From the NCBI GenBank assembly GCA_002728565.1, contig PBUX01000064.1, forward strand, positions 29,529 through 93,528: a DNA stretch of 64,000 nt. Reading direction: 5' to 3'. Position 1 is the first letter of the stretch. The number at the start of each line of letters is the position of its first letter. Made by a program: the position numbers and the translations under genes. Of this stretch, positions 1-64,000 are shown piece after piece. Source of the DNA: Methanobacteriota archaeon. Lineage in GTDB: Archaea; Thermoplasmatota; Poseidoniia; Poseidoniales; Thalassarchaeaceae. The notes below the pieces were generated by a model. That model worked only from the letters and a program-made list of their open reading frames with translations. It ran no database searches and had not been told where the DNA came from.

Positions 1-1
1 T

Positions 2-307
2 GACCAACACGTACTTCGCCGTAATCGGCAATTCGACCTAGTCGAAGTGATCGAGGCACACCCAGAGCTGCTCGGGATTGCGATAGATGAAAATACCGCC
101 GTCGTAGTCCAGAGAGATCAGTTTGAGGTTATTGGAGCGTCATATGTACTGATCTATGACAATGAATCTACTACTGGTGAGCACGGGAAATTCTATTTCC
201 TGGCACCTGGTGATCAGTACAATCTTGCTACCCGAGAAGCGACTAGACCTGGGCGTACAATGAGCCCAGTGGACAATGTCCAAAAGAAGCCTTGGGGAGG
301 AAGTTGA
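2..307 (+). CDS. Peptidase S51 / cyanophycinase-like protein, C-terminal fragment (5' end lies outside the window)
   Basis: Open frame runs from position 2 with no upstream stop. '...GIAIDENTAVVV...' resembles the C-termini of cyanophycinase/peptidase E family proteins. Confidence 0.4.
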   Translation, partial: DQHVLRRNRQFDLVEVIEAHPELLGIAIDENTAVVVQRDQFEVIGASYVLIYDNESTTGEHGKFYFLAPGDQYNLATREATRPGRTMSPVDNVQKKPWGGS

Positions 308-425
308 CGAATTCAGGTTCAGTGAGTTTGTGCTGGTGTTGCTTGCCGTTCATTATCGCGAATACCCCAAGACTCATTTGCCGTATGGACTTCCGTCCTA
401 CTAGTGTTCGCGGGTTTTCGACCCT

Positions 426-761
426 TTGCCGGAGTCTTTTATGAGCGAACAGCCCTCTCAAGGTTCTGCGGGCTATGGGCCCGATTCATCAAGTAGAGCA
501 CGGGCTACGGAGTACTGGAGACGGAATATTCGCTATGTGGGAATCCTTTTAGCGGTCTGGTTCGTCGTCTCATACGGCTTTGGGATTATAGCGGTGGAGC
601 CCCTCGATACGGTGACGATCCCGGGTACGGGCTTTCCCTTAGGATTTTGGTTTGCACAACAGGGTTCGATTTACGTTTTTGTGGCATTGATTTTTGTCTA
701 TGTCTTCCTGATGAATCGGCTGGATCGCGAGTTTGACCTGCGAGAAGGGGACGACGTATGA
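426..761 (+). CDS. DUF4212-type small membrane protein (putative solute:sodium symporter small subunit)
   Basis: 111 aa with two TM helices. Its stop overlaps the start of the downstream SSS transporter by 4 nt (ATGA), the typical DUF4212 + symporter pair. Confidence 0.65.
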   Translation: MPESFMSEQPSQGSAGYGPDSSSRARATEYWRRNIRYVGILLAVWFVVSYGFGIIAVEPLDTVTIPGTGFPLGFWFAQQGSIYVFVALIFVYVFLMNRLDREFDLREGDDV

Positions 762-2461
762 GCGTCCAGTCTTGGACCTTTTTATTGGTAGCTGCGTCGT
801 TCACGCTCTATATCGGGATTGCAGTTTGGTCCCGTGCAAGTTCGACAAAAGACTTCTACGTAGCAGGCACAGGTGTCTCACCTTTGGCCAATGGGATGGC
901 TACCGCTGCCGACTGGATGAGTGCTGCGTCATTTATTTCGATGGCTGGTCTCATCTCGTTCATGGGATACGATGGTGCGGTCTACCTTATGGGCTGGACG
1001 GGTGGATACGTGCTGCTTGCACTGCTGCTGGCTCCCTACCTACGAAAGTTCGGAGCATTTACAGTGCCAGATTTTGTCGGTGATCGTTACTACTCTCAGA
1101 CCGCAAGGATTGTGGCGGTTGTGTGTGCGATCTTCGTCTCGTTCACATATGTGGCTGGGCAGATGCGGGGGGTCGGCGTTGTATTCAGTCGTTTCCTAGA
1201 AGTTGATGTAAATGTTGGAGTCTATATCGGGATGGCGATTGTTTTTTTCTACGCTGTCCTAGGTGGAATGAAAGGGATCACATACACACAAGTTGCCCAG
1301 TACTGTGTGCTGATCTTCGCCTACCTGGTTCCTGCTATCTTCTTGTCACTGCTGATCACGGGAAACCCTGTGCCCCAGTTGGGTTTCGGCGATGTTGACC
1401 AGGCTTCGGGAATATCACTACTAGAGCGACTGAATGGTCTACATCAGGAACTTGGATTTTCGGAGTACACGTCTGGAACAAAATCTAGCTTAGACGTCTT
1501 CTTTATAACGGCAGCACTTATGGTTGGAACCGCTGGTCTGCCGCATGTGATCATCCGCTTCTATACGGTCCCACGCGTACGGGATGCCCGCCTCTCCGTA
1601 GGATGGGCTCTCATATTTATCGCTCTCTTGTACACAACCGCTCCAGCGGTAGCCGTATTCGCTCGCACGAACCTCATCAACAGCGTTTCGGAAGTACCCT
1701 ACGCCCAGGTGCCTGAATGGTTCACGACATGGGAGGGTACTGGGTTACTTAGTTTCGAGGATCTCAATGGGGACGGACGCATCCAGTTTGTCGGTCCGGA
1801 TGCGCCGACGGCTAATGAATTAACAGTCGATAACGACATCATGGTCCTTGCGAACCCGGAGATTGCTGGTTTGCCGAATTGGGTCATAGGACTTGTGGCG
1901 GCTGGTGGTCTTGCAGCAGCACTATCTACCGCAGCCGGTCTTCTTCTCGTCGTATCTTCTGCCGTGAGTCACGATTTATTAAAACGATCTATTATGCCAG
2001 AAATCACAGAGCGTGGTGAACTAGTCGCTGCGCGGATTTCGGCGGGAGCCGCCGTGCTAGTGGCGGGTTATCTCGGTATCAATCCACCAGGTTTTGTAGC
2101 GCAGGTTGTTGCCTTCGCTTTCGGATTGGCTGCGGCCTCATTTTTCCCTGTCATCATCCTTGGAATATTTTCGAAACGTACGACCAGAGAGGGCGCGATC
2201 CTCGGCATGGTTTCCGGCATAACCGTGACCGCAGCTTACATCGCGTACTTCACGTTGCTTCATCCAGAACTCAACAACGCTGACAACTGGTGGTTCGGGA
2301 TTAGTCCGCAAGGGATTGGCACGGTCGGCATGCTACTCAATTTTGCGATCACGCTTACAGTATCGCGGTTCACTCCAGAGCCGCCACCCGAGGTACAGCA
2401 ACTCGTTGAAATGATTCGCGTGCCCAAGGGAGCAGGTGCGGTCCACGAGATCAGTACCTAA
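758..2461 (+). CDS. Sodium:solute symporter family (SSF) transporter, cation/acetate-symporter-like
   Basis: 567 aa polytopic membrane protein with SSF-like motifs, translationally coupled to the DUF4212 gene. Confidence 0.85.
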   Translation: MSVQSWTFLLVAASFTLYIGIAVWSRASSTKDFYVAGTGVSPLANGMATAADWMSAASFISMAGLISFMGYDGAVYLMGWTGGYVLLALLLAPYLRKFGAFTVPDFVGDRYYSQTARIVAVVCAIFVSFTYVAGQMRGVGVVFSRFLEVDVNVGVYIGMAIVFFYAVLGGMKGITYTQVAQYCVLIFAYLVPAIFLSLLITGNPVPQLGFGDVDQASGISLLERLNGLHQELGFSEYTSGTKSSLDVFFITAALMVGTAGLPHVIIRFYTVPRVRDARLSVGWALIFIALLYTTAPAVAVFARTNLINSVSEVPYAQVPEWFTTWEGTGLLSFEDLNGDGRIQFVGPDAPTANELTVDNDIMVLANPEIAGLPNWVIGLVAAGGLAAALSTAAGLLLVVSSAVSHDLLKRSIMPEITERGELVAARISAGAAVLVAGYLGINPPGFVAQVVAFAFGLAAASFFPVIILGIFSKRTTREGAILGMVSGITVTAAYIAYFTLLHPELNNADNWWFGISPQGIGTVGMLLNFAITLTVSRFTPEPPPEVQQLVEMIRVPKGAGAVHEIST

Positions 2462-2504
2462 GGGCTGATTAGCTCGAGGCGTTCAAAATAAGCTCAGGAA
2501 ATGA

Positions 2505-4649
<2,145 letters not shown>

Positions 4650-4709
4650 AGTCAATTAGCACGCCACGGTTCATAGAGCTCGAGAGATATTGATAACAAG
4701 CGATTGCTG

Positions 4710-5984
4710 CTAATTCTCAGTCTTGGTTCGTACCGGTTGGCCTGCGACGTATACCTGATCAATCAACTGTGTATATGTGATGTCCCGGGTAGGGTCTTCA
4801 TCCAACACGATGAAGTCTGCCCACTTTCCTGGCTCGAGGGTTCCAATATCGTCTTCTAGGCCAAGGCAGCTAGCAGCCACGCTTGTGGCCGCTAACAAGG
4901 CTTGTGTCGGGGTCAGTCCACCTCCGACCATCAGTGCCAACTCCATATGCTCGAAGTAGCCGGGGAATCGGCCTGCAGGACCCGCGTCAGTTCCGAATGT
5001 TACTAGGGCGCCAGCATCTTGGAGGATTACCATGTTCTCCATTGCCTGAACGAGCGCGACTCTGTAGGCCGCACCGGAGGCACTCGCCAGGGTACGTTCC
5101 ATATAAGCAGGTTCACTCAGTCTCTCGATTTCATCCTCATTCGCATACTCTGTGAAAAACTCGTCGTCAAAAAATCCTGGTCTTGTGCCGTAGATATATG
5201 TGCTCACTTCACGAGTAAGAGTTGGGACATAGCAGATGCCACTTTCGAGAAGACTATCTATAAACTCTTCATCTACGTCCGTGTCCCTTACGGAGTGTGC
5301 GATCATCCCAGTTCCCATATCGATCAAGCGCTTGGCATCTTCAAGGTAGAAAAGATGTGTGGCGACTTGGATCCCTCTTTCGTTGCCGACGTCCATCACG
5401 GCCTGGACCGCATCCCACGGCATTTTACGTGACGAGCCAAGATTGTCATCTACCCTGAGCTTGAGCCAATCAACACCTGCGTCCGCATTAGCGATCGCTT
5501 GATTGCGAGCTGCCTCTGGGGTATTACCGGAGATTACTGCTCCTGCAGATAGCAGCCGAGCTCGCGGATCCAGGGGGCTTGAAGACTTCCGCGCTTCTAT
5601 CACGGCCAAGCCGTCGCCTAGACTATTCACTGTCGTGACTCCGTACTTTGCAAAGAGTTCGAGGTCACCACGGATACGGTCTTGCTCATCGACAATATCT
5701 TCGGCAGCCCATCGACCACTTACATGACCATGGGTGTTGATGAGCCCGGGAATCAAGACCTTGCCCTCAAGGAACACGATCTCTGTTCCAGTTGGGATTT
5801 CGGCTGACCGGGAGACCGCCGTAATGCGACCATCCTCTACAACCATTGTTGCGTTGCGGATGATCGAAGCACCAGTGCCATCCCATACGGAAGCGCCGAC
5901 GTAGGCTGTCGTTTGGGCTGCAAGGTTAGAGCCCGCCGCGAGGAGGACGGCGGTGAGAGTCGAAAGCGAGCGTAGTCTAATCAT
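4710..5984 (-). CDS. Secreted amidohydrolase family protein
   Basis: Signal peptide, followed by the amidohydrolase metal-binding motif 'LIPGLINTHGH'. Confidence 0.8.
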   Translation of the reverse strand: MIRLRSLSTLTAVLLAAGSNLAAQTTAYVGASVWDGTGASIIRNATMVVEDGRITAVSRSAEIPTGTEIVFLEGKVLIPGLINTHGHVSGRWAAEDIVDEQDRIRGDLELFAKYGVTTVNSLGDGLAVIEARKSSSPLDPRARLLSAGAVISGNTPEAARNQAIANADAGVDWLKLRVDDNLGSSRKMPWDAVQAVMDVGNERGIQVATHLFYLEDAKRLIDMGTGMIAHSVRDTDVDEEFIDSLLESGICYVPTLTREVSTYIYGTRPGFFDDEFFTEYANEDEIERLSEPAYMERTLASASGAAYRVALVQAMENMVILQDAGALVTFGTDAGPAGRFPGYFEHMELALMVGGGLTPTQALLAATSVAASCLGLEDDIGTLEPGKWADFIVLDEDPTRDITYTQLIDQVYVAGQPVRTKTEN

Positions 5985-6206
5985 AATCCGACCTTACTTC
6001 GAATCTGCAGTTGGTGGCAAGGGGCTCTGTCTGATGGATGACGAACGAAAGGCACCTCACAGAGACCTTAAATTGTTATTAGACTGGCTCCCTAGGGGAG
6101 ACGAGTTCATCTTATTGGTAGTCATTGATAGTGAGCGCGTCCTAAGTCAGAGGTAATTTGCCGTGCGGATTTCAGGGGGCTGTAGGGAGAAGAGCGTGGC
6201 CGAAAG

Positions 6207-8648
6207 GTGGAAACGATGAAGACATTTAGTGTGCTATCAGCGATGCTCGGGGTCATACTCGTTTCTCTAGGAGACCAGTATCCGGAGACTACACGGGCTG
6301 ATCTCCTTGCCTCCGTAATCGAACAAGGTGCAGCCTCAAGTAATGATGTGATCCAGCAGTATTGCGTGCGTTGTCACAATGACAGTGCATTGCGGGGGAA
6401 TATGACTCTGGAGCAGTTCGACTTGGCTAACGCTGAGGACAATCCAGAGCTGACTGAGAAAATGATCAGTAAGGTCCGAGCCGGTATGATGCCGCCACCG
6501 GGTGCTAGGCGTCCGGCGGGAGACACACTCAGAGTTCTAGCTGAAGAACTTGAGTTACATATGGATGGATTCGCTGCACGCAGTCCCAACCCAGGCGGCC
6601 GAACCTTCCAGCGTCTTAATCGGTCGGAATATGAGAGAGCGGTCTTCGATTTGCTTGGCCTTGAAGTTGATGCTGGAGCATATCTGCCGCTGGACACCAA
6701 GAGCGAAAATTTCGACAACATTGCTGATGTACAGCTTCTGTCGCCAACATTACTTGATGCCTACCTGAATGCGGCAGCAGATATCAGCCGCCTCGCGTTG
6801 GGGGATCCCAATGCAAGACCAGCTGAGCACACCTACAACGTCTCCGGCTACCGCTCTCAGACAGAACGGGTCCCTGGTGCACCATTTGGTACGCGAGGAG
6901 GTGTCTCCGTCGTGCATACGTTCCCAGCAGACGGAGAGTACATTTTCCGGATCGCTTTTGAACATACGACGACCGGTGACGGTTTCGTTGGTCAGATCAT
7001 AAGATTCGAGCAGGTCGAAGTCTCTGTGAATGGCTCACGAGTTGCGCTATTGGATCTGGACCAATGGATGCGCATATCCGATCCCGAGGGGATTTCAATG
7101 CGAACTGACCCAATCTTTGTGCGTGCTGGTCCGCAACGTGTGACTGCTGCTTTCATCCGAAAAACAGAAGGACCAGTCGAGGACCTCATGTCCCCACATG
7201 ACTGGTCTCTTGCTGATCGTCATACTGGTATCAGTGGTTATGGTTTGACTCTTCTGCCACATGTTCGCGATCTGGTCATTTCAGGTCCGAACAAGGTTAC
7301 TGGCGTCTCTGAATCGCCGATTAGGCAGAATATTTTTACCTGTCGTCCCACTTTGGCTGATGAGGCGCATCCTTGCGCTGAGGAGATTATCTCCGGACTA
7401 GCCAGACAAGCATACCGCAGACCGCTCAATGAGCGGGATCTTGAGTTCTTAATGTCGTTTTACGAGGAAGGAGCTAGTGGTGGCTTCGAGATAGGGATTC
7501 GTACCGCACTCCAAGCAATTCTAGCAAGTCCTCACTTCGTATTCCGTTTCGAAGAAGCTCCCCCGAACGTGCAGCCGGGGGAAAGCTATCGAATTAGTGA
7601 TGTCGATTTGGCATCACGACTTTCTTTCTTCCTATGGGGAACTGCTCCTGACCCTGAGCTACTAGGAGTTGCTGAGCGAGGGGAACTCTCTGATCCGGAA
7701 GAGCTTGAGAATCAAGTGCTTAGGATGTTGAGTGACAGGCGTGCTGAGTCTCTTGGCCCGAGGTTCGCGGGGCAGTGGCTTCGCTTACAGGACCTTGATA
7801 AGGTCCATCCTGATCAATTCTGGTTCCCTGATTTCGATCAACAGCTAGCAGAAGCAATGCGGCAAGAGACAGAGCTGTTGTTCAACTATTTGGTAAGTGA
7901 GAACAGGAGTATTTTAGACCTCTATTCAGCGGACTACACATTCGTGAACGAGCGTTTGGCTCGGCACTATAGTATTCCAGGCGTTGTCGGTGATCATTTC
8001 CGTCGAATCGTATATCCAGATGATCAGAGGAGAGGAGTGTTTGGGCATGGCAGTGTCCTCACACTTACCTCCCACGCGAATCGCACATCACCTGTGCTTC
8101 GAGGGAAGTGGGTGATGGAGGTTCTTCTTGGATCGCCGCCACCACCACCTCCACCAGGCATTCCGGACCTTGAAGAAACTGAAAGCTCAGAAGCGGGAAG
8201 GATACTGACTACTCGAGAACGAATGGAAGCTCATCGAACAAACCCGACATGTAACTCGTGTCACAGGTTTATTGACCCAATTGGTCTCGCACTCGATAAC
8301 TTTGATGTCACGGGCCGGTGGCGGATACGAGAGAATGGTGCACCCCTCGACACGAGAGGTGAACTCTATGATGGGACACCTGTTTCGAATCCGACTGAGC
8401 TGAAGGATGCCCTTTTGAAGCGGCCAATACCTCTGATTCGAACATTTACTGAGAATTTGATGGCGTACGCCCTGGGAAGAAGGGTAGAATACTATGATCA
8501 GCCGACTGTGCGATCGATAGCCCGGGCTGCTGCTACAGAGGGATACAAAATATCCGCTTTCATACTTGGGGTGGTTGAAAGCGATGCGTTTCAGGTTCAG
8601 CAAGTGGCAAACGTAGTCGACAATCAGTTGCAGGACCTGCCAAATTAG
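6207..8648 (+). CDS. DUF1592/DUF1595/DUF1587/DUF1588/DUF1585 'Planctomycete cytochrome c' (PSCyt/PSD) protein, copy A; two CxxCH motifs
   Basis: 813 aa with a Sec signal peptide. CVRCH near the N-terminus and CNSCH near the C-terminus. Poly-Pro tract (PPPPPPP). About 65-70% identical to the paralog at 12483-14942. Confidence 0.85.
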   Translation: METMKTFSVLSAMLGVILVSLGDQYPETTRADLLASVIEQGAASSNDVIQQYCVRCHNDSALRGNMTLEQFDLANAEDNPELTEKMISKVRAGMMPPPGARRPAGDTLRVLAEELELHMDGFAARSPNPGGRTFQRLNRSEYERAVFDLLGLEVDAGAYLPLDTKSENFDNIADVQLLSPTLLDAYLNAAADISRLALGDPNARPAEHTYNVSGYRSQTERVPGAPFGTRGGVSVVHTFPADGEYIFRIAFEHTTTGDGFVGQIIRFEQVEVSVNGSRVALLDLDQWMRISDPEGISMRTDPIFVRAGPQRVTAAFIRKTEGPVEDLMSPHDWSLADRHTGISGYGLTLLPHVRDLVISGPNKVTGVSESPIRQNIFTCRPTLADEAHPCAEEIISGLARQAYRRPLNERDLEFLMSFYEEGASGGFEIGIRTALQAILASPHFVFRFEEAPPNVQPGESYRISDVDLASRLSFFLWGTAPDPELLGVAERGELSDPEELENQVLRMLSDRRAESLGPRFAGQWLRLQDLDKVHPDQFWFPDFDQQLAEAMRQETELLFNYLVSENRSILDLYSADYTFVNERLARHYSIPGVVGDHFRRIVYPDDQRRGVFGHGSVLTLTSHANRTSPVLRGKWVMEVLLGSPPPPPPPGIPDLEETESSEAGRILTTRERMEAHRTNPTCNSCHRFIDPIGLALDNFDVTGRWRIRENGAPLDTRGELYDGTPVSNPTELKDALLKRPIPLIRTFTENLMAYALGRRVEYYDQPTVRSIARAAATEGYKISAFILGVVESDAFQVQQVANVVDNQLQDLPN

Positions 8649-8667
8649 GTATGAGGAGAAGAGCTAT

Positions 8668-10080
8668 ATGAATTTTGTCACGGGAAAGCAGATACCGCGC
8701 CGAACATTTGTGAAAGGTGTTGGTGCTTCAATGGCCCTACCTTTTCTGGACGCGATGATCCCAGCGGGGAGAGTGTGGTCGAAGGCATTGCCAGAGGCAG
8801 ATCCAACCCGTGTGATTGCAATTGAGATGGTCCACGGAGCCGCCGGATGTAACGAGTGGGGTGCCACACAGAACTTATGGTCTCCTGCTCAGGTTGGGCG
8901 TGACTTTGACCTAACACCAAGCGCGCTTAGCCCGCTCGAGTCTTTCCGCGACTATTTGACGATTATCAGTAATACTGATGTTAAGATGGCTGAAGCATTC
9001 GAGCCGCCTGAGATAGGGGGTGACCACTTCCGATCAAGTGCAGTCTATCTCACGCAATCTCACCCCAAGCAAACCCGAGGCTCAGATCTCTATGCTGGAA
9101 CATCTTTTGATCAACTGTGTGCGCAGCGATTCGGTCAAGAGACATCGATTCCGTCAATGCAGCTGTGTATTGAACCCGTAGATCAATCTGGTGGGTGTGC
9201 TTATGGATACGCTTGTGCCTATACGGATTCGATAAGCTGGGCATCGCCGAGTGAACCACTCCCGATGATCCGGGATCCTCGCGTGGCGTTTGAAATGCTA
9301 TTCGGGGCAGGTGGGACTCCGGAAGAACGTGCAGCTCGCAGAAAGACAAATAAGAGTATACTTGATTGGATTACAGAAGAAATTGCTTTTCTTAGGAAAG
9401 ACCTAGGACCCACAGATCACGCTAGGCTGGACCGCTATCTGGACAACGTCCGCGAATTGGAACGACGTATCCAAGCAATTGAAGCCCAGAACAGAAGTGG
9501 AGAATCTCGCGAGCTACCTGAAGCTCCTGCGGGTGTGCCTGACTCTTTCGAAGAGCACGTCAAGCTGATGTTTGACCTTCAGGCTCTTGCTTTTGCATCA
9601 GATGTCACCCGTGTTTTTTCCTTCAAGACCGGTCGAGACGCCTCAGGTCGTGTCTACCCAGAGAGCGGCACTGATCGTCCGTTCCATGGAGCTTCGCACC
9701 ACGGAGGCCGTGAGGAGGCAATTCTTGAGTTCTTCAAGATCAATAAGTACCACACGAGCCTACTTCCATATCTCTTGAACAACCTTGCGAGCATTGAAGA
9801 AGCCGACGGTAATCTGCTGGACAACACGATGATTATTTATGGATCACCGATGGCGGACGGAAATCTTCACAACCATCGGCGCTGTCCACTGATTGTTCTC
9901 GGAGGTGCAGGAGGACACAACCCTGGAAATCTCCACTTAAAGGCTCCAGACGGGACTCCAATGGCCAACGTGATGTTGAGCTTACTCCATGATCTTGGGG
10001 TTGATGACTTGGAGAACTTCGGGGACAGCAGTGGCGAGTTCTCATTATCGATGCCAGTGACTTTTTCTACTAACAGCTGA
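8668..10080 (+). CDS. DUF1552 (HxxSHH) protein, Tat-exported, copy A
   Basis: Twin-arginine motif RRTFVKG and 'FHGASHHGGREEA'. This is the canonical partner of DUF1592 proteins. Paralog at 14970-16388. Confidence 0.85.
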   Translation: MNFVTGKQIPRRTFVKGVGASMALPFLDAMIPAGRVWSKALPEADPTRVIAIEMVHGAAGCNEWGATQNLWSPAQVGRDFDLTPSALSPLESFRDYLTIISNTDVKMAEAFEPPEIGGDHFRSSAVYLTQSHPKQTRGSDLYAGTSFDQLCAQRFGQETSIPSMQLCIEPVDQSGGCAYGYACAYTDSISWASPSEPLPMIRDPRVAFEMLFGAGGTPEERAARRKTNKSILDWITEEIAFLRKDLGPTDHARLDRYLDNVRELERRIQAIEAQNRSGESRELPEAPAGVPDSFEEHVKLMFDLQALAFASDVTRVFSFKTGRDASGRVYPESGTDRPFHGASHHGGREEAILEFFKINKYHTSLLPYLLNNLASIEEADGNLLDNTMIIYGSPMADGNLHNHRRCPLIVLGGAGGHNPGNLHLKAPDGTPMANVMLSLLHDLGVDDLENFGDSSGEFSLSMPVTFSTNS

Positions 10081-10090
10081 GTAGAGAGCA

Positions 10091-11881
10091 TTGATAGGCC
10101 GTGAGGTGAGTCTTAGGGTTTTGGGCGTATTATGCTTCAGCCTGCTAATTCTTGCAGGTAAGCCCTTAGATTCACCGGTTGCCGATGCGGCAATGAATGG
10201 GGATCTAGACGAGGTTCGCCTGCTCTTGAGTCGTGGTGAAGATGTAAACGCTGCCCACGCAGATGGTATGACCGCACTGCATTGGGCTGCAGAAAACGCG
10301 CATACAGAAATGAGTTCGTTGCTTGTTTCAGCTGGTGCAAACCTTGAGGCGGTAACGCGGATAGGCGGTTACACGCCTCTCCATTTGGCGACGAGGAAAG
10401 GTTCTAGAGGAGTCGCCTTGCACCTCCTTGAGGCAGGTGCTGATCCACGAGCTGAAACTGAGACTGGGAACGTCACCCCGCTCCACTTCGCTGCAGCCGC
10501 TGGAGACGTGGGGTTAACGTCTTCTGTAATAGCGCATGGGGTGGATGTAGACGTACGTGAATCGACTTGGGGCCAAACTCCTTTAATTTTTGCGTCTTCA
10601 GCTGGCCATCTGGATGTCGTGCGTGTGTTGCTCTCGAATGGAGCTGATGCTTCACTCACCACGAAGGTTGTCGACATTCCTGCCCTAGATGAGGTAGACC
10701 GAACAGCGCGCAGAGTTCGTAACGAAATGCTGGAGGCCTTCAAGTCTGCCGCGATGGGAGGGCCAGGTTGGCGACCAGAGCCTAGCCAGGTGCGCGCAGC
10801 AGTTCAGGCAGCACAGCAGGTCCAGCGCTCCCTGACAAGCGTATCGGATGCACCAGAGCGGGAAGAGCAACCTGGTGCTCAGTTGGAAGTCCCATTGGGT
10901 TACACGGAGCTGGTAGGTAGGCAGGGCGGGCTTACACCGCTACTCCATGCAGTACGCGAAGGTCACGTCGATTTAGCACTTGCTCTTGTGGATTTCGGGG
11001 CGGATATCAATCAGGTAAGTGAAGGAGACCGTACTAGTCCAATCCTGATGGCAACAATAAACGGACACTTTGATTTAGCACTGCTGCTTCTTGATCGCGG
11101 CGCGGACCCGACGCTTGCTAGTGACGCTGGTGCAACACCACTCTTTTCGTCGCTGAACACACACTGGGCGCCCAAATCCCGGTATCCTCAACAGCACGCG
11201 TATCGTCAGCAAGATGCGACTTACCTAGATGTGATGAAGAGGTTCTTAGAGGCTGGTGTAGACCCGAACGTCAGGCTCAGGAAGCACATCTGGTACATGT
11301 CTTACACTTTCGACCTACTCCGAGTAAACACGATTGGTGCAACTCCTTTCTGGCGTGCAGCTTACGCTACGGATGTTGATGCGATGAAACTTCTTGTGGA
11401 GTACGGGGCGGATTACGGAGTTCCAACACTGAAACCACCTGGACGCGGACGAGGTGGTGCTAGTTCGAGCGAAGATCCTTCGGGGCTAGCAGCTATTCCT
11501 GATGGTGGCCCAGGAGTATTCCCGATCCACGCTGCAACTGGCGTTGGGTATGGAGAGGGATATGCAGGCAATTCTCATCGGCATGTCCCAGACGGCTGGC
11601 TACCTGCGGTTAGATACTTGGTCGAGGAACTAGGAGCAGATGTAAATGCTAGAGACCATAATGGATACAGCCCAGTTCATCATGCAGCAGCTCGCGGTGA
11701 CAACGAACTTATCCATTACCTAGTTCAGCAAGGTGCTGATGTGACGTTTATTAGCCGTCGAGGGCAGACAACAGTTGATATGGCGAACGGCCCACAGCAA
11801 CGGATCAGTCCATTTCCAGAAACGATCTCGTTGCTGGAAAGCCTGGGTGCGAAGAATAACCACAATTGTTTGTCTTGCTGA
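10091..11881 (+). CDS. Secreted ankyrin-repeat protein, copy A (C-terminal ...LESLGAKNNHNCLSC)
   Basis: Signal peptide. Multiple ANK repeats (…GMTALHWAAENAH…, …YTPLHLATRKG…, …NGYSPVHHAAARGD…). Paralog at 16391-18175. Confidence 0.8.
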   Translation: MIGREVSLRVLGVLCFSLLILAGKPLDSPVADAAMNGDLDEVRLLLSRGEDVNAAHADGMTALHWAAENAHTEMSSLLVSAGANLEAVTRIGGYTPLHLATRKGSRGVALHLLEAGADPRAETETGNVTPLHFAAAAGDVGLTSSVIAHGVDVDVRESTWGQTPLIFASSAGHLDVVRVLLSNGADASLTTKVVDIPALDEVDRTARRVRNEMLEAFKSAAMGGPGWRPEPSQVRAAVQAAQQVQRSLTSVSDAPEREEQPGAQLEVPLGYTELVGRQGGLTPLLHAVREGHVDLALALVDFGADINQVSEGDRTSPILMATINGHFDLALLLLDRGADPTLASDAGATPLFSSLNTHWAPKSRYPQQHAYRQQDATYLDVMKRFLEAGVDPNVRLRKHIWYMSYTFDLLRVNTIGATPFWRAAYATDVDAMKLLVEYGADYGVPTLKPPGRGRGGASSSEDPSGLAAIPDGGPGVFPIHAATGVGYGEGYAGNSHRHVPDGWLPAVRYLVEELGADVNARDHNGYSPVHHAAARGDNELIHYLVQQGADVTFISRRGQTTVDMANGPQQRISPFPETISLLESLGAKNNHNCLSC

Positions 11882-11897
11882 TCAACTAGTTAGTCTA

Positions 11898-12290
11898 CTA
11901 GCTCGAATCTCCGCCGCTAGACAGTTCTTCTAAGATACGCTCAAAAATTAAGCGCTGTTCTTCATCGATACTGATCACAAGCGTGATTTCGTCATATTCG
12001 AGCTGGCTCATCTCGTGTTCAGTGAGGATTTCTTGAATTCTTTCCTGAAAACGGGCTCGTATACGTTCACGCTCTTGAAGTTCGTGCGTGCGGCCCAGTT
12101 CCGCGTGAAAATCGTCCCGCTGCTCGCTGATTGCTATATGAGCTTCAACGAATACGGTCATGCGCTCCGTCGTTACTTGAGGTAGTTCCTGGGTTTGTGC
12201 TACCAATGGCAAGGGCTTCACCAGCAAGAGCGTTGTCATCGAGACAATGACAGCAGTGACATTAAGAGCTTTCCAGACTTCAGTTTTCAC
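11898..12290 (-). CDS. Hypothetical small secreted protein (helical, acidic)
   Basis: 130 aa ORF with an N-terminal signal-like hydrophobic segment. It lies between the two cassettes on the opposite strand. Confidence 0.4.
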   Translation of the reverse strand: MKTEVWKALNVTAVIVSMTTLLLVKPLPLVAQTQELPQVTTERMTVFVEAHIAISEQRDDFHAELGRTHELQERERIRARFQERIQEILTEHEMSQLEYDEITLVISIDEEQRLIFERILEELSSGGDSS

Positions 12291-12482
12291 TCTATCTCCT
12301 CCGAGTTCACTCGCAGGTTGGGTACCTAAGGATGATACTGCCGACCCCCTTTCTTGCCAAAAATCTGGTAACGTACTGGTTCGCTATTTGCAGTAGTTAT
12401 TGTGGCTGATGAGGGCTCTCCTACCTATAATACATTTGGAAAATCCCACGCTAACAAGCAAGACCCCTCTCAGAGGACATGT

Positions 12483-14942
12483 ATGAAGACCTTAGCCGGC
12501 GTCTCTGCGGTTTTGGGTTTTACCCTAATGCTCTTCGGTGGCGAAGCCTATGTGGCCCATTCGCCCCAAGAGTCATCACCCGAGTTTGTGCACCTGAGCT
12601 TGGGGGGACAAACAGCGTCAACGGATACGGATATCGATCATACTGAGGTTGTTGGACAGTACTGTGTACGGTGCCATAACGATCGCAGAATGACTGGCAA
12701 CATGTCACTTGAGCAGTTTGATGCTGCTAATCCGGAACGGAACGCAGAATTATCAGAAAAGATGATCCATAAGCTCCGGGCGGAGATGATGCCGCCACCG
12801 GGTGCGCGGCGTCCTGCCGGAGACACACTCTTATCGCTTGTTCTCGCCCTTGAATCCAGCATGGATGCTGCAGCGGTAGCGAACCCGAACCCTGGGGGAC
12901 GCAGTTTTCAGAGGCTGAACCAGGCTGAGTATGGGCGCTCTATTCTTGAATTGCTCGACTTGGAGATAGATGCTGGTGATTACCTCCCACTCGATACTAA
13001 GAGTGCGAATTTCGACAATATCGCTGATGCTCAGATGCTTTCACCGATGTTGCTTGATACGTACTTCCGAGCTGCAGCTGAGATTAGCCGACTAGCTGTC
13101 GGAGATCCAAATGTACTTCCCTCCTCGAAGACTTACACAAATGGCGGGTACGTTTCCCAATGGGATCGAGTAGAGGGTGCACCGTTCGGGACGCGTGGTG
13201 GAATCTCTGCCGTGCACACTTTCCCGGCAGACGGTGACTACGTGTTCAAGATGGCCTTTGAACATACCACGACCGGGGGATTTTTCGGCGGCACTTCTAG
13301 GGACGAACAGATCGAGATCTCGATTGATGGTGAGCGCGTTGCGCTCTATTGGGTTGACCGCTTCATGAACGTCTCAGATCCGAACGGCGCAAATATGCAA
13401 AGTGAGCCGATCTTTGTCCGCGCGGGCCCACGCAGGGTGAGCGCAGCTTTCTTGAGACAAGCTGAGGGGCCCAGAGAGGATGTGGTTTCACCTCATGAGT
13501 GGTCGCTGAGTGATAGGCAGATTGGGGTGAGCGGTTATGGAGTCACAGCACTTGCTCATCTGAAAGACCTAGCTATCACAGGTCCCTACGAAGCTACTGG
13601 TGTTTCAGAGACTCCGAGTCGGAGCCGAGTATTCAGTTGTCGGCCGCTTACTCTGGAGGAAGCACCCGCGTGTGCGGAGGAAATTATATCTCGACTGGGT
13701 CCGCAGGCTTTTCGCCGGTCACTAACACAGGACGACCTTGATGGGTTGATGTCTTTCTACGAACTAGGATTTGCTGACGGAGGGTTCGAGCTTGGAGTGC
13801 GGACAGCGATAGAAGCCATACTGGCTAGTCCCGACTTCGTGTTCAGGCTTGAAGAAGCACCCAGTGGGGTGAAGGCAGGGGAAAGCTACGCAGTAAGCGA
13901 CACTGATTTGGCATCTCGACTTTCATTTTTCCTTTGGGGCGCTCCGCCAGATGCGGAGTTGTTGGTCGCGGCCGAAAAGGGCGAATTGTCTGACGAGAGT
14001 GGGCTAACTGCCCAGGTCAGACGTATGCTCCAAGATTCTCGGGCAGAAGCTCTAGGGACACGGTTCGCGAGTCAGTGGCTCCGTTTGGAGGACTTAGACA
14101 AAGTCCACCCCGACCGACTGTTCTTCCCAGATTTTTACCAACAGCTTGCCGATGCGATGCTCAGGGAGACAGAACTGTTCTTCAATAGTTTGGTTCGTGA
14201 AGACCGAAGCGCGCTTGAGTTGTATTCTGCAGACTACACGTACTTGAACGAGGCTTTGGCAAAACACTACGGTATTCCGGGAATTACGGGTACCCATTTT
14301 CGTAAGGTCCAATACCCGGACGCTACCCGCCGCGGAATCCTAGGGCACGGAAGTATTCTCACACTTACCTCACACGCAAATCGGACTTCTCCGGTGCTAC
14401 GAGGCAAATGGGTGTTAGAGGTATTGTTAGGAGCTCCGCCGCCACCACCACCACCAGGTATCCCTGATCTAGACGAGACAGAAGCTTTTGAAGCTGGACG
14501 GCTATTAACTACCCGTGAGCGTATGGAACTGCATCGCTCAAGCCCATCTTGCAACTCGTGCCATCGTTTCATGGATCCCATAGGCCTCGCACTCGATAAT
14601 TACGATGTGACAGGCAGATGGCGGATTCGAGAAAATGGTATGCCACTTGATACCAAGGGCGAATTTTATGATGGGACTATGATTGAGACTCCTTCAGCAC
14701 TTCAGGAAGTTCTCGTAAAGCGGCCGATCCCACTTGTCAGAACTTTCACAGAAAATCTCATGGCATATGCTCTTGGCCGCAGAGTAGAGTATTATGATCA
14801 ACCGACTATCAGGTCTATTACTGCGCAGGCTGAAGAAGACGATTATCGTATGTCATCGTTCATACTTGGAGTTGTGCTCAGTGATGCCTTTAGGATGCAG
14901 CAGGTGAACGTGGTTGCAGATGATGGAAGCGGGATCAACTAG
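12483..14942 (+). CDS. DUF1592 'Planctomycete cytochrome c' protein, copy B; two CxxCH motifs
   Basis: Start taken at the internal ATG (MKTLAGVSAVLGFTLMLFGG signal peptide). The ORF extends to 12402 upstream. CVRCH and CNSCH motifs and a P7 tract are conserved with copy A. Confidence 0.85.
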   Translation: MKTLAGVSAVLGFTLMLFGGEAYVAHSPQESSPEFVHLSLGGQTASTDTDIDHTEVVGQYCVRCHNDRRMTGNMSLEQFDAANPERNAELSEKMIHKLRAEMMPPPGARRPAGDTLLSLVLALESSMDAAAVANPNPGGRSFQRLNQAEYGRSILELLDLEIDAGDYLPLDTKSANFDNIADAQMLSPMLLDTYFRAAAEISRLAVGDPNVLPSSKTYTNGGYVSQWDRVEGAPFGTRGGISAVHTFPADGDYVFKMAFEHTTTGGFFGGTSRDEQIEISIDGERVALYWVDRFMNVSDPNGANMQSEPIFVRAGPRRVSAAFLRQAEGPREDVVSPHEWSLSDRQIGVSGYGVTALAHLKDLAITGPYEATGVSETPSRSRVFSCRPLTLEEAPACAEEIISRLGPQAFRRSLTQDDLDGLMSFYELGFADGGFELGVRTAIEAILASPDFVFRLEEAPSGVKAGESYAVSDTDLASRLSFFLWGAPPDAELLVAAEKGELSDESGLTAQVRRMLQDSRAEALGTRFASQWLRLEDLDKVHPDRLFFPDFYQQLADAMLRETELFFNSLVREDRSALELYSADYTYLNEALAKHYGIPGITGTHFRKVQYPDATRRGILGHGSILTLTSHANRTSPVLRGKWVLEVLLGAPPPPPPPGIPDLDETEAFEAGRLLTTRERMELHRSSPSCNSCHRFMDPIGLALDNYDVTGRWRIRENGMPLDTKGEFYDGTMIETPSALQEVLVKRPIPLVRTFTENLMAYALGRRVEYYDQPTIRSITAQAEEDDYRMSSFILGVVLSDAFRMQQVNVVADDGSGIN

Positions 14943-14969
14943 AGATAGCTACTAGGAGAAGCTCGGATT

Positions 14970-16388
14970 ATGGAATTCATCACCGGTAAACACATGCCCC
15001 GTCGTTCGTTCGTTCGAGGGATGGGTGCAACGGTGGCTCTGCCATTTCTAGAAGCGATGATCCCAGCTGGACGTATTTGGTCTAGCGCTAACGAAGATGC
15101 TTTACCTACTCGGCTAGTCGCGATTGAGATGGTCCATGGGGCCGCCGGATGTAACGAATGGGGTGCAACGCAAAACCTCTGGTCTCCGGAGGAAGTCGGC
15201 CGTGACTTTGATCTCACGCCAACCTCGCTTAGCTCACTCGAGCCATTCAGAGATTATCTCACGATCATTAGCAACACCGATGTCAGGATGGCAGAAGCTT
15301 TCCAGCCTTATGAAATTGGTGGGGACCATTTTCGCTCAAGTGCTGTTTTCCTGACTCAGTCTCACCCGAAGCAAACGGAAGGTTCAGACGTATACGTTGG
15401 AACTTCTCTTGATCAACTCTACGCTCAGCGTTTTGGGCAGGACACACCGATCCCTTCCATGCAACTTTGCATTGAGAATATCAATCAATCGGGTGGGTGT
15501 GCGTACGGGTATACGTGCGTCTACACGGACTCAATCAGTTGGGCATCGCCTACCGAGCCATTGCCGGTTATTCGCGATCCAAGGGTCGCATTCGACCAAT
15601 TGTTTGGTGCTGGAGGAACTGTTGAGGAGCGTGCACTTCGTCGCAGGACAAATAAGAGTATACTCGATTGGATCACTGGTCGTGTGGCCCAACTGCGAAG
15701 GGAGCTTGGCCCCAACGATATTCAGAGACTCGACAGGTACCTAGACAACGTTCGGGAAATCGAACGTCGTATCCAAAGAATTGAAGCTCAGAATATGAGT
15801 GGTGAGTCTCGAGATTTACCGGAGGCACCGGCCGGGGTACCGGACTCGTTTGAAGAGCACACCCGGCTGATGTTTGACTTGCAAGCACTCGCCTTCTCGT
15901 CAGATGTGACTAGGGTATTCTCGCTGAAGATGGGCCGTGACTCATCCGCACGGGTTTTCGCAGAGAGTGGCACAGATCGTCCGTTCCATCCCGCATCACA
16001 CCATGGCGGACGAGAGGAAGCAATTCTTGATTTTGCTAAGATCAACCGATACCACGTAAGCATGCTCCCATACTTCCTTGAGAAGCTTCAGAGCATACAA
16101 GAAGGTGACACCCATCTTCTAGACAAGACGATGATCATTTATGGATCACCGATGGCAGACGGGAATCTCCATAACCATCGTCGTGCTCCCCTCTTTGTTG
16201 CGGGTGGGGCGAATGGAAGGTTGGAAGGGGGGCTCCATCTTAAGACGCCGGACGGAACCCCGATGGCGAATGCTATGCTAAGTCTTGCTCATACGTTGGG
16301 CATGGATGATATGGATGATTTCGGTGACAGTACTGGAGAGCTGTCCTTATCAATGCCTGCCAGCACCCTTACTAGCGCAGGGTCATAA
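14970..16388 (+). CDS. DUF1552 (HxxSHH) protein, Tat-exported, copy B
   Basis: RRSFVRG Tat motif and 'FHPASHHGGREEA'. Confidence 0.85.
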   Translation: MEFITGKHMPRRSFVRGMGATVALPFLEAMIPAGRIWSSANEDALPTRLVAIEMVHGAAGCNEWGATQNLWSPEEVGRDFDLTPTSLSSLEPFRDYLTIISNTDVRMAEAFQPYEIGGDHFRSSAVFLTQSHPKQTEGSDVYVGTSLDQLYAQRFGQDTPIPSMQLCIENINQSGGCAYGYTCVYTDSISWASPTEPLPVIRDPRVAFDQLFGAGGTVEERALRRRTNKSILDWITGRVAQLRRELGPNDIQRLDRYLDNVREIERRIQRIEAQNMSGESRDLPEAPAGVPDSFEEHTRLMFDLQALAFSSDVTRVFSLKMGRDSSARVFAESGTDRPFHPASHHGGREEAILDFAKINRYHVSMLPYFLEKLQSIQEGDTHLLDKTMIIYGSPMADGNLHNHRRAPLFVAGGANGRLEGGLHLKTPDGTPMANAMLSLAHTLGMDDMDDFGDSTGELSLSMPASTLTSAGS

Positions 16389-16390
16389 GG

Positions 16391-18175
16391 ATGAGTACGC
16401 ACTTCTTAAGATCCTTAAGTGTATTGTGTCTTAGTGCACTGTTATCGGGCGCAGTACCTCCTGAGTCGCCGGTGGCGGATGCAGCCATGCGAGCCGACTT
16501 GGATAAGGTGCGGATACTTCTTAAGGGTGGAGCGGATGTAAACGTTGCTCAAGGCGACGGAATGACTGCACTTCACTGGTCAGCTGAGAATCGCAGTGTC
16601 GAGATGGCTGCGATGCTTATCTATGCTGGTGCGAATGTGGAGGCTGTTACCCGGATCGGTGGCTACACACCACTGCATCTGGCCTCACGGTCTGGTAGTG
16701 CTGCGATCGTTCAGGAGCTGCTCGAAGCTGGTGCAAACCCAACGGTCGCGAGTAGCGCAGGTGGAGCCACACCCCTTCACTTCGCAGCATCAGCATCAAG
16801 TAGGGGATCAGTGATCTCGTTACTTGACCATGGTGCCGAGATTGATGCTCGTGAGAGTGCTTGGGAACAGACACCGCTCATGTTTGCTGCCTCACTTGGT
16901 CGTACTGAGATCGTGGAGTTATTGCTCAGCCGAGGAGCGGACGTATCCGTTACCACTTCTGCTGTCTACTTGCCGGCGCTTCAGGATGAGGACCGGGCTG
17001 CTCGACAGCGCAGGGACAAAGTGCTCGATGGATTCCGTGCTCAGAATGTCTCGGGATCTGAGTCTTGGAGACCAAGCCCGACAGAGGTACAGGCAGCAAT
17101 GGAGTCTTCTAGGATAGACCCAGAAGAATCAGCTAATCCTGAAGAAGAGGGAGAAGACGCCTACAACGAACAGGTCGGTGTCCCTGGTGGGAACTCTTAC
17201 GCGGATCTCGTAGGTACGATGGGTGGGACCACTGCTTTGATTCATGCTGTTCGAGAAGGACATCTCGAAACAGTGGGTGTGCTTTTGGATCATGGTGCGG
17301 ACATCAATCAACCTAGTGCAGGTGACCAGACGACACCGTTACTGAGTGCAATAATTAACGGCTACTTTGATCTTGCTCTTGAGTTGCTTAAGCATGGCGC
17401 TGACCCGAGACTCGCGAGTACGGCAGGTACGACACCACTTTTCTCCGTAATTAATACGAGATGGGCACCAAAGGCTCGTTATCCACAGCAGGAAGCCCAC
17501 AAGCAGCAACAGGCAACACACTTAGAAGTGATGGAGGCCCTGCTCCGATCTGGAGCTAACCCGAACGCGCGGTTGACTAAGCACCTGTGGTTTATGGAAT
17601 ACACATTCAGCCACTTGGGCATCGACACCTCCGGAGCTACTCCGTTCTGGCGTGCGACCCATGCACTTGATGTACCGGCGATGAAGCTTCTAGTTGAATA
17701 TGGTGCCGATCCTGGTATTCCCACGACCAAGGGGCGGGATCGTCGCTCACGCGGGGGTGGAGGAGAAGATCCCTCTGGACTGCCCCCTGTCCCATTTGGT
17801 GGGCCAGCTGTCCACCCGATTCATGTAGCTGCAGGTCATGGATACGGCACTGGTTACGCGGGTTACTCACATAGGCATGCGCCAGATGCATGGCTTACGA
17901 CTGTGAAGTATCTCGTTGAAGAGCACGGAGCTGACGTCAATGCGCGAGATCACAACGGATATTCCCCAGTCCATAACGCTGCATCTCGCGGTGATATTGA
18001 GATGATTCGCTACCTTGTGGACAAGGGAGCAGACGTTATGGTGGTGAGCCGCCGGGGGCAGACAACCGTCGATATGGCAAACGGCCCACAGCAACGGATC
18101 CAGCCGTTCCCGGAAGCGATGTCATTGCTTGAAAGCCTGGGTGCAAAAAACAATCACAATTGTGTGAGTTGCTGA
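16391..18175 (+). CDS. Secreted ankyrin-repeat protein, copy B (C-terminal ...LESLGAKNNHNCVSC)
   Basis: Signal peptide. ANK repeats. Collinear with copy A. Confidence 0.8.
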   Translation: MSTHFLRSLSVLCLSALLSGAVPPESPVADAAMRADLDKVRILLKGGADVNVAQGDGMTALHWSAENRSVEMAAMLIYAGANVEAVTRIGGYTPLHLASRSGSAAIVQELLEAGANPTVASSAGGATPLHFAASASSRGSVISLLDHGAEIDARESAWEQTPLMFAASLGRTEIVELLLSRGADVSVTTSAVYLPALQDEDRAARQRRDKVLDGFRAQNVSGSESWRPSPTEVQAAMESSRIDPEESANPEEEGEDAYNEQVGVPGGNSYADLVGTMGGTTALIHAVREGHLETVGVLLDHGADINQPSAGDQTTPLLSAIINGYFDLALELLKHGADPRLASTAGTTPLFSVINTRWAPKARYPQQEAHKQQQATHLEVMEALLRSGANPNARLTKHLWFMEYTFSHLGIDTSGATPFWRATHALDVPAMKLLVEYGADPGIPTTKGRDRRSRGGGGEDPSGLPPVPFGGPAVHPIHVAAGHGYGTGYAGYSHRHAPDAWLTTVKYLVEEHGADVNARDHNGYSPVHNAASRGDIEMIRYLVDKGADVMVVSRRGQTTVDMANGPQQRIQPFPEAMSLLESLGAKNNHNCVSC

Positions 18176-18258
18176 TAGCTCCGTTCACCACATAGTGCCA
18201 AGTATCAGTTAAGTGGGTGTCTATCTCCTACGAAGACTTTACCGAGTTCATTCCAATC

Positions 18259-19584
18259 TTATCTACCAACTTCTCGGATATCGCTTCGTGCTCGTGGAGA
18301 TCGAGTGTAGGCTGACACCAAGCTTTCATGGCCATTTGGCCCGATAGCCATAACTCCGAATACGTAGTCGTCTATCGAGATGTCCTCGAGCACGTAAGCA
18401 GTGACATCGCCAACATCAATCCCAAATTGCCACTCCGGGGTCCAGGCTTCGCGCCAGACCACTCTGTAGGAGGACGCCCCTTGGGAGGCTTCCCAACTCA
18501 TCGAGGCCGCGTACCCTGATTCGCCTCGTCCGAGACGGGGGTTGCCGCCATCCATCACATTGGGGGCCGGCGGAGCCAGGGCTATTGTCGCCACCCCGGC
18601 AGCGTTCACACGAGCATTTTTCGCAAGGTATTCGAAATCAACACCCCCAAGTGTGTCTTCTGGTTCATGTTGACGACTATAGTTCTCTCGGGATTCAGTA
18701 AACCGAACTCCTGCAAACCCTCGGCGGTTGAATGCCGTGTGGTCACCACCACGGCCGAAGCGATCTTCACGCGCGATCAGGCGCACCTCATGTCCCGGCA
18801 TGTAGACTGCTGCATGTCTGCGGATGAAGCGTGCTAGTTGTCGGGATGGGGAGTCCATAGGGTCCTCTGAGAAGACCCGCACGGTCCTGCCATCAGTAAT
18901 CCCATTCCCACCTTCGGTATTCCCCACGATATCATTATTGAAGACGGCGTCGATCACCCACCCTTCTCGTTCTGCTTTTGCGGAATGAAGGCTTGCTCCT
19001 ACCAGGCCTTCTTCCTCTGCGACGAAACCTACGAATACCAGGGTTGCATCAAATTGCAGTCCGCTTTGAGCCATTACACGGGCTACCTCCATTGTGAGAA
19101 CGGTTCCACTACCGTCATCATTGGCCCCTGGAGCGGGATTGTCCCATCGGGTCCAGTCGAATTCCCCACTATCGATTCGCCGCGCAACTGTATCGTAATG
19201 ACCACTCACATAAACTCGGCGATTGCTTCTACCAGGCAGTATGGCGACCACATTGCAAAGTTCAACTTCTTGAGCGATCCGTCCCTGGGGCTCAACCTGA
19301 TAACAATCAAAATCAACTTGGAGACGGTCGCTGAAGCTCTGCATGGTTCGCAGGATATACTCTCGTGCTGGACTGATACCCCAGTCGGGGCGGTCCGAGA
19401 GAGAAAGCGAATGTCGGGTTTGGAAGTCCGTAAGTACTTCCAGGTACTCATGAAGCCGTTCCGGCGAGATGTTTCGGACCACTTCGACGATTTGAGGGTC
19501 AATCACAGGCCCTTGTGCCGACGATGGTGGTGTTGTGAGCAGGGCAAAGAAAAGCATGATCACAATTGGGATCTGAAGCTTCAT
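18259..19584 (-). CDS. Secreted M28 family peptidase with C-terminal FN3-like domain
   Basis: Signal peptide and M28 zinc-aminopeptidase motifs (…GANDDGSG…, …FVGFVAEEEGLVGA…). Confidence 0.8.
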   Translation of the reverse strand: MKLQIPIVIMLFFALLTTPPSSAQGPVIDPQIVEVVRNISPERLHEYLEVLTDFQTRHSLSLSDRPDWGISPAREYILRTMQSFSDRLQVDFDCYQVEPQGRIAQEVELCNVVAILPGRSNRRVYVSGHYDTVARRIDSGEFDWTRWDNPAPGANDDGSGTVLTMEVARVMAQSGLQFDATLVFVGFVAEEEGLVGASLHSAKAEREGWVIDAVFNNDIVGNTEGGNGITDGRTVRVFSEDPMDSPSRQLARFIRRHAAVYMPGHEVRLIAREDRFGRGGDHTAFNRRGFAGVRFTESRENYSRQHEPEDTLGGVDFEYLAKNARVNAAGVATIALAPPAPNVMDGGNPRLGRGESGYAASMSWEASQGASSYRVVWREAWTPEWQFGIDVGDVTAYVLEDISIDDYVFGVMAIGPNGHESLVSAYTRSPRARSDIREVGR

Positions 19585-19729
19585 ACCTCTTCCTTGGTTC
19601 TACGGATATATGGGACTTAAGGGATGCTGTGCGCTGATCTGGTAGCTGGATAGACAATGATCAAATGGCTGTAGCTATCGCGGTGTGCAACATGAGTGAG
19701 CTCGGTAGAGGTGAGCAAGCCTCAGGTTT

Positions 19730-20365
19730 TCAAGAAGGTGTGATCCGTTGACGGTAATGCTTCGCGACCTTCGCCCGATTTCCACAGCGTGACATAGAGC
19801 ACCATCTTCGACGCCCACTTTTGCTTGTATCTAGAAACCAATACATGCAATTGCTGAAAGCACATTGTCGAATACGAGTTGGGTTTACCTCAGTCACTAT
19901 ACGCGCTGCGGAGAGCGCTATCGGTTGGAGTACACCAAGTACTGATGAGATATGCTCGTGTACATTCAGTACTAATTGACCCTCCATTCCCTCCTCTTGG
20001 TCTCCTTCGGGTGGGATAGTGAGTGAATCCAGCCGGAATGAGGTTCCGTTTTCTGTGAGAATGCGGTTTAGGGCGTCCACGGTGTAGGGTGGCGGTAGTT
20101 CTCCAGCTACAAGACTTTGGACGATCAGTAGGATGTCTCGTCGGAGCCAGAGGGTTTCATCAAGGAGTATGCGACGGTTAGGGGGGGACGAGGATAATTC
20201 AGCGCAGTCGGCGCCATCTGGTAGGCCAGCAGCGGTCAACCAAATAATTAAATCCTCTGGGCTTTGAAGGAGGTCTAGGGGCTGATCTGCATTGAAACGC
20301 CACGTATTTAGCAGGTCGAGCGCTAGCGTACCTCCATCAAAGACAAAATGACTATCCTGATTCAT
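19730..20365 (-). CDS. ABATE/CGNR zinc-finger domain protein (putative stress-responsive regulator)
   Basis: C-terminal 'C…C…H…C…CGNRAK' zinc-finger motif. Confidence 0.8.
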   Translation of the reverse strand: MNQDSHFVFDGGTLALDLLNTWRFNADQPLDLLQSPEDLIIWLTAAGLPDGADCAELSSSPPNRRILLDETLWLRRDILLIVQSLVAGELPPPYTVDALNRILTENGTSFRLDSLTIPPEGDQEEGMEGQLVLNVHEHISSVLGVLQPIALSAARIVTEVNPTRIRQCAFSNCMYWFLDTSKSGRRRWCSMSRCGNRAKVAKHYRQRITPS

Positions 20366-20366
20366 A

Positions 20367-20434
20367 TAACTGTTAAAATAATAATAAAACAGTTATAATA
20401 TCAAATAACTGGTAAAAACGCTTAATAACAGTTA
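20367..20434. promoter_or_regulatory. Array of four TAAC-N-GTTA near-palindromes spaced about 20 bp apart in an AT-rich divergent promoter
   Basis: TAACTGTTA (20367), aaCAGTTAt (20387), TAACTGGTA (20406), TAACAGTTA (20426). A TATAAT hexamer sits at 20394-20399. Confidence 0.35.
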
Positions 20435-20694
20435 GATATGGCCTTCTTTCTCCATCTCAGTAGGGATTTGGAGTATTAGCGGACTCCGCTGAACTGATTT
20501 TCTAAGATCTGTAGCAAATATTTATCCTGAAGTTTTCCATGACGATTCAGTTTAATTCGTGCTATGGATAGTCAGGTAAGTTCTTTTCACCCACCAGCGG
20601 TGTGCCCATAGAGCTGCTCAACGGATGGTGATGATGGAATACAAGATGTTCAGAACACTTGACCATCCGCCAAGCCCGGCTACCCTTTGGGCGC

Positions 20695-21975
20695 ATGAGT
20701 AAATTGATAGAAGAACTTCAGTGGAGAGGGTTGCTGCAAGATGCAACCGAAGGAGCAGCCGAGCACTTGGCTGAGGCTCCACGCACTGGGTATATCGGCT
20801 TTGACCCTTCGGCGTGCAGCCTCCATGTTGGCAACCTACTCGTGGTCATGGATCTGGTGCACATGCAGCGGCACGGTCATACCCCGATTGCACTGGTTGG
20901 TGGTGGTACGGGGTTAATTGGTGACCCATCGGGTAAGACTGCTGAGAGGCAGTTGCTTACCAAGGAGATCGCGGCGGAAAATGCTGAGGGAATTCGTGCC
21001 CAGCTCGCGCATTTTCTCGACTTCGATGTGAAATCAAATCCGGCCATCATGCGAAACAATCTTGATTGGCTTGGGCAACTGTCTTTGGTGGACTTTTTGC
21101 GGGATATCGGGAAGCACTTCTCGGTCAACCAACTTATTGCGAAGGAATCTGTGAAACGCCGTTTGGAGAATGAGGAGACTGGACTCTCATATACGGAGTT
21201 CAGCTACGCGCTCCTACAGTCGTACGATTTTCTTGAGTTGTATCGCCGTGATCAATGCACGGTTCAGTTAGGAGGTAGCGATCAGTGGGGTAATATCACA
21301 GCAGGTACTGACTTGGTTCGCCGGGTCGCAGGTGGAAAAGCATTTGGGGTCGTGTCACCTCTACTGACCAACTCTAGCGGCACTAAATTCGGAAAGACCG
21401 AAGCAGGAAATGTTTGGCTTGACCCAGAACTCACTTCACCATTCGCATTTTACCAATTTTGGGTTAACACTGACGACCGTGATGTGATGGGGTTCTTGAG
21501 GTGCTTCTCTCTGCTCTCCCAGTCTGAAATTGGTGAACTAGAAGAAGCTACACAGGCTGAACCTGAGAAACGCATAGCTCAAAAGGCATTAGCTGATGAA
21601 GTAACTCATCGGGTTCATGGTGAAACGGGACTAGCTTCAGCTCGCAAAGCTACACAGGCTCTTTTTGGGGGGGATATATCAGGGCTAAATGCCAACGAAA
21701 TCAGTGAGGTTTTTGCGGATGTACCGTCTTCAGAACTTGAAAAATCCCGTTTAACGGGAGATGGCTGGAAGCTCGTTGAGGTTCTAGTCGAATCTGGTGT
21801 GGCCTCCTCCAAGGGGGATGCACGCCGTGCTATAGAGGGCGGGGGAATCTATCTGAACGGTGAGCGTATCCAAGATGTTTCTAGAGCTTTATCAATAGAG
21901 GACGCGATCGAGGGCCGTTACCTGTTACTTCGGAAGGGTAAGAGAGCCTACCATCTAGTGGCAGTTTCTGAATAG
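20695..21975 (+). CDS. tyrS: Tyrosine--tRNA ligase
   Basis: Class I aaRS 'HVGN' (HIGH-type) motif, 'KFGKT' (KMSKS) motif and a C-terminal S4 domain. Start set at the ATG that gives MSKLIEELQWRGLL; the ORF also extends to a TTG at 20659. Confidence 0.9.
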   Translation: MSKLIEELQWRGLLQDATEGAAEHLAEAPRTGYIGFDPSACSLHVGNLLVVMDLVHMQRHGHTPIALVGGGTGLIGDPSGKTAERQLLTKEIAAENAEGIRAQLAHFLDFDVKSNPAIMRNNLDWLGQLSLVDFLRDIGKHFSVNQLIAKESVKRRLENEETGLSYTEFSYALLQSYDFLELYRRDQCTVQLGGSDQWGNITAGTDLVRRVAGGKAFGVVSPLLTNSSGTKFGKTEAGNVWLDPELTSPFAFYQFWVNTDDRDVMGFLRCFSLLSQSEIGELEEATQAEPEKRIAQKALADEVTHRVHGETGLASARKATQALFGGDISGLNANEISEVFADVPSSELEKSRLTGDGWKLVEVLVESGVASSKGDARRAIEGGGIYLNGERIQDVSRALSIEDAIEGRYLLLRKGKRAYHLVAVSE

Positions 21976-22050
21976 AGTAAGTCGGGTAAGCAGGACTTTG
22001 CACCATAGTATAAAGCCAGCCAAAAGTATTCTCATCACAAGAGGATTAGA

Positions 22051-22602
22051 TTGATGACGCCTATGAGAGCTTCCGTATTATTAATCGCATCGTTCTTCGT
22101 AATGAACGGGTGTGCTCGAACAGTAATCACAGAAAACGACGTTACTGAGGAAGCACGGGGGATACATGGAGGCTGGGTAGTCTCCGAGTGGGTCATGCCG
22201 GAAAATGAAGTTATGGCCATGCCTGCTGAGCACGGACTGTTCTTGTTTACGGAATCTGGCCATTACAGCATGATGTGGGTTCCATCAGCAGACAGGCCGA
22301 TTCTCCCAACCCCGTCCGAGGAGGCTTCAGACGCCCAACTAGCAGAAGCCTACATGGGTTTTATTGCTAATTCGGGGCGGTATACTGCAACGGATGACAT
22401 GATTACCTATGAGGCGTACATAGCTAGAGATCCGGAGTATATGTCGCGTTTCGAGCCAATGGGTGGAGAAGGGAATGCTCGGAGCCTTAACTACATGCTA
22501 AACGAGGATGGCACCCTTACGTTGGAATTTATAGCAGAGGATGAATATGGAGCAGGTGTAGTGGCCACTCTCAGACGACCGGGTAGTGCAAGTCAGGACT
22601 AG
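22051..22602 (+). CDS. Hypothetical lipoprotein (possibly lipocalin-like)
   Basis: Signal peptide with a lipobox-like VMNGC. No confident family assignment. Confidence 0.5.
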   Translation: MMTPMRASVLLIASFFVMNGCARTVITENDVTEEARGIHGGWVVSEWVMPENEVMAMPAEHGLFLFTESGHYSMMWVPSADRPILPTPSEEASDAQLAEAYMGFIANSGRYTATDDMITYEAYIARDPEYMSRFEPMGGEGNARSLNYMLNEDGTLTLEFIAEDEYGAGVVATLRRPGSASQD

Positions 22603-22616
22603 CTAGCCTAAGTGGG

Positions 22617-22666
22617 ACAATGGAGATCTCGCCTGGCCTAGTGTGGCCGGGCGAGATCTCCATTGT
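22617..22666 (+). terminator. Long, near-perfect 50-nt hairpin after the lipoprotein gene (putative terminator or palindromic element)
   Basis: ACAATGGAGATCTCGCC…GGCGAGATCTCCATTGT arms around a short loop, followed by a U-rich 'tctaaatt'. Confidence 0.4.
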
Positions 22667-22837
22667 TCTAAATTGACATAGTTTGTTCGTAGATGATGGG
22701 CACTTTAGCTTGCATCTAGGGCGATGTGATGCATTGCGCCTCGTGTCCCTAGAGCAGAAGGGCCTTGACCCCTCTCGATACTCTGTGCAACGTGCCCGCT
22801 TCATCTTTCGCGCATTTCACGCTACTCCCGAACGAGA

Positions 22838-23338
22838 TTGAGCATAATGAAGGAGCCACTGGTCGGTGTCGTAATGGGCTCCAAGTCCGATTGGCCCACT
22901 ATGTCGCACACGGTTTCCACTCTAGAGAGTATGGGGATCCCATGTGAAGTTAAGGTGATGTCGGCACACCGCACTCCTGATGTGGTTTCGGAGTATGCGT
23001 CAACCGCCGCAGGGCGAGGAGTTGAAGTGCTTATCGCAGCTGCGGGTGGGGCCGCTCACTTGGCGGGTGTCGTTGCTTCGAAAACGACACTCCCAGTATT
23101 AGGGGTGCCAATGGTCGCCTGGTCGCTAGATGGCTTGGATTCACTACTTTCCACAGTACAAATGCCACGTGGAGTGCCAGTTGGTACCCTGGCAATCGGG
23201 AAAGCTGGAGCGGTGAATGCAGCGATTTTTGCAGGACAGATTCTTGGCCTCAAACACCCTGAAATTAGCGCTGCTGTTCAATCAGATAGGTCGGAACGTC
23301 AGCGCCAAGCTCTGGCTGACTCAGACCCACGCGACTAA
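22838..23338 (+). CDS. purE: N5-carboxyaminoimidazole ribonucleotide mutase
   Basis: Diagnostic 'VVMGSKSDW…' and 'AAGGAAHL' motifs. Confidence 0.9.
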
Positions 23339-23400
23339 CTGCGGCCAGTAAAATAACCGGCGGATCATATCCGACGGTTTATGGCTGAAGAGAGCTACCC

Positions 23401-23877
23401 ATGCTTGAAGAAATCCGGACCAAAATTGAGCAAGAGATATCCAAGTTGATGCATGAATTGAACGTGGAGCTTCCAGTACGTATCAAGATTGCAATGGAGC
23501 ATGGGGATCTCCGTGAGAATGCAGAGTTCAAAGCAGCGAAAGAACGACAAGCTTTTGTTGAAGCCCGCCTCGACCATCTCACGACGCGGATGACTGAGTT
23601 GTCAAAGATTGACCTAAGTGATCTGTCATATGACAGGGTTGGCTTTGGATCCCGGGTGAAGATCCACGATGTCGAGTTGAAGGAAGATTTCAACTTTACG
23701 ATTACTGCAGGTGACTTCATCGATTTGGATGCGGGCCAGGTCTCGCTTGAGTCACCGATCGGTAGGGGACTCTTGGGAGCGAAGGAAGGAGAGGATGTGA
23801 CCATAAATCTCCCAGCTGGTAAGCGGCTCTATAAAGTTCTAGCTGTCTCAACACTTCCGCAGCAATTGGAAGACTGA
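23401..23877 (+). CDS. greA: Transcription elongation factor GreA
   Basis: 158 aa. N-terminal coiled coil with 'GDLRENAEF', and a C-terminal FKBP-like domain. Confidence 0.9.
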   Translation: MLEEIRTKIEQEISKLMHELNVELPVRIKIAMEHGDLRENAEFKAAKERQAFVEARLDHLTTRMTELSKIDLSDLSYDRVGFGSRVKIHDVELKEDFNFTITAGDFIDLDAGQVSLESPIGRGLLGAKEGEDVTINLPAGKRLYKVLAVSTLPQQLED

Positions 23878-23958
23878 ATCTGGCATAAAAAATAGGGTTG
23901 GGGGTCACTAGAGTTCTGCATTGGGATTATCCAGTCGAATCATCTCCAGCCAGGGAAT

Positions 23959-24546
23959 ATGTCTATGGTTAAGACCCCATCTACGATGTTAGATCTTGGC
24001 ACTCGAGCCCCTAGCTTTTCACTTCCGGACCCAGTTACTGGTCGCATAGTCTACAGGGATGATTTTGCTGATACCAAAGGACTATTGGTTGCCTTCCTGT
24101 GTAATCACTGCCCCTTCGTAAAGCATATTGCCGATGAGTTCTCTGCGTTTGCGGCTGAGTACCAAGAGAGGGGGCTTGCAATTGTAGCAATCAATTCTAA
24201 CGATATCGAAACCCATCCAGAGGACAGTCCTGGACAAATGGTCACCGAGGCAGGTAAGCGCGGGTACACGTTCCCGTATCTCCTGGATGAGTCGCAAGAG
24301 ATTGCCAAGTCCTATCGAGCTGCTTGCACCCCAGATTTTTTCTTGTTTGATAATGATTTCAGGCTCGTATACCGAGGCCAGTTTGATGCGAGCAGGCCTT
24401 CTCTTGAGGCGCCAGTTACAGGTACCGACCTTCGAAATGCTAGTGATGCAGTCCTCGCTGGAATTGCCCCTACAGACCTACAAATCCCGAGTCTGGGCTG
24501 CAATATCAAGTGGAAGCCTGGTAATGCTCCCGACTGGTTTGGATAA
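23959..24546 (+). CDS. Thioredoxin-fold (redoxin/AhpC-TSA-like) protein
   Basis: 'CNHCP' CxxC-type motif in a thioredoxin-like fold context. Confidence 0.7.
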   Translation: MSMVKTPSTMLDLGTRAPSFSLPDPVTGRIVYRDDFADTKGLLVAFLCNHCPFVKHIADEFSAFAAEYQERGLAIVAINSNDIETHPEDSPGQMVTEAGKRGYTFPYLLDESQEIAKSYRAACTPDFFLFDNDFRLVYRGQFDASRPSLEAPVTGTDLRNASDAVLAGIAPTDLQIPSLGCNIKWKPGNAPDWFG

Positions 24547-24584
24547 AAAAAAGACGCCACCGGAAGTGCTGAACCGGTGACGTC
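24545..24584 (-). terminator. Rho-independent terminator (minus strand)
   Basis: 11-bp GC-rich stem (GACGUCACCGG/CCGGUGGCGUC, one mismatch) followed by U8 on the minus strand. Confidence 0.5.
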
Positions 24585-24941
24585 TAATTGTCGCAGCCCG
24601 GCGCGATGCCGGGATACGGCGCAAACACAGCGATTTAGTTCAATTCAGTTTGGCTTTTAGGAGCCGATCCAGGGATCGCTTGCCCGTGCCAGGCTGGACA
24701 ATGTACTCGGAATAGACAAGGGATCACCTCCTTTTTCGGGTAAGACTTCGGGCGAAAGTTAAATCAAAACAACTGTTCCAACGCCGGCCATGATACTCAT
24801 CCAGAATCCTGATAGCAAGGATGATTCAAGACACTATCGATTGGGTGATTCATCTATCTCCTACGAGATACAGTATACCTGAAGTGGAGTAGTCAGTACG
24901 GCTACTAGATCTGAGATGAACTAGCTTCTACCGGCCGATAC

Positions 24942-25613
24942 TTAGGCGTCTTCATAGGCTCCGTACAATAACCAGAGGCTATAGATGACTGCGACAGAGA
25001 TCCAGGATATGCCCCATAGCAGAGCTGGTATACCAGTGAGTTCAGCGAGCATCCGAGCATCCGACAGGGCTTCTGGTCGGTCGAGCACGTCACCCTTTAT
25101 ATCGAGGATTGCGTAAAGCGCACTAGTGAGTCCAAGTACGAACAACACTCCCCGGTTTATTGCCTGCCCAGTTTTTTGTGCTGCCAAGATGAGAGCGACA
25201 CCGAATAGAAGGCCGAATACAAGGCCGAATTCGCTCCGAATGTACATTAGGCTTAGTACGATCACTGCTACCCCAATCAAGCTATTTATCCATCCCGTAT
25301 TAACCCTCTTCATTCGCGCAACTGAAAATATCAAGCCACCCCAGAGAAGGCTCCCGAGGTATCCAGCTGAAAGCGTGAAGAATGCATTGCCACCGGAGCA
25401 ATAACATGCACCTCCCTGTTCTGCATCCAGTGTGATCCTTTCGATTGATCCTCCGGTTGCTAGAGCTGCGATGCCGTGGCTGATCTCGTGGAGTAGCACT
25501 ACAAAGATTTTGAGCGGATATATCACCGGAGTATCCCACAGGAACCAAAGGCCCCCAAGAAATACTGCGAAAACAGACAAGAAACGGACTTTACGGACAA
25601 ATTTCGGTTTCAT
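24942..25613 (-). CDS. Integral membrane HExxH metalloprotease-like protein (M50B-like)
   Basis: Polytopic protein with an 'HEISHG' motif inside a TM segment. Confidence 0.55.
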   Translation of the reverse strand: MKPKFVRKVRFLSVFAVFLGGLWFLWDTPVIYPLKIFVVLLHEISHGIAALATGGSIERITLDAEQGGACYCSGGNAFFTLSAGYLGSLLWGGLIFSVARMKRVNTGWINSLIGVAVIVLSLMYIRSEFGLVFGLLFGVALILAAQKTGQAINRGVLFVLGLTSALYAILDIKGDVLDRPEALSDARMLAELTGIPALLWGISWISVAVIYSLWLLYGAYEDA

Positions 25614-25692
25614 CGGATATCACATTCTAAACGTCTCATACTGTGCAATGTTTCTTGATATATCTGCCGCGATGAGTTTTTGGTTTCTTCCA

Positions 25693-26754
25693 CTAACCCT
25701 GGGGCGATGAGAAAGTGAACTCATATTTGGCTCTCAGCATCGCATCGTGTTCAGCTAATTCATTCCGAGCAATCGTAGCATTCTGTGATGAACTTGCGAG
25801 AGCACCAAGAGCGGCGCTGGCGATTTCGGAAGTGCTTAGGCCATAGCGAAACCCTAAGGCTGTGGACCAGCGATAGGTGATGTCATCCCAATCCCGCTCG
25901 AATTCTATGATTTCCTCGGCCGGAACCTTGAGGTTTAGGCGAATAGCTTCGGCTAAAGCCATAGATTGCCGCACATTTCCAGTTACTCCGGTATCCTCCT
26001 CAAGCCAAGCTTGTAAGACTGCTGTCGGATCCTCGATGCGGTTAGCAATAGAGCGGGAAACCACTGAGCGTGCCTCGGGGAAAGGGACAATTTGCCGGTC
26101 CTCCAAGCGCAGGATGTGGTAGCCGTACTGCGTTTCTGTGACCGGACTGATCTCACCAGGTTGGAGGCTGAGAGCAGCAGCCCAGAATTCCGGGACCCAT
26201 GACCCTTCTCTTCCAGGTGTGAGAAGGCCTTCTCGTCCTTCGGCTCCAGGTTCCTCTGAGAGTTGCGACGCTATTTCGGCAAAGTCAGCACCCTCATACA
26301 GCAACTCCATCGCTCGTTCTGCCTTATCTCGCGCTTCCAACCGGTGTGGAGGCTCCCGCCAGCGTTCACTAAAAAACAGGATGTGGCGTACTGTGAGTTC
26401 CCATTCTGGATTGGTCAGGTAATGCGCCTCCAGTACTGCGTCATCAACACCGTTCTTTTTGAGCGTTAACTCAGCTGCAAGAATGTTGAGTAGCCGCTCA
26501 GTCTCCCATTTTTCAAGGAGTGGCTCACCTAGCTGACCTGTGCTGGAGTCTGCTACCGCGAGGGCGAGTGCAGTGAGTTGTGCAAGGGTTGTGCGGCGAG
26601 TTGGGGAAAGACCTAAGAGTTCGTCCTCCGTATATGAGATCGCCCCAACCGTGATGGCTGGTGGTGCGCTATCGCCACACGCACCGAAGACCGTCAGTAT
26701 CAAGATTACCAGACAAGATTGATTTGCCCGATGAAGTTGCGAGTAAGTCTTCAC
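25693..26754 (-). CDS. Secreted PpiC/parvulin-type peptidyl-prolyl isomerase (SurA/PrsA-like)
   Basis: Signal peptide, then a parvulin core '…ISPVTETQYGYHILRLE…'. Confidence 0.7.
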   Translation of the reverse strand: MKTYSQLHRANQSCLVILILTVFGACGDSAPPAITVGAISYTEDELLGLSPTRRTTLAQLTALALAVADSSTGQLGEPLLEKWETERLLNILAAELTLKKNGVDDAVLEAHYLTNPEWELTVRHILFFSERWREPPHRLEARDKAERAMELLYEGADFAEIASQLSEEPGAEGREGLLTPGREGSWVPEFWAAALSLQPGEISPVTETQYGYHILRLEDRQIVPFPEARSVVSRSIANRIEDPTAVLQAWLEEDTGVTGNVRQSMALAEAIRLNLKVPAEEIIEFERDWDDITYRWSTALGFRYGLSTSEIASAALGALASSSQNATIARNELAEHDAMLRAKYEFTFSSPQG

Positions 26755-28028
26755 CAGATCTTCATTGACGCTTCAAACAGCGATGTTAGATCCGATTCGT
26801 TTGCAGGCCGTGGTGAAAGCTTGGTCACCCGATGTTGGGGTAGGGTGCCTTCAACGAGTGCTGGAATGTCAGCAGTCGTATAACCGACTGCACCAAGACC
26901 ATTTGGGACATCTAAGATACGCATGAAATGAATCACACGATCAGCGAGTATTGCACCGGCGTCCTCAGCTGATGCTCTTGCTATGTCTGCTCCGAGGGCA
27001 GCAGCGGCCCGTAGATGTCTTTCGGGTGATGCAGGGGCCGTGAAGCGGACTACGGCCGGTGTATTTAGGATCACCGAGATCCCGTGGGGCACCATGGGAT
27101 GATCGACATCATAACCGGGTGGTATATAGCCAGAGACCATACCTGCTACTGGGTAGGACATACCGTGTGGGAGGTGCACGCCAGCATTCCCGAACCCGAT
27201 TCCTGCTAATGCTGCCGCTAGTAGCATTTGTTCTCGGGCCTCGACGTCTCCTGTGTCAGCAACTGCATTTGGCAGGAACTCAGCCATCAATTCGAGTGCA
27301 GTCAATGCCCAGATATCACTGATTGGATTTGAGCCCTGATAGGCAGGTCTCTCCAGAGGTCGTGGAGGCATCGGCCGCTCATTGAATGGCATCGCGGTAT
27401 ACGACTCGAGTGCGTGGCTTAAGACATCAAGACCGCTTGATGCTGCGACGGCTGGAGGAAGTGATACAGTATTATCAGGGTCAACAATACCCAGGGTAGG
27501 CTTCAGATGACGATGCGCGATTCCCGTTTTAGCGTGCTTTTCCACATAGTCAAAAATCGCAACACCTGTTGTCTCACTCCCGGTGCCTGCAGTTGTCGGT
27601 ACTGCTATGAGCGGCTTAAGAGGGCCAGGAACGGGTAAGCCTTTTCCAATCGGGGCGTTAACATAGTCGAAGAAGTCAGCGGGATGGGTTGAGTACAGAT
27701 TCGCGGCTTTCGCGGTATCAATCGCACTTCCACCACCAACCGCAACGACCGAGTCAAAATTCCCAGAGACTGCGAACTCAGATGCAGCCTTGAAACTGGA
27801 ATCTGTAGGTTCAACTGCGACAGCGTCAAAAACCCGGTAGTCAATTCCGTTCACTTCTAGTGACTCCAACACAGTTTCTCCAGCTGGAAGAGAGACTAGA
27901 GCAGGATCGATCACAACCATCGTCCGGCGCACATCCATCGCCACCAGGTCCATTCCGAGTTCATGGGTAATCCCGCGGCCGAATCGAATGTTCGAAGCCG
28001 CCATCTGGAAGGCTGTATCCTTTAACAT
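26751..28028 (-). CDS. Iron-containing alcohol dehydrogenase family (hydroxyacid-oxoacid transhydrogenase-like)
   Basis: 'GGGSAIDTAK' and 'PTTAGTGSE' Fe-ADH motifs. Its stop overlaps the downstream PPIase gene by 4 nt. Confidence 0.85.
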   Translation of the reverse strand: MLKDTAFQMAASNIRFGRGITHELGMDLVAMDVRRTMVVIDPALVSLPAGETVLESLEVNGIDYRVFDAVAVEPTDSSFKAASEFAVSGNFDSVVAVGGGSAIDTAKAANLYSTHPADFFDYVNAPIGKGLPVPGPLKPLIAVPTTAGTGSETTGVAIFDYVEKHAKTGIAHRHLKPTLGIVDPDNTVSLPPAVAASSGLDVLSHALESYTAMPFNERPMPPRPLERPAYQGSNPISDIWALTALELMAEFLPNAVADTGDVEAREQMLLAAALAGIGFGNAGVHLPHGMSYPVAGMVSGYIPPGYDVDHPMVPHGISVILNTPAVVRFTAPASPERHLRAAAALGADIARASAEDAGAILADRVIHFMRILDVPNGLGAVGYTTADIPALVEGTLPQHRVTKLSPRPANESDLTSLFEASMKIW

Positions 28029-28153
28029 CGCCTTGACTGTTCAGTGAATTGGGTCGAGAACGTGGCTCTCTGGCTCCACGTGTGCCAGGTTGGCCACATA
28101 AGAAATCTGATTCATCACAAGTCTGCTCTCAGATAACCAGGGGAGAGGAGAGG

Positions 28154-28921
28154 ATGGGAAAGCTCGCAGGGAAGGTGGCTTTAGTTACGGGTGCGAGTCG
28201 TGGAATAGGTCGTGCGACGGCTCAAGTACTCTCAGAAGCTGGTGCGCAAATCCTGGTCGTTCACCGTGATAGCGCAGCAGGTGCTGAAGAGACTGTGGAG
28301 GGCCTTTCTGGAAAGGGACACCGGGTCATTCAAGCATCCGTAACAGATTCAGATGCGCTCAGAGCTGCCGCTGCTTCGGTAGCACAGATTGAGGGCCGCT
28401 TAGATATCCTCGTAAACAATGCAGGTACGTCAAAAGTGGTACCCCATCGTGATCTTGAAGCGTTAGACGATGAACTTTTTGATTTGATTATGAGCACGAA
28501 TGTACGCGGTGCGTTTGCAGCAGTTCGGGCGTTTCAGTCACTTCTAGCAAATGATGGTGGTGGTCTAGTGGTAAATATTTCATCACTGGCTGCGCGAATG
28601 GCGAACGGAAGTAATGTGGCGTACTGCGCCTCTAAGGCTGCGATGGATAATATGACGATGTCTCTTGCTAGGGCCCTGGCACCTGAGATCAGGGTTATGT
28701 CCGTGGCCCCAGGGCTTGTGGATACTGAATTCACTCGGGGTTGGTCGCCCGAGGTACGTCAGAGAATGATTGGCGATACTCCTTTAGGACAGCTGGCAAG
28801 CGTCGATGATGTCGCGGAAGCAGTGCTGGTTGTCGCGGCATCACTTTGTATGACGACGGGGGCCGTTATTCCTGTAGATGGAGGACGACCCCTAGGCACA
28901 CAGAAGAAAGTGCATACGTGA
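28154..28921 (+). CDS. SDR family oxidoreductase
   Basis: 'TGASRGIGRA' Rossmann motif and a YxxxK catalytic pair. Start set at the ATG after GGAGAGGAG; the ORF extends upstream to 28049. Confidence 0.85.
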   Translation: MGKLAGKVALVTGASRGIGRATAQVLSEAGAQILVVHRDSAAGAEETVEGLSGKGHRVIQASVTDSDALRAAAASVAQIEGRLDILVNNAGTSKVVPHRDLEALDDELFDLIMSTNVRGAFAAVRAFQSLLANDGGGLVVNISSLAARMANGSNVAYCASKAAMDNMTMSLARALAPEIRVMSVAPGLVDTEFTRGWSPEVRQRMIGDTPLGQLASVDDVAEAVLVVAASLCMTTGAVIPVDGGRPLGTQKKVHT

Positions 28922-28982
28922 TGTCCCCTGAGTTTGCCTGTGGGGGTTGGACCGGGTGCGAGTTCAGCCCTAACGTTTATTC

Positions 28983-29714
28983 GTGACTCTAAACCTTCTT
29001 ATTCAGATTGAACCGCCTGGTGGGCTAACGGAGGCGCTTAGCCAGAGCCCGCTGTTGGCGATTGGGGCTATGTTTATCGCAGGGGTTCTTACCAGCCTAA
29101 CCCCCTGTGTTTACCCGATGATACCGATCACATCAGCTGTGATCGCTGGGACTGCAAGTGAGGGTCAGTCGAAGGCGCGGACGGTTGGCCTTACACTCAC
29201 CTACGCTGTTGGTCTGGCAATGCTGTATGCGATGCTTGGAGCAGTTGCTGGAGTCACCGGACAGCTTTTCGGGACGGTCAGTGCTAGTCCCTGGGCTCGT
29301 CTGGCCATAGGAAACTTCCTCGTAATTTTCGCTTTGGCGATGCTTGATGTTTTACCAATTCCTGTACCTCGGAAGTTGCTGGAGCGTGCTAGTCAGAGTG
29401 AAGGAGGATCCTACGGAGCAGTCTTTGTTATGGGTGCGATGTCTGGAGTTGTGGCAGCTCCGTGTGGAGCCCCAGCGTTTGCAGTTGCGCTTACCTGGGT
29501 GGCAGCGACTGGAGCGGGACTGATGGGTTTCGTTTACCTGTTCGTATTCTCATTCGGGATGACAGCGCTACTGATTGTGGTTGGCTTATTTTCTGGGACC
29601 TTGGCGCTTCTTCCGAATTCAGGAGCGTGGATGGTGTGGATAAAACGAGCCGCCGCTGTCATCATGATTGGGATGGCTGAATATTACTTTGTGCTAGCCG
29701 GCTACAACCTGTAG
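28983..29714 (+). CDS. ccdA: Cytochrome c-type biogenesis protein CcdA (DsbD-family thiol:disulfide transporter)
   Basis: Six TM helices with two membrane-embedded cysteines (TPCVYP…, APCGAP…). Confidence 0.85.
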   Translation: MTLNLLIQIEPPGGLTEALSQSPLLAIGAMFIAGVLTSLTPCVYPMIPITSAVIAGTASEGQSKARTVGLTLTYAVGLAMLYAMLGAVAGVTGQLFGTVSASPWARLAIGNFLVIFALAMLDVLPIPVPRKLLERASQSEGGSYGAVFVMGAMSGVVAAPCGAPAFAVALTWVAATGAGLMGFVYLFVFSFGMTALLIVVGLFSGTLALLPNSGAWMVWIKRAAAVIMIGMAEYYFVLAGYNL

Positions 29715-29722
29715 GGGAAACA

Positions 29723-30244
29723 ATGAGAGCAAATATCTCCATATTGCGACTGGCTATAATTGCAATAATTGCTGCGCCGGGACCGATTTGGGCACAGGTT
29801 GCCGGAGAGGGCTCTGTATCTCTTCCATTTGGGAGCGTGGCTCCTGGAGCAGCCCTGCAGGATCTGGAGGGCAACTCTGTCGATCTGATCGATTACATCA
29901 AAGGAAAACCGGCTCTCATCGAATTCTGGGCGAGTTGGTGCGAGCAGTGCGATGTGCTCCAACCACAGCTCGATCGTATCCAGGCAGAGCATGGTGAAGA
30001 GATTAAGATCGTTGCAGTGGCTGTTGGTGTCGCCCAAAGTTTGCGACGCGTGAAACGGCATTTCGAAGATCATAATCCTGGCTACCCATTCTTGTACGAT
30101 GCGCGCGGGGCAGCTGTTAGAGCGTATAATGCTCAGACCACATCGATCGTTGTAATGCTCGACAGTGACGGGAAGGTTGCTTACACCGGTGTCGGAACTT
30201 CCCAGGACTTGGTTGGGGCGGCTCAGGAGCTACTTAGACGTTAG
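29723..30244 (+). CDS. Periplasmic TlpA/ResA-like thiol:disulfide oxidoreductase
   Basis: Signal peptide plus a 'WASWCEQC' CxxC motif. Immediately downstream of ccdA. Confidence 0.8.
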   Translation: MRANISILRLAIIAIIAAPGPIWAQVAGEGSVSLPFGSVAPGAALQDLEGNSVDLIDYIKGKPALIEFWASWCEQCDVLQPQLDRIQAEHGEEIKIVAVAVGVAQSLRRVKRHFEDHNPGYPFLYDARGAAVRAYNAQTTSIVVMLDSDGKVAYTGVGTSQDLVGAAQELLRR

Positions 30245-30268
30245 CATCGAAGGTTTGAGTAATACCGA

Positions 30269-30322
30269 TAAGAACAGAGGGCCCCGACACACGGATAGGC
30301 GTCCATGTCGAGGCCCTCTGTA
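30269..30322. terminator. Putative bidirectional terminator hairpin between convergent genes
   Basis: ACAGAGGGCC…GGCCCTCTGT 10-bp stem with T-rich flanks, between the tlpA-like gene (+) and the peroxiredoxin gene (-). Confidence 0.35.
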
Positions 30323-30349
30323 TTTCTGCCGCGAACCTAGAAAATCTAG

Positions 30350-30976
30350 TTAGTTTCCTTCTGGTTCCGGGGTAACTCGGTCGATGACTTCAGCAAGATG
30401 TTCGTAAGCCATCGGATCATTCTGATTAAAGCTCTCGATTGTCTCCGCAATCCGGCCGTCTGGCCCGACCACAATTACTGCTCGGCTATCCACCATGTTG
30501 TTTGAGCGGAGACCTCCACCAAAGGCAGCGTAAGTACCACCATTGTTAGAGGCATCGCTGCCGAAGAGAAACGGAAAATCCGCATCTTTCAACCACGATC
30601 CGAGTTCACTTTGTGAGTCATTAGAAACGCCTATAAGCACAACGTTTCGTCCTTCATTGAAAAGGCTTGCGTACTGATCACGGTACGCTGTCATTTGGAC
30701 TGTTCAGCCAGGTGTCCTGACGCGGAAGAAGAACGCGAGGACAACCGTTTTGCCTCTGTAGTCACTCAGGCGGATTGGCTCTTGGAGTAACCCGTAACGG
30801 GTCGCTCCAGGTAGAGCAAAATCCGGGGCCATAGCACCAACAGCAAGGAGCCCCGAGTCCTGAGCGCTGGCTTCTGCCGGCGCGCCCATCGCGATCACTC
30901 CTGCAAGAAGACCAAGTGCGATCAATTTGCGCATCTGTGTCTGTCTCCCGGGTGTGAGGCTAATTCTAACGGTCAA
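30350..30976 (-). CDS. Periplasmic PrxQ/BCP-type peroxiredoxin with an in-frame UGA (putative selenocysteine) at the peroxidatic position
   Basis: Two same-frame ORFs (30704-30976 and 30350-30694) are separated only by a TGA at 30704-30706. Read-through gives ...VVLAFFFRVRTPG-U-TVQMTAYRD..., which aligns with E. coli Bcp ...[23 protein letters not shown]... A hairpin GCGUAC-N8-GUACGC lies 15 nt 3' of the UGA (plus-strand 30669-30688). Confidence 0.65.
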
Positions 30977-31100
30977 TATCGGTTGGCTTTGATCAGCGTG
31001 CCAGCCCCCTAGCTATGTAGGACTCGAACATTGATCACCCATCTTCAACTCTATTGACTAGGTCCGAGAGAGAGCTTTTACGATAGATCTGATATCAGGT

Positions 31101-32693
31101 CTAGAAGATGGTTGCCGGCATAGTTAAAAGTTGGGCGTAAAGATCGATTGCGTACCAAAGGTTCGCGATGCGCAGATTTTCGTCCGGAGCGTGTTGATTG
31201 TTATCATGATTCGCGACGGGGACGATGATTGCAGGCTTTTGTAGGATCTCTGTAAAGGGTGTAAGGGGCAGCGTTCCACCCATCCCTGGTGCGACCACTA
31301 GTGAGCCCTCTCCAAAGGCCAGGTTGGCGGCTGAACTCGCTGCTGCCATCACACTCTGGGCGAAGGGGTTCGACATTGAAGTACGGGCTGCTCTGGAGCC
31401 ACCACCACCGGTGACTTTTGCGATCAATGGGTAGCTGCGACGTGTCTCCATATTTGGATCTTCTGAGACAACATGAAACCCTTCGCGCTGGATATGGTCC
31501 ACGATTAGCTGTCGGAGGTGCGCTGGGTCGTTGCCCTTCACAAGTCGAATCCCCAAAGCAGCGACTGCGGTATTTGGGATCACATTGCGGGCGAGAGCGC
31601 CTGTATTACCACTTGTGATTCCTCGAATATTCAAGGCAGGCACCATTAGTCGCTCAGGTAGGGACTCTGGCTCTCCTTCAGAGCGAACAATCCCGAGTTC
31701 ACTCTTCAGCTGCTCATCCCATGCAGGCATCTCTGCTAGCGCGGCGCGCTCTTCTTCTCCAATTGGGTCAGCTGTGTCATACCAACCGTCCACCAGTACA
31801 CGTCCAGCTTCGTCCTTCATAGACACTAAGAGCCGAGAGAGGATTACACCTGTATCTGGTGCCCAATTCCCATAATGCCCCGAGTGCAGGTTTCGTGCAG
31901 CTCCGTATACGGTGACTTCCATTCCCATTGACCCACGAACGCCAAATGTGATTTGCGGACGTCCACTGGGGTGTGCAGGCCCATCAAAGAACAGCCATAT
32001 ATCGATCGGATCGAGGCGGTCCTTAAATGTTTCCATATAGCGCGGGAGGTTTCGTGATCCAGCTTCTTCTTCACCATCAAAGAAGAAAATCAAGTTCGAA
32101 GTAGACTGAACGCCCTCTTCTTGGAAGGCCCTTAGTACGGGGAGTATTGCGGCTATTGGTGCCTTGTCATCTCCGGCGGATCTCGCGTAGATGCGCCAGG
32201 CAGGGTCGACTGTCTCACCCGGCTCCGGCATCGGGAGTGGTCTTCCGCCCTCTGGGATTGGGGCCGAGTAGAGTGTCGGCTCAAATGGAGGGTGCGTCCA
32301 GTTCAATGGGTCGACAGGCTGGCCATCATAGTGCACATAGATCCCTAACGTACGAGTCGCACCTGGGACATTAAGTTCCCCGTAGACAATTGGTGGAACG
32401 CCTTCAAGTTGAAGGAGTTCGGAGTCAACGCCGACGGCGAGAAGTTCGTCGCGGATATACTCCGCCGCTCGGGTGATGTCGTCTAAGTCCCGGGCTCGGT
32501 TGGGATAGCTCAGCAACTCCGCAAAATCTCTGAGAATTTCAACTTCATGTGCCTCCCGGTACTCGCGTGCTACCTCAGCTCCTGATTGTGCAGAGATAGA
32601 AGAAATAGGGATTGTACAGTAGAGCGCTATAAGCAGGAGCATCTTAATTCGGCTAATCCTAGCCAAGTGTATCGCCGTGGTATCCCTCTGCAT
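31101..32693 (-). CDS. Secreted M20 family peptidase (dipeptidase-like)
   Basis: Signal peptide and M20 dimetal-site motifs. An alternative start at the internal 'MLLLIAL' is possible. Confidence 0.8.
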   Translation of the reverse strand: MQRDTTAIHLARISRIKMLLLIALYCTIPISSISAQSGAEVAREYREAHEVEILRDFAELLSYPNRARDLDDITRAAEYIRDELLAVGVDSELLQLEGVPPIVYGELNVPGATRTLGIYVHYDGQPVDPLNWTHPPFEPTLYSAPIPEGGRPLPMPEPGETVDPAWRIYARSAGDDKAPIAAILPVLRAFQEEGVQSTSNLIFFFDGEEEAGSRNLPRYMETFKDRLDPIDIWLFFDGPAHPSGRPQITFGVRGSMGMEVTVYGAARNLHSGHYGNWAPDTGVILSRLLVSMKDEAGRVLVDGWYDTADPIGEEERAALAEMPAWDEQLKSELGIVRSEGEPESLPERLMVPALNIRGITSGNTGALARNVIPNTAVAALGIRLVKGNDPAHLRQLIVDHIQREGFHVVSEDPNMETRRSYPLIAKVTGGGGSRAARTSMSNPFAQSVMAAASSAANLAFGEGSLVVAPGMGGTLPLTPFTEILQKPAIIVPVANHDNNQHAPDENLRIANLWYAIDLYAQLLTMPATIF

Positions 32694-32768
32694 TTCTAGA
32701 TCATCCTCTTCGAGTCGGTCAGTATACTGGTTGTTTCGTTATTGATAGATTCTTCGCATTCCGAGTGA

Positions 32769-35519
32769 CTAACGGTCCTCGGTTGCTGTCCGTGGGCTGT
32801 TCTTCAACAGTGCATTGAAGAGGAGCTTGTAAGTACCGTGGGTTTGACCTCGGTGCTGGACTCGAAAGCCGTACATTAAGATGTGACCGTTTCCGTATTC
32901 CACATCTAAGATTGCGCCTTTTCCGGCAAGGTTTTCCGCCCCGACGATTACCCCGCTCATCAAGAGTTGCTCAGGGTCTTCAGCCCAACTGCCCACTGCC
33001 TGAACCTGGCCCGCCTCACCACCGAAGTCGGTCGGTTCGTATGCCCGCCCACCAGCCCACTTGGCTGCGACCTCGCTGGGGCTTCCGGCTGTAAGCGGGT
33101 GGTCTTCATCAAGTTCTACTTTTAGCAGCGATGCCGGAAGAAAGAGGTCTGATCTGCTGATGTCTTCGAGTGCGTTTCTCACCGGAACATCGAAGTGCTC
33201 GATGACAAGCGCATCCGCTGCCTCGAACGTGACAAGTGTCCCCCCATTGCGCACGAATTCTTTCAGGTTTTCGACGCCCTCTTCTCCTATACCACCTCTG
33301 AAACCGGGAGGGGCATCCTCGTCACTTGCACCTTCAATAAGTCTGTTCAGTGGAATTTCAGAGGGAATGATGATTACGTCGAGCCTCTCAGAAAGGCCTC
33401 CCTCTCGCACATCATCATTCATGAGTGTTTCGAAGTTGTAGTCAAAATCTTCAAGTACGAGGCGGGTCCATCCCTCATCCATTGAGGCAGCCCAGCCCTG
33501 GTAGATTCCGATACGTGCAGCCTGCTGTTCTGCGGACATGGCAAGAGTCGGTGGGTCCGCGATAACAGTGACACCGATCTCGTTAGAGATCTCTGTCAGA
33601 AGGGCTCTGGATTGTGGTTCTGAGGCGGATACAATGAAGAGGGGGCCTTCCTCTGATACAGCCTTAAAGACTGAAAGCCCAGCTTCGAGCATGCGGTTCA
33701 CTGCTTGGTAGGCGCGAGTGACTTCAGCACTGATCGCGTACCAATCGTTTGCCGAAGGTACCGGGGGAGCAACGACTCTGGCGGAAGTTGCCAGTCGAGT
33801 GTCAGCCTCGAAGGGATTGTCCGTGCGTGTGATCTCGACACCCATCTGCATTGGCATCGTGTACCCCGCTCCATCGTATGAGCGCATGAATGGCCCTCCT
33901 GGCCACTCGTGCTGGACCCTGCGTCGACGTGGCTCTAATAAATCGAGTACCGCAGCTCTTCCAGGTTGTGCTCCATACACGATCCAGGAATCTGGAGCAA
34001 AGTTACGTAGTTCTTCTTGCGGGCTGGTATCCTCGGCAGCCTCTTCATCCTCGTCAGGTACATCATCCCCCTCTGCGCTGTCCTCCGTGGCGTCTTCATC
34101 TTCACTAACGTCATCCTGCCCTGGGGACGACCAAAGGCCATTAGCGATGATGGCCTCAAATGCTCCGACAGACTCGTGAACTTCGACACCCTGCAGGATG
34201 AGTTTGTCTACCATCTCAGCTGCGGCAATTGGGTCGGATTGATTCCGCGGGATCAGGTACGCATGCGGTCCTTCTATTTCCGCTTTTGCGATTGTTTCGG
34301 ATCCCATCTGCCATCGGCCCATGATATAGTGCTGGCTGAATTTTGCTGTCTGCTCTAATACGCTATTGGCCGCAATTATTTGATAGTCAACGATGTCTCC
34401 AAGCGTCCACTCTCCACCCCACCATGGATCGACGAATGCGATTTGGAATCCATACTCACTAAGCCCTCGGCCTGGTGCAGCACCCCTCTCAAGTGCTTCA
34501 AGGGCCACTGTATCCGGGCTTGCGATGCGTGCACTAGCCGTCTCTGTGAGAATGCCGACGATATTGTGATACCGGCCAGTGAGCGCACCCTCTTGTCCCC
34601 AAATTCGGTACATCGAACCTGTTACAACCCCTTGTTTGCCAGCTGCCTGCAGGTCCGCAACCATCCCTCCACCCATAAAGCGAAGCTGCTGCCACTGCAG
34701 CGGGTGAATATCAGGGTTCATCGGGTCAGGGTAGGGAGGCACAAAGATTCTGGGTCCACTGCTACCCATCTGATGTTGGTCAAGATAGATCTGCGGGTGA
34801 GTCGTATGGTACATCAAATCCATCCAATACCGTGTTTCAATCAGATTGGCCTGGAAGAAGTCCCTGTTGTTGTCATGGCCCGCATAGTAATGGTAAAGCC
34901 ACGGCATGCGGGCACGCTCGAAGTCAGTGCCCACATTACGCTCATACCAGTCTGTAACCAGGATTTGGCCATCCGGATTCGCAGAAGGGACGAGCACTGT
35001 AACAACGTTATCAAGGATTTGACTTGTTAAATCATCTTCCGCAGTCGCAAGGTGATATACGAGCTCGATGCTTGTCTGTGACGAGCCGATCTCAGTCGAG
35101 TGGATATTGTGATTGATGAACACTGTCGCGGGGATCGTCGCAGCGATCCTTTCAGCCTCTTCTCTATCGATTCTTCCATCAGCAATGCGTTTAGATGCTT
35201 CACGGATTTCATCTAGCCGGGCGAGGTTCGTGGGCGAGCTGATCGTAATTGAGACAAACGGGTTGCCGAGTGTCGTTGGGCCTGCAGTATCTACCTGAAT
35301 ACGATCTGACCCGTCGGCTATTAGAGTGAAGTAATCGAGAATACCATCCCAACGCGCGAGTTTCTTGTCAGTGCCTATCACAAATCCAAAATGTTCTTCC
35401 GGAGTTGGAATCTGCTGTGCTCCCAGCCCCTGTAGGCTGGGAAGGAGGACCAAGAGAAAACGTGCTAGACAAAGTGTTCTACTAATACTCACTGGGACCT
35501 CCCGAGGCCTTACAGTCAT
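32769..35519 (-). CDS. Secreted M14 family zinc carboxypeptidase (large paralog with acidic insertion)
   Basis: N-terminal region collinear with the 51612-53903 product ('…PTPEEHFGF.IG…KLARWDG…'). Contains an E/D-rich insert (EDEDATEDSAEGDDVPDEDEEAAED). Confidence 0.8.
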   Translation of the reverse strand: MTVRPREVPVSISRTLCLARFLLVLLPSLQGLGAQQIPTPEEHFGFVIGTDKKLARWDGILDYFTLIADGSDRIQVDTAGPTTLGNPFVSITISSPTNLARLDEIREASKRIADGRIDREEAERIAATIPATVFINHNIHSTEIGSSQTSIELVYHLATAEDDLTSQILDNVVTVLVPSANPDGQILVTDWYERNVGTDFERARMPWLYHYYAGHDNNRDFFQANLIETRYWMDLMYHTTHPQIYLDQHQMGSSGPRIFVPPYPDPMNPDIHPLQWQQLRFMGGGMVADLQAAGKQGVVTGSMYRIWGQEGALTGRYHNIVGILTETASARIASPDTVALEALERGAAPGRGLSEYGFQIAFVDPWWGGEWTLGDIVDYQIIAANSVLEQTAKFSQHYIMGRWQMGSETIAKAEIEGPHAYLIPRNQSDPIAAAEMVDKLILQGVEVHESVGAFEAIIANGLWSSPGQDDVSEDEDATEDSAEGDDVPDEDEEAAEDTSPQEELRNFAPDSWIVYGAQPGRAAVLDLLEPRRRRVQHEWPGGPFMRSYDGAGYTMPMQMGVEITRTDNPFEADTRLATSARVVAPPVPSANDWYAISAEVTRAYQAVNRMLEAGLSVFKAVSEEGPLFIVSASEPQSRALLTEISNEIGVTVIADPPTLAMSAEQQAARIGIYQGWAASMDEGWTRLVLEDFDYNFETLMNDDVREGGLSERLDVIIIPSEIPLNRLIEGASDEDAPPGFRGGIGEEGVENLKEFVRNGGTLVTFEAADALVIEHFDVPVRNALEDISRSDLFLPASLLKVELDEDHPLTAGSPSEVAAKWAGGRAYEPTDFGGEAGQVQAVGSWAEDPEQLLMSGVIVGAENLAGKGAILDVEYGNGHILMYGFRVQHRGQTHGTYKLLFNALLKNSPRTATEDR

Positions 35520-35678
35520 TATGCCGATAGCCGGCGAATGTACAGGGCAGATACCGGAGTGGTCGAGTCCCCATAGGATGAACGAGAAATGTGCCGGGTT
35601 ATGAATACTCGTAGGTGAGTCAGGTCATCTACCAACGGGTAGCCAGCGAAGGTATAGTTCCAGTTCAAATAATCTGTC

Positions 35679-35751
35679 GGGGCCATAGCTCAGTTGGGAG
35701 AGCGCCTGCTTTGCAAGCAGGAGGTCGGCGGTTCGATTCCGCCTGGCTCCA
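35679..35751 (+). tRNA. tRNA-Ala (anticodon UGC)
   Basis: 73-nt cloverleaf with GGGGCCA acceptor stem and a G3:U70 wobble (the Ala identity element). Anticodon loop is CUUUGCAAG and the T-arm reads GGTTCGATTCC. No CCA is encoded. Confidence 0.9.
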
Positions 35752-35764
35752 CTTCAGTAAGATG

Positions 35765-35798
35765 AAGCCCTGTAAGCACTTACACGCTTACAGGGCTT
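35765..35798 (+). terminator. Perfect 13-bp stem-loop directly downstream of tRNA-Ala
   Basis: AAGCCCTGTAAGC-acttacac-GCTTACAGGGCTT. The 3' U-tract is weak. Confidence 0.4.
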
Positions 35799-36009
35799 CT
35801 TAGTCAAAGGTGCCTTCTCTTCTTAGGTCTCCCATGAGTCTCCCATAGGACGGGTTTCGGGGGGGTGAAAAGAGTATCTGTCGATGCCCCCCGTTTTCGC
35901 CAACAGGGGGCGGTACTAGTGCGACTCCGCACACATCGCCGCCACTGGAACGCCGTTTCCTGAAAAAATCTTGGTGGGTTGCTGCTGGTTTTGGGCACCG
36001 GGCGCCATG

Positions 36010-36234
36010 TTAAGCCTTGTACTGGAAAACCTTTTCGAACGGCACGCTGAAGACATCAGCGATCTTGAAGGCGAGTTCGAGGCTGGGAGAGTACTTGGCA
36101 GCTTCAATTGCGATGATCGTCTGACGTGTGACTCCAACGTGCTCGGCCAGAGTCTGCTGGGTCATTTCGTTCGCATCGAAACGTAATCTCCGCATGTTGT
36201 TCTTAATGGACGTCGGTGCCATGTCAAAAACCAC
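36010..36234 (-). CDS. XRE/Cro-type HTH transcriptional regulator (YozG-like)
   Basis: '…[22 protein letters not shown]…' HTH region. The start is ambiguous (alternatives at 36222 and 36195). Confidence 0.7.
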
Positions 36235-36670
36235 GTCTGTAATAAAACAGCCGAGTAACCGTCACCGTCACTTCAGCGATAACGAAGAGCAAGAGCAATA
36301 CGACGGGAACTAAGGCTTCTGGGAGAGGACTTTGTATTGCATCTAACCACACCCACCAACTGGGTATGGTCGTGTGACCAATCCAAATCCATATACCAAC
36401 CGACAAGCAAACATACCCGTTGCGAAAGGATATACGTTCGATCAACAGATCTCTTTCGTCGTCTCCTTGAGAACTACTTAGAGATGCGAGCAAACTCTGG
36501 ACGATGATTTCTAGAATAATGACCGAGATCACAACGTTGATGAGGCTTGTGCTAATGTTAGCTATCGGCTCGTCGGCAAGTGCAAGTTCTAGGGTATTGA
36601 GAAAGAAATTACCGAAGACCAGTAGGGTAATAACCAGTGATGCCAGAAGGCTCTTTTCCGTGGTTGACAT
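36224..36670 (-). CDS. DUF2975-like small membrane protein (typical upstream partner of YozG-like regulators)
   Basis: Four TM helices. Start taken at the internal ATG (MSTTEK…). The ORF extends upstream to 36841. Confidence 0.5.
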
Positions 36671-36779
36671 GTTTGTGTGCCCATATCTGCGGAGTGAGCC
36701 GTAATGTATGATATCTCTTACACAACGTAAACTATTCTTTACATTCAAGGGGTCGCTGGCTCGAGTCCTGAAGCGCCCA

Positions 36780-37211
36780 CTAGGAAGAAGGCTCGTCCGC
36801 CTTTCGAGCAATGACCAAGCTGGTCGATCCAGCGATAGCACCCAACAAGGGCAAAAAGACTAGAGCTTCGGTTACGCCAGTAAACTCGTTGCCTGCGAGC
36901 TTCGTTCCGCTTATCAGAAGTATTGCTAGCAAGAAGCCACCCAGCGCCCCCATGATCGCCACCCGAGAGATGGAGAGTTTTTCGAACACAAAACGACTCC
37001 CGGTTGCAGCCAACACCGCCGAGAATGTTACACCAATACCAAAACCCCACACTGTACCGGCGAGTATCGCGAAAAAAGGATCTTCCTCTTCAAGTCGTCC
37101 AAGGGCGGCGGCGGCGGCGGTCAAGATGGCAAAAAGAAAGAATCCCGCTGTGGCAAAAATTACCCCCAGGCCAAGAACCCCTCGCGCTACCCTTTTCCAT
37201 CCAGACACCAA
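36780..37211 (-). CDS. Hypothetical four-TM membrane protein
   Basis: Clear hydrophobic helices. Contains a (GGC)6 tract encoding poly-Ala. An overlapping plus-strand ORF is low-complexity and was rejected. Confidence 0.45.
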   Translation of the reverse strand: MVSGWKRVARGVLGLGVIFATAGFFLFAILTAAAAALGRLEEEDPFFAILAGTVWGFGIGVTFSAVLAATGSRFVFEKLSISRVAIMGALGGFLLAILLISGTKLAGNEFTGVTEALVFLPLLGAIAGSTSLVIARKADEPSS

Positions 37212-37326
37212 GGCCCCCTTCCTCTTAGGTCAGCAACCCCCTCAGGCTGGTAAGTGATGGATTGTTCGGGCAGAGGTCAATCTCCCAAACGGCTTGATGC
37301 CTTGCTGTCAGTCACCATCTTTCGAT

Positions 37327-37761
37327 ATGGGTATCAACCAAGAAAAAGAAGTTCCAGTATCACTCACGAGGCTCACAGTCCGCACCTCTGAGCTGGATTC
37401 TTTTGGGCACGTCAACCACGCGGTGTACCTCTCCTACCTCGAACATGCGCGCTTCGAGGCACTTAGAGAGGCCGGGTTTGACTGGGCCGTTCTCGATGAT
37501 CGAGGCTGGGCAATCTTTGTGGTTCGAATCGAAATAGACTATGTAGCAGAGGCGAAAAGGGAGGACGACCTGCTTGTCCGTACTTGGGCCGAGTCGTTTC
37601 GCAGAACCAGCATGACCCTTTGTCAGGAGATAGCCCTCGACAACAATCCTGCCGCCATCATCGCTCGCGCTAACGTTACCGCCGTTTGGATAGGCCCTGA
37701 CCGAAAACCAATCCGAGTTCCAGACGAAGTGCGTGAAAGGCTAACTGGTGAAGTCCGTTAA
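37327..37761 (+). CDS. Hotdog-fold acyl-CoA thioesterase (YbgC/4HBT-like)
   Basis: '…SELDSFGHVNHAVYLSYLEHAR…' motif. Start set at the second ATG. Confidence 0.75.
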   Translation: MGINQEKEVPVSLTRLTVRTSELDSFGHVNHAVYLSYLEHARFEALREAGFDWAVLDDRGWAIFVVRIEIDYVAEAKREDDLLVRTWAESFRRTSMTLCQEIALDNNPAAIIARANVTAVWIGPDRKPIRVPDEVRERLTGEVR

Positions 37762-37800
37762 CTTGTCATCTACTAAACGCTCAGCCTACACAGCACCGCT

Positions 37801-38361
37801 ATGACCACCAAAGACGAACTTCGAAAACTCCTTATCGAACGCTCCGTCCGCCTTGGTGATTTTACCCTGGCCAGTGGAGCGAAGTCTGACTACTACATTG
37901 ATGCCCGTCGGACTACGATGTCAGCGGAAGGGCAGAGGCTCGTAGGCAGGGTCGCTTATGCGGCAATTCAAGACCATGGTCTTGATCCGACTCATGTGGG
38001 CGGCCTGACTATGGGGGCAGATCCTATCGCTTACGCGATTGCGCATGTAAGCGCCCTAGAGGGTTGGATCATCGATGGTTTTTCCGTCCGAAAAAGCGCC
38101 AAAGACCACGGAACTGGGCAACGTATAGAGGGCGGGCTCCCAAAAGATGCTCGGGCGCTTATGGTAGAGGATACAATGACAACAGGACTGAGCACGTTAA
38201 AAGCCATCGATGTTGTTCGAGCCCATGGCGCTGAGGTTTTGGGGGTTATCACCCTAGTGAACCGGTCCGAAGATGCCGCAGCCCTCTACAATGCTCAGGG
38301 GTTACCACTCATCTCGTTGTACACAGGAAAAGAGCTTTTAGAGGCGGCTCAGTCGAGTTAA
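37801..38361 (+). CDS. pyrE: Orotate phosphoribosyltransferase
   Basis: Type I PRTase fold with PRPP-binding 'LMVEDTMTTG'. Confidence 0.9.
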   Translation: MTTKDELRKLLIERSVRLGDFTLASGAKSDYYIDARRTTMSAEGQRLVGRVAYAAIQDHGLDPTHVGGLTMGADPIAYAIAHVSALEGWIIDGFSVRKSAKDHGTGQRIEGGLPKDARALMVEDTMTTGLSTLKAIDVVRAHGAEVLGVITLVNRSEDAAALYNAQGLPLISLYTGKELLEAAQSS

Positions 38362-39464
38362 TCAATCAACCTGAGTGGCATCACTAGGCATAAGTAATCC
38401 GCCGCGTCCTCTCCTGCCGGTTCTATTGTCGCCGCCCTCTCTGGTGCCCTAAAGGCCAACTTCACTTCTTCTGAGGGTATGTGACGGAGAACCTCCAGTA
38501 AGTAGTTGGCGTTGAAGCCGATCTCTAATTCCTCTCCTTCATATCCAACCTCCATCTCATCATGTCCCTCTCCTAGGTCGGGGGTTAGGACACTGAGATG
38601 AACCCGGCCGGGTTCGAAACGCATACGAATCCGGTGGGTCTGGTCTGAGGCAACAACTGCCATTCTGCGGACAGCCGAAGCAAGAGCTTTTTTCTCTATA
38701 AAGGCCAGCTTGTCATTGTCTTTGGGTATAACCTGCTCGTAATTCGGATACGAGCCCTCGATGAGGCGCGTGTATATCTCAGTATTGTCGGCCCTAAACC
38801 CTAGGTGGTTTCCACTACGTGCCACCTCAAGTTGATCCTCATCCTGAAACAACCGTTGCACTTGAGTTAACGCTGCTGGTGGGACTATAAAATCTGCGGA
38901 AGTCGTTCCTGTAGCTTCAACCTTGACACTCATGCGTGCCAGTCTGTGTCCATTAGTCGCCACCATTTTCATCTCACCATCTCTCAGTTCCCACAGAACA
39001 CCGTTCAAGATAGGCCTGCTTTCTTCGGTGGATACAGCAAAAGATGTATGGTGAATCAGTGCATTGAGGTCTTTTCCAGTTACGGAAATACCCTCTGAGA
39101 AATCGACCTCTGCTAGGGTTGGAAACTCATCTGCCGGCAAGCCATTTAATTTGAATTGACTTGCTCCGCATATCAGTTCGATCTGATCTCCGCGGGTTGT
39201 AATTTCGACCGGTTGATCTGGTAACTCTCGAGTGATCTCTTGAAGTTTTTTACCTGGTGCCGTAAGGCTGCCGGGTGTCTTTACGTCAGCGAGAACTTTG
39301 ACTCGCACAGCAACATCTAAGTCTGTACCACTCATCCATACGCCATCCTCAGAAGCCTCAAAGAGGATGTTCGATAGAACTGGAAGAGTAGTCTTCGATG
39401 GAATGCTAGCTGAGACCGCAGCAAGACCTTTGTGAAGGTTTTGCCGAGTGATGGTGAAATTCAT
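38358..39464 (-). CDS. dnaN: DNA polymerase III beta sliding clamp
   Basis: 368 aa with a three-domain clamp signature. Convergent with pyrE and downstream of dnaA. Confidence 0.95.
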   Translation of the reverse strand: MNFTITRQNLHKGLAAVSASIPSKTTLPVLSNILFEASEDGVWMSGTDLDVAVRVKVLADVKTPGSLTAPGKKLQEITRELPDQPVEITTRGDQIELICGASQFKLNGLPADEFPTLAEVDFSEGISVTGKDLNALIHHTSFAVSTEESRPILNGVLWELRDGEMKMVATNGHRLARMSVKVEATGTTSADFIVPPAALTQVQRLFQDEDQLEVARSGNHLGFRADNTEIYTRLIEGSYPNYEQVIPKDNDKLAFIEKKALASAVRRMAVVASDQTHRIRMRFEPGRVHLSVLTPDLGEGHDEMEVGYEGEELEIGFNANYLLEVLRHIPSEEVKLAFRAPERAATIEPAGEDAADYLCLVMPLRLID

Positions 39465-39545
39465 CGGGATGATGCTCCTGATGGTCTTTGCCGTGCGACC
39501 TTAAGGTCAACAAGATTTCTCACATAACCTAGATACTATCTCTTA

Positions 39546-39770
39546 TTACTTACAAAAAACATAGCCGTAGTAGGTGTTGTGGTTTTGTGGAATCTTGTAC
39601 CCAATAAGACTCCGTTTCCTTATGCCCTGTCTGTAAAAACGATCTATTTCGCTCCGATAAACTTTTGGTGGAAAAATGTTTAAAGTTCTCAAGTGGTAGA
39701 AATTTCTGTTTTTTGACCGTGGAAAAACGAGGGGTTTTCCACACTTGTTCACATTAGCCGTGGAAAACTC
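39546..39770. other. Putative oriC: AT-rich dnaA-dnaN intergenic region with at least five DnaA-box-like 9-mers
   Basis: TTTTCCACA (39735-39743), CGTGGAAAA (39718-39726 and 39759-39767), TGGTGGAAAAA (39666-39676), TTGTGGAAT (39585-39593), together with A/T tracts that could serve as DNA-unwinding elements. Confidence 0.5.
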
Positions 39771-41205
39771 TAGCATGGTCTGTTTTTAGTTCCGCAATTA
39801 CCTCCTCGACCCGGTCCCGGAAGGCCTCGTCGCCATCCATCCTAGATGCCACCTTTCGAATCGAATACAAAACAGTGGAGTGGTCTCGTCCTCCGTAAAG
39901 CATCCCGATACCCTGAAGCGGGGTCCCGAGTAGCTCGCGTACCACGTACATCGCTACGTGACGAGCCTCGGCTATGTTTTTAGACCGTGACTTCGAAGAG
40001 AGGGCTTCGGGGCGCACACGCCACTGACTGGCAACGAGCTGGGTGATTCGATCTGGAGAAGCAACCGGCCCTCTTTGTCTCCTCTCCAGCCTTCTGAGAG
40101 CCAGAACGCGCTTAGCAAAAGAAAGGGTTATCTCTTCGTTCCATACCGAGGAAACAGCGAGAAGCTTAAGGACCGCACCCTCTAGCTCTCTAACTGAAGA
40201 CGAACAGGCATGGGCAATGTAGTCGATGACGTCTCCGGCGAGATCTAACCCTTCGTCCTCCGCCTTGGTGCGCAGGATCGCCATGCGAGTCTCGTAATCA
40301 GGCGGGCGTAAATCCACCACGAGACCCCACTCAAACCGTGAGACTAGGCGCTGTTCCAAGCCCTCCATCTCACGAGGAGGCCTGTCGCTTGTGACCACTA
40401 TCTGGCCTTGGGCGTCGTACAGCGCGTTGAAGGTATGGAAGAACTCTTCTTGGGTGCTCTCCTTTCCCCTAAGAAAATGGATGTCGTCGACGAGCAGTAA
40501 GTCGATTTGCCGATAACGAGCGCGAAAACGATCCGTGGCGCCCTTGCGTATAGCCTGGATTAGTTCGTTGGTGAACTGCTCGGAGGATACATAGGCCACG
40601 CGCCGGCTTGGGTCGATCCTTAGCGATGCATGTCCGATGGCGTGCATGAGGTGTGTTTTGCCCAAGCCTACTCCACCGTAGAGGAATAGCGGGTTGTAGA
40701 GCTGGCCCGGGTTGTCCGCAACTGCGCGCCCGGCAGCATCCGCCAGCTGATTGTTGCCACCCACCACGAATCGGTCGAAGGTGTATCGACTAAAGAGGCC
40801 GGGGTCTGCCGGCGATGAAGATGGCGGACTAGCCGGGCTTGGTGCCGGGCGCCTGCTCACTGAGCCGCTTTGCAGGGTCGACCCCGCTTCTTTTCCAGCG
40901 AAGATGTCCGTAGATGGCTCGACGAGGACCGCCGGCAGGACGCCCCCTTCTTCGGAAGGACCGCTACTAACGGACAGGAGGACTTTGTAACCTAGGACGC
41001 TTGCTCCCGCTTCCTTGATCAGGTCTCCGTATTTGTCTTCCAGCCACTCTGCGTGGAAGGGGCTTTGCGTCTCGATCACAAGCGCGTCTGCCGAAACAGC
41101 GACACACCTAGCTCCAGCAATCCAGGTTTGGAAGGCGTGCTCCGGCACGAGCGCGCGGACTTGTTCAAGAATTGCCGTCCAGACGTCTTGTGTGGTCAGC
41201 TCCAT
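39754..41205 (-). CDS. dnaA: Chromosomal replication initiator protein DnaA
   Basis: AAA+ Walker A 'GGVGLGKTHL' and a C-terminal DnaA box-binding domain. Confidence 0.95.
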   Translation of the reverse strand: MELTTQDVWTAILEQVRALVPEHAFQTWIAGARCVAVSADALVIETQSPFHAEWLEDKYGDLIKEAGASVLGYKVLLSVSSGPSEEGGVLPAVLVEPSTDIFAGKEAGSTLQSGSVSRRPAPSPASPPSSSPADPGLFSRYTFDRFVVGGNNQLADAAGRAVADNPGQLYNPLFLYGGVGLGKTHLMHAIGHASLRIDPSRRVAYVSSEQFTNELIQAIRKGATDRFRARYRQIDLLLVDDIHFLRGKESTQEEFFHTFNALYDAQGQIVVTSDRPPREMEGLEQRLVSRFEWGLVVDLRPPDYETRMAILRTKAEDEGLDLAGDVIDYIAHACSSSVRELEGAVLKLLAVSSVWNEEITLSFAKRVLALRRLERRQRGPVASPDRITQLVASQWRVRPEALSSKSRSKNIAEARHVAMYVVRELLGTPLQGIGMLYGGRDHSTVLYSIRKVASRMDGDEAFRDRVEEVIAELKTDHARVFHG

Positions 41206-41512
41206 GAAGCCTTCCTTGCGCCGATCTCATCCCTGCCGCTCGTTAGGCGGGAGGCTTCGAAGCGGGATCGGCTGAAGGGCATGTTGGGCTGTTGTTCCGG
41301 TCTTAAGAGGGGCCGCTATACAGACTGCTCAATAGCGAGGGGGGTCGAACCTACAGAGCCTTTCCATAAATGTCAAAATGCCCGAAAAGGCCCCGAATCA
41401 AAGGGGTTAGAGCTATTTAAGGGGCGATCGGCGTTGACCGTTTTGGGGCGCCCCGACTATCTTGGTAAGCTCGTCGATAACCGCAGTACAACCAAGGATC
41501 GGGCTGGCAGGA

Positions 41513-41662
41513 ATGAAGCCGACATACAAACCGCGCAACCGAAAGCGGGTGAACAAGCACGGGTTTCGCGCCCGCATGAAGACCGCCGGTGGCCGGAAGG
41601 CTTTAAATCGGCGCCGGAAGCGTGGGCGTACCCAGTTGGTCGTCAAGATTGGCGGCAAGTAG
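41513..41662 (+). CDS. rpmH: 50S ribosomal protein L34
   Basis: '[22 protein letters not shown]…' at the canonical position upstream of rnpA. Start set at the ATG inside the longer TTG-initiated ORF. Confidence 0.85.
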
Positions 41663-41670
41663 GCTCTACG

Positions 41671-42048
41671 AAAGCGCTCCCGGGTAGGGCCGAGAAGTTA
41701 CCGCGAGGAACGCGGATCCACAGAGGGTCTGAAATTCGTGAGTTGCTTAAGCAGGGGCAAAGAGAGAAGAAGCCGCACGTGGAGATTTTCTTCGGGCCTT
41801 CTCCTGGCTTACACTCTCGGCTGGGGCTCATCGTTCCCAGGTACGGACACAGCGTTGTGGAGCGTAATCTCGTTAAGCGGCGGCTACGAGAAATAGGGCG
41901 CCGTTTGGCACTGCCGGTACTTGGCGAGCGAGGCGTTCCTGCGGATGTGCTCGTGCGTGCGAAGAGATCAGCGTATGGTGCGGAGTATACGGTTCTTGAG
42001 TCGGAGATCAGGACAGCGGTGGAGGCATGGTGCTCAGACAGGGTTTGA
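41671..42048 (+). CDS. rnpA: Ribonuclease P protein component (start codon not identifiable)
   Basis: 'LPRGTRIHRGSEIRE…PHVEIFF…GLIVPRYGHSVVERNLVKRRLRE' matches the RnpA family. No in-frame ATG/GTG/TTG lies between the rpmH stop and the conserved N-terminus, so the 5' coordinate is approximate. Confidence 0.55.
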   Translation, partial: KALPGRAEKLPRGTRIHRGSEIRELLKQGQREKKPHVEIFFGPSPGLHSRLGLIVPRYGHSVVERNLVKRRLREIGRRLALPVLGERGVPADVLVRAKRSAYGAEYTVLESEIRTAVEAWCSDRV

Positions 42049-42347
42049 TAGCGATGGTTCGTCTCTATCGGTTGGCAATTTCGCCTTGGACGCCTGCAGC
42101 ATGCCGCTTCTCGCCGAGTTGCTCTAGTTACGCGATAGAGGCCTTAGTTGAGCATGGTTCGTTGCGGGGGGGCTGGCTTGCATTTTTGCGGATTATGCGT
42201 TGTCACCCTTGGGGCGGCCACGGACTCGACCCGGTACCGCCGGTCAGGGTAAGAGCGAGTGACCCGGCCCGCGTAGCTCAACGCCCAGAGACAAAAAACA
42301 GATCGCAAATCTTAGAGCCACAAGCTAAACGAGCGATACGTCCATGA
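42027..42347 (+). CDS. yidD: Membrane protein insertion efficiency factor YidD
   Basis: '…CRFSPSCSSYAIEA…' motif. Overlaps the 3' end of rnpA. Confidence 0.85.
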   Translation: MVLRQGLIAMVRLYRLAISPWTPAACRFSPSCSSYAIEALVEHGSLRGGWLAFLRIMRCHPWGGHGLDPVPPVRVRASDPARVAQRPETKNRSQILEPQAKRAIRP

Positions 42348-44053
42348 AGACAGAGATGCGCTTTGTTCTAGCGATAGCTTTGATGTTGGCTGTCTTGATA
42401 GGCACCAACCGGCTCTTCCCGCCGCCGCCCATGGAGGATGTAGTGGCTACGGGTCCGGTCGAGACCAGTGAGCCCCTCAGAGGCCCCGAGTCGGGAGGGT
42501 TGCCACCCTCGTCACAAGCGAGTGATAGCCAGCCTTCAGGGGTCCCTGGCGCTGACCAAGCGGAAGAAGACGCAAGCTTGCCGGTCCAGAATGTTGTCGT
42601 CGAGGGGCCGTTGTACCGCTACATCTTCACTAGTCGCGGTGCGCAACTGGTTTCAGCGGAGCTGTTGGACTTCCAGGCCATTAACAGAGGCGGGCCGGTT
42701 CAGGTAGTCCCGGATGGAGCGTCTGGCTACTTGGGTAGCAAGGTGGTTGTGGAGCAGGACACGCTTGATCTGACCGATGCAGTGTTCCGTGTAGAGCCTG
42801 CTGGCGGTCTTAATTTAACTGCGGAGGGTGGGGCGAAGCCTCTGGCTTTTGTCTACGATCACCCGAGCGGCAACTTCACATACCGGGTCAGCTACACATT
42901 CGATCCCGACGATTACACCATCGGTATTAGTGGCTCTATGGATGGAGTGACTCGGGCGCTTCTGGTCACGGACCTTGGCGAGGGCTTGGCATATGCCGAA
43001 GCTGACTCGGCGCTCGAGCAGCGATCGATGGCCTACGTGTACAACCACCTCCAGGATGGCATTCGGTCTACCATGCTCGACAAGGCCGATCCGGAGATTA
43101 TAGAAGGGCCGCTCGTCTGGGCTGCCTTTCGGAGCAAGTTTTTTGTTGCGGCAATTCTGTCGGGTGCGAGGGACGATTTGGTAGAGGACACCGGATACCT
43201 GGGAGGCTTGCTAGTGCGCCCGGCAGACCTGCCCGAGAGGGTCCGTGTTGGGGTGGCTCGAACGGTGTCAGGTGGGGAGGAGTATGCTTACCGCTTGTTC
43301 ATCGGACCGCAGCAGTATGCTCTGCTGTCGTCGCTTGGTGACGGAATGGAAGAGGTTAACCCGTACGGGTGGCGCTTTTTTAGGCCAATAATTCGGCCGT
43401 TCGTGTCCATTATCATGACAGTTCTGACCTATTTGCACACCCAGTTCAGTATGGGATACGGCTGGGTCTTGATTGTCTTCGGTGTGATGATGCGAGTAGT
43501 GCTATTCCCGCTTAACCATAAAGCAATGAAGGCACAGCTGCGGAACATGGCGGTCCAGCCTTTAGTTAAGCAGATCCAGGACAAACACAAGGACAATCCG
43601 GAGAAGCTTCAGAAAGAAATGATGAAGCTTTACAAGGAGCACGGCTTTAACCCGCTGGCCGGTTGTCTCCCAATGTTGCTGCCTTGGCCGGTGCTGATCG
43701 CTCTATTCTTCGTTTTTCAAAACACAATCGAATTACGCGGGGTCCCGTTTCTCTGGCTCCCAGATCTCTCGGCGAAGGATCCGTTCTATGTCCTTCCTGT
43801 CTTGCTTGCGGTCTCAATGTTCCTGATGCAGTGGATTAGTCTTCGATCGCTCGATACCGACAACCCGCAGATGAAAATGATGATGTACATCATGCCGCCA
43901 ATGATGCTTTTCATCTTCATGAATTTGGCAAGCGGGTTGAACCTTTACTACGCCACAGCAAACATCGCGACCCTGCCGCAGCAAATCTGGATTGCTCGCG
44001 AACGTAAACGGATGCGCCAAGGGCCAGCGCTTACGCTAAGCGATGGCGACTAA
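42344..44053 (+). CDS. yidC: Membrane protein insertase YidC
   Basis: 569 aa with a periplasmic domain and a C-terminal 5-TM Oxa1 core. Confidence 0.9.
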   Translation: MKTEMRFVLAIALMLAVLIGTNRLFPPPPMEDVVATGPVETSEPLRGPESGGLPPSSQASDSQPSGVPGADQAEEDASLPVQNVVVEGPLYRYIFTSRGAQLVSAELLDFQAINRGGPVQVVPDGASGYLGSKVVVEQDTLDLTDAVFRVEPAGGLNLTAEGGAKPLAFVYDHPSGNFTYRVSYTFDPDDYTIGISGSMDGVTRALLVTDLGEGLAYAEADSALEQRSMAYVYNHLQDGIRSTMLDKADPEIIEGPLVWAAFRSKFFVAAILSGARDDLVEDTGYLGGLLVRPADLPERVRVGVARTVSGGEEYAYRLFIGPQQYALLSSLGDGMEEVNPYGWRFFRPIIRPFVSIIMTVLTYLHTQFSMGYGWVLIVFGVMMRVVLFPLNHKAMKAQLRNMAVQPLVKQIQDKHKDNPEKLQKEMMKLYKEHGFNPLAGCLPMLLPWPVLIALFFVFQNTIELRGVPFLWLPDLSAKDPFYVLPVLLAVSMFLMQWISLRSLDTDNPQMKMMMYIMPPMMLFIFMNLASGLNLYYATANIATLPQQIWIARERKRMRQGPALTLSDGD

Positions 44054-44079
44054 GCTGCGCACGCGGACTTTGTGCTGAG

Positions 44080-45450
44080 GTGACCATGGACGTCGACACG
44101 ATAGTGTCGCTGTCGACACCACCCGGGGTGGGTGCCTTAGCGGTAGTTAGGCTAAGCGGCCCGGGTGCAGTAGATGTGCTTAGAGCACTTTTGGTGAAAA
44201 CTGCCCCCATGCCGAGTGTTAGAGAACCTTCGTTGCGGCGCCTAACCGATCCTGACACGGGCGAAGTGATAGATGAGGTTGTCGTTACCCGCTTTCAGGC
44301 TCCAGGGAGTTACACAGGAGAGGATATGGTGGAGCTCTCGTGCCACGGGGGGTGGTTGGTCCCAGAGCTTGTTGTAGAGGCATGTCAACGGAGTGGGGCT
44401 AGGATAGCCGACCGGGGTGAGTTTACCCGAAGGGCCTACCTGCACGGGAAGCTGGATTTGATACAAGCAGAGGCTGTGGCAGATGTAGTCAACGCGCGAA
44501 GCAGGGCTTTGCACCGAGCTGCGTTGGTCCAGATGGAGCGCGGTCTTTCGAGGAGGGTGTCTGATCTGCGTGAGCGGCTGCTTCGACTCGAGGGGTTGTT
44601 GGCTCATCATGTTGATTTCCCCGAGGAGGACGAGCCCCCCGTCCCGATTACAGCTGTCGCAGATCAAGCGGCTCGGATGGTTGCCGACCTCGAACTCATG
44701 TTGGCAACCGCTCCGGAGGGCGAGCTACTTAGGGAGGGAGCGCTCACGGTTTTTGCAGGGCGCCCTAACGTGGGTAAATCGTCTCTATACAACGCATTGT
44801 TGGGAGAAGAGCGGGCGATCGTCAGCGAAGAGGCTGGCACAACCCGGGACGCCATTGAGGCCGTGGTTCAGATTGGAGGGTTTCCTTTTCGGCTTGTGGA
44901 TACGGCGGGACTAAGGGAGCCAGCGGGAAATATAGAGCAGAAGGGTATCGAAATCGCACGAGGCTATCTGGGTCGAGCAGATGTAGTCCTCTACTGTGTC
45001 TCCGCGGATGAAGGCCCGATGGAAGAAGACCGAGCGTTCCTCGAGGCGCATGATGGGGCGCCAGTCGTGCTGGTGAATACCAAGGCCGACATTGCAAAAA
45101 CCCAGAAACATTGGGATCCAGAGGGGACAGCTGCGCGAGTCCAGGTGTCTGTGGAGAGTGGGGCCGGCCTAGAGGAGATCCGTCAGGTGCTGCCGCAGCT
45201 TGTTTATTCAAGCATTGTAACGGCGGAGCAAGGTGTGCCTGTGCTCACGCGCGGTCGACAAGCACGAGGGTTAAGGGCTGCGAAAGTGGAGGTTGAAGCG
45301 TTCAGCGAGGCTCTTGACCAAGGGCTGCCGGCAGAAGTGGCCTCTACGCACCTGCGGGCTGCAGAGACTGCGCTAGAAGAGTTGTTAGGCGCCGTGTCAG
45401 CAGATGATGTGCTCGACGTAGTGTTCCGGGAGTTCTGCATAGGGAAGTGA
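44080..45450 (+). CDS. mnmE: tRNA modification GTPase MnmE
   Basis: G domain 'GRPNVGKSSL' and the C-terminal 'CIGK' motif. Confidence 0.9.
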   Translation: MTMDVDTIVSLSTPPGVGALAVVRLSGPGAVDVLRALLVKTAPMPSVREPSLRRLTDPDTGEVIDEVVVTRFQAPGSYTGEDMVELSCHGGWLVPELVVEACQRSGARIADRGEFTRRAYLHGKLDLIQAEAVADVVNARSRALHRAALVQMERGLSRRVSDLRERLLRLEGLLAHHVDFPEEDEPPVPITAVADQAARMVADLELMLATAPEGELLREGALTVFAGRPNVGKSSLYNALLGEERAIVSEEAGTTRDAIEAVVQIGGFPFRLVDTAGLREPAGNIEQKGIEIARGYLGRADVVLYCVSADEGPMEEDRAFLEAHDGAPVVLVNTKADIAKTQKHWDPEGTAARVQVSVESGAGLEEIRQVLPQLVYSSIVTAEQGVPVLTRGRQARGLRAAKVEVEAFSEALDQGLPAEVASTHLRAAETALEELLGAVSADDVLDVVFREFCIGK

Positions 45451-45576
45451 TGCAACGGGTAGGAAAGGCGACTGAAGGAGCTTTGCGGGTCGCCATCTCA
45501 AGCTACTTTGCCGAGATTTGGCGTGCATTCGATCTACCGGTAGCAATGTCAGTTTCCCCCGACCTTTTTTCCGTGC

Positions 45577-47451
45577 ATGCGCAATTCCTATGAAGTCATT
45601 GTCGTAGGGGGAGGGCACGCCGGTGTAGAAGCCGCAGCGGCGTCAGCTAGAGCTGGTGCTCGGACACTTCTGGTTTCCCCTGATCTGTCTAGGGTTGGGC
45701 AGATGAGTTGCAACCCTGCGATTGGCGGGGTCGCGAAAGGGGTTGTCGCGCGCGAGGTCGATGCCCTTGGAGGGGTCATGGGTCAGGCGACTGACGCCTC
45801 GCGCATTCAGTTTCGCATGCTGAATCGCTCTAAGGGGCCAGCTGTCTGGGGCCCTCGAGCCCAGTGTGATCGGTCAATGTATCCAGTGGCTGTGCGTAGG
45901 GTGCTTGATGGCCTGCCAATGCTAGATCTCTTCCAGGACATGGTCGCAGACTTGCTGGTTGACTCGGGACGTGTTGTTGGAGTCCGGACCAAGGGAGGCT
46001 TGGAGTTCACGGGCTCTTGCCTTGTTATTACTACAGGCACCTTCCTGCGAGGGCGTATCCATGTGGGGGGGACGGCTGGCGTCGAGGCCGGAAGAGCGGG
46101 TGAGGCCCCCTCGGTTGAGTTGGCGAAGGGTCTAGAGGATCTCGGGCTTGAGGTGAGGCGCTTCAAGACGGGCACGCCACCGCGTGTCGACGGGCGGTCC
46201 GTCGACTTTACGAAGACCGAGCGGCAAGATGGAGATGATATACCGTACCGGTTCGCAGCTTATGCGCAGGAGATAGTGCCCGCTCAGGTTCCGTGTTGGA
46301 TCACGTATTCCGGCAACGGATTGAAGGATGTTGTTCTCCGAAACCTTGAGAGAAGCGCGCTTTACGGTGGGGAGATAGCAGGCCGTGGCCCGCGCTACTG
46401 CCCCTCAATAGAGGACAAGGTGGTTCGCTTTCCGGAGGCACCGAGGCACCAAGTGTTTCTGGAGCCGGAGGGGCTGAGCACGACAGAGCTATACGTAAAC
46501 GGCCTCTCTACTTCTCTCCCGGCTGAGGTTCAGCTTGAGTTTTTGCGCACGATTCCTGGCCTTGAAGATGCGAACATGACCAAGGTGGGATACGCGATCG
46601 AGTACGATTACTTTCCTCCCCACCAGCTGAGCCACACGCTAGAGTTGAAGACTCACCCGGGGTTGTTTCTGGCCGGTCAGATAAACGGCACAACAGGTTA
46701 CGAAGAGGCAGCAGGACAGGGCGTTATTGCCGGGATCAATGCCGCACTGAGCGTGAGGGGGGAGAAGCCTTTTGTACTAGAGCGAGACGAGGCTTACATC
46801 GGGGTCTTGGTCGATGATCTCGTAACCCGGGGAGTCGATGAGCCATACAGGCTATTCACTTCTCGCGCTGAGTTTAGGCTCCTGCTCCGGCAGGACAATG
46901 CAGCGCGCCGTATCGGTATGCTGGCTCGGGACAGGGGCCTGCTCACAAGCGATCAGGCCGACGCGCTGGGCTTGCGGCTTAAAGAAGAAGATCGAGTTAT
47001 GGCCTGGTTCGGGGCCACGTCGGTTACCCCAGAAGAAGCATCAGGGATTCTGGATGAAGCCGGGTCGAGCCCGATCCAGCAGAAGGTTCGCGCGCTAGAG
47101 CTGTTGAAGAGGCCAGGAGTGAGTGCGCGTTCACTGGTGTCTTTGGCTGAGGAGCCCCCCAAGGGCGATCTTGCAGATGAAGTTTTAGCCGCCGTCGAGG
47201 TAGAGCTAAAATACGCCGGCTATGTAAAAAGAGAACGCGAAAGAGCTAAGCGATTACGAGATCAGGCTGGTTTTCTGTTAAGCAAGGACCTCCCGTATAT
47301 GGATTTCGTTACGGTCTCGTGGGAAGCGAGAGAGAAGCTTAGCGAGACCAAGCCTAGCTCGTTGGCACAAGCCGGCCGGATTCCGGGAGTCTCGCCCGCC
47401 GACCTTCAGAATCTCGTGCTCGAGGTGAGAAGGCTTCGTTCTAGCCCCTAA
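45577..47451 (+). CDS. mnmG: tRNA uridine 5-carboxymethylaminomethyl modification enzyme MnmG (GidA)
   Basis: FAD-binding '[14 protein letters not shown]' motif. 624 aa. Confidence 0.95.
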
Positions 47452-47479
47452 GGAGGAGGGGTTAGGGCGCCAGCCTGCC

Positions 47480-47495
47480 TGTTTCACGTGAAACA
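47480..47495. promoter_or_regulatory. parS centromere-like site (perfect 16-bp palindrome TGTTTCACGTGAAACA)
   Basis: Exact match to the widespread parS consensus, 180 bp upstream of parA. Confidence 0.6.
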
Positions 47496-47676
47496 AGGCG
47501 TCTCGGGGCCGCTTAACAGGCTGGGCCACTTGTTTTCGGAGGCTTTTGTCTTTCCTGCTAGCAGTTTTCCGGCTCAGGCGCGCAGCTGCCTTCTTAATAA
47601 GCCCTCCTAGCAGGTTTCGTGCCCCCCTGTATGTCCCTTATATTGCGCCCCCTCGATAACCCTCAATGTGGCCTTA

Positions 47677-48462
47677 ATGACATACGTCATAGCGATAGCG
47701 AACCAGAAGGGCGGAGTGGGCAAGACGACCACGGCTATCAATCTCGGAGCGTCGCTTGCTGTAGCCGAAAAGAGGACGTTGATCCTCGATATTGACCCTC
47801 AGGGTAATGCGACAAGCGGGTTGGGTATTCAGCAGGGGCAGGATCACCCTAGTGTTTACGACGTTTTGATAGGGCATGCACCCTTAGCCGACGCGATTCA
47901 TCAGGGGGTTCACCTAGAGCACCTGGACGTGGCTGCGTCGACTCGTGATTTAGTAGGGGCTGAGATCGAGCTGGTGTCGGCGGCTAGCCGAGAGACGATC
48001 CTGAGGCGCGCGGTTGAGACAGTAAAGGATCGCTATGACTTCATACTCGTTGACTGTCCGCCTTCATTGGGGCTTCTGACGCTGAATACCCTTACAGCAT
48101 CGGATTCTGTTCTCATCCCTATTCAGTGCGAGTTCTTTGCCCTTGAGGGCTTGAGCCAGCTTCTTAGCACGATTCGGCTGGTCCAAAGAGGGCTTAACCC
48201 GGAGCTTGATGTGGAGGGAGTTCTTCTAACGATGTATGACAAAAGGTTAAATCTGTCCCGCCAGGTTAGCGCGGAGGCACGGGAATATTTTGGCCCAAAG
48301 GTGTACCGGGTTACGATCCCAAGAAACGTCAGGCTAGCGGAAGCCCCGAGCTTCGGTCAGCCAATAGTGCAATACGACGTCCTTTCTCGGGGGGCCCAGG
48401 CATACCTCGCGCTGGCGAGTGAGGTGATTGATCGCCGGATGAAGTTGGAGGTGACAGAATGA
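47677..48462 (+). CDS. parA: Chromosome partitioning ATPase ParA/Soj
   Basis: Deviant Walker A 'NQKGGVGKTTT'. Start at the ATG; the ORF also opens at a GTG at 47668. Confidence 0.9.
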   Translation: MTYVIAIANQKGGVGKTTTAINLGASLAVAEKRTLILDIDPQGNATSGLGIQQGQDHPSVYDVLIGHAPLADAIHQGVHLEHLDVAASTRDLVGAEIELVSAASRETILRRAVETVKDRYDFILVDCPPSLGLLTLNTLTASDSVLIPIQCEFFALEGLSQLLSTIRLVQRGLNPELDVEGVLLTMYDKRLNLSRQVSAEAREYFGPKVYRVTIPRNVRLAEAPSFGQPIVQYDVLSRGAQAYLALASEVIDRRMKLEVTE

Positions 48463-49355
48463 CAGAGGTGTCAAATATGGGTCGTGACCGGCTCGGAAAA
48501 GGGCTCGGGGCTCTCTTGGGGGAATATTTGGAGCCCGAGGCAACGGAAAGTGATGTGCAAAAGCTTTCTTTGGAGTCGATTGTGCCGAACCCGGTACAGC
48601 CCCGAAGGGTTTTCACGGAAGCCGAGCTCGGTGGCCTAACGTCGTCCATCCGGGAAAACGGCCTGCTCCAGCCGCTAGTAGTTAGGCCTGCACCGGGGAT
48701 TGAAGGGCGTTTTGAGATTGTTGCGGGTGAGCGCCGGTTTCGAGCACTGAAGCGCCTCTCATGGACGGAAGTCCCTGCTATTGTGCGCGAAGCCGATGAC
48801 GAGACACTACTTGTGCTCGCTCTTGTAGAGAACCTGCAGCGGGAAGCACTAAACCCCTTGGAGGAGGCGGAGGGTTACGAGTCTCTGGCTCAGCGCTTTG
48901 ATATGAAGCACGCTGAGATTGCCAAGGCGGTGGGCAAGGACCGATCGACGGTTGCCAACTTGGTTCGGCTTCTGAGGCTCCCCATATCTGTTCGGAAGCT
49001 TGTGGAATCCGGGGCACTCACCCAGGGGCATGCTAGGGCGTTGCTTTCGGTCGATGACCCTGTAATTGCTGGAACGCTGGCTCGTGAGGCCGCGAAGGAG
49101 GGGTGGTCCGTTAGGGAGATGGAGCGCCGGGTCGCAGGGGCGTCGCGGGGGAGGCGCAAACGCAAGCCGCGGGAGAAAGATGCGGTCACCAGGGCCTTAG
49201 AGGATGCGCTCCGAGGCTACCTCGGCACTCGCGTTGAAGTGAAGCCCGCGCGCTCAGGGAAGGGCTCAATTGAAATTCAATACCATGGCCCCAAAGACTT
49301 CGAGCGTCTTTTTGAGCAGATGACGGGCCTAAGCGTAGGCGACGTCATCGAGTGA
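48459..49355 (+). CDS. parB: Chromosome partitioning protein ParB/Spo0J
   Basis: ParB box 'GERRFRA' and an HTH region. Its start overlaps the parA stop. Confidence 0.9.
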   Translation: MTEVSNMGRDRLGKGLGALLGEYLEPEATESDVQKLSLESIVPNPVQPRRVFTEAELGGLTSSIRENGLLQPLVVRPAPGIEGRFEIVAGERRFRALKRLSWTEVPAIVREADDETLLVLALVENLQREALNPLEEAEGYESLAQRFDMKHAEIAKAVGKDRSTVANLVRLLRLPISVRKLVESGALTQGHARALLSVDDPVIAGTLAREAAKEGWSVREMERRVAGASRGRRKRKPREKDAVTRALEDALRGYLGTRVEVKPARSGKGSIEIQYHGPKDFERLFEQMTGLSVGDVIE

Positions 49356-50137
49356 TGTCTGGGAAAGACGAGGGGCGACTAAACATCGTCCTCATCCCGT
49401 CGGGCGATCGAGAGACGCGTAGCTTCAGCACCTCTTATCGAGCCTTGCGGGCGTTTGGGCTGGTGGTTGCCTTGGCGGCCATGGGTGTGTCTCTGATAAT
49501 CTTCACTTGGTGGCCGCTTGCCGTTCGGTCAGCCCGAGCTTCTGAGCTCGAGCAAGAGCTGGTTCGCATGGGCAGGGATCTTGAGAGAGTCGAGGATCTT
49601 GTTCAGCAACTTGGGCAGATGGAGGCGCAGTATCTTCAGCTTCGGGATATGTTTGGGTCAGGTGACGCGGGCGTCGGAGCGCCCCGGGGCTTATTCCCTC
49701 CTTTAGCGGAACCTAGCCCCGACGCCCAGTCTGGTGGGGGGGCTGTCCGGGGCTCTCCCCCTTCTTTCTGGCCTCTTTCAGAGCGCGGTTTCGTGACCCA
49801 GGGCCTTCACTCTGGTGCAGCCGAGGGCCATCCCGGCCTAGACATTGCTGTCCCTTCAGGCTCCTACATATGGTCAGCAGGGGACGGAGTTGTAGTTGAG
49901 GTTGGGGAGGATGCCGTTTACGGCCGATTTGTTGTCATAGACCATGGCTCCGAAGTCAGGACCCTTTACGGGCATACGTCCGAGACCTTCGTGGAGCGCG
50001 GGGAGGAGGTGCACGCCCGCCAAGTTGTTGCGCTCAGTGGCTCTACTGGGCGTTCTAGCGCGCCCCACCTGCATTTCGAGGTGATTGTGGAAGGGAAGCC
50101 GGTTGACCCCCTTGGGTTCGTTGAGCAGCCCGGCTAG
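49352..50137 (+). CDS. Membrane-anchored M23 (LytM-domain) peptidase with coiled-coil region
   Basis: N-terminal TM segment, a coiled coil, and a C-terminal 'HxxxD…HLHFEV' LytM motif. Its start overlaps the parB stop. Confidence 0.85.
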   Translation: MMSGKDEGRLNIVLIPSGDRETRSFSTSYRALRAFGLVVALAAMGVSLIIFTWWPLAVRSARASELEQELVRMGRDLERVEDLVQQLGQMEAQYLQLRDMFGSGDAGVGAPRGLFPPLAEPSPDAQSGGGAVRGSPPSFWPLSERGFVTQGLHSGAAEGHPGLDIAVPSGSYIWSAGDGVVVEVGEDAVYGRFVVIDHGSEVRTLYGHTSETFVERGEEVHARQVVALSGSTGRSSAPHLHFEVIVEGKPVDPLGFVEQPG

Positions 50138-50262
50138 GCCAGTGGGTCGCCTTTCCCCTTCTTGTTTTGGGTGCCTGTCAGTGTTGGTCGTCACTGTGGT
50201 GCTAACGCCCTTTGTGGGGGTAGATTTAACCACACGAATCATTAAATGAGGCGATAGACCGA

Positions 50263-50709
50263 ATGGTACGCGAGCGCCAGAACGATCAGGGAGCTGGGGA
50301 TGCTGTGATTTCCATCATAGCGCCAGGGATGACGGTGGTCGGAAATTGCGAAAGTGACGGCACAATCCGAGTGGAGGGGAACGTCAGTGGTTCAATAAAG
50401 GCGGGAAAGGCCGTGGTCGTCGGCAAGAAGGGCCTTGTCTCCGGCGAAGTCTTCACGCAGGACGCGGTAATTTCAGGTCGTGTTGAAGGGTCTCTGGTTG
50501 CCGCGTCTAGGCTAGAGCTCAAAAGCACAGCCCGCATAGAAGGCGAAGTCAAGACGCGCCGTATGCAGTTAGAAGAGGGGGCCGTGCTTAACGGGACAGT
50601 TGAGATGGGCGCGGAGGCCACCAAAGGCACCCAGCCAAAGGTCGATGCTAGCACTCTGGGCTCGCGGTCCCCATCAGCGAAGCCATCCCGGGACGGGGCG
50701 GCTACCTGA
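50263..50709 (+). CDS. Bactofilin (DUF583/CcmA family cytoskeletal protein)
   Basis: Repetitive beta-helical '…GTIRVEGNVSGSIKAGKAVVVGKKGLVSGEV…' bactofilin core. Confidence 0.8.
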   Translation: MVRERQNDQGAGDAVISIIAPGMTVVGNCESDGTIRVEGNVSGSIKAGKAVVVGKKGLVSGEVFTQDAVISGRVEGSLVAASRLELKSTARIEGEVKTRRMQLEEGAVLNGTVEMGAEATKGTQPKVDASTLGSRSPSAKPSRDGAAT

Positions 50710-50734
50710 TGCCCAGCCCGCCGTTGGCGATCTG

Positions 50735-51496
50735 ATGAAACTAGAACCGCTGCTCCAATATTTAGACGGCTGGCTCAGGGTTGAGGAGCATCCGGATTAT
50801 CCGAACGCCCTAAATGGGCTCCAAGTAGGGGGGCCGAGCGAGATTACTACAGTCGCAACCGCGGTGGACGCCTCCGAGGCCTCGATCCGGGCGGCAGTGG
50901 AGATAGGGGCGGATTTGATGGTCGTCCACCATGGGCTGTTCTGGTCAGGGCTGGAGCCAGTTGTGGGAAGACACGAACGCCGACTCCGCCTCCTTTTTGA
51001 GGCTGGGCTTGGGCTTTATAGTGTCCATCTCCCCCTGGATTCTCATTTGGAGGTTGGGAACAGTGCTCTGCTGGCTGCCGCGTTGGGGCTAGAGGTTCAG
51101 GGCCGTTTCGGAGCGTATGCTGGCTGGGATATTGGTGTCTCCGGTAGCTTTTCGGAGGCAGTAGCGTTGGAGGAGCTCGTTACTCGAGTCGAGGGGGCCG
51201 TGGGCGGCGGGGTCGTGCAGGTGCTGCCGGGCGGGCCCGAAACGGTGAGGTCTGTTGGGGTGCTGACAGGTGGCGGCGGGTCCTTTGTTCGGGAGGCTGC
51301 TCAGGCCGGCCTAGACGCGTACGTGACAGGAGAGGTCTCCCATCACGCATATTTCGACGCCGCCGAATTTAGAACATCGGTTCTATTAGCGGGTCATTAT
51401 GCTACCGAGACGTTTGGCGTAAAGGCGGTTGGCCGGCATTTAGCGGATCGGTTCGGGCTGCAGGCCCATTTTATCGATCAACCTACGGGCCTTTAG
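50735..51496 (+). CDS. Nif3-family dinuclear metal centre protein (YqfO/GCH1-type-2-like)
   Basis: '…MVVHHGLFWSG…' motif and a C-terminal metal site. Start set at the ATG giving MKLEPLL; the ORF extends to 50600 and overlaps the bactofilin gene. Confidence 0.8.
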   Translation: MKLEPLLQYLDGWLRVEEHPDYPNALNGLQVGGPSEITTVATAVDASEASIRAAVEIGADLMVVHHGLFWSGLEPVVGRHERRLRLLFEAGLGLYSVHLPLDSHLEVGNSALLAAALGLEVQGRFGAYAGWDIGVSGSFSEAVALEELVTRVEGAVGGGVVQVLPGGPETVRSVGVLTGGGGSFVREAAQAGLDAYVTGEVSHHAYFDAAEFRTSVLLAGHYATETFGVKAVGRHLADRFGLQAHFIDQPTGL

Positions 51497-51611
51497 GGGT
51501 CGGGCCGGGCCTTGTCCGTTGCAGCCCACATCGGAGATTGGTACCATTTGGGTGGCAACTAGTAATACTCTGCTGCCGGATCCGTGAGGGGGTGCGGCTA
51601 GGGAGGCTCTC

Positions 51612-53903
51612 TTGGTCCGGCAGTTCGTGTTAGCGGCTTCAGCCGCTCTGCTTTTGATTGCGCCCGCAGGCGGGCAAATGGTGCCGACCCCTCTCGAGCA
51701 CTTTGGGCACGAGATAGGGGAACACCGGAAGCTCGCTGATTGGGGGGCGCTGACGTCTTATTTCGAGGTGCTTGCGGAGGCTAGCGGTCGAGTGGAGGTA
51801 GACACACTCGGCGCTACAACGGCAGGGCGCCCCTTTGTGATGCTTACCATCACTAGCCCAGAGAATCACGCCCGACTCGAGGAGCTTCATGAGATTCAAA
51901 TGAAGCTAGCTGATCCACGGATGGTGTCCGGAGAGGGAGAACTCGCGTGGCTTTTGGACGAGGGGAAAACCGTTGTCCTGATCACGCAAGGGATTCACCC
52001 GACGGAAGTGGGTGCAAGCCAGATGTCGGCGACCCTGGCGCATGAACTTGCTAGTTCCGACTCGGAGAAAGTCCGAGAGATTCTCGACAATGTGATTCTC
52101 TTGCAGGTGCCCTCGCTCAACCCCGACGGCCTTCAGTGGGTCACGGATTGGTATATGGAACTTGTGGGGACACCGTATGAAGCTGCTCCGTTGCCATGGC
52201 TCTATCATTATTACGTGGGCCATGATAACAACCGAGACTGGTATGCTTTCACCCAACAGGAAACGATCCTGACAGTGGAGAAAGCCCACAACGAGTGGCA
52301 TCCACAGATAGTGCATGATGTGCACCAGATGGGTGGGAGCGGGGCCCGCATCTTTTTCCCACCTTACATCGAGCCCTGGGAGCCGAACATTGATCCCGCG
52401 CTGACCGCAGCGGTATCGCAACTGGGCACATATATGGCGGCTGAGTTGACTGCTCAGGGAAAAAAGGGAGTGGTCGTAAATGCGCAGTACGATGCGTATA
52501 CACCCGCGCGGGCCTATATGCACTATCACGGCGCTGCACGAATTTTATCGGAAACCGCTTCGGCGCGGATGGCCACGCCAGTAACTGTTCCGCCTGAGGT
52601 TCTAGGTCCAGGTCGCAACTTCAACGCGTCAAGGCGATCGTGGAACTTCCCGAGCCCTTGGAGGGGAGGGGCATGGGGATTACCTGACATCGTTGAGTAC
52701 CAGAAAGCAGGAGCTATGGCCCTCCTCACAAATGCTGCTCGCAATCGCCGCTATTGGCTTGAGAATTTCTATGGCGTGAACCAGCGGGCCGTCCAGAAGT
52801 GGGATACCTGGCCAACCGCATGGATCATTCCTAGTGGTCAGGGTAACGATCCCGGAGTGACGTATGCACTGAGAACGTTGACGATGGGAGACGTGGAGGT
52901 TTATACCGCTGAGGCCGCATTCACGGCGGATGGAGTCGACTTTCCGGCTGGGAGCTTGGTGGTCCCGATGAATCAGCCTTATGCGAGCTTCGCGAACACG
53001 ATGCTTGAGATCCAGGAATATCCAGATCTGCGCGAGTATCCGGGTGGCCCCCCACAAAGGCCGTATGATGTGACTGCGCATACGCTCGGCTACCTGCTCG
53101 ATTTCGAAGCCGTTGCTGTCGACGGTCCTTTGGACGTGCCACTGAGCGAGCCGCTGGGTGTCCCGGAGTTTGACTTCCGCTTGCCAGAGCGGTTATCGGC
53201 AGCTGATGGGCCGCGGGTGGCTATGTATAAGTCGTGGCAAGAGCCCATGCCTGAAGGGTGGCAACGCTGGGTCTTTGATCAGCACGATATGCCTTACGAT
53301 ACGCTGCATGATGCAGACATTCAGGGAGGGGCACTGTCAGAGTACGATGTTCTTTTGTTTCAGGCGCAGGGTGCTCGCTCAATCGCTCAGGGTCATGGTG
53401 AAGGCACAGTGCCGCCGCAGTACGCGGGCGGCCTTGGAGAGGCAGGGGCTTCCGAGGTAAAGGCCTTTGTAGAGGGAGGTGGGCGCGCCATAGGTGTTGA
53501 GGCGGCGACCGATTATCTGCGCGATTTATTCGACCTGAGAATCTCGGATCTCACCGATCGTTTGCGGAACACTGATTTCTACATCCCGGGATCGATCCTT
53601 CGTCTCGAGCTCGATCCCGATTCGGAGATCGCGGAGGGGATGGAAACGGAGGTGTCCGCTTGGTATTGGCGCTCGAGCATGGCCTATGCGGTGGACGATC
53701 CGCGGGTCAGCGTGCTGGCTCGCTATGGCGCGGGCGACCCCCTGCTCTCGGGATGGGTTCTAGGCGGGGAGCACGTGGCTGGACAGCCGGCAATCCTCGA
53801 GGCTTCGCTGGGTGAGGGCTCGGTCGTTCTCTTCGGCTTTCAGCCCAATTATCGAGCGCAGACCATGGCCACCTGGCCCCTACTCTTTAACGCAATTCGG
53901 TGA
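51612..53903 (+). CDS. Secreted M14 family zinc carboxypeptidase (paralog of 32769-35519)
   Basis: Signal peptide, then '…PTPLEHFGHEIGEHRKLADW…'. The HxxE zinc motif falls in '…ITQGIHPTEV…'. Confidence 0.8.
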   Translation: MVRQFVLAASAALLLIAPAGGQMVPTPLEHFGHEIGEHRKLADWGALTSYFEVLAEASGRVEVDTLGATTAGRPFVMLTITSPENHARLEELHEIQMKLADPRMVSGEGELAWLLDEGKTVVLITQGIHPTEVGASQMSATLAHELASSDSEKVREILDNVILLQVPSLNPDGLQWVTDWYMELVGTPYEAAPLPWLYHYYVGHDNNRDWYAFTQQETILTVEKAHNEWHPQIVHDVHQMGGSGARIFFPPYIEPWEPNIDPALTAAVSQLGTYMAAELTAQGKKGVVVNAQYDAYTPARAYMHYHGAARILSETASARMATPVTVPPEVLGPGRNFNASRRSWNFPSPWRGGAWGLPDIVEYQKAGAMALLTNAARNRRYWLENFYGVNQRAVQKWDTWPTAWIIPSGQGNDPGVTYALRTLTMGDVEVYTAEAAFTADGVDFPAGSLVVPMNQPYASFANTMLEIQEYPDLREYPGGPPQRPYDVTAHTLGYLLDFEAVAVDGPLDVPLSEPLGVPEFDFRLPERLSAADGPRVAMYKSWQEPMPEGWQRWVFDQHDMPYDTLHDADIQGGALSEYDVLLFQAQGARSIAQGHGEGTVPPQYAGGLGEAGASEVKAFVEGGGRAIGVEAATDYLRDLFDLRISDLTDRLRNTDFYIPGSILRLELDPDSEIAEGMETEVSAWYWRSSMAYAVDDPRVSVLARYGAGDPLLSGWVLGGEHVAGQPAILEASLGEGSVVLFGFQPNYRAQTMATWPLLFNAIR

Positions 53904-54745
53904 CGTCATTGCTTCCTCGAAATCCAGCATGTTCTGAATGCGGTCGCCCGGCTTCCGGTAACTTCTGCCAAGACTGCGGTGCTGATCTAGGGGGTCGGTT
54001 CTGCAGTCAGTGCGGAGCCAAGATCTCTTTCGGCTCGAACTTCTGTGGACAGTGCGGAGCTCAACTGTCACAGGGAGGGGAGAAGACCGCTGGCCAAGGG
54101 CGTTCCCCTCGCCTTGAGGCTGCGCGCGAAGTTGTCATAGGCGGCCAAACGCTGCCATGGTGGATCGCTGGTGTGACGATGTTTGCTTTGATCCTTTTTG
54201 TGGGCTTGTCGATGGTTCGACCAGGGCCAGGACCGGTTCCGTCGACAAGTGGCCCAATTCAGCAAGGGCTCCCTGCTGAAGGGCTGGCCACCGGAGGGGC
54301 CGCTCCTGACATTTCGAATATGTCCCCTATTGAGGCTGCTGACCGGTTGTTCAACCGGGTCATGCAAGCAACAAGCGCGGGTGACAGTGCGCAGGCCCGA
54401 GCGTTTCTTCCGATGGCCATCGCGGCTTATCAGAGAGCACGACCACTGACCTTGGATGGCCTATTTCACCTCTCGATGTTGAACAGGACGGCGATGAATC
54501 TTGAGGCTGCGCTGGACAATGCGCTCGAGATCCTGGAAAGGGACCCCGACCACCTGCTTGGTTTGGCTGCAGCAGCCGAGGCAGCCATTGAGTTAGGGGA
54601 ACTCGACGAGGCGGAGTTGCATTACCGTCATTTGGCGGATGTTTATGAAGAGGAGCTCCAAGAACAGCTCCCGGAGTATGACCAGCACTCGCTGATTGTG
54701 GATGTATTGAATCAGGATGCTGAGAGATTCTTGGCTGGACGGTGA
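53900..54745 (+). CDS. Zinc-ribbon domain membrane protein (N-terminal triple CxxC ribbons, one TM segment, helical periplasmic domain)
   Basis: CSECGR…CQDCGA…CSQCGA…CGQCGA repeats, then a TM segment and an acidic, TPR-like tail. Confidence 0.5.
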   Translation: MTSLLPRNPACSECGRPASGNFCQDCGADLGGRFCSQCGAKISFGSNFCGQCGAQLSQGGEKTAGQGRSPRLEAAREVVIGGQTLPWWIAGVTMFALILFVGLSMVRPGPGPVPSTSGPIQQGLPAEGLATGGAAPDISNMSPIEAADRLFNRVMQATSAGDSAQARAFLPMAIAAYQRARPLTLDGLFHLSMLNRTAMNLEAALDNALEILERDPDHLLGLAAAAEAAIELGELDEAELHYRHLADVYEEELQEQLPEYDQHSLIVDVLNQDAERFLAGR

Positions 54746-54824
54746 CCTTACCTAGAAACGAGTGTTGTCATGCATCGCTCGAACTCTGTTTGAGCGGCGG
54801 CTGCCTGGTTTCCGACACGAGTCG

Positions 54825-55811
54825 ATGAGGGTCTTTCTGACTGGCGCGACAGGGTTGATCGGCTCTCACTTGGCGAAGTATCTAGTCGAGCGCGGTGATG
54901 AGGTTGTGGCGCTAGTTCGTCCAACGTCGGATACCGGTTTTCTGGACAGCCTTGAGGTTGTTGATCTGGTCCACGGAGATGTGAGCGATAGCGTCGACAG
55001 CCTGTGCTCCGTAATGGATGGGTGTTCCCACGTGGTGCATGCCGCAGCATTGGTGTATTCAGGACGTGGATGGGATGCGGTTGCGGCTGTAAACGTGGAA
55101 GGCACTCGCCGAGTCCTCATGGCGGCGGCCACGAGCGGGGTTCAGAAGGCCGTAAACATATCTTCGGTGGCGGTGTACGGCGGCTCTGAGCTTGAGTACG
55201 ACCAAGAAGACACGCCGGGTCCGGGAGCAGGGTTTAGCAATCACTATGCGCGTTCGAAGAGGGAAGCTGAAGTGGTGGCGAGGCAGGTGGAAAGAAACAC
55301 CGGCCTTCCTGTTACGACGCTGCGACCCTCTGCGGTTTATGGTGAACGCGACCGGTTGCTAGGCCCAGCGATTCAGCGGCTCTTGAACAGTCCTGTTGTC
55401 CCGCTCTTTGGTTCGGGTGAGAACACGCTTCCTGTGGTTTACGCAGGCAATGTCGCGGTTGCTATTGGGGTTGTCTTAGGCTCACCTGGAGGGGGAGATA
55501 GTTATGATCTAGGCATGGATCACCCCCTTAGGCAGAAAGACTTCTTCTACGAGCAGGGGTTGGGGATGGGTCGAGCCCCCCGATTCGTGCACCTGCCAGC
55601 TTTCTTGGTTCGCTCTGGCGCCCTTCTCCTCTCACGCATGGGGGTCGCTCCCCCGGGAGCCAAGCATCTTTCTCTAGAGCGGCTGGCACGGCTTGCGCTC
55701 GAGGAAAATCCCTACCTTTCCCGGCGGGCCCACCGTGATCTGGGCTGGGACCCTCCGCACAGGCACGAAGATGCCCTTAGGCGCACGGGCCGGTGGCTAG
55801 CCAGCCGTTAA
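54825..55811 (+). CDS. NAD-dependent epimerase/dehydratase (extended SDR)
   Basis: 'MRVFLTGATGLIGSHL' Rossmann N-terminus. The ORF extends upstream to 54762. Confidence 0.8.
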   Translation: MRVFLTGATGLIGSHLAKYLVERGDEVVALVRPTSDTGFLDSLEVVDLVHGDVSDSVDSLCSVMDGCSHVVHAAALVYSGRGWDAVAAVNVEGTRRVLMAAATSGVQKAVNISSVAVYGGSELEYDQEDTPGPGAGFSNHYARSKREAEVVARQVERNTGLPVTTLRPSAVYGERDRLLGPAIQRLLNSPVVPLFGSGENTLPVVYAGNVAVAIGVVLGSPGGGDSYDLGMDHPLRQKDFFYEQGLGMGRAPRFVHLPAFLVRSGALLLSRMGVAPPGAKHLSLERLARLALEENPYLSRRAHRDLGWDPPHRHEDALRRTGRWLASR

Positions 55812-55914
55812 CGAAAAAAGGAGGCAAGTAATGGCTCGGTCTTGTTGGGGGCGCCTACACTTGCTTTTTTTCATGACTAGGCTGTAAACGGACGTTCCGC
55901 GAGCAGAGAAGCAC

Positions 55915-57012
55915 GTGACAACAAATACCGACGCGCCCAAGGGATACGCGCCAGCCGGCAAAAACACCGGAGTCGTAAAGCCCAAGGGTACCTCTAAAAT
56001 CCGGGCTCACGAAGGCTTGGAGACCGTAGAGATCCGGTCTCGGAAGCCTTCGTGGCTTAAGGTGCGCTCGCCCGGAGGCCCCAATTATCTGCGCCTGAAG
56101 AAGAAAATGAGGGCAGAAGGCCTCCATACCGTATGTGAAGAAGCTGGGTGTCCAAACATTGGGGAGTGTTGGGAGGCGGGAACTGCCACCTTTATGATTC
56201 TTGGTGACGTGTGCACGCGTGCTTGCAAGTATTGCGGTGTTGCACACGGCCTCCCGACCGAGCTAGACGAAGACGAACCTCGGCGTGTTGCACAGACCGT
56301 GCAAGAAATGGCTCTTGAGCACGTGGTTATAACGAGTGTGAACCGTGATGAGCTTCCGGATGGAGGGGCGGCCATTTACGCGGAGACAATCCGGCAGATC
56401 CACCGGGAAGTGCCCGGCTGTTCCGTCGAGGTCCTCATCCCCGACTTTAAGGGTGACGAGGGTGCCTTGGAAACCGTCGTACGAGCGAACCCGGCGATCC
56501 TTGGACACAACCTTGAGACGGTTGACCGACTTCATCCCGACGTCAGGCCAGGAGGGCGCTACTGGAGATCGATTTCGTTTCTTGGTGCGGTGAAGCGACT
56601 CGACGCCAAAATGCTGACAAAGACTGGGATTATTCTGGGTATGGGCGAGGAGGAGCGCGAGATTCGCAAGGCGATGGGTGATCTCCGTGAGGCGGCGGTG
56701 GACATACTCACGCTGGGTCAGTACCTGAGACCCTCAGCGATGCACATCCCGGTCGCCCGTTGGGTCACACCGGATGAGTTTGCAATGTGGAAAGAGGTGG
56801 GGGAGCAGGAGTACGGATTTAGACATGTCGAATCAGGGCCTCTTGTTAGGTCCAGTTATCATGCCAAGGAGCAGGCTCGTGAAGTCGAAGCGGGTGGACC
56901 GGGAGCTATACAGAATGTTATGGAGGTTGATATACCTGCTCCCGCAGAGGTCGTTTTGGAACTCGTCCAGCTCGAGCTCGGCAGACCTAGCCGAACGATG
57001 AGTGGAGGCTGA
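55915..57012 (+). CDS. lipA: Lipoyl synthase
   Basis: 'CEEAGCPNIGEC' and radical-SAM 'CTRACKYC' cysteine clusters. Confidence 0.9.
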   Translation: MTTNTDAPKGYAPAGKNTGVVKPKGTSKIRAHEGLETVEIRSRKPSWLKVRSPGGPNYLRLKKKMRAEGLHTVCEEAGCPNIGECWEAGTATFMILGDVCTRACKYCGVAHGLPTELDEDEPRRVAQTVQEMALEHVVITSVNRDELPDGGAAIYAETIRQIHREVPGCSVEVLIPDFKGDEGALETVVRANPAILGHNLETVDRLHPDVRPGGRYWRSISFLGAVKRLDAKMLTKTGIILGMGEEEREIRKAMGDLREAAVDILTLGQYLRPSAMHIPVARWVTPDEFAMWKEVGEQEYGFRHVESGPLVRSSYHAKEQAREVEAGGPGAIQNVMEVDIPAPAEVVLELVQLELGRPSRTMSGG

Positions 57013-57013
57013 G

Positions 57014-58078
57014 ATGGCTGAGAAGAAAAAGAAAAAGAACGCTCTCATCGAGCATGACATCAGCGAAGACCTTGCTCTCGATCTGATGCGCGAAATGCTG
57101 CTATATCGCCGGTTCGAAGAGAAGGCTGGAGAAGCCTACGCGATAGGCAAAATCGGGGGCTTCTGTCACCTTCACATAGGCCAGGAAGCGGCAGCGGCAG
57201 GCAGCATTAAACCTCTGGGCCGAGAGGACTATGTCACAAGCGCCTATCGCGAGCATACGCAGGCGATTGCCAAGGGAGTCGACCCGAACGCGGTGATGGC
57301 AGAACTCTACGGCCGAAGGGATGGTTCCTCCGGAGGAAAAGGTGGCTCGATGCACATCTTTGACGCCGAATGCCGTTTCATGGGAGGCCACGGTATTGTT
57401 GGCGGACAAGTCCCCTTGGCCACGGGCATCGCCTGGAAAATCAAGTACAGGGGCGAAGATTCGATCTCTCTGGTCTTCATGGGTGACGCAGCTGTTAACC
57501 AAGGCGGCTTCCACGAAGGTCTGAATATGGCGGCGGTCTGGCAGCTTCCTTGCATCTATGTAGTGGAGAACAACGAGTACGGCATGGGGACCGCCTTCGA
57601 CCGAGTGTCCAAAACTGAAATGTCCACTAAGTCTTCTCCGCATGGCGTTCCGGCTCATGTGGTAGATGGCCAGGATGTACTCGCGACTTACGCTTTTTTC
57701 CGCGAGTTAACTGCTCAAGTTCGGGAAGGTGCCGGGCCGCAGTATGTGGACCTGCAGACGTATCGTTTCCACGGGCACTCCATGTCGGATCCGGTTTCCG
57801 GAACGTATCGCTCGGTGGAGGAGGTAGAGCAAGCCAAAGATGAGCGTGATCCGATCGCAATTCTGGGAGATACGCTTAAGGGGGCCGGCGTACTGAGTCA
57901 GGAAGAATTTGAGCAGATGGATGCTGAGGCCCGACAGATTGCATCAGACGCTGCTGACTTTGCGGATGCATCACCCCTTCCTGATGCGGACGCGCTCTAC
58001 AAGAACGTCTGGGCCGAGATCAACCCGAATGGCAGGCTTTTCTTTGACGGACGTCCGGAGCAAGGGGGGGCTAGCTGA
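57014..58078 (+). CDS. pdhA: Pyruvate dehydrogenase E1 component alpha subunit
   Basis: TPP-binding E1-alpha motifs. A GGAGG RBS lies 5 nt upstream of the ATG; the ORF also opens at a GTG at 57002. Confidence 0.9.
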   Translation: MAEKKKKKNALIEHDISEDLALDLMREMLLYRRFEEKAGEAYAIGKIGGFCHLHIGQEAAAAGSIKPLGREDYVTSAYREHTQAIAKGVDPNAVMAELYGRRDGSSGGKGGSMHIFDAECRFMGGHGIVGGQVPLATGIAWKIKYRGEDSISLVFMGDAAVNQGGFHEGLNMAAVWQLPCIYVVENNEYGMGTAFDRVSKTEMSTKSSPHGVPAHVVDGQDVLATYAFFRELTAQVREGAGPQYVDLQTYRFHGHSMSDPVSGTYRSVEEVEQAKDERDPIAILGDTLKGAGVLSQEEFEQMDAEARQIASDAADFADASPLPDADALYKNVWAEINPNGRLFFDGRPEQGGAS

Positions 58079-59058
58079 TGGCTGTTATGACTTATCGGGA
58101 GGCGCTAAACGCTGCTCTTTCTGAAGAAATGGAGCGCGACCCTGATGTTTTTCTTATGGGTGAAGAGGTCGCGGAGTATGACGGTGCCTATAAAGTCTCC
58201 AAGGGCTTGCTCGATATATTCGGGAGTCAGCGCGTTGTGGACTCGCCGATTTCCGAGCTAGGGTTTACTGGGTTAGGCGTGGGAGCCGCCATGGCGGGCC
58301 TGCGCCCGGTTATCGAATTCATGACCTTCAACTTCGCGTTCCTAGCGATCGATCAGGTGATCAATTCGGCGGCTAAGATGCACTACATGTCTGAAGGGCA
58401 GTTCCCGATGCCGATTGTTTTCCGAGGCCCGACGGGAGCAGCGCTTCAGCTTTCCGCCCAGCATTCTCAGGCGTGCGAGACATATTACTCACACGCCCCT
58501 GGGTGTAAGGTGGTGACCCCGGGAACGCCCGCAGATGCCAAGGGCCTTCTGAAGGCGGCAATTAGGGACAACGATCCTGTAGCTTTTATGGAGGGTGAAC
58601 TCCTATACAACTTTAAGGGGGAGGTCCCAGACGATGACGACTTCGTAATCCCCCTGGGGGTAGCTGATCTCAAGCATGAAGGGGAGGACGTCTCAATCAT
58701 CACTCACGGAAAGATGATTCACGTAGCCCTTCAGGCTGCCCAGAAACTCGACAAGGATGGCATTCAGGCCGACGTGCTGGACCTTCGGACCATCCGCCCG
58801 CTTGACATGAGCGCGATCCTAGAGACGGTAAGAAAGACAAACCGTATAGTTTATCTTGAAGAGGGTTGGCCCTATGCCGGTACTGGTGCACAGATTGTTA
58901 CGATGATCCAGGAAGAGGCATTCGACCATCTTGACGCACCGATTATCAGGGTCACCCAGGCGGATATCCCTATGCCTTATGCGAAGAACCTCGAGATCCT
59001 AGCTAAGCCTTCGGCCGATCACGTGGTCAAGGCTGTCAATAAAGTTCTGTACCGATAA
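58078..59058 (+). CDS. pdhB: Pyruvate dehydrogenase E1 component beta subunit
   Basis: Transketolase-like E1-beta, 326 aa, coupled to pdhA. Confidence 0.9.
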   Translation: MAVMTYREALNAALSEEMERDPDVFLMGEEVAEYDGAYKVSKGLLDIFGSQRVVDSPISELGFTGLGVGAAMAGLRPVIEFMTFNFAFLAIDQVINSAAKMHYMSEGQFPMPIVFRGPTGAALQLSAQHSQACETYYSHAPGCKVVTPGTPADAKGLLKAAIRDNDPVAFMEGELLYNFKGEVPDDDDFVIPLGVADLKHEGEDVSIITHGKMIHVALQAAQKLDKDGIQADVLDLRTIRPLDMSAILETVRKTNRIVYLEEGWPYAGTGAQIVTMIQEEAFDHLDAPIIRVTQADIPMPYAKNLEILAKPSADHVVKAVNKVLYR

Positions 59059-59060
59059 CC

Positions 59061-60323
59061 ATGGCTACTAAAGTCCATATGGAAGCGCTCTCTCCTACAA
59101 TGGAGGAGGGGCAGCTCGTTCAGTGGCTCAAGAACGAAGGAGACACGGTTGCCACCGGTGACGTATTGGCCGAAGTCGAGACCGACAAGGCGACAATGGA
59201 GTTGGTTGCGCGTGGAGAGGGAATTCTCCGAAAGATATTCCTCGGCGCCGGTGGAACCGCAGAGGTTGGTGCGGTGATCGGGGTGATTGCCGCAGAGGAC
59301 GAGGACATATCGGAGATCTCCGGTGTTTCAGGTGGCGGAGCCCCTGCAGTTGCGATTGTCGAGGAGGAGGTTGTCTCGACCCCTGACCCTGACCCGGTCG
59401 TTGAGGAGCCGACTTCGGGCAATACCGAATTAGCTTCTCCGGTCTCAAGAGGAGGTCGAGTTAAGGCGTCCCCGCTAGCACGGCGCCTGGCAGAACAGGC
59501 AGGAGTGGACATTTCTCAGGTCCCCGGGTCCGGACCGGGTGGCCGAGTGGTGAAAAGGGATATCGAGGCGGCAAAAGCTTCGGGAGATGCAACTCCCGCT
59601 CCGCCTGCTGCTCCTTCGTGGACCCCGGATGAAGCCGAGTACGAGGACGTACAGACGTCGCAGATGAGGAAGACCATCGCTAAGCGACTCATAACGTCAA
59701 TTGGCCCAGTTCCTACCTTCTACCTTACGGTTGATGTCGACATGTTGCGGGTCATGGAGGCGAGGAAGAGTATGAACTCGATGCTCAAAGCCGAAGGAGC
59801 CAAGGTATCCGTCAACGATATAGTTCTTAAGGCAGTTGCTGGCGCTCTTCGCCAGCACCCGAACTGCAACGCGCAGTGGCATGATGGCTTTATCCGGCGC
59901 TTTAAGGCGGTCCACATTGGTGTCGCTGTAGCGGTGGAGGATGGCCTAATTACCCCAGTTGTGAGGCATGCACACCTCAAGGGGATAAGTCAGATAGGGG
60001 CTGAGGTGAAAGAGCTTGCCGGACGGGCCAGGGAAAAGAAGCTAAAGCCAGAAGAGTACACGGGTGCAACCTTTTCGGTGTCAAATCTCGGGATGTTCGG
60101 AATCCATGAGTTCACTGCAATCATCAACCCCCCCGAGGCCGGCATTCTCGCGGTCGGTGGTATTGAGGAGACCCCTGTAGCGGTTGATGGCGAGGTTCTA
60201 GTTCGACCACGCATGCGCATCACCATGAGCTGTGACCATCGGGTGATCGATGGGGCCCAAGGATCGCGATTCCTTCAGACCCTCAAGGGCATGCTAGAGG
60301 AGCCGACAGCGATTCTCCTGTAG
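59061..60323 (+). CDS. pdhC: Dihydrolipoamide acetyltransferase (PDH E2)
   Basis: N-terminal lipoyl domain '…EVETDKATME…', an Ala/Pro linker, and a C-terminal catalytic 'DHRVIDG' motif. Confidence 0.9.
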   Translation: MATKVHMEALSPTMEEGQLVQWLKNEGDTVATGDVLAEVETDKATMELVARGEGILRKIFLGAGGTAEVGAVIGVIAAEDEDISEISGVSGGGAPAVAIVEEEVVSTPDPDPVVEEPTSGNTELASPVSRGGRVKASPLARRLAEQAGVDISQVPGSGPGGRVVKRDIEAAKASGDATPAPPAAPSWTPDEAEYEDVQTSQMRKTIAKRLITSIGPVPTFYLTVDVDMLRVMEARKSMNSMLKAEGAKVSVNDIVLKAVAGALRQHPNCNAQWHDGFIRRFKAVHIGVAVAVEDGLITPVVRHAHLKGISQIGAEVKELAGRAREKKLKPEEYTGATFSVSNLGMFGIHEFTAIINPPEAGILAVGGIEETPVAVDGEVLVRPRMRITMSCDHRVIDGAQGSRFLQTLKGMLEEPTAILL

Positions 60324-60374
60324 GTCATGGTCGTGAGCGAGGATGTCTAGGCGTAGACTGAGCCAGAGGAGGCT

Positions 60375-62075
60375 GTGATGACGATTCTCACGCGTTGCAC
60401 TTTTTGCGTTGCCATAGTTGCAACTCTTTCGTGTGTTGCTGCTGAGAATGACGTCCCCGACATGATCCTCGTAGGAGGACGAATCATTTCACCGGGTGCC
60501 GAATGGATGCCTGATCCATCAGGATCTGAGGAACTTCCCACGGGCATAGCTATCTCCAATGGACGTGTCATGATGGTGGGACCGAGCGAAAAGGTCCGGG
60601 CACGTAGCGGTCCGGAGACACGGGTTATTGATCTGGGTGGAAGGAGTGTGCTCCCAGGACTTGCGGACAATCACCTCCATTCGATTGGTGGGGGCTCGGG
60701 TGTCGACCTGTCATCCGCTCGCTCACTCGAGGACATTAGTGGAGCTTTAGCTGCAAGGGCTGGTGAGTTGCCCCCGGGGTCCATAATCGTGTCCAACAGT
60801 GACTGGCATGAAGGTCAGCTTCTTGAGCAACGCCTTCCATATCGAGACGACCTTGATCGTATGGTTCCGCTACACCCCGTGGTCGTGGTTCGGGGTGGTC
60901 ATGAATACATACTGAACTCTCTGGCTTTGGAATACTGGGGAGTAGACGAGACCGCGGCGGAAGTACCGGGCGGCCGTATTGGACGATATGCAGATGGTCG
61001 ACTCAACGGGGAACTGGTTGATCGAGCGAAAGATCTGATATCGCTCCCTCCTCCCCGGACGCGGGCCGCGGAGGCCGAGGCGTTGGATGCGCTCCAGGCT
61101 CAGTACGGGCTGCTTAACCAGCGAGGCCTCACAAGTGTGAGACATCCTGGGGGTAGCCTCGAACAGCTAGCACAGATCCGTGAATTAGAGGAAGCGGGGC
61201 GTCTATCAATGCGAGTCGAGTTCCTCTTTAGAGCTCCAAGGTCAGCGAGCCCGGAGGCGGTTGAGGAGGCCATTGACTCGTGGACCAAGCCCCAGCGCAA
61301 ATCAAGATTGGTGCAGATAGGCGGAGTGAAGCTCGGCGTAGATGGTGGGTTCGAGGGTGGCTTGATGCGAGATGCGTACGAGGGCCCTTGGGGTAACGGT
61401 GGACGTTTCTATGGGCTCCAGACTGTTCCGACGGAGGACTTTTATCAATCAGTGTCGATGCTTGCTGATGCAGGATGGCGCATAGCTACACATGCGGTGG
61501 GAGATGCTGCAATCGACTTAGTACTTGATGCCTATGCCGAGGCAGATGCGAAGGAACCCATAGCGGCAAAACGTTGGGTAATCGAGCATGGTTTTATTCC
61601 TCGACCGGATCAGTTTGATCGCATGCTTGACATGGGCCTCGCCGTTTCCGCGCAGAATCATCTATACCTGGCAGCTCCTAGCCTCGCCAAGTATTGGGGT
61701 GCCGAACGCGCCGCGTGGACGACACCGCTCCGCGAATATATTGATGCTGGTGTTCCTGTGTCCTTGGGCACGGATGCCCCGGTGGTCCCGTATGACCCAT
61801 GGTGGGTGCTGCACCACTTCACGACCCGGAGCACGATCAGCGCAGGAGTGTTTGGTGAGGATCAGGTTGTTTCCCGTCTAGAGGCCCTAGAAGCTATGAC
61901 GCTGGAATACGCTTGGCTCACCTTTAGTGAAGCCGAAAGGGGAACCCTAGACGTTGGCAAACTCGCCGACCTGGTCGTAACGCAGGAGGATTATCTTCAG
62001 TGCGAGGACCCTTGTTTAGAGTCGATGAAAGTGGACCTGACTTTGCTAGAAGGTCGTGTTGTATGGGAGCGATGA
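60375..62075 (+). CDS. Secreted amidohydrolase-3 family protein
   Basis: Signal peptide plus metal-dependent hydrolase motifs (HxH…, …HAVGD…). Confidence 0.75.
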   Translation: MMTILTRCTFCVAIVATLSCVAAENDVPDMILVGGRIISPGAEWMPDPSGSEELPTGIAISNGRVMMVGPSEKVRARSGPETRVIDLGGRSVLPGLADNHLHSIGGGSGVDLSSARSLEDISGALAARAGELPPGSIIVSNSDWHEGQLLEQRLPYRDDLDRMVPLHPVVVVRGGHEYILNSLALEYWGVDETAAEVPGGRIGRYADGRLNGELVDRAKDLISLPPPRTRAAEAEALDALQAQYGLLNQRGLTSVRHPGGSLEQLAQIRELEEAGRLSMRVEFLFRAPRSASPEAVEEAIDSWTKPQRKSRLVQIGGVKLGVDGGFEGGLMRDAYEGPWGNGGRFYGLQTVPTEDFYQSVSMLADAGWRIATHAVGDAAIDLVLDAYAEADAKEPIAAKRWVIEHGFIPRPDQFDRMLDMGLAVSAQNHLYLAAPSLAKYWGAERAAWTTPLREYIDAGVPVSLGTDAPVVPYDPWWVLHHFTTRSTISAGVFGEDQVVSRLEALEAMTLEYAWLTFSEAERGTLDVGKLADLVVTQEDYLQCEDPCLESMKVDLTLLEGRVVWER

Positions 62076-62184
62076 AGTTTGTTTCGGGATTCACGACTGA
62101 CCTGGCTGGCGCGTAAGGAGCGTCTTCGTACGTTTATCGCCCTGCCATTTTAAGGGTCATTCAACCGCAGCAAGAGGTGTCATC

Positions 62185-64000
62185 ATGTCCGGAGCCGAGC
62201 TTTTCTTACGAACGTCATGGGCAGCCGTCTTCACAGTCTTTGTGCTCGCAGGATCCCCGTCTACTGGTATGGCTCAAGACGAGCCTGTGCGCACCGTCGA
62301 CCTAGAGATGTATCTAGACCTGGAAAGTGTCTCAGGTCCGCAGATTGCTCCCGATGGATCAGAGATTGTGTATACCCGGGGTTGGGTTGATAAGATGAAT
62401 GATCGGCGGGAATCGTCGATTTGGATCATGAATGCTGATGGATCTAAGAACCGATTCCTGGTGGATGGTTCAGGGCCAATCTGGTCTCCGGATGGCACGA
62501 GAATCGCCTACACAGCGACTGGCGATCCTGAAGGCACACAGATTTTTGTTAGATGGATGGATGACGAGGGTGCCACGAGTCAGGTCACACGGCTTGAGTC
62601 CAGCCCCGGGGGGATTCGCTGGTCGCCCAATGGGGAGCACCTATCGTTTTCAATGAACGTCGACGCGGAACCAGCGTTTATGGTGACCCCTCCAGGGCGT
62701 CCCGATGGAGCCACGTGGGTAGAATCTCCTCGGGTGGTGACACGAGCTGACTATAGACAAGATCGGGTTGGGTTTGTGGATGGGGCCTGGAGGCACCTGT
62801 TCGTTGTGCCTGCCGAGGGAGGCACGGCACGACAGTTAACGGATGGGGACTGGAACCACTCTACGGGGGAGTGGACGCCAGATGGTGCGGAGCTAGTCTT
62901 CTCCTCGCTTCGAACTGAGGATTCAGAACTCGCTTGGCGTCAGTCCGAGGTCTACGCCGTAGACGTAGCATCGGGCGGGATCCGTCAACTGACTCGTCGC
63001 AACGGTCAAGATTTTTCCCCTCTGCCTTCGCCTCGTGGGGACCTGATAGCGTATAGAGGCAGCGACTGGCATGATGACACATACCGGAACGCGGGCATCT
63101 ATGTGATGGAGCGTGATGGGGACAGCCCTCGCCTCATTTCAGGCGACTTTGATCGATCCATTAACGGAATGCAGTGGGCAGCAGACGGAAGCGGGCTGTA
63201 CTTGACTGTAAGCTCGGAAGGAACCCGAAATCTGCATTTCGCCTCAGTGAGTGGCGGAGTGGAAGCAATTTCCGAAGGCGAGCACATGTTCGCTTTAAGT
63301 TCGTTTACTGCCGACGGCCAGGCGGTGGGCACATACACGAGCCCCCAGGTGCCGTCGGACATCGTCGCCTTCGATCTCGACAACGCGAACGACCGGACGC
63401 AGCTGACGCATGTCAACGAAGACGTGCTCGGTGGGGTAACGTTTGGCGAAGTTGAAGAGGTCTGGTACGAGTCCGTCGAAGACTTCAACATTCAGGGTTG
63501 GATTATCCACCCTCCGGGCTTCGATCCGAATAAGAAATACCCGCTCATGCTGGCGATCCACGGCGGTCCACACGGCATGTACAACGTGGGCTTCAACTTT
63601 GGATGGCAGGAACACGCGGCGAATGGTTACGTGGTATTGTATACGAACCCACGAGGGAGTTCTGGCTATGGGAGCGCTTTCGGTAATTCGATTAAGCGTG
63701 CATACCCTGGCAAGGATTTCGATGACCTGATGGCAGGTGTCGACCTAGTGGTGGATCGTGGATACATCGACGAAGAAAACATGTTCGTGTATGGATGCTC
63801 AGGGGGTGGGGTTCTCACGTCTTGGGTCGTGGGCCACACGGATCGTTTCGCGGCGGCTTCGGCTAACTGTCCCGTGACAAACTGGCTTTCGTTTGTCGGT
63901 ACGACGGACGGGATCGGCTGGTACCGCAATTTCGATAATTTCCCGTGGGATGACCCGAGCGAACACCTTCGTCGCTCTCCTTTGATGTATGTTGGAAACG
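62185..64000 (+). CDS. S9 family serine peptidase (TolB-like beta-propeller plus prolyl-oligopeptidase/acylaminoacyl-peptidase domain), 3' end outside the window
   Basis: Open frame from the ATG at 62185 to the window edge with no stop, so it is absent from the ORF track. Signal peptide. A GxSxG nucleophile elbow 'YGCSGGG' is present, and 'MLAIHGGPH' matches S9 family motifs. Confidence 0.75.
   Translation, partial: MSGAELFLRTSWAAVFTVFVLAGSPSTGMAQDEPVRTVDLEMYLDLESVSGPQIAPDGSEIVYTRGWVDKMNDRRESSIWIMNADGSKNRFLVDGSGPIWSPDGTRIAYTATGDPEGTQIFVRWMDDEGATSQVTRLESSPGGIRWSPNGEHLSFSMNVDAEPAFMVTPPGRPDGATWVESPRVVTRADYRQDRVGFVDGAWRHLFVVPAEGGTARQLTDGDWNHSTGEWTPDGAELVFSSLRTEDSELAWRQSEVYAVDVASGGIRQLTRRNGQDFSPLPSPRGDLIAYRGSDWHDDTYRNAGIYVMERDGDSPRLISGDFDRSINGMQWAADGSGLYLTVSSEGTRNLHFASVSGGVEAISEGEHMFALSSFTADGQAVGTYTSPQVPSDIVAFDLDNANDRTQLTHVNEDVLGGVTFGEVEEVWYESVEDFNIQGWIIHPPGFDPNKKYPLMLAIHGGPHGMYNVGFNFGWQEHAANGYVVLYTNPRGSSGYGSAFGNSIKRAYPGKDFDDLMAGVDLVVDRGYIDEENMFVYGCSGGGVLTSWVVGHTDRFAAASANCPVTNWLSFVGTTDGIGWYRNFDNFPWDDPSEHLRRSPLMYVGN

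Follow-up and report, generated by a model that had tools for sequence, protein, structure and literature searches.

Analysis of the window, a 64,000-nt stretch of DNA assigned to a Methanobacteriota archaeon, identified two three-gene cassettes that, by sequence comparison, are anciently diverged copies of one another, each encoding a DUF1592-type cytochrome-like protein, a DUF1552 protein and an ankyrin-repeat protein. Since this trio recurs in many bacteria, it appears that a well-known, unexplained gene pair has a third partner, the ankyrin protein, that had so far escaped notice. Our preferred reading, which we put forward tentatively and with somewhat less than even confidence, is that each triad may form a hetero-oligomeric periplasmic redox metalloenzyme of three subunits.

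The two cassettes (A, 6207-11881; B, 12483-18175) are collinear, with all six ORFs on the plus strand (Table 1), as described in the original prediction, and Pfam/HMM scans matched all of its DUF1592-type, DUF1552 and ankyrin assignments. The genes within a cassette are separated by 19 and 10 nt in A and by 27 and 2 nt in B, in agreement with the short or absent intergenic gaps that had been reported, while full-length pairwise identities between the A and B products are 65% (A1/B1), 77% (A2/B2) and 60% (A3/B3), around the earlier estimate of roughly 65-70%. At the DNA level the cassettes align collinearly with ~67% identity, the longest common exact word being 21 nt. The start of B1 was placed at the ATG at 12483 rather than at the GTG at 12402 given by the mechanical ORF call, because the homology to A1 begins at this ATG. 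The original description needs one correction: a DUF4168 ORF on the minus strand intervenes, and the cassettes are not directly adjacent.

Table 1. Features of the two cassettes and of the ORF between them (nucleotide positions counted from the first letter of the window).
Feature	Position (nt)	Strand	Basis
A1: DUF1592-type protein, 813 aa	6207-8648	+	Pfam and ORF
A1 domain order: PSCyt1-like, PSD3, PSD5, PSD4, PSCyt3, PSD2	6207-8648	+	Pfam
A1 CxxCH motifs (two)	6363-6377 and 8250-8264	+	Motif positions
A2: DUF1552 (HXXSHH) protein, 470 aa	8668-10080	+	Pfam and ORF
A2 twin-arginine motif RRTFV	8698-8712	+	Motif positions
A2 HGASHH	9685-9702	+	Motif positions
A3: putatively exported ankyrin protein, 596 aa	10091-11881	+	Pfam and ORF
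A3 conserved loop motif RYPQQ	11180-11194	+	Conservation
A3 conserved loop motif HRH	11576-11584	+	Conservation
A3 terminal CLSC and stop	11867-11881	+	Tail conservation
DUF4168 protein, 130 aa, between cassettes	11898-12290	-	Pfam E 1.6e-5
B1: A1 paralogue, 819 aa from ATG	12483-14942	+	Pfam and 65% identity
B1 CxxCH motifs (two)	12663-12677 and 14550-14564	+	Motif positions
B2: A2 paralogue, 472 aa	14970-16388	+	Pfam and 77% identity
B2 twin-arginine motif RRSFV	15000-15014	+	Motif positions
B2 HPASHH	15987-16004	+	Motif positions
B3: A3 paralogue, 594 aa	16391-18175	+	Pfam and 60% identity
B3 terminal CVSC and stop	18161-18175	+	Tail conservation

The conservation of this arrangement was investigated in a census of 80 species-representative genome loci, which were picked through the ankyrin protein alone. 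Complete DUF1592-DUF1552-ankyrin triads, 97 in number, were found in 76 of these loci, with the ankyrin gene following the pair on the same strand; two of the remaining four (L016 and L081) are interrupted by contig ends. The gene immediately upstream of the ankyrin gene was always a DUF1552 gene, the median gaps were 36 nt (DUF1592-DUF1552) and 81 nt (DUF1552-ankyrin), and two or three triads in tandem were present in 20 of the 80 loci. The triads span Gemmatimonadota, Acidobacteriota, Gammaproteobacteria and Alphaproteobacteria, soil and marine bacteria included. The association extends to a distant DUF1552 clade (~43% identical), where the order DUF1592-DUF1552-ankyrin or ankyrin-DUF1592-DUF1552 was found in most loci with enough flanking sequence, and to a Novosphingobium megaplasmid, which carries a triad with an adjoining ankyrin gene. 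The ankyrin gene is thus a conserved third member, as had been proposed, and its synteny with the pair holds in other genomes. No ankyrin gene was found near the single Planctomyces, Chondrinema and Sphingobium pairs examined, and DUF1592/DUF1552 pairs do not all have this partner.

The original prediction considered the triad to be duplicated in tandem. The duplication is real, but it has to be refined from a local event to ancient paralogues that have been retained. The A-type copies group apart from the B-type copies, each clade having same-position orthologues in other Gemmatimonadota, paralogue distances within loci are uniformly large, and the same two-cassette layout occurs in an independent assembly (L007). 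These comparisons point to an ancient duplication whose paralogues were kept across genomes. The distance matrices of the three triad proteins correlate (r = 0.76-0.80). Where a locus holds more than one triad, the DUF1552 and ankyrin proteins have concordant nearest neighbours in other loci for 17 out of 20 triads, and all three proteins do so for 11 out of 20. When the ankyrin proteins were shuffled among the triads of one locus, the DUF1552-ankyrin correlation averaged 0.68, compared with the observed 0.76, which was reached in only 5 of 500 shuffles.

All six products carry predicted export signals (Sec, Tat, Sec, as originally proposed), which are supported by motifs and hydropathy heuristics: the N-termini of the DUF1592-type proteins, A1 among them, and of the ankyrin proteins are hydrophobic, and all DUF1552 proteins contain an RR motif. 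These characteristics, together with CxxCH motifs that need periplasmic maturation, suggest a periplasmic site for the triad and support its earlier description as an uncharacterised periplasmic module. Five Pfam domains, PSD3, PSD5, PSD4 (DUF1592), PSCyt3 and PSD2, were found above gathering thresholds and in canonical order in both A1 (65.9-152 bits) and B1 (63.8-152.2 bits). The PSCyt1 model scored 21.7 and 21.3 bits in A1 and B1, respectively, slightly under its 22-bit cut-off, and the Cytochrome_CBB3 model 18.2 bits against a cut-off of 27. Two CxxCH motifs are kept in 93 of the 95 family members, and the residues that are invariant in the family (C53, C56, H57, M94, M95, P96, C682, C685 and H686) also include a Met-Met-Pro. 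A1 and B1 are candidate two-haem c-type cytochrome-like proteins, for which haem attachment is predicted.

A2 and B2 matched the HXXSHH/DUF1552 family (PF07586) with 280.3 bits (E = 3e-83) and 282.3 bits (E = 8e-84), respectively, against a 30-bit cut-off. In each of them RRxFV occupies residues 11-15, in a Tat-like context at residues 10-17 (PRRTFVKG and PRRSFVRG), and HxxSHH residues 340-345. The RR pair is present in 108/108 family members and the stricter RRxF[LVI] in 95/108; by motif, the DUF1552 proteins fit the Tat-exported class. The fold predicted for A2, from a model with a mean pLDDT of 56, matched the alkaline-phosphatase superfamily through a shared alpha/beta core. Universal residues across DUF1552 are R48, D148, D250, Y257, E265, T314, R315, H340, D385 and H401, and nearly universal ones are H120, H297, H344 and H423. 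No alkaline-phosphatase-type nucleophile or metal-ligand set was conserved when clade 1, the distant clade and other genera were compared: E53, T103 and D104 are confined to clade 1, and the candidate site residues E53, H56 and T103 are substituted in the distant clade, Planctomyces, Chondrinema, Sphingobium and Novosphingobium. DUF1552 is only 7-15% identical to members of the superfamily (sulfatases, nucleotide pyrophosphatases, phosphoethanolamine transferases), neither sequence nor profile searches linked the two, and comparing profiles with E. coli EptA yielded no alignment. Having a di-haem protein as its partner likewise sets DUF1552 apart from this superfamily.

The ankyrin assignment of A3 and B3 is supported by Pfam Ank (E = 2e-56 and 4e-66, respectively). 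The AlphaFold2 model of A3 has a pLDDT of 85.6, with disordered tail residues 593-596, and Foldseek aligned it to ankyrin-B and ankyrin-R over 12-repeat segments, with TM values of 0.82-0.84; the protein is modelled as a confident solenoid comparable to these segments. Across phyla the protein retains 50-65% identity, and many of its loop residues are invariant, the family-specific ones being located in loops of the C-terminal half, and it is the fastest-evolving triad member (within-locus paralogue distance ~0.4 vs ~0.2 for DUF1552). The last four residues of A3 and B3 are C-x-S-C, the end of a tail, [NS]N-x-x-C-x-x-C-COOH, that shows almost no variation in the 120 closest homologues, in most of the 110 locus-derived proteins and in 32 cluster representatives. 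The CxxC tail is absent from the ankyrin partners of the distant DUF1552 clade and its cysteines have been lost in a few members of the clade itself, and therefore it is not essential to the general mechanism.

The DUF1592 (PSCyt3/PSD)-DUF1552 (HXXSHH) pair was first described from Rhodopirellula baltica domains and reported as a conserved pair in Verrucomicrobia (PMC5615132). The triads share with it the Pfam architecture of gene 1 and a DUF1552 gene directly downstream, but, in this window and in hundreds of loci of Gemmatimonadota, Acidobacteriota and Proteobacteria, add a gene for a putatively exported ankyrin protein and show ancient tandem paralogues. The word “ankyrin” is absent from the paper noting the pair (PMC5615132). 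PSCyt2/DUF1549-DUF1553 and DUF1501 represent a parallel “planctomycete” pair, whose pairing has been noted as well (PMC5615132). Its Pfam families are not those of the triads. Following the same logic as DUF1592/DUF1552, this second pair places a large exported cytochrome-motif protein beside a twin-arginine protein said to be sulfatase-like, and we know of no ankyrin partner for it.

Gene content, motifs, triad conservation, the ancient origin of the duplication and two of the three folds are shown by the analysis; at the protein level we infer complex formation, redox chemistry and a role for the ankyrin tail. DUF1552 would be the Tat-exported catalytic subunit, with an alkaline-phosphatase-like scaffold and a conserved His/Asp-rich core. 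The Sec-exported DUF1592-type protein would act as an electron wire, its two c-type haems linking the catalytic centre to periplasmic or membrane electron carriers, and its non-haem domains would probably also aid substrate binding. The ankyrin protein, likewise Sec-exported, may be a dedicated scaffold, assembly or substrate-presenting subunit whose conserved finger loops dock onto its partners, and the flexible C-terminal Cys-x-x-Cys of the clade may function as a dithiol/disulfide or metal-binding arm. Divergence in specificity may explain why the two triads have been kept side by side. The haem- or metal-dependent redox or binding system of the original prediction remains plausible, since the CxxCH motifs and the His-rich DUF1552 core are conserved and, in Sphingobium herbicidovorans, cytochrome c and cytochrome b genes come after the DUF1592/DUF1552 pair. 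In L001-L005, too, a small cytochrome c gene was found near the triads. Besides these cytochrome neighbours and the CxxCH pair, the invariant Met-Met-Pro and the lack of a conserved alkaline-phosphatase site in DUF1552 were counted for the redox leaning. Against the metalloenzyme reading we counted the low mean pLDDT of the DUF1552 model, the sub-threshold PSCyt1 and the DUF1592/DUF1552 pairs that have no nearby ankyrin gene. Enzymes with an alkaline-phosphatase fold are typically hydrolases or transferases, and to our knowledge no redox enzyme has been described in this superfamily.

DUF1552 might instead serve in nutrient processing, as a divergent enzyme that hydrolyses or transfers phospho- or sulfo-esters and acts on organic substrates imported by TonB-dependent SusC/SusD-like transporters, with the DUF1592-type protein mainly binding substrate, its haems being structural, sensory or vestigial, and the ankyrin protein serving as an adaptor. 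Among the genes neighbouring the triads, SusC-like and SusD-like ones are the most frequent (17 of the 80 loci each, e.g., L006), and PSCyt genes have been reported in context with sulfatases and with carbohydrate-binding modules in PSCyt proteins (PMC5615132), which is why such a role fits as well. Peptidases, amidohydrolases and a creatininase-like gene also recur near triads. However, the SusC/SusD genes occur in only about a fifth of the loci, many of which are phylogenetically related, both CxxCH motifs are strongly conserved, neither the canonical acidic ligand closing strand 1 nor a nucleophile position is conserved across DUF1552, and the EptA comparison was empty. We consider this hydrolytic role rather unlikely.

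A further model, which we regard as improbable, casts the ankyrin protein as more than a scaffold, namely a novel type of periplasmic shuttle or carrier subunit: its C-terminal CxxC would pass electrons, a metal ion or a covalently bound intermediate between two partners, the di-haem protein and an alkaline-phosphatase-fold DUF1552 protein repurposed for redox chemistry. In its favour, the tail hardly varies in the closest homologues and is disordered in a model that is otherwise confident. In addition, an insertion specific to clade 1 lies beside strand 1 of its DUF1552 proteins and accompanies the tail in 93 triads, a clade-level correlation that is effectively one event. An analogous logic is seen in thioredoxin reductase and MerA, with their C-terminal redox tails, and the combination of a cytochrome, a hydrolase-fold enzyme and a terminal-cysteine protein parallels that of Sox (SoxAX cytochrome, SoxB hydrolase, SoxYZ carrier). 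The likeness to Sox is restricted to this three-part logic: no component is homologous, the motif is CxxC and not GGCGG, and the fold of the carrier is not the immunoglobulin-like one of SoxY. A SoxYZ-type carrier was ruled out in view of the N-N-x-x-C-x-S-C tail, the ankyrin solenoid fold and the lack of sox-like neighbours. No sulfur-oxidation (sox-like) or other pathway genes recur in the triad neighbourhoods of the 80 loci, which, together with the tail-less partners of the distant clade and the cysteine losses mentioned above, argues against a carrier. If true, it would represent a previously unknown three-component periplasmic pathway and would give DUF1592/DUF1552 (perhaps DUF1553/DUF1501) pairs their first function.

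We attach similarly little weight to the ankyrin protein being no working subunit but one that inhibits, regulates or chaperones its cognate DUF1552, in the way that ankyrin immunity proteins of the periplasm block the enzyme they pair with. Enzyme-inhibitor pairs likewise show the one-to-one synteny and co-diversification seen here with DUF1552, the ankyrin protein evolves fastest and ankyrin solenoids are protein-binding modules, but its identity across phyla is higher than usual for immunity proteins and DUF1552 shows no sign of a toxin-like role. That the ankyrin genes are unrelated neighbours, such as “eukaryote-like” effectors (ankyrin-repeat proteins encoded by symbionts are often interpreted as factors of host interaction, and the best NCBIfam matches are Legionella Ank effectors, all far under cut-offs), or that the tandem is a recent duplication or assembly artefact, is very hard to reconcile with the triads in four groups of bacteria, the Sec-type N-termini in place of effector signals, the low DNA identity between cassettes and the same layout in L007.

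A precedent for a scaffold role is provided by ankyrin proteins of the periplasm that are reported to bind haem catalases and promote their function, such as AnkB with KatB in Pseudomonas and the product of the Leptospira ankyrin-katE operon (PMC10294975). As in these systems, a putatively exported bacterial ankyrin protein is here encoded together with a predicted haem protein; however, it is much longer (~595 aa), has family-specific loops and a CxxC tail, and its partners are DUF1592/DUF1552 instead of a catalase. An AnkB-type catalase-associated ankyrin was ruled out, as the upstream gene is always DUF1552 and KatG lies near a triad in this window only.

Two further genes flank the cassettes. 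A KatG gene is located upstream of cassette A (2526-4649) and is not among the recurrent neighbours of the triads in the 80 loci. The DUF4168 ORF between the cassettes has a signal-peptide-like N-terminus and its product looks secreted. Its homologues adjoin triads in 11 of the 80 loci, and in six of the loci (L007, L033, L038, L040, L057 and L061) a homologue occupies the same inter-cassette position.

Two collinear sets of three long open reading frames were recovered on the plus strand between positions 6207 and 18175 by an ORF scan (see table), in agreement with the original prediction of two three-gene cassettes with short internal gaps, which measure 19, 10, 27 and 2 nt. According to Pfam, the first gene of each set (A1 and B1, encoding protein C) carries the PSD3, PSD5, PSD4 (DUF1592), PSCyt3 and PSD2 domains, with PSCyt1 slightly below threshold, the second (A2 and B2, protein H) is HXXSHH/DUF1552 and the third (A3 and B3, protein K) consists of ankyrin repeats. 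The mechanical ORF of B1 begins at a GTG at 12402, while its similarity to A1 starts at the ATG. Over their full length the A and B products are 65% (C), 77% (H) and 60% (K) identical; the DNA of the cassettes is collinear and about 67% identical, and the longest shared word is 21 nt. The cassettes lie in tandem, as had been proposed, but they are not directly adjacent, since a minus-strand DUF4168 gene stands between them. In a promoter and terminator scan, matches were fewer than, or no more than, those in shuffled sequence.

Genes of cassettes A and B and the gene between them
Gene	Positions	Strand	Product	Remark
A1	6207-8648	+	813 aa	
A2	8668-10080	+	470 aa	
A3	10091-11881	+	596 aa	
DUF4168 gene	11898-12290	-		small, secreted-looking protein; separates cassettes A and B
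B1	12483-14942	+	819 aa	length counted from ATG
B2	14970-16388	+	472 aa	
B3	16391-18175	+	594 aa	

Relatives of the ankyrin protein are numerous, more than 120 of them being full-length at 60% identity or higher. Scanning one genome per species with the ankyrin alignment alone as seed identified at least 596 loci, and the best 80 of these were taken into a tblastn census. They belong to Gemmatimonadota (Longimicrobiales, Gemmatimonadales, Palauibacter), Acidobacteriota (Vicinamibacterales) and some Gammaproteobacteria MAGs; one of them, L075, carries the label of the cultured Gemmatimonas phototrophica. A lack of synteny between the ankyrin gene and DUF1592/DUF1552 pairs elsewhere would have refuted the original reading; instead, 76 of the 80 loci hold complete same-strand C-H-K triads, 97 in total, with median gaps of 36 and 81 nt. 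Most incomplete triads are cut by contig or locus ends, and three loci appear to be real exceptions: one with a K gene and no pair within 7.6 kb upstream (L054), one in which a pair without K immediately precedes a complete triad (L061), and one in which 5 kb separates C from H (L060). The six-gene layout was also matched in other assemblies, based on independent gene calls and precomputed Pfam annotation. In one locus (L006, 3640-5658) the product of the third triad gene, 672 aa long, has no match in the precomputed Pfam annotation; its C-terminal half is 64% identical to the ankyrin protein of the window, so that the N-terminal half of the K family is replaceable.

The association extends to more distant pairs. 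In a metagenome scan seeded with a DUF1552 protein about 43% identical to those of the window, nearly every locus with enough flanking sequence showed an ankyrin gene downstream (C-H-K) or upstream (K-C-H) of the pair, and a distant pair on a megaplasmid of Novosphingobium sp. KACC 22771 (NZ_CP117882.1, about 943.5-948.2 kb) is likewise accompanied by an ankyrin gene. No adjacent ankyrin gene was found at the pairs of Planctomyces sp. SH-PL62, where the downstream gene is DUF1080, of Chondrinema litorale, and of Sphingobium herbicidovorans (plasmid pMSHV, locus 4385-8531); the last of these pairs is followed by genes for cytochromes c and b and preceded by those for a TonB-dependent receptor and an AraC regulator. 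Because these more distant pairs are without it, the ankyrin partner marks a large subfamily of the DUF1592/DUF1552 pair, not the whole family. An exhaustive search of representatives with the C-terminal half of K yielded no measure of family size, as giant multi-repeat ankyrins swamp the counts (1563 at E ≤ 1e-30); its list was usable for inspecting the tails.

In neighbour-joining trees made for each protein, the A and B copies of the window fall into different clades, each of which holds copies from other genomes at the same relative position. The B type, for instance, clusters with those located downstream of DUF4168 in L007, L033, L038, L040, L057 and L061, the loci in which the minus-strand DUF4168 gene keeps its position between the triads. 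Paralogues within a locus are separated by uniformly large distances of 0.29-0.43 (C), 0.17-0.34 (H) and 0.39-0.42 (K), and no recent duplicates were observed among the ten loci with all three proteins of both triads complete. The tandem paralogy is thus ancient and has been kept across genomes. The distance matrices of the three proteins correlate with r = 0.76-0.80, raw values to which shared phylogeny contributes. Multi-triad loci contributed 20 triads; in 17 of these, H and K have concordant nearest neighbours at other loci, and in 11 the concordance covers all three proteins. When K was shuffled among the triads of one locus, the H-K correlation decreased from 0.76 to a mean of 0.68, with 5 of 500 shuffles reaching the observed value. 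Such co-diversification is what specific pairing of subunits would produce, and the ancient, conserved tandem paralogues show the three genes diversifying together, an argument for specific contacts between the subunits.

Of 95 relatives of C, 93 possess both CxxCH motifs, and the other two look truncated. Invariant positions comprise C53, C56, H57, Met-Met-Pro 94-96, C682, C685, H686, D690 and P691, and the hydrophobic N-terminus suggests that the protein is exported. Sequence and profile searches of the PDB with C, with DUF1552 and with their alignments returned nothing meaningful, and NCBIfam holds no family for either protein.

The twin-arginine motif is conserved throughout the H family. 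An AlphaFold2 model of H (pLDDT 56, pTM 0.64), built on a shallow alignment of sequences 74-85% identical and fit for assigning the fold class only, predicts an alkaline-phosphatase-type fold. Searching Pfam at E ≤ 10 with DUF1552 brought up neither sulfatase nor DUF1501 models, even as weak matches, and hhalign of the DUF1552 alignment against the catalytic domain of E. coli EptA gave a probability of 0.2 and no residue mapping. Divergent DUF1552 proteins do not conserve the positions at which the alkaline phosphatase superfamily has its first metal ligand and its nucleophile. The residues found universally are R48, D148, D250, Y257, E265, T314, R315, H340, D385 and H401, and H120, H297, H344 and H423 are nearly so. 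From the model and these residues we infer that H may combine a scaffold resembling that of alkaline phosphatases with a different site, rich in His and Asp.

For K, AlphaFold2 produced a confident model (pLDDT 85.6, pTM 0.82), consisting of a signal-like helix at the N-terminus and a continuous solenoid with a helical insertion at about residues 196-253. The solenoid can be superposed on segments of eukaryotic ankyrins comprising 12 repeats, with TM 0.82-0.84. The invariant residues specific to the family are not those of the ankyrin consensus: they form loop motifs in the C-terminal half (W-x-P-x-x-RYPQ, YTF-x-x-L, GxGYGEG..HRHxP and DMANGPxQRxxPFPE). NCBIfam gave only sub-threshold matches to generic Ank effector models. 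The C-terminal tail, [NS]N-x-x-C-x-x-C, is essentially invariant in the 120 closest homologues; most locus-derived copies have it too, as do 32 representatives of clusters at 50% identity. Its cysteines are residues 593 and 596 of A3, and in the model the final four residues come out as disordered. The tail is absent from the ankyrin partners of the distant DUF1552 clade, from which an eight-residue insertion after strand 1 of H is missing as well. In the window-like clade (clade 1), tail and insertion co-occur in 93 triads, effectively a single phylogenetic event. Cys61 of DUF1552 was considered as a fixed partner of the tail and rejected, as this position is C, S, A or G within the clade. 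One 997-aa member of the K family (P0414) has in place of the tail an extension of about 300 aa ending in an AhpC/TSA-Redoxin (thioredoxin-fold) domain; since this domain is without active-site cysteines, the fusion was not retained as support for a redox activity of the tail.

The DUF1592-DUF1552 pair is known and uncharacterised (PMC5615132), and the paper describing it does not mention ankyrin. In the literature searched, comprising open-access papers and preprints, no account was found of an ankyrin gene as third member throughout a large subfamily, of the conserved CxxC tail of K, of the ancient tandem paralogues or of the predicted alkaline-phosphatase fold with a non-canonical site. The ankyrin partner and the predicted fold of H offer concrete experimental handles. 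What has long been an abundant but unexplained gene pair thereby becomes a three-component system that is better defined and open to experiment; the result reveals no function. Genome surveys that meet long ankyrin-repeat proteins in Gemmatimonadota, Acidobacteriota and some Gammaproteobacteria MAGs should be cautious about reading them as “eukaryote-like” host-interaction effectors, since they may instead be partners of periplasmic enzymes.

No further gene was consistently linked to the triads in the 80 loci, so the triad looks self-contained. The commonest neighbours were SusC-like TonB-dependent receptors and SusD-like proteins (17 loci each), followed by an unannotated 240-aa protein (11), DUF4168 (11) and creatininase-like proteins (10), and peptidases were also found. 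In L001-L005, from MAGs labelled Gammaproteobacteria, a conserved block lies about 2.5 kb downstream of the second triad; it comprises genes for a GSDH-type (glucose/sorbosone dehydrogenase-like) protein, for DUF4168, for a Zn-ribbon protein and for a cytochrome c of 133 aa.

The original reading of the triad as a periplasmic module with a conserved ankyrin member is supported, with the refinements described here. We tentatively favour a periplasmic three-subunit metalloenzyme, in which H would be the catalytic subunit, the putatively di-haem protein C would wire it to other electron carriers and probably also contribute to substrate binding, and the solenoid of K may serve as a dedicated scaffold or substrate-presenting subunit, its C-terminal dithiol in clade 1 possibly acting as a mobile arm for redox chemistry or metal binding. 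A precedent for the scaffold role is given by ankyrin proteins of the periplasm that interact with haem catalases and promote them (PMC10294975). The defining features of the AnkB-catalase and Sox systems were looked for in the triad and not found. Our leaning towards redox chemistry is based on the conserved haem motifs, the predicted Tat export and the lack of a recognisable hydrolytic catalytic set, on the cytochrome genes that replace the ankyrin gene in Sphingobium, and on the small cytochrome c gene near the triads of L001-L005. The main rival, a hydrolytic module for nutrient processing, would agree with the predicted fold of H, with the SusC/SusD neighbours and with the reported proximity of PSCyt genes to sulfatases and their occasional carbohydrate-binding modules (PMC5615132), and is considered unlikely. 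A carrier-arm mechanism, by analogy with SoxY, SoxAX and SoxB, is improbable; that K would be an inhibitor or regulator seems just as doubtful. Chance adjacency of the genes, an effector role, and a recent duplication or assembly artefact are effectively excluded.

The cassettes are flanked upstream by genes for a sodium:solute symporter, KatG and an amidohydrolase, and downstream by an M28 peptidase, a CGNR-type regulator and tyrS. Among public sequences, the region has its nearest relative in a Gemmatimonadales MAG (UBA1142, locus L007), which keeps both cassettes and the intervening DUF4168 gene, with proteins 82-94% identical to those of the window. The catalase-peroxidase gene katG (2526-4649), about 1.5 kb upstream of cassette A, recalls known catalase-ankyrin operons; it was rejected as a functional partner, not being a recurrent neighbour of triads in other genomes. 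Two consecutive genes 11 kb away from the cassettes encode a CcdA/DsbD-type membrane protein (28983-29714) and a thioredoxin-fold Redoxin protein (29723-30244); pairs of this kind keep the periplasm supplied with reductant for the maturation of cytochrome c. Because an origin neighbourhood is present at 38-49 kb (38358-49355; dnaN and dnaA on the minus strand, then yidC, mnmE, mnmG, parA and parB on the plus strand), the window represents ordinary chromosome. Exactly at this boundary the G+C content of the window steps up: it is about 0.49-0.54 as far as 40 kb and about 0.56-0.60 beyond.

Follow-up and report, generated by a model that had tools for sequence, protein, structure and literature searches.

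The window analysed here, a stretch of 64,000 nucleotides, contains two sets of three co-directional genes, each in the order PSCyt1/PSD (DUF1592), DUF1552 and ankyrin-repeat protein; we refer to these sets as triads A and B and to their ankyrin proteins as ANK_A and ANK_B (Table 1). Within the triads, gaps of 19–27 nt separate the first gene from the second and gaps of 2–10 nt the second from the third, and the placement of each ANK gene at the end of a DUF1592-DUF1552 operon, made in a preliminary description of this DNA, holds for both triads. The definition of a PSCyt/PSD-DUF1552 module, the conserved same-strand adjacency of a PSCyt1-PSD3-PSD5-PSD4-PSCyt3-PSD2 protein and a DUF1552 protein, applies here: the Pfam domains of the module score above their cutoffs with the exception of PSCyt1, which reaches 21.3–21.7 bits against 22 but has its CxxCH motif. 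A promoter and terminator scan of positions 5900–18400 returned fewer sites than shuffled sequence. The window's own genes flanking the triads are conserved in close relatives only.

Table 1. Genes and sequence features of the two triads, with positions counted from the first letter of the window.
Feature	Position	Strand	Remarks
Triad A gene 1, exported dihaem c-type cytochrome	6207..8648	+	PSCyt1-PSD3-PSD5-PSD4(DUF1592)-PSCyt3-PSD2; Pfam
Triad A gene 2, DUF1552 (HXXSHH), Tat signal PRRTFV	8668..10080	+	Pfam E=3e-83; RR motif
ANK_A	10091..11881	+	Triad A gene 3, ankyrin-repeat protein; probable true start GTG at 10106
ANK_A signal-peptide-like N-terminus MSLRVLGVLCFSLLILAG	10106..10159	+	Kyte-Doolittle maximum 2.93
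ANK_A C-terminal tail NNHNCLSC	11855..11878	+	Then TGA stop
Small exported DUF4168 protein	11898..12290	-	Between triads, convergent with ANK_A; Pfam E=1.6e-5, just above cutoff
Triad B gene 1, paralogous dihaem PSCyt1/PSD cytochrome	12402..14942	+	Probable start ATG at 12483
Triad B gene 2, DUF1552, Tat signal PRRSFV	14970..16388	+	Pfam, motif
ANK_B	16391..18175	+	Triad B gene 3, ankyrin-repeat paralogue of ANK_A
ANK_B signal-peptide-like N-terminus MSTHFLRSLSVLCLSALLSGA, then VPPESPVADAAM	16391..16453	+	Sequence features
ANK_B C-terminal tail NNHNCVSC	18149..18172	+	Then TGA stop

Translation of ANK_A from the TTG start at 10091 gives a protein of 596 aa, whilst ANK_B comprises 594 aa; the two had been described as paralogues of 595 aa each, of which the reading frames, coordinates, strand and paralogy (60% identity over the full length, 354/592) stand and the exact length does not. 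In the NCBI record of ANK_A (P0081, beginning MSLRVLG) the GTG at 10106 serves as the start, leaving 591 aa. Both proteins are clearly recognised by the Pfam models Ank (ANK_A: E=2e-56, 185 bits; ANK_B: E=4e-66, 216 bits; cutoff 21.1) and Ank_2 (185 and 195 bits, respectively; cutoff 27.3), and a PDB sequence search with ANK alone returned generic ankyrins and DARPins only. The AlphaFold model of ANK_B (m6d0af9ea884c) exhibits a single solenoid of 12–13 repeats (pLDDT 86, pTM 0.82), for which Foldseek gave TM scores of 0.83–0.84 to the 12-repeat structures 5y4f and 1n11 (ankyrin-B and ankyrin-R). In this model residues 581–590 are confidently placed and residues 591–594 with low confidence only (pLDDT ~53): the terminal Cys pair sits on an ordered C-terminal cap as a short hook of low confidence. 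Conservation is highest in the last 100 residues of the protein, and conserved His residues are found at H478, H494, H496 and H528. ANK_A and ANK_B are best explained as members of an uncharacterised family whose proteins are exported and fold into an ankyrin solenoid of some 12–13 repeats.

Membership of ANK in the triad, as claimed in the preliminary description, is maintained across the family: all 50 ANK copies with at least 4.3 kb of upstream DNA show the full order PSD-DUF1552-ANK, and where at least 1.6 kb is available upstream, DUF1552 directly precedes 61 of 65 copies and PSD directly precedes three. At loci with two triads, the upstream ANK is nearer to ANK_A and the downstream ANK nearer to ANK_B in 20 of 21 cases: the whole three-gene unit was duplicated anciently. 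The carriers are marine, soil and groundwater MAGs of Gemmatimonadota, Acidobacteriota and Woeseiaceae, and the three genes have been shown here to be inherited as a unit across phyla, which shows a shared function, not a mechanism. Since members of the family, in Gemmatimonadota and a small number of further phyla, are almost always encoded third in a cytochrome c/DUF1552 operon, ANK looks like a dedicated subunit and not like a host effector.

ANK_A and ANK_B share the common ending ...LESLGAKNNHNC(L/V)SC, with the translations running to the stop as ...LESLGAKNNHNCLSC and ...LESLGAKNNHNCVSC, respectively; the near-identity of the two tails that had been reported is thus seen in both. Across the last 12 codons there are five synonymous changes (including Ser TCT versus AGT) and one Leu/Val replacement. 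Recent gene conversion is excluded as the source of the matching tails by these five synonymous differences, and the codon pattern indicates purifying selection on the tail peptide. A tail confined to the two paralogues had been named beforehand as an outcome that would refute its relevance, and this is clearly not what is seen: the CxxC ending was found in 98 of 99 orthologues from 78 genomic loci (Gemmatimonadota, Acidobacteriota and Woeseiaceae) and in 115 of 120 non-redundant orthologues (less than 80% identical), with both Cys residues conserved to 97%. Giant ankyrin proteins crowded the results of a representative search made with the C-terminal half, and the true orthologues were picked by hand. 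Within the set of 99, the CxxC motif lies at the very end in 73 and is followed by a single residue in 25, this residue always being E, Q or D (25/25), whilst distant ANK homologues carry 2–6 extra residues. The consensus reads G-x-x-N-N-x-x-C-x-[S/A/G/T]-C, then 0 or 1 residue; in ANK_B numbering, conservation over the 120 orthologues is 0.97 for N587, 0.97 for C591, 0.86 for S593 and 0.97 for C594, position 589 is H, N or D (His conserved to 65%) and the second variable position of the CxxC motif is always small (S in 86%, otherwise A, G or T).

The Cys pair is therewith among the most conserved features of the protein, and the mature chain has no cysteines other than these two. In the divergent homologues P0172 and P0267 both are lost together, as would be expected if they act as a pair, and the tail is retained in the PSD-ANK variants that have no adjacent DUF1552 (L051, L072 and L073). 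A thioredoxin-fold oxidoreductase of the DsbA/TlpA/ResA kind was rejected, there being no thioredoxin or redoxin match in Pfam and the CxxC motif forming the last four residues after the ankyrin C-cap. A c-type haem site (CxxCH) was likewise rejected, as ANK ends at the second Cys or one E/Q/D later.

The N-terminus of ANK resembles a Sec signal peptide: a basic n-region and a hydrophobic h-region of variable sequence are found in 65 of 70 homologues, many with W or L at position -3. Amongst the partners, the PSD cytochrome of triad A has a hydrophobic segment at its N-terminus and two CxxCH motifs (at C53 and C682), and DUF1552 combines a Tat signal with three invariant Cys (an odd number) and about ten invariant His. 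PSD also has a Cys pair at C413/C424, and the cysteines of DUF1552 include C167, C177 and C183. Given the Sec-like ANK N-terminus, the two cytochrome CxxCH motifs and the Tat signal of DUF1552, all three triad proteins are probably periplasmic, which lends indirect support to the earlier assignment of ANK as an exported protein with a signal peptide; a membrane-tethered periplasmic ANK is equally possible. We rejected a lipoprotein, as the h-region Cys is not conserved and a lipobox is lacking. PDB profile searches with DUF1552 and PSD gave nothing significant, and no second Pfam family was found in DUF1552 when searching to E=10. The structure model of DUF1552 was poor (pLDDT 52.6, from a shallow alignment of ~80% identity) and all Foldseek matches obtained with it were non-significant (E ≥0.3); the top matches all belong to the alkaline-phosphatase superfamily (sulfatase, ENPP/autotaxin, LtaS), a hint that comes from this model.

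We consider it likely that ANK is a dedicated exported subunit of the triad with a functional Cys pair. It would form the third component of a periplasmic module together with the dihaem PSCyt1/PSD/DUF1592 cytochrome and the Tat-exported DUF1552 protein, with the solenoid acting as an adaptor that binds one fixed partner: those ankyrin positions that normally vary as target contacts are as conserved as the framework (0.71 versus 0.73), which suggests a single fixed partner. This partner would most likely be the cytochrome, since in rare cases PSD and ANK stay together although no DUF1552 adjoins them. A more specific mechanism, which we put forward tentatively and rate somewhat short of an even chance, would see the Cys pair as a short reactive hook on the C-terminal cap that cycles between dithiol and disulfide, or that makes a mixed disulfide or covalent adduct at the haem site or the cysteines of the partner. 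Such thiol chemistry could operate either in catalysis, where ANK would act as a SoxY- or DsrC-like protein co-substrate, or in the maturation of the cytochrome CxxCH sites. Speaking against such a thiol arm, the dipeptide between the Cys residues is V/L/Q followed by S/A/G, whereas redox-active CxxC motifs typically have Pro, Gly, His or Tyr there; with the stretch ahead of the Cys pair ordered in the model, about four residues only would be mobile and the reach would be short; and the pair may be a permanent disulfide in the oxidising periplasm. Mutual information between the tail type (+0/+1 residue) and columns of the adjacent DUF1552 and PSD proteins showed no clean coupling, its maximum of 0.51 of 0.82 bits falling on variable positions and probably reflecting phylogenetic signal.

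The proposals of the preliminary description for the tail and the protein, a metal site, a disulfide, an interaction motif or an adaptor role, are narrowed by this evidence to readings of differing probability. The main rival to the thiol arm is a metal-chelating tail, a reading that we regard as possible, if rather doubtful: the tail thiolates would chelate a thiophilic ion, for instance Cu(I) or Zn(II), with help from the His/Asn/Asp close by and from the terminal carboxylate, and would share this ion with DUF1552 or the cytochrome or pass it on to them, making ANK a periplasmic metallochaperone or a metal-bridged subunit. Metal loops of the MerP/CopZ type have the form MxCxxC, and precedents for Cys-based sites include periplasmic MerP, the C-terminal Cys pair of MerA and the CXC motif of the CCS copper chaperone. 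By its residues the ANK tail looks more like such metal-binding C-x-[small]-C loops: the C-x-[S/A/G/T]-C pattern of MerP/CopZ-type sites is present, with its always small second variable position, although the HMA fold is absent according to Pfam. Chelation is also favoured by the H/N/D at position 589 and by the restriction to E, Q or D of any residue after the last Cys; against it, His is conserved to 65% only. Whilst the invariant His and Cys residues of the Tat-exported DUF1552 protein would suit a metal-receiving partner, Tat substrates usually gain their cofactors in the cytoplasm; periplasmic metal chaperones, furthermore, rely mostly on Met and His, Cys pairs being readily oxidised there. 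The joint loss of both Cys residues in P0172 and P0267 fits chelation too; on the other side, the triads have no linked genes for metal transport or resistance.

It is unlikely, in our estimation, that ANK does no more than scaffold the haem protein or chaperone its assembly, as AnkB does for KatB and Cj1386 for KatA, with the CxxC motif as a structural disulfide that caps the C-terminus or guards against exoproteases without any chemistry of its own. Where an exported protein has an even number of Cys, a disulfide is indeed the usual meaning, and the segment preceding the pair is ordered in the model; yet a four-residue terminal loop adds little stability to a solenoid of 570 residues and is nonetheless conserved like the core (0.97), at a distance from the C-terminus that is held to 0–1 residue in 98/99 orthologues. 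AnkB is short, has few repeats and partners a haem b catalase, and to our knowledge no C-terminal Cys pair has been described for it, nor a Cys tail reported for Cj1386. Periplasmic or haem-linked ankyrin helpers as such are known: AnkB, from the katB-ankB operon of Pseudomonas aeruginosa and also from Myxococcus xanthus, is needed for full activity of the haem enzyme (Howell et al. 2000, cited in PMC12754779), and Cj1386 of Campylobacter jejuni is an ankyrin-containing protein that binds haem and traffics it to the catalase KatA (PMC11442138). Going by the description of AnkB in PMC12754779, the likeness to ANK lies in an ankyrin protein with an N-terminal export or anchor signal, in ANK a putative one, whose gene is directly downstream of that for a haem enzyme in the same operon; the ANK operon, too, begins with a haem protein gene, encoding two CxxCH motifs, with linkage in 50/50 complete loci. 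ANK differs, comparing by description, in its ~12–13 repeats, its dihaem c cytochrome and DUF1552 partners and its invariant CxxC end. Cj1386 shares with ANK the functional tie of an ankyrin protein to a haem enzyme, but is described as cytoplasmic, binds haem via Tyr57 and not via Cys, and is found without the triad context.

Returning to the proposed thiol mechanism, comparison is invited with two proteins whose C-terminal cysteines are known to react. The reactive Cys of SoxY lies a few residues from the C-terminus, as a single Cys in a GGCGG motif and on a fold unrelated to that of ANK; in ANK a conserved Cys is likewise found within a few residues of the C-terminus (98/99 orthologues). 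The SoxYZ carrier is acted on by the c-type cytochrome SoxAX and the dinuclear-metal hydrolase SoxB (PMC5336275), and this partner set of a periplasmic C-terminal-Cys protein is formally parallel to the dihaem PSD protein and the possibly hydrolase-like DUF1552; the triads differ in that no sulfur-metabolism genes, such as those for sulfur oxidation, occur near them and in that the covalent adduct in ANK is a proposal. In DsrC, two conserved Cys lie in the C-terminal peptide (...CRIAGLPKPTGCV), the last of them next to the C-terminus, and serve a haem enzyme as co-substrate by forming a trisulfide or disulfide (PMC10861901). The C-terminal Cys thus act as a pair, as suggested for ANK, although DsrC is cytoplasmic, spaces its Cys by 10 residues versus 2, has an unrelated fold and partners a sirohaem enzyme. 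Homology of ANK to SoxY or DsrC/TusE was not detected in Pfam, PDB or fold searches, which gave ankyrin matches only. These unrelated folds count against the thiol arm, as does the lack of sulfur-metabolism genes nearby. A further step, which we hold to be quite improbable, would make the triad an unrecognised periplasmic carrier-protein redox system, in which a substrate or intermediate is bound to the ANK Cys pair covalently or as a disulfide or persulfide, PSCyt/PSD oxidises it and DUF1552 releases it; if true, such a system would parallel SoxYZ/SoxAX/SoxB in function with folds unrelated to theirs, and would offer a first biochemical way into the PSCyt/DUF1552/DUF1501 modules with which planctomycete and verrucomicrobial genomes are filled.

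The weakest reading, a eukaryote-like effector whose terminal CxxC is a CaaX-type prenylation box used after delivery into a host cell, as in Legionella AnkB with its ankyrin repeats and its Cys near the C-terminus in a CaaX box, is hardly credible, and the host-interaction framing of the preliminary description is not supported: ankyrin repeats with a Cys four residues from the end are superficially CaaX-like and partial matches to NCBIfam Dot/Icm Ank effector models exist, but the best of these reaches 114 bits against a cutoff of 600 with the others similarly far below, as generic repeats would, the CaaX register is broken by the extra residue in 25/99 orthologues and by the 2–6 residues of distant homologues, and, unlike Legionella AnkB and other Ank effectors, which are host-delivered T4SS substrates, ANK has a Sec-like N-terminus, an operon with Tat- and Sec-exported partners, and environmental MAGs as its carriers.

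Pairs of PSCyt/PSD cytochromes with DUF1552 or DUF1501 are abundant and conserved; for those of Planctomycetes and Verrucomicrobia, a role in electron transport has been suggested and the function is stated to be unknown in the literature searched (PMC3542564, PMC5615132). These resemble the triads in that a PSCyt/PSD cytochrome adjoins a Tat-signal protein, whereas the units in these papers comprise two genes, or four-gene clusters with other partners, and an ankyrin third gene with a Cys tail is not mentioned there. The ANK subfamily adds a third obligatory partner with a chemically reactive and mutable terminal Cys pair: as this pair is open to thiol trapping, cross-linking, metal analysis and Cys-to-Ser genetics, the chemistry of the module becomes directly testable. 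A caution also follows for metagenomic ankyrin genes, which are often taken as eukaryote-like host-interaction factors: here a widespread family appears instead to serve a bacterial redox module as an exported subunit. As to the wider neighbourhood, a DUF4168 gene adjoins the triads in 23 loci (tblastn) and is the only widely recurring neighbour beyond the triads themselves, whilst two further neighbours, SusC/SusD-like pairs at 14 loci and creatininase at 13, are confined to particular lineages.

The two ankyrin ORFs were recovered where the preliminary description had placed them, and each is indeed the third of three tightly spaced genes on the same strand (triads A and B), following a dihaem c-type cytochrome with PSCyt1/PSD/DUF1592 domains (PSD) and a DUF1552 gene. 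Translation gives 596 aa from a TTG start at 10091 for ANK_A and 594 aa from an ATG start at 16391 for ANK_B; the start of ANK_A is probably the GTG at 10106, because the NCBI-derived cluster representative P0081 begins with MSLRVLG. The paralogues are 60% identical end to end and are ankyrin-repeat proteins by all tests applied: Pfam ankyrin models match at E = 2e-56 (ANK_A) and 4e-66 (ANK_B), and both stay below the cutoff of every model in the NCBIfam search. Their C-termini read ...LESLGAKNNHNCLSC (ANK_A) and ...LESLGAKNNHNCVSC (ANK_B), and the last 12 codons differ by five synonymous changes (including Ser TCT vs AGT) and one Leu/Val replacement, so that the identical tail peptide is maintained by selection rather than by recent gene conversion. 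The gaps between genes measure 19-27 nt (genes 1-2) and 2-10 nt (genes 2-3). A promoter/terminator consensus scan around the triads returned fewer sites than shuffled sequence and therefore sets no operon boundaries.

Features of the window and variant modules of other genomes (locus coordinates)
Feature	Position	Strand	Remarks
Catalase-peroxidase, KatG-like	2526-4649		
Triad A gene 1, PSD	6207-8648		PSCyt1-PSD3-PSD5-PSD4(DUF1592)-PSCyt3-PSD2 (Pfam)
Triad A gene 2, DUF1552/HXXSHH	8668-10080		Pfam, E ~1e-83
Triad A gene 3, ANK_A	10091-11881		
Small exported DUF4168 protein	11898-12290	-	between the triads, convergent with ANK_A; Pfam match just above cutoff
Triad B gene 1, PSD	12402-14942		PSCyt1-PSD3-PSD5-PSD4(DUF1592)-PSCyt3-PSD2 (Pfam)
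Triad B gene 2, DUF1552/HXXSHH	14970-16388		Pfam, E ~1e-83
Triad B gene 3, ANK_B	16391-18175		
Redoxin/AhpC-TSA family protein	23959-24546	+	
CcdA/DsbD_TM protein	28983-29714	+	
dnaN	38358-39464	-	
dnaA	39754-41205	-	
PSD-ANK module, L051	4236-8821		
PSD-ANK module, L072	4347-8830		
PSD-ANK module, L073	about 4590-8833		

The ANK N-terminus consists of one or two basic residues and ~12-15 hydrophobic residues (Kyte-Doolittle 2.3-2.9 over 11 residues), followed by a conserved mature start ...P(E/D)SPVADAAM, an architecture kept despite sequence variation in 65 of 70 homologues; across the homologue N-termini the h-region cysteine is unconserved and there is no lipobox. Export via Sec is predicted from these features, and even with an uncleaved signal the protein would sit on the periplasmic face. 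The mature chains of ANK_A and ANK_B contain exactly two cysteines, both in the terminal CxxC. This tail, whose conservation beyond the two paralogues the preliminary description had made decisive, ends 98 of 99 ANK copies of the loci compared, either at the very end (73) or followed by one residue that is always E, Q or D (25); the sole exception looks like a read-through. Conservation in the non-redundant set is 1.00 for G584, 0.97 for N587, 0.88 for N588, 0.97 for C591, 0.86 for S593 (otherwise A, G or T) and 0.97 for C594. Among more remote representatives, 44-57% identical over the C-terminal half, NNxxCxxC is mostly retained, in some cases with 2-6 residues added; joint loss of the two cysteines occurs in two of them (…NNHKAVSK, …NNHRAVSR), and a few end in unrelated sequence. 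The 997 aa representative P0259 carries, in place of the Cys tail, an extension of ~330 residues whose last part is an AhpC/TSA-redoxin domain (E=8e-11) without the usual CxxC; either a fused gene or an artefact of assembly could explain this.

In an AlphaFold model of ANK_B from 63 homologues (pLDDT 86, pTM 0.82), an N-terminal set of five repeats leads into an excursion (~190-270), formed by a long helix and a disordered acidic linker, after which come 7-8 further repeats; with Foldseek the whole model aligns to 12-repeat ankyrin-B R13-24 and ankyrin-R D34 (target-normalised TM 0.83-0.84). Residues 581-590 (ESLGAKNNHN) are modelled with a confidence of ~90 and within 581-594 only the last four residues, the CxxC, fall to ~53; the Cys pair would therefore project from an ordered C-terminal cap as a short hook rather than a long tether. 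A second family-specific element is the highly conserved loop G-x-G-Y-G-x-G-Y-A-G-N-S-H-R-H (482-496), which reads G-H-G-Y-G-T-G-Y-A-G-Y-S-H-R-H in ANK_B, with G482, G486, A490, H494 and H496 nearly invariant family-wide; it is poorly modelled (pLDDT < 50 at 487-492) and may become ordered only upon partner or cofactor binding. Conservation over 120 non-redundant orthologues is highest in the C-terminal 100 residues (0.78-0.83). Target-contact positions of ankyrins are usually variable; here they are 0.71 conserved vs 0.73 for the framework, the pattern expected with a fixed binding partner.

Homologue searches with ANK returned thousands of matches: those from the window's own lineage are 95-100% identical, and among the matches listed those from outside it show full-length coverage at ~55-70% identity. 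A locus scan with one genome per species confirmed 131 loci, of which 78 were kept, mostly from Gemmatimonadota (Gemmatimonadales, Longimicrobiales), the remainder from Acidobacteriota (including Vicinamibacterales) and Woeseiaceae/other gammaproteobacterial MAGs; the MAGs derive from marine, soil and groundwater samples. Where 1.6 kb or more of upstream DNA is available (65 copies), ANK directly follows DUF1552 in 61 and PSD in three, with one (L059) ambiguous; where 4.3 kb or more is available (50 copies), the order is always PSD-DUF1552-ANK. In the three PSD-ANK loci (L051, L072, L073) the 7 kb upstream contain no DUF1552, and the CxxC tail is retained; in L051 an amidase gene separates an upstream ANK from the PSD gene. 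One PSD-DUF1552 pair without ANK adjoins a complete triad (L071). Tandem double triads are common; the upstream ANK resembles ANK_A more closely, and the downstream one ANK_B, in 20 of 21, which shows that the whole unit was duplicated long ago and has kept its order. DUF4168 homologues (the window's copy is helical) adjoin triads in 23 loci and so may represent a fourth component; no other broadly conserved neighbour emerged from the locus comparison. Downstream of the triads, 14 loci (L008, 12364-15543, and L009, 10390-11829, both minus strand, and 12 more) carry on the opposite strand a SusC-like TonB-dependent receptor gene, its product with a CarboxypepD_reg domain, and a SusD/RagB-like gene, and 13 loci carry a creatininase-family gene.

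Within the triad subfamily DUF1552 is unusually conserved, at ~80% identity across phyla compared with ~60-70% for PSD and ~55-60% for ANK. It has three invariant cysteines (C167, C177, C183; an odd number) and ~10 invariant histidines, and both window copies bear a twin-arginine motif, PRR(T/S)FV. Both PSD proteins have an N-terminal hydrophobic segment and two CxxCH haem c motifs, which with a C413/C424 pair are the conserved cysteines. Profile searches detected no solved-structure relatives of PSD or DUF1552, and neither these nor DUF4168 had an NCBIfam match. The DUF1552 model is poor (pLDDT 52.6) and gave no significant Foldseek match; the top non-significant ones are all alkaline-phosphatase-superfamily enzymes, which is no more than a hint. 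A literature search found no functional study of DUF1552, DUF1592 or PSCyt. Pairs of a PSCyt/PSD cytochrome gene and a DUF1501 or DUF1552-type gene have been described in Planctomycetes and Verrucomicrobia, with Tat signals noted, electron transport suggested and function stated as unknown; the passages on these pairs make no mention of an ankyrin partner (PMC3542564; PMC5615132).

Across three phyla, then, ANK, a dihaem cytochrome and a Tat-signal protein are co-inherited, and ANK is an exported-looking ankyrin solenoid with an almost invariant terminal Cys pair. We infer for ANK the role of a dedicated subunit or adaptor in this module, with a functional Cys pair presented at the solenoid's most conserved end. 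Tentatively, we favour thiol chemistry: the pair could alternate between its dithiol and disulfide states, or a mixed disulfide or adduct could arise at a partner's redox centre. In either case it would serve as a protein-borne co-substrate or help to reduce and hold the cytochrome CxxCH cysteines during maturation. Precedents are SoxY, whose periplasmic carrier cysteine is serviced by SoxAX, a cytochrome, and SoxB, a dimetal hydrolase (PMC5336275), and DsrC, whose two C-terminal cysteines form a trisulfide with a haem enzyme (PMC10861901). The main rival, that the tail chelates a metal and hands it on, appears rather unlikely; in its favour are the C-x-[small]-C pattern, the presence of H, N or D at position -2, the acidic or amide nature of any residue after the last Cys, and a His-rich DUF1552. 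It is improbable that the disulfide is purely structural and ANK a scaffold or chaperone of AnkB/Cj1386 type. In general logic ANK is closest to AnkB, a periplasmic helper and co-operonic accessory to a haem protein, but differs in size, partners and Cys-pair tail. A host-interaction effector reading, with the tail as a CaaX box, is essentially excluded, given that 25 of 99 tails end one residue past CxxC and NCBIfam cutoffs are not reached. It appears that the 'eukaryote-like' ankyrin genes of environmental genomes include a large class that belongs to a bacterial periplasmic redox module, and the Cys-pair family makes the PSCyt/DUF1552 systems, long unexplained, accessible to experiment.

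Periplasmic thiols and cytochrome c maturation usually receive their reducing power from redoxin/AhpC-TSA and CcdA/DsbD_TM proteins. A gene of each kind lies 6-11 kb downstream of triad B, with no linkage to triads seen outside close relatives. The catalase-peroxidase, amidohydrolase and peptidase neighbours are likewise conserved in close relatives only; genes for the catalase-peroxidase, an amidohydrolase and M28, M20 and two M14 peptidases surround the triads (regions 2526-5984, 18259-19584, 31101-35519, 51612-53903), which suggests a peptide-scavenging organism. On the plus strand, yidC, mnmE and mnmG come after dnaN/dnaA (region 38358-47451), together the typical gene set of a chromosomal replication-origin region. 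G+C is 0.49 at 38-40 kb and 0.58 at 40-42 kb, and it remains high up to the window end; this jump at ~40 kb could be natural or a chimeric join in the metagenome assembly.

Follow-up and report, generated by a model that had tools for sequence, protein, structure and literature searches.

The window, by which we mean the whole 64-kb stretch of DNA analysed, carries on its minus strand two ORFs (30704-30976 and 30350-30694) that share one frame and are parted by a single TGA. This had been noticed in the preliminary description of the sequence, and translation confirmed it, placing the TGA at 30706-30704. Reading through the TGA gives the product ...FFFRVRTPG-U-TVQMTAYRDQYASLF..., and the two ORFs are one intact gene, hereafter prx. 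The predicted start is the ATG at 30934-30932, from which the protein begins MRKLIALG...; this is almost certainly the true start, since the homologues inspected begin with MRK or MRR, or a few residues upstream. The TTG at 30976, where the ORF had earlier been taken to begin, was superseded on account of these homologue N-termini; a GGGAGA stands upstream of the ATG. With this start the coding sequence runs from 30350 to 30934, and selenocysteine (Sec) falls at residue 77. The gene is convergent to a ccdA-tlpA pair, an arrangement that had also been described before and that annotation bore out. The features of the locus are as follows.

30350..30934, minus strand: coding sequence of the predicted Sec-type BCP/PrxQ-like peroxiredoxin, complete, with 194 codons followed by a TAA stop, UGA being codon 77.
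30704..30706, minus strand: predicted selenocysteine codon, the in-frame UGA of residue 77, from the TGA/TGC comparison among homologues.
30944..30949, minus strand: putative Shine-Dalgarno-like GGGAGA, 9 nt 5' of the ATG, read from the sequence.
30863..30934, minus strand: Sec-type signal peptide MRKLIALGLLAGVIAMGAPAEASA with predicted cleavage A-S-A/Q, from the sequence pattern.
30704..30727, minus strand: active-site motif F70-R-V-R-T74-P-G-U77, that is FxxxTxxU as against the canonical PxxxTxxC.
30482..30484, minus strand: conserved catalytic Arg151 within ...MVDSRAVIVVGPDG..., aligned to MVAKRAVFIVKPDG of A. pernix BCP 2cx3.
30669..30688, minus strand: predicted bacterial SECIS, 6-bp stem GCGUAC/GUACGC with an 8-nt loop, from synonymous-site constraint.
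30274..30321, no strand assigned: strong inverted repeat, likely a bidirectional terminator, from its folding energy.
29723..30244, plus strand: TlpA/ResA-like exported thioredoxin with a WCEQC motif (Pfam Redoxin and Thioredoxin; NCBIfam ResA/TlpA).
28983..29714, plus strand: CcdA/DsbD-family membrane electron transporter with conserved C42 and C161 (Pfam DsbD_TM, E=5.7e-45).

The position of codon 77 was compared among prx copies. TGA was found there in 82 of 82 copies on the contigs of 80 species-level genomes as well as in 76 of 80 metagenome loci, and it was retained in 158/167 prx copies across deep divergence, with protein identity among the TGA-bearing copies going down to ~48%. If the TGA of close relatives were a true stop with divergent sequence downstream, the gene would be a pseudogene, as the preliminary description had pointed out. 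We found instead that both halves were under purifying selection, in the same frame and with zero frameshifts, in 158/158 TGA copies, while the fully conserved residues on either side of the TGA were each encoded by 3-6 synonymous codons. The aligned copies show a single selected frame that spans the UGA. A nonsense mutation, a sequencing or assembly mistake, or a pair of independent small genes would be the natural reading of the public entries looked up (GenBank, RefSeq/PGAP, UniRef, IMG, and Tara), since all of them list two ORFs only, one of 76 aa named "hypothetical protein" and one of 114 aa named "redoxin/peroxiredoxin", and an ATG does stand 3 codons past the TGA. However, the same TGA recurs in 158 independent assemblies and the C-terminal half has no signal peptide. 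Moreover, the Met codon after the UGA is replaced by CTG in 4 genomes, which leaves the downstream half without a start codon in them. The split falls at the active site inside the thioredoxin fold, and for this reason neither half could fold or function by itself. By these comparative data we regard this explanation as already refuted, its probability being next to nil. The prediction that gene callers would split the gene proved correct, RefSeq's PGAP included; the exact fragments of the window occur on >500 contigs, and a full-length protein with X at the Sec position was not in the protein collection.

The read-through protein matched the Pfam family AhpC-TSA (PF00578) with E=1.8e-21 and 76.8 bits, against a cutoff of 26. 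Its top NCBIfam match was the E. coli Bcp model NF006960, at 52 bits and below the cutoff of 140; the PrxQ model NF053650 (40 bits, cutoff 260) and the PrxU equivalog NF040737 (42 bits, cutoff 270) also scored below their cutoffs. The Sec-type peroxiredoxin (Sec-Prx) is a divergent clade without a curated model of its own. The best PDB sequence matches were 2cx3, 2ywn, 3drn, and 3hjp, and the best Foldseek matches were 9a4d_B (a BCP), 3hjp, and 5epf at TM ~0.81, the top ones all being peroxiredoxins. In the AF2 model (pLDDT 85.7) the catalytic residue lies at the first turn of helix alpha-2. Judged from sequence matches and the predicted structure, the Sec-Prx is BCP/PrxQ-like, and the earlier assignment to this type held, since NCBIfam, the PDB sequence search, and the predicted fold all placed the protein nearest to this subfamily. 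The BCP/PrxQ subfamily reportedly comprises monomeric or dimeric enzymes, and our comparators in it were E. coli Bcp (NF006960), A. pernix BCP (2cx3/4gqc), Sulfolobus Bcp1 and Bcp4 (3drn, 3hjp), and M. tuberculosis BcpB (5epf). Locally, the window protein matches E. coli Bcp in the motif TPG-C/U-TVQ, and it has the Thr and Arg that BCP/PrxQ proteins conserve; it differs from the latter in having Sec for Cys and Phe/Tyr for Pro, in being exported, and in lacking a resolving Cys at +5 or elsewhere.

The Pro of the PxxxT/SxxC active-site motif is "absolutely conserved" in peroxiredoxins. Among the 158 TGA forms, residue -7 was Phe in 142 and Tyr in 16, with the canonical Pro in none of them. The same residue was Pro in 8/8 Pro-type Cys forms, and Pro was confined to Cys forms. 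Thr stood at -3 in 79/83 copies, the others having one Ser and three Gly; the Thr-less copies, two tandem paralogues and one other, read RGSGU or RGGGU. Arg151 was invariant in the family alignment (A3). The window protein has T74, U77, and R151 all in place. It contains zero Cys residues, and the family has no conserved Cys, 51/83 copies being entirely Cys-free, in agreement with the earlier remark that the resolving Cys is absent. The Sec-Prx may act as a peroxidase, which is an assumption given that the canonical Pro is absent and that three copies also have no Thr.

In the alignment with A. pernix BCP (2cx3), the TGA falls on the peroxidatic Cys. TGC stood at this codon in the homologues P0066, P0072, and P0094 and in the loci L087, L098, and L111, so that the homology check proposed in the preliminary description returned both Cys and Sec orthologues, with Cys exactly at the TGA position. 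A further locus, L081, is a natural TGC variant with the downstream hairpin intact and is an apparent Cys revertant. The midpoint-rooted NJ tree was compatible both with the Cys/Pro forms as outgroup and with their being nested reversions. TGA reassignment was ruled out, because TGA terminates 21/51 long ORFs in the window, where it is the commonest ordinary stop. The alignments show Cys/Sec pairing at the catalytic position, and we infer that the residue inserted at the UGA is Sec; on these comparative grounds, the catalytic residue that the UGA of prx encodes is almost certainly selenocysteine.

The hairpin GCGUAC-CGUGAUCA-GUACGC begins 15 nt past the UGA, the distance from the UGA to the apical loop being 21 nt. 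Its codons encode AYRDQY(A), and positions 2-3 of its loop are G then U. The bSECIS criteria ask for a stem of 4-16 bp, a loop of 3-9 nt, and a G within the first two loop positions (PMC13188914, Fig. 2A), as well as for a UGA-to-loop distance of 16-37 nt and a minimum free energy of <= -7.5 kcal/mol (PMC13188914). With 6 bp, an 8-nt loop, and 21 nt, the hairpin lies within criteria (i) to (iii) of PMC13188914. Its folding energy was -7.0 kcal/mol for the hairpin alone and -9.7 kcal/mol for the UGA plus 45 nt, the threshold being -7.5. The stem-loop claimed earlier stood as to its position and by comparative constraint, but not as a bare structure, for its folding z-score was -1.2 and 11 sites in the 64-kb window with an in-frame TGA and a hairpin satisfy the same geometric rules. 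As these match by chance, the geometry is unspecial, and the significance of the hairpin arises only through comparison with other genomes.

This comparison revealed a synonymous entropy of ~0 only at codons +6 to +11 after the TGA. The six hairpin codons occurred together in 80/83 genes (96%), against 0.76% expected from the genes' own codon usage, and two of them are minority choices (CGT 15%, GAT 23%). The 20-nt hairpin was identical in 107/113 distinct sequences. The Pro-type Cys forms have the same peptide encoded by other codons (TAT, CGC/CGG, GAC). In the soil clade, the base pair flanking the hairpin alternates between C-G and U-A; the core stem itself showed no compensatory covariation, because its six pairs never vary. 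An Rfam scan returned no SECIS family, either over the whole window at gathering thresholds or over 30500-30800 at E up to 10. Taken across the aligned genes, these patterns show that the hairpin is under selection tied to the TGA, which would act at the RNA level or at the sequence level.

The window is an oriC-proximal region. No selA, selB, or selD was present by Pfam annotation of 50 window ORFs, and neither the window nor 165 related loci gave a tRNA-Sec with ARAGORN. A 10-kb extension upstream and ~0.9 Mb of DNA from related loci likewise yielded none of the four; beyond the left edge of the window the extension carries menaquinone genes and no sel genes, and for the protein at the right edge the look-up gave no record. 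Searches by tblastn with E. coli SelA and SelD as probes gave no match in the DNA of the window or the related loci. Within 0.93 Mb of Gemmatimonadota DNA, the search for a second Cys/TGA gene family returned only the Prx family plus off-frame noise. The TGA between ORF 36811-37257 and a thioesterase at 37294-37761 was considered as marking a second selenoprotein and was rejected, the thioesterase domain being self-complete and the upstream ORF having no family match. In the open literature, we found no record of Sec use or selenoproteins in Gemmatimonadota or Longimicrobiales.

The machinery not found in the window or the related loci searched would suit an explanation in which a standard amino acid is placed at the UGA, by read-through or recoding, with no Sec machinery involved, for example by hairpin-stimulated near-cognate insertion of Cys or Trp. 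The gene would in that case give an ordinary Cys-type Prx or an inactive one, made at low efficiency. A short hairpin that is conserved in sequence without core covariation would fit such an explanation too, as would the TGC variant L081 with its intact hairpin. However, one A-to-C or A-to-T change would allow Cys to be fully expressed, yet the TGA persists in all but a few copies. Trp, Arg, or Gly at the UGA would inactivate the protein, since the position is that of the catalytic Cys in all homologues. The hairpin, for its part, fits the position and loop rules of a bacterial SECIS: the second and third loop nucleotides are G and U, and the loop lies 21 nt from the UGA. The accepted in silico standard combines a Cys/Sec pair, orthologues with TGA, and a SECIS (PMC13188914). 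We therefore consider insertion of a standard residue very improbable and keep to Sec as the preferred reading.

The N-terminus of the Sec-Prx has the pattern of a signal peptide: its n-region is basic, its h-region is hydrophobic, and it has an AxA. All 14 homologues sampled had N-termini equivalent to it, and the region was disordered in the structure model; the earlier signal-peptide claim was upheld by this pattern and its conservation. The neighbouring genes are conserved as well. The tlpA gene lay convergently downstream of prx at 63/80 genome loci and at 55/58 metagenome loci with enough sequence, and ccdA was co-located with tlpA at 60/80 genome loci and 55/80 metagenome loci. Both TlpA and CcdA were linked to prx at 118/136 loci with enough flanking sequence (~87%), whereas the upstream neighbour of prx was shared at only 12/80 genome loci. 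The CxxC of TlpA was conserved in 125/126 homologues. The inverted repeat lies where prx and tlpA converge, in the 105 nt that separate the two genes, and folded with -41.4 kcal/mol (z = -4.4), and 0/200 shuffles folded as well. The Prx fold, the signal peptide, and the conserved gene linkage can be regarded as established by the analysis. The linkage suggests an electron path from CcdA through TlpA to the Sec-Prx; however, prx and tlpA-ccdA are convergent and not co-transcribed, and TlpA/CcdA pairs also serve in the maturation of cytochromes and copper proteins, so that the linkage may have another cause.

Together, the results indicate that the gene at 30350-30934 on the minus strand very probably encodes an exported BCP/PrxQ-like peroxiredoxin that has selenocysteine as its peroxidatic residue and would be reduced by TlpA/CcdA. 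Every testable element of the overall reading in the preliminary description was upheld. The replacement of Pro by Phe/Tyr, the family-wide linkage to TlpA-CcdA, and the statistically unremarkable character of the hairpin alone had gone unseen there. In the proposed mechanism, the UGA at codon 77 would be recoded as Sec in translation, with a SelB-type factor presumably binding the hairpin 15 nt past the UGA. The signal peptide would carry the Sec-Prx over the inner membrane, where the selenolate, together with Thr74 and Arg151, would reduce H2O2 or organic hydroperoxides and be converted to selenenic acid. Because the Sec-Prx has no resolving Cys, we propose that, once its Sec is oxidised, the exported TlpA encoded next to it would attack this Sec with the first Cys of the WCEQC motif. 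CcdA would then re-reduce TlpA with electrons from cytoplasmic thioredoxin, and such a path from TlpA/CcdA to the Sec-Prx may be drawn from the gene linkage.

The same neighbours would be compatible with a selenoprotein that is not a peroxidase, namely a selenol:disulfide oxidoreductase of Prx fold that would join TlpA/CcdA in maturing or repairing envelope proteins, for instance by assembling copper or cytochrome centres or by repairing sulfenic acids. The Pro of PxxxTxxC is Phe/Tyr in all Sec forms and the Thr is also missing from two tandem paralogues and one other copy, but Thr74, Sec at the catalytic position, and Arg151 are kept in the window protein. Scores far under the NCBIfam Bcp and PrxU equivalog cutoffs would favour such a role, whereas the nearest sequences and structures are true BCP peroxidases. 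A Sec-Prx without a resolving Cys would suit an oxidoreductase, yet BCPs of the 1-Cys kind do have peroxidase activity. Maturation is the classical role of TlpA/CcdA pairs, but the Pro-type Cys homologues at L098 and L111, in the same TlpA-CcdA context, carry the full canonical motif. A precedent for the oxidoreductase is PrxL, a Prx-like ScsB substrate without peroxidase activity (PMC3322552). On balance we judge this role unlikely and retain the selenoperoxidase.

Sec peroxiredoxins with a TxxU motif are an established selenoprotein family within PF00578/COG1225, as had been remarked before on the strength of bacterial surveys (PMC13188914, PMC1088965). PrxU of Eubacterium acidaminophilum is its biochemically verified member, and the Sargasso Sea survey yielded 43 sequences (PMC13188914, PMC1088965). 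The window protein resembles this family in its AhpC/TSA fold, its T-x-x-U Sec, its in-frame UGA followed by a hairpin in the coding region, and its Bcp-type COG1225 membership. The known motif is PxxxTxxU, whereas the window clade has F/YxxxTxxU; this clade is further set apart by its signal peptide, by the missing resolving Cys, by its linkage to TlpA-CcdA, and by its Gemmatimonadota host. Since Sec peroxiredoxins are already known as a family, the clade is a variant and no new kind of protein; in the public entries looked up it stands as two fragments. The PprX-TlpA-ScsB pathway of Caulobacter crescentus, in which an exported PrxQ is reduced in the envelope by a TlpA that draws its electrons from a DsbD-family protein (PMC3322552), is similar in its signal-peptide-bearing PrxQ-type Prx, TlpA-like periplasmic thioredoxin, and DsbD-family membrane protein, as judged here from the genes. 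PprX, however, belongs to the 2-Cys enzymes and keeps the complete PxxxTxxC motif, whereas the window Prx has Sec at the peroxidatic position. ScsB has large periplasmic domains, in contrast to the minimal CcdA of the window locus, and the latter forms part of a conserved convergent three-gene module.

A wider reading is that the clade is not a sporadic Sec/Cys variant but a nearly fixed, phylum-wide envelope selenoperoxidase, its active site remodelled, that marine, sponge-associated, and soil Gemmatimonadota share; we advance this tentatively, at a little less than even odds. It was put forward with reference to the aromatic residue in place of Pro, which co-occurs strictly with Sec, to the near-invariant 20-nt SECIS, and to the dedicated CcdA-TlpA module. 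If it is true, the Gemmatimonadota would have Sec decoding as a core trait that has so far gone unreported, and the exchange of Pro for Phe/Tyr would have adapted the enzyme to catalysis by selenium. These findings leave unchanged what is known of the principles of Sec decoding and Prx catalysis. A family-specific model would correct the annotation in hundreds of genomes, and the invariant 20-nt element would provide a probe for the specificity of SelB and for further selenoprotein genes of the phylum. A 1-Sec Prx without the Pro, Cys/Pro sisters in the same gene context, and the apparent revertant L081 make up a natural experiment on what Sec offers to peroxiredoxins outside the cytoplasm. 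From the prx gene it would follow that Gemmatimonadota, abundant members of ocean, sponge, and soil communities, decode Sec and need selenium for peroxide defence in the envelope.

The minus-strand reading and the ORF listing both placed the ORFs at 30704-30976 and 30350-30694 in one frame, parted by a single TGA (30706-30704), as had been claimed in the preliminary description. Translation through the UGA gave ...VVLAFFFRVRTPG-U-TVQMTAYRDQYASLF..., where U is the predicted selenocysteine (Sec). The frame of the earlier reading was therefore retained, and its 5' end at 30976 was revised: inspected homologues start at, or a few residues before, an MRK/MRR motif, public databases list an N-terminal fragment of exactly 76 aa, and the ATG at 30934, with GGGAGA 9 nt 5' of it, is the more likely start of the gene (prx). 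From this ATG the product has 194 residues, with the predicted Sec at position 77. The public entries looked up contained only two fragments of prx.

A homology search with the prx protein, Cys being substituted for the stop, matched >100 clusters of ~114-aa C-terminal fragments at 77-97% identity and only four full-length proteins, every one with Cys at the site. In DNA from 80 species-level Gemmatimonadota genomes, including Longimicrobiales, Gemmatimonadales, and Candidatus Palauibacter, the homologous codon was TGA in 82/82 copies, and the reading frame stayed open to either side of it. When metagenomes were scanned with the Cys-type homologues as seeds, TGA forms still accounted for 76/80 loci, among them a distinct clade 45-52% identical to the window protein, for which the metagenome contig names suggest a soil origin. 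Both TGA- and Cys-type orthologues, for which a search had been proposed, were thus found, the 167 copies comprising 158 TGA and 9 TGC forms. The 100%-conserved residues on either side of the TGA were each encoded by 3-6 synonymous codons, a pattern that marks a translated frame under purifying selection. A true stop with a divergent 3' part in relatives, envisaged in the preliminary description, was not seen, and a pseudogene was excluded by the TGA and open frame in 82/82 copies together with the purifying selection on both sides. The presence of TGA in 158/167 copies excluded an assembly error. The Met three codons past the UGA was CTG in four genomes, so that the downstream half had no start codon there; this, with the selected frame across the TGA, excluded two separate genes. 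Code reassignment was also excluded, since no codon serves more often as an ordinary stop in the window than TGA, with which 21/51 long ORFs end.

The single selected frame encodes a predicted peroxiredoxin. It matched Pfam AhpC-TSA (E=1.8e-21), the best NCBIfam match, at only 52 bits, was the model for E. coli Bcp (cutoff 140), and the model of PrxU, a known Sec-peroxiredoxin, gave 42 bits (cutoff 270). The top PDB sequence matches were archaeal BCPs, and in their alignment the TGA-position residue paired with the peroxidatic Cys and R151 with the catalytic Arg. The AlphaFold2 model of P0001, the in-clade Cys variant, was confident (pLDDT 85.7), and in it the first turn of helix alpha-2 carries the catalytic residue; the leading Foldseek matches of this model were BCPs (TM ~0.81). 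The assignment as a PrxQ/BCP-type protein with UGA at the peroxidatic Cys position was thereby upheld, as were a classical signal peptide, conserved across the family, and the lack of a resolving Cys, the family having no conserved Cys at all (51/83 copies were Cys-free). Missed earlier was a replacement in the active-site motif: the "absolutely conserved" Pro of PxxxTxxC was Phe (142) or Tyr (16) in all 158 TGA forms. Pro was present in 8/8 Pro-type Cys forms, and the sole exception to the Pro/Cys pairing was locus L081, with Cys and Phe.

The hairpin, GCGUAC-CGUGAUCA-GUACGC, was located at 30688-30669 on the minus strand, 15 nt past the UGA as first described, with 21 nt from UGA to loop. 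Published criteria for the bacterial SECIS (bSECIS) concern stem/loop size, a loop having G within its first two positions and then U, 16-37 nt spacing, and energy (PMC13188914); the first three agreed with the hairpin, and its energy was borderline (-7.0 kcal/mol alone). The folding z-score was -1.2, 11 in-frame-TGA-plus-hairpin sites in the window satisfied equal geometric rules by chance, and the suggested covariance-model scan gave no match to the Rfam SECIS models in the whole window or in 30500-30800. In isolation, the hairpin is unremarkable.

Comparison among copies was more informative. Only codons +6 to +11 (GCG TAC CGT GAT CAG TAC) had a synonymous-codon entropy of ~0; spacer codons and codons downstream of the hairpin varied freely. 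Based on codon usage elsewhere in these same genes, the six codons would be expected together in 0.76% of genes, compared to 80/83 observed. They include minority codons, CGT accounting for 15% and GAT for 23% of the codons used for Arg and Asp, respectively, and the 20 nt were identical in 107/113 distinct sequences. The Cys forms P0072, L098, L087, and P0094, serving as the control, encoded an identical or closely similar peptide (A/T-Y-R-D-Q/E/R-Y) via TAT, CGC/CGG, and GAC. These sequence comparisons indicate that the hairpin is under selection, in TGA forms only. The core stem showed no covariation because its six pairs never vary. The flanking bases (window 30668/30689; columns 21 and 42 of alignment A2), both third-codon positions, co-varied. 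Canonical combinations of this seventh pair were C-G (30), U-A (5), A-U (1), or G-C (1); it was Watson-Crick in the soil clade, as C-G (30) or U-A (5). In the marine clade there were 52 copies with A·A, 18 with G·G, and 6 with A·C, and neither G·A nor A·G occurred. The A·A/G·G switch occurred about five times independently on the protein tree, which suggests a selected, partly non-canonical closing pair. Immediately 5' of the UGA (window 30707-30712), codon -2 when Arg was CGT in 43/45 genomes, compared to only ~15% of Arg codons elsewhere in the genes, and codon -1 Gly was GGC in 75/82; sequence context may be constrained here as well. A terminator scan flagged the reverse complement of the SECIS (plus strand, 30669-30688) as terminator-like, with 8 pairs (G-T allowed) and a T-rich tail; this most likely just reflects the palindrome.

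As the preliminary description stated, prx lies convergent to the ccdA-tlpA pair, which encodes a membrane electron transporter and an exported thioredoxin:

29723-30244, convergent to prx: tlpA, motif WCEQC
28983-29714, convergent to prx: ccdA, Cys42 and Cys161
30274-30321, in the 105-nt prx-tlpA gap: inverted repeat (-41.4 kcal/mol, z = -4.4), probably a bidirectional terminator

This linkage was conserved. TlpA and CcdA followed prx in 63/80 genome loci and in 55/58 metagenome loci with enough 3' sequence, including Cys forms L098 and L111; the upstream neighbour was common to only 12/80 genome loci. The TlpA CxxC was kept in 125/126 homologues.

Several copies departed from the common form. 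L081 (1246-1818, encoding P0001), on a single metagenome contig, had TGC, Phe at -7, the 20-nt hairpin intact, and 78% identity; its sequence suggests either that TGA changed to TGC recently, leaving a fossil SECIS, or that this is a sequencing variant. Two genomes carried two tandem Sec-Prx paralogues (L043, 3001-3990; L079, 1044-2100), each with its own TGA and an identical hairpin; in the second copy the site is FRARGSG-U, without either the conserved Thr or the Pro. Some MAGs or records that contain near-identical copies of the Gemmatimonadota prx bear the labels 'Gammaproteobacteria bacterium', 'Euryarchaeota archaeon', and 'Candidatus Thermoplasmatota archaeon' (L046-L048, P0111, and clusters); these are probably mis-binned or mislabelled contigs.

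No Sec machinery was found in the 64-kb window, its 10-kb upstream extension, or ~0.9 Mb of related loci, as expected for such short stretches, nor was a second selenoprotein gene found in 0.93 Mb of Gemmatimonadota DNA. An ORF without family match (36811-37257, 148 aa) shares its frame with a 4HBT thioesterase ORF (37294-37761) across a TGA and 12 codons; since the thioesterase domain needs nothing from the upstream ORF to be complete, 36811-37761 was judged not to encode a selenoprotein but to be either a pair of genes or a thioesterase gene preceded by a spurious ORF. The window also contains a KatG-type catalase-peroxidase with two peroxidase domains (2526-4649), another protein of the AhpC/TSA fold (23959-24546), ResA-like, which has the motif CNHC and lacks an evident signal peptide, and a tandemly duplicated three-gene cassette (6207-11881 and 12402-18175), each copy encoding a large PSD/PSCyt-domain protein (DUF1585/1587/1588/1592/1595), a DUF1552 (HXXSHH) protein, and a ~595-aa ankyrin-repeat protein. 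The replication-origin neighbourhood at 38358-51496 (dnaN, dnaA, yidD, yidC, mnmE, mnmG, parA, parB) identified the window as core chromosome rather than a mobile element.

Sec-peroxiredoxins with a TxxU motif (PF00578/COG1225) are an established bacterial selenoprotein family, in which PrxU has been biochemically verified and to which a Sargasso Sea survey added 43 sequences (PMC13188914, PMC1088965); the kind is therefore already known, and part of the 43 may belong to the clade studied here. Compared to known members, this clade has F/YxxxTxxU instead of PxxxTxxU, a predicted exported protein, a predicted 1-Sec mechanism with no resolving Cys, and a linked CcdA-TlpA module. It also differs in residing in Gemmatimonadota, where it was nearly fixed among those sampled and for which we found no published selenoprotein record in the literature. 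A SelB-type factor would bind the hairpin and direct Sec insertion at the UGA, and the exported enzyme would reduce peroxides via a selenenic acid. TlpA would then resolve the oxidised Sec through a selenenylsulfide and be re-reduced by CcdA, a proposed path whose nearest experimental precedent is the ScsB-TlpA-PprX pathway of Caulobacter, running from ScsB to TlpA to PprX (PMC3322552).
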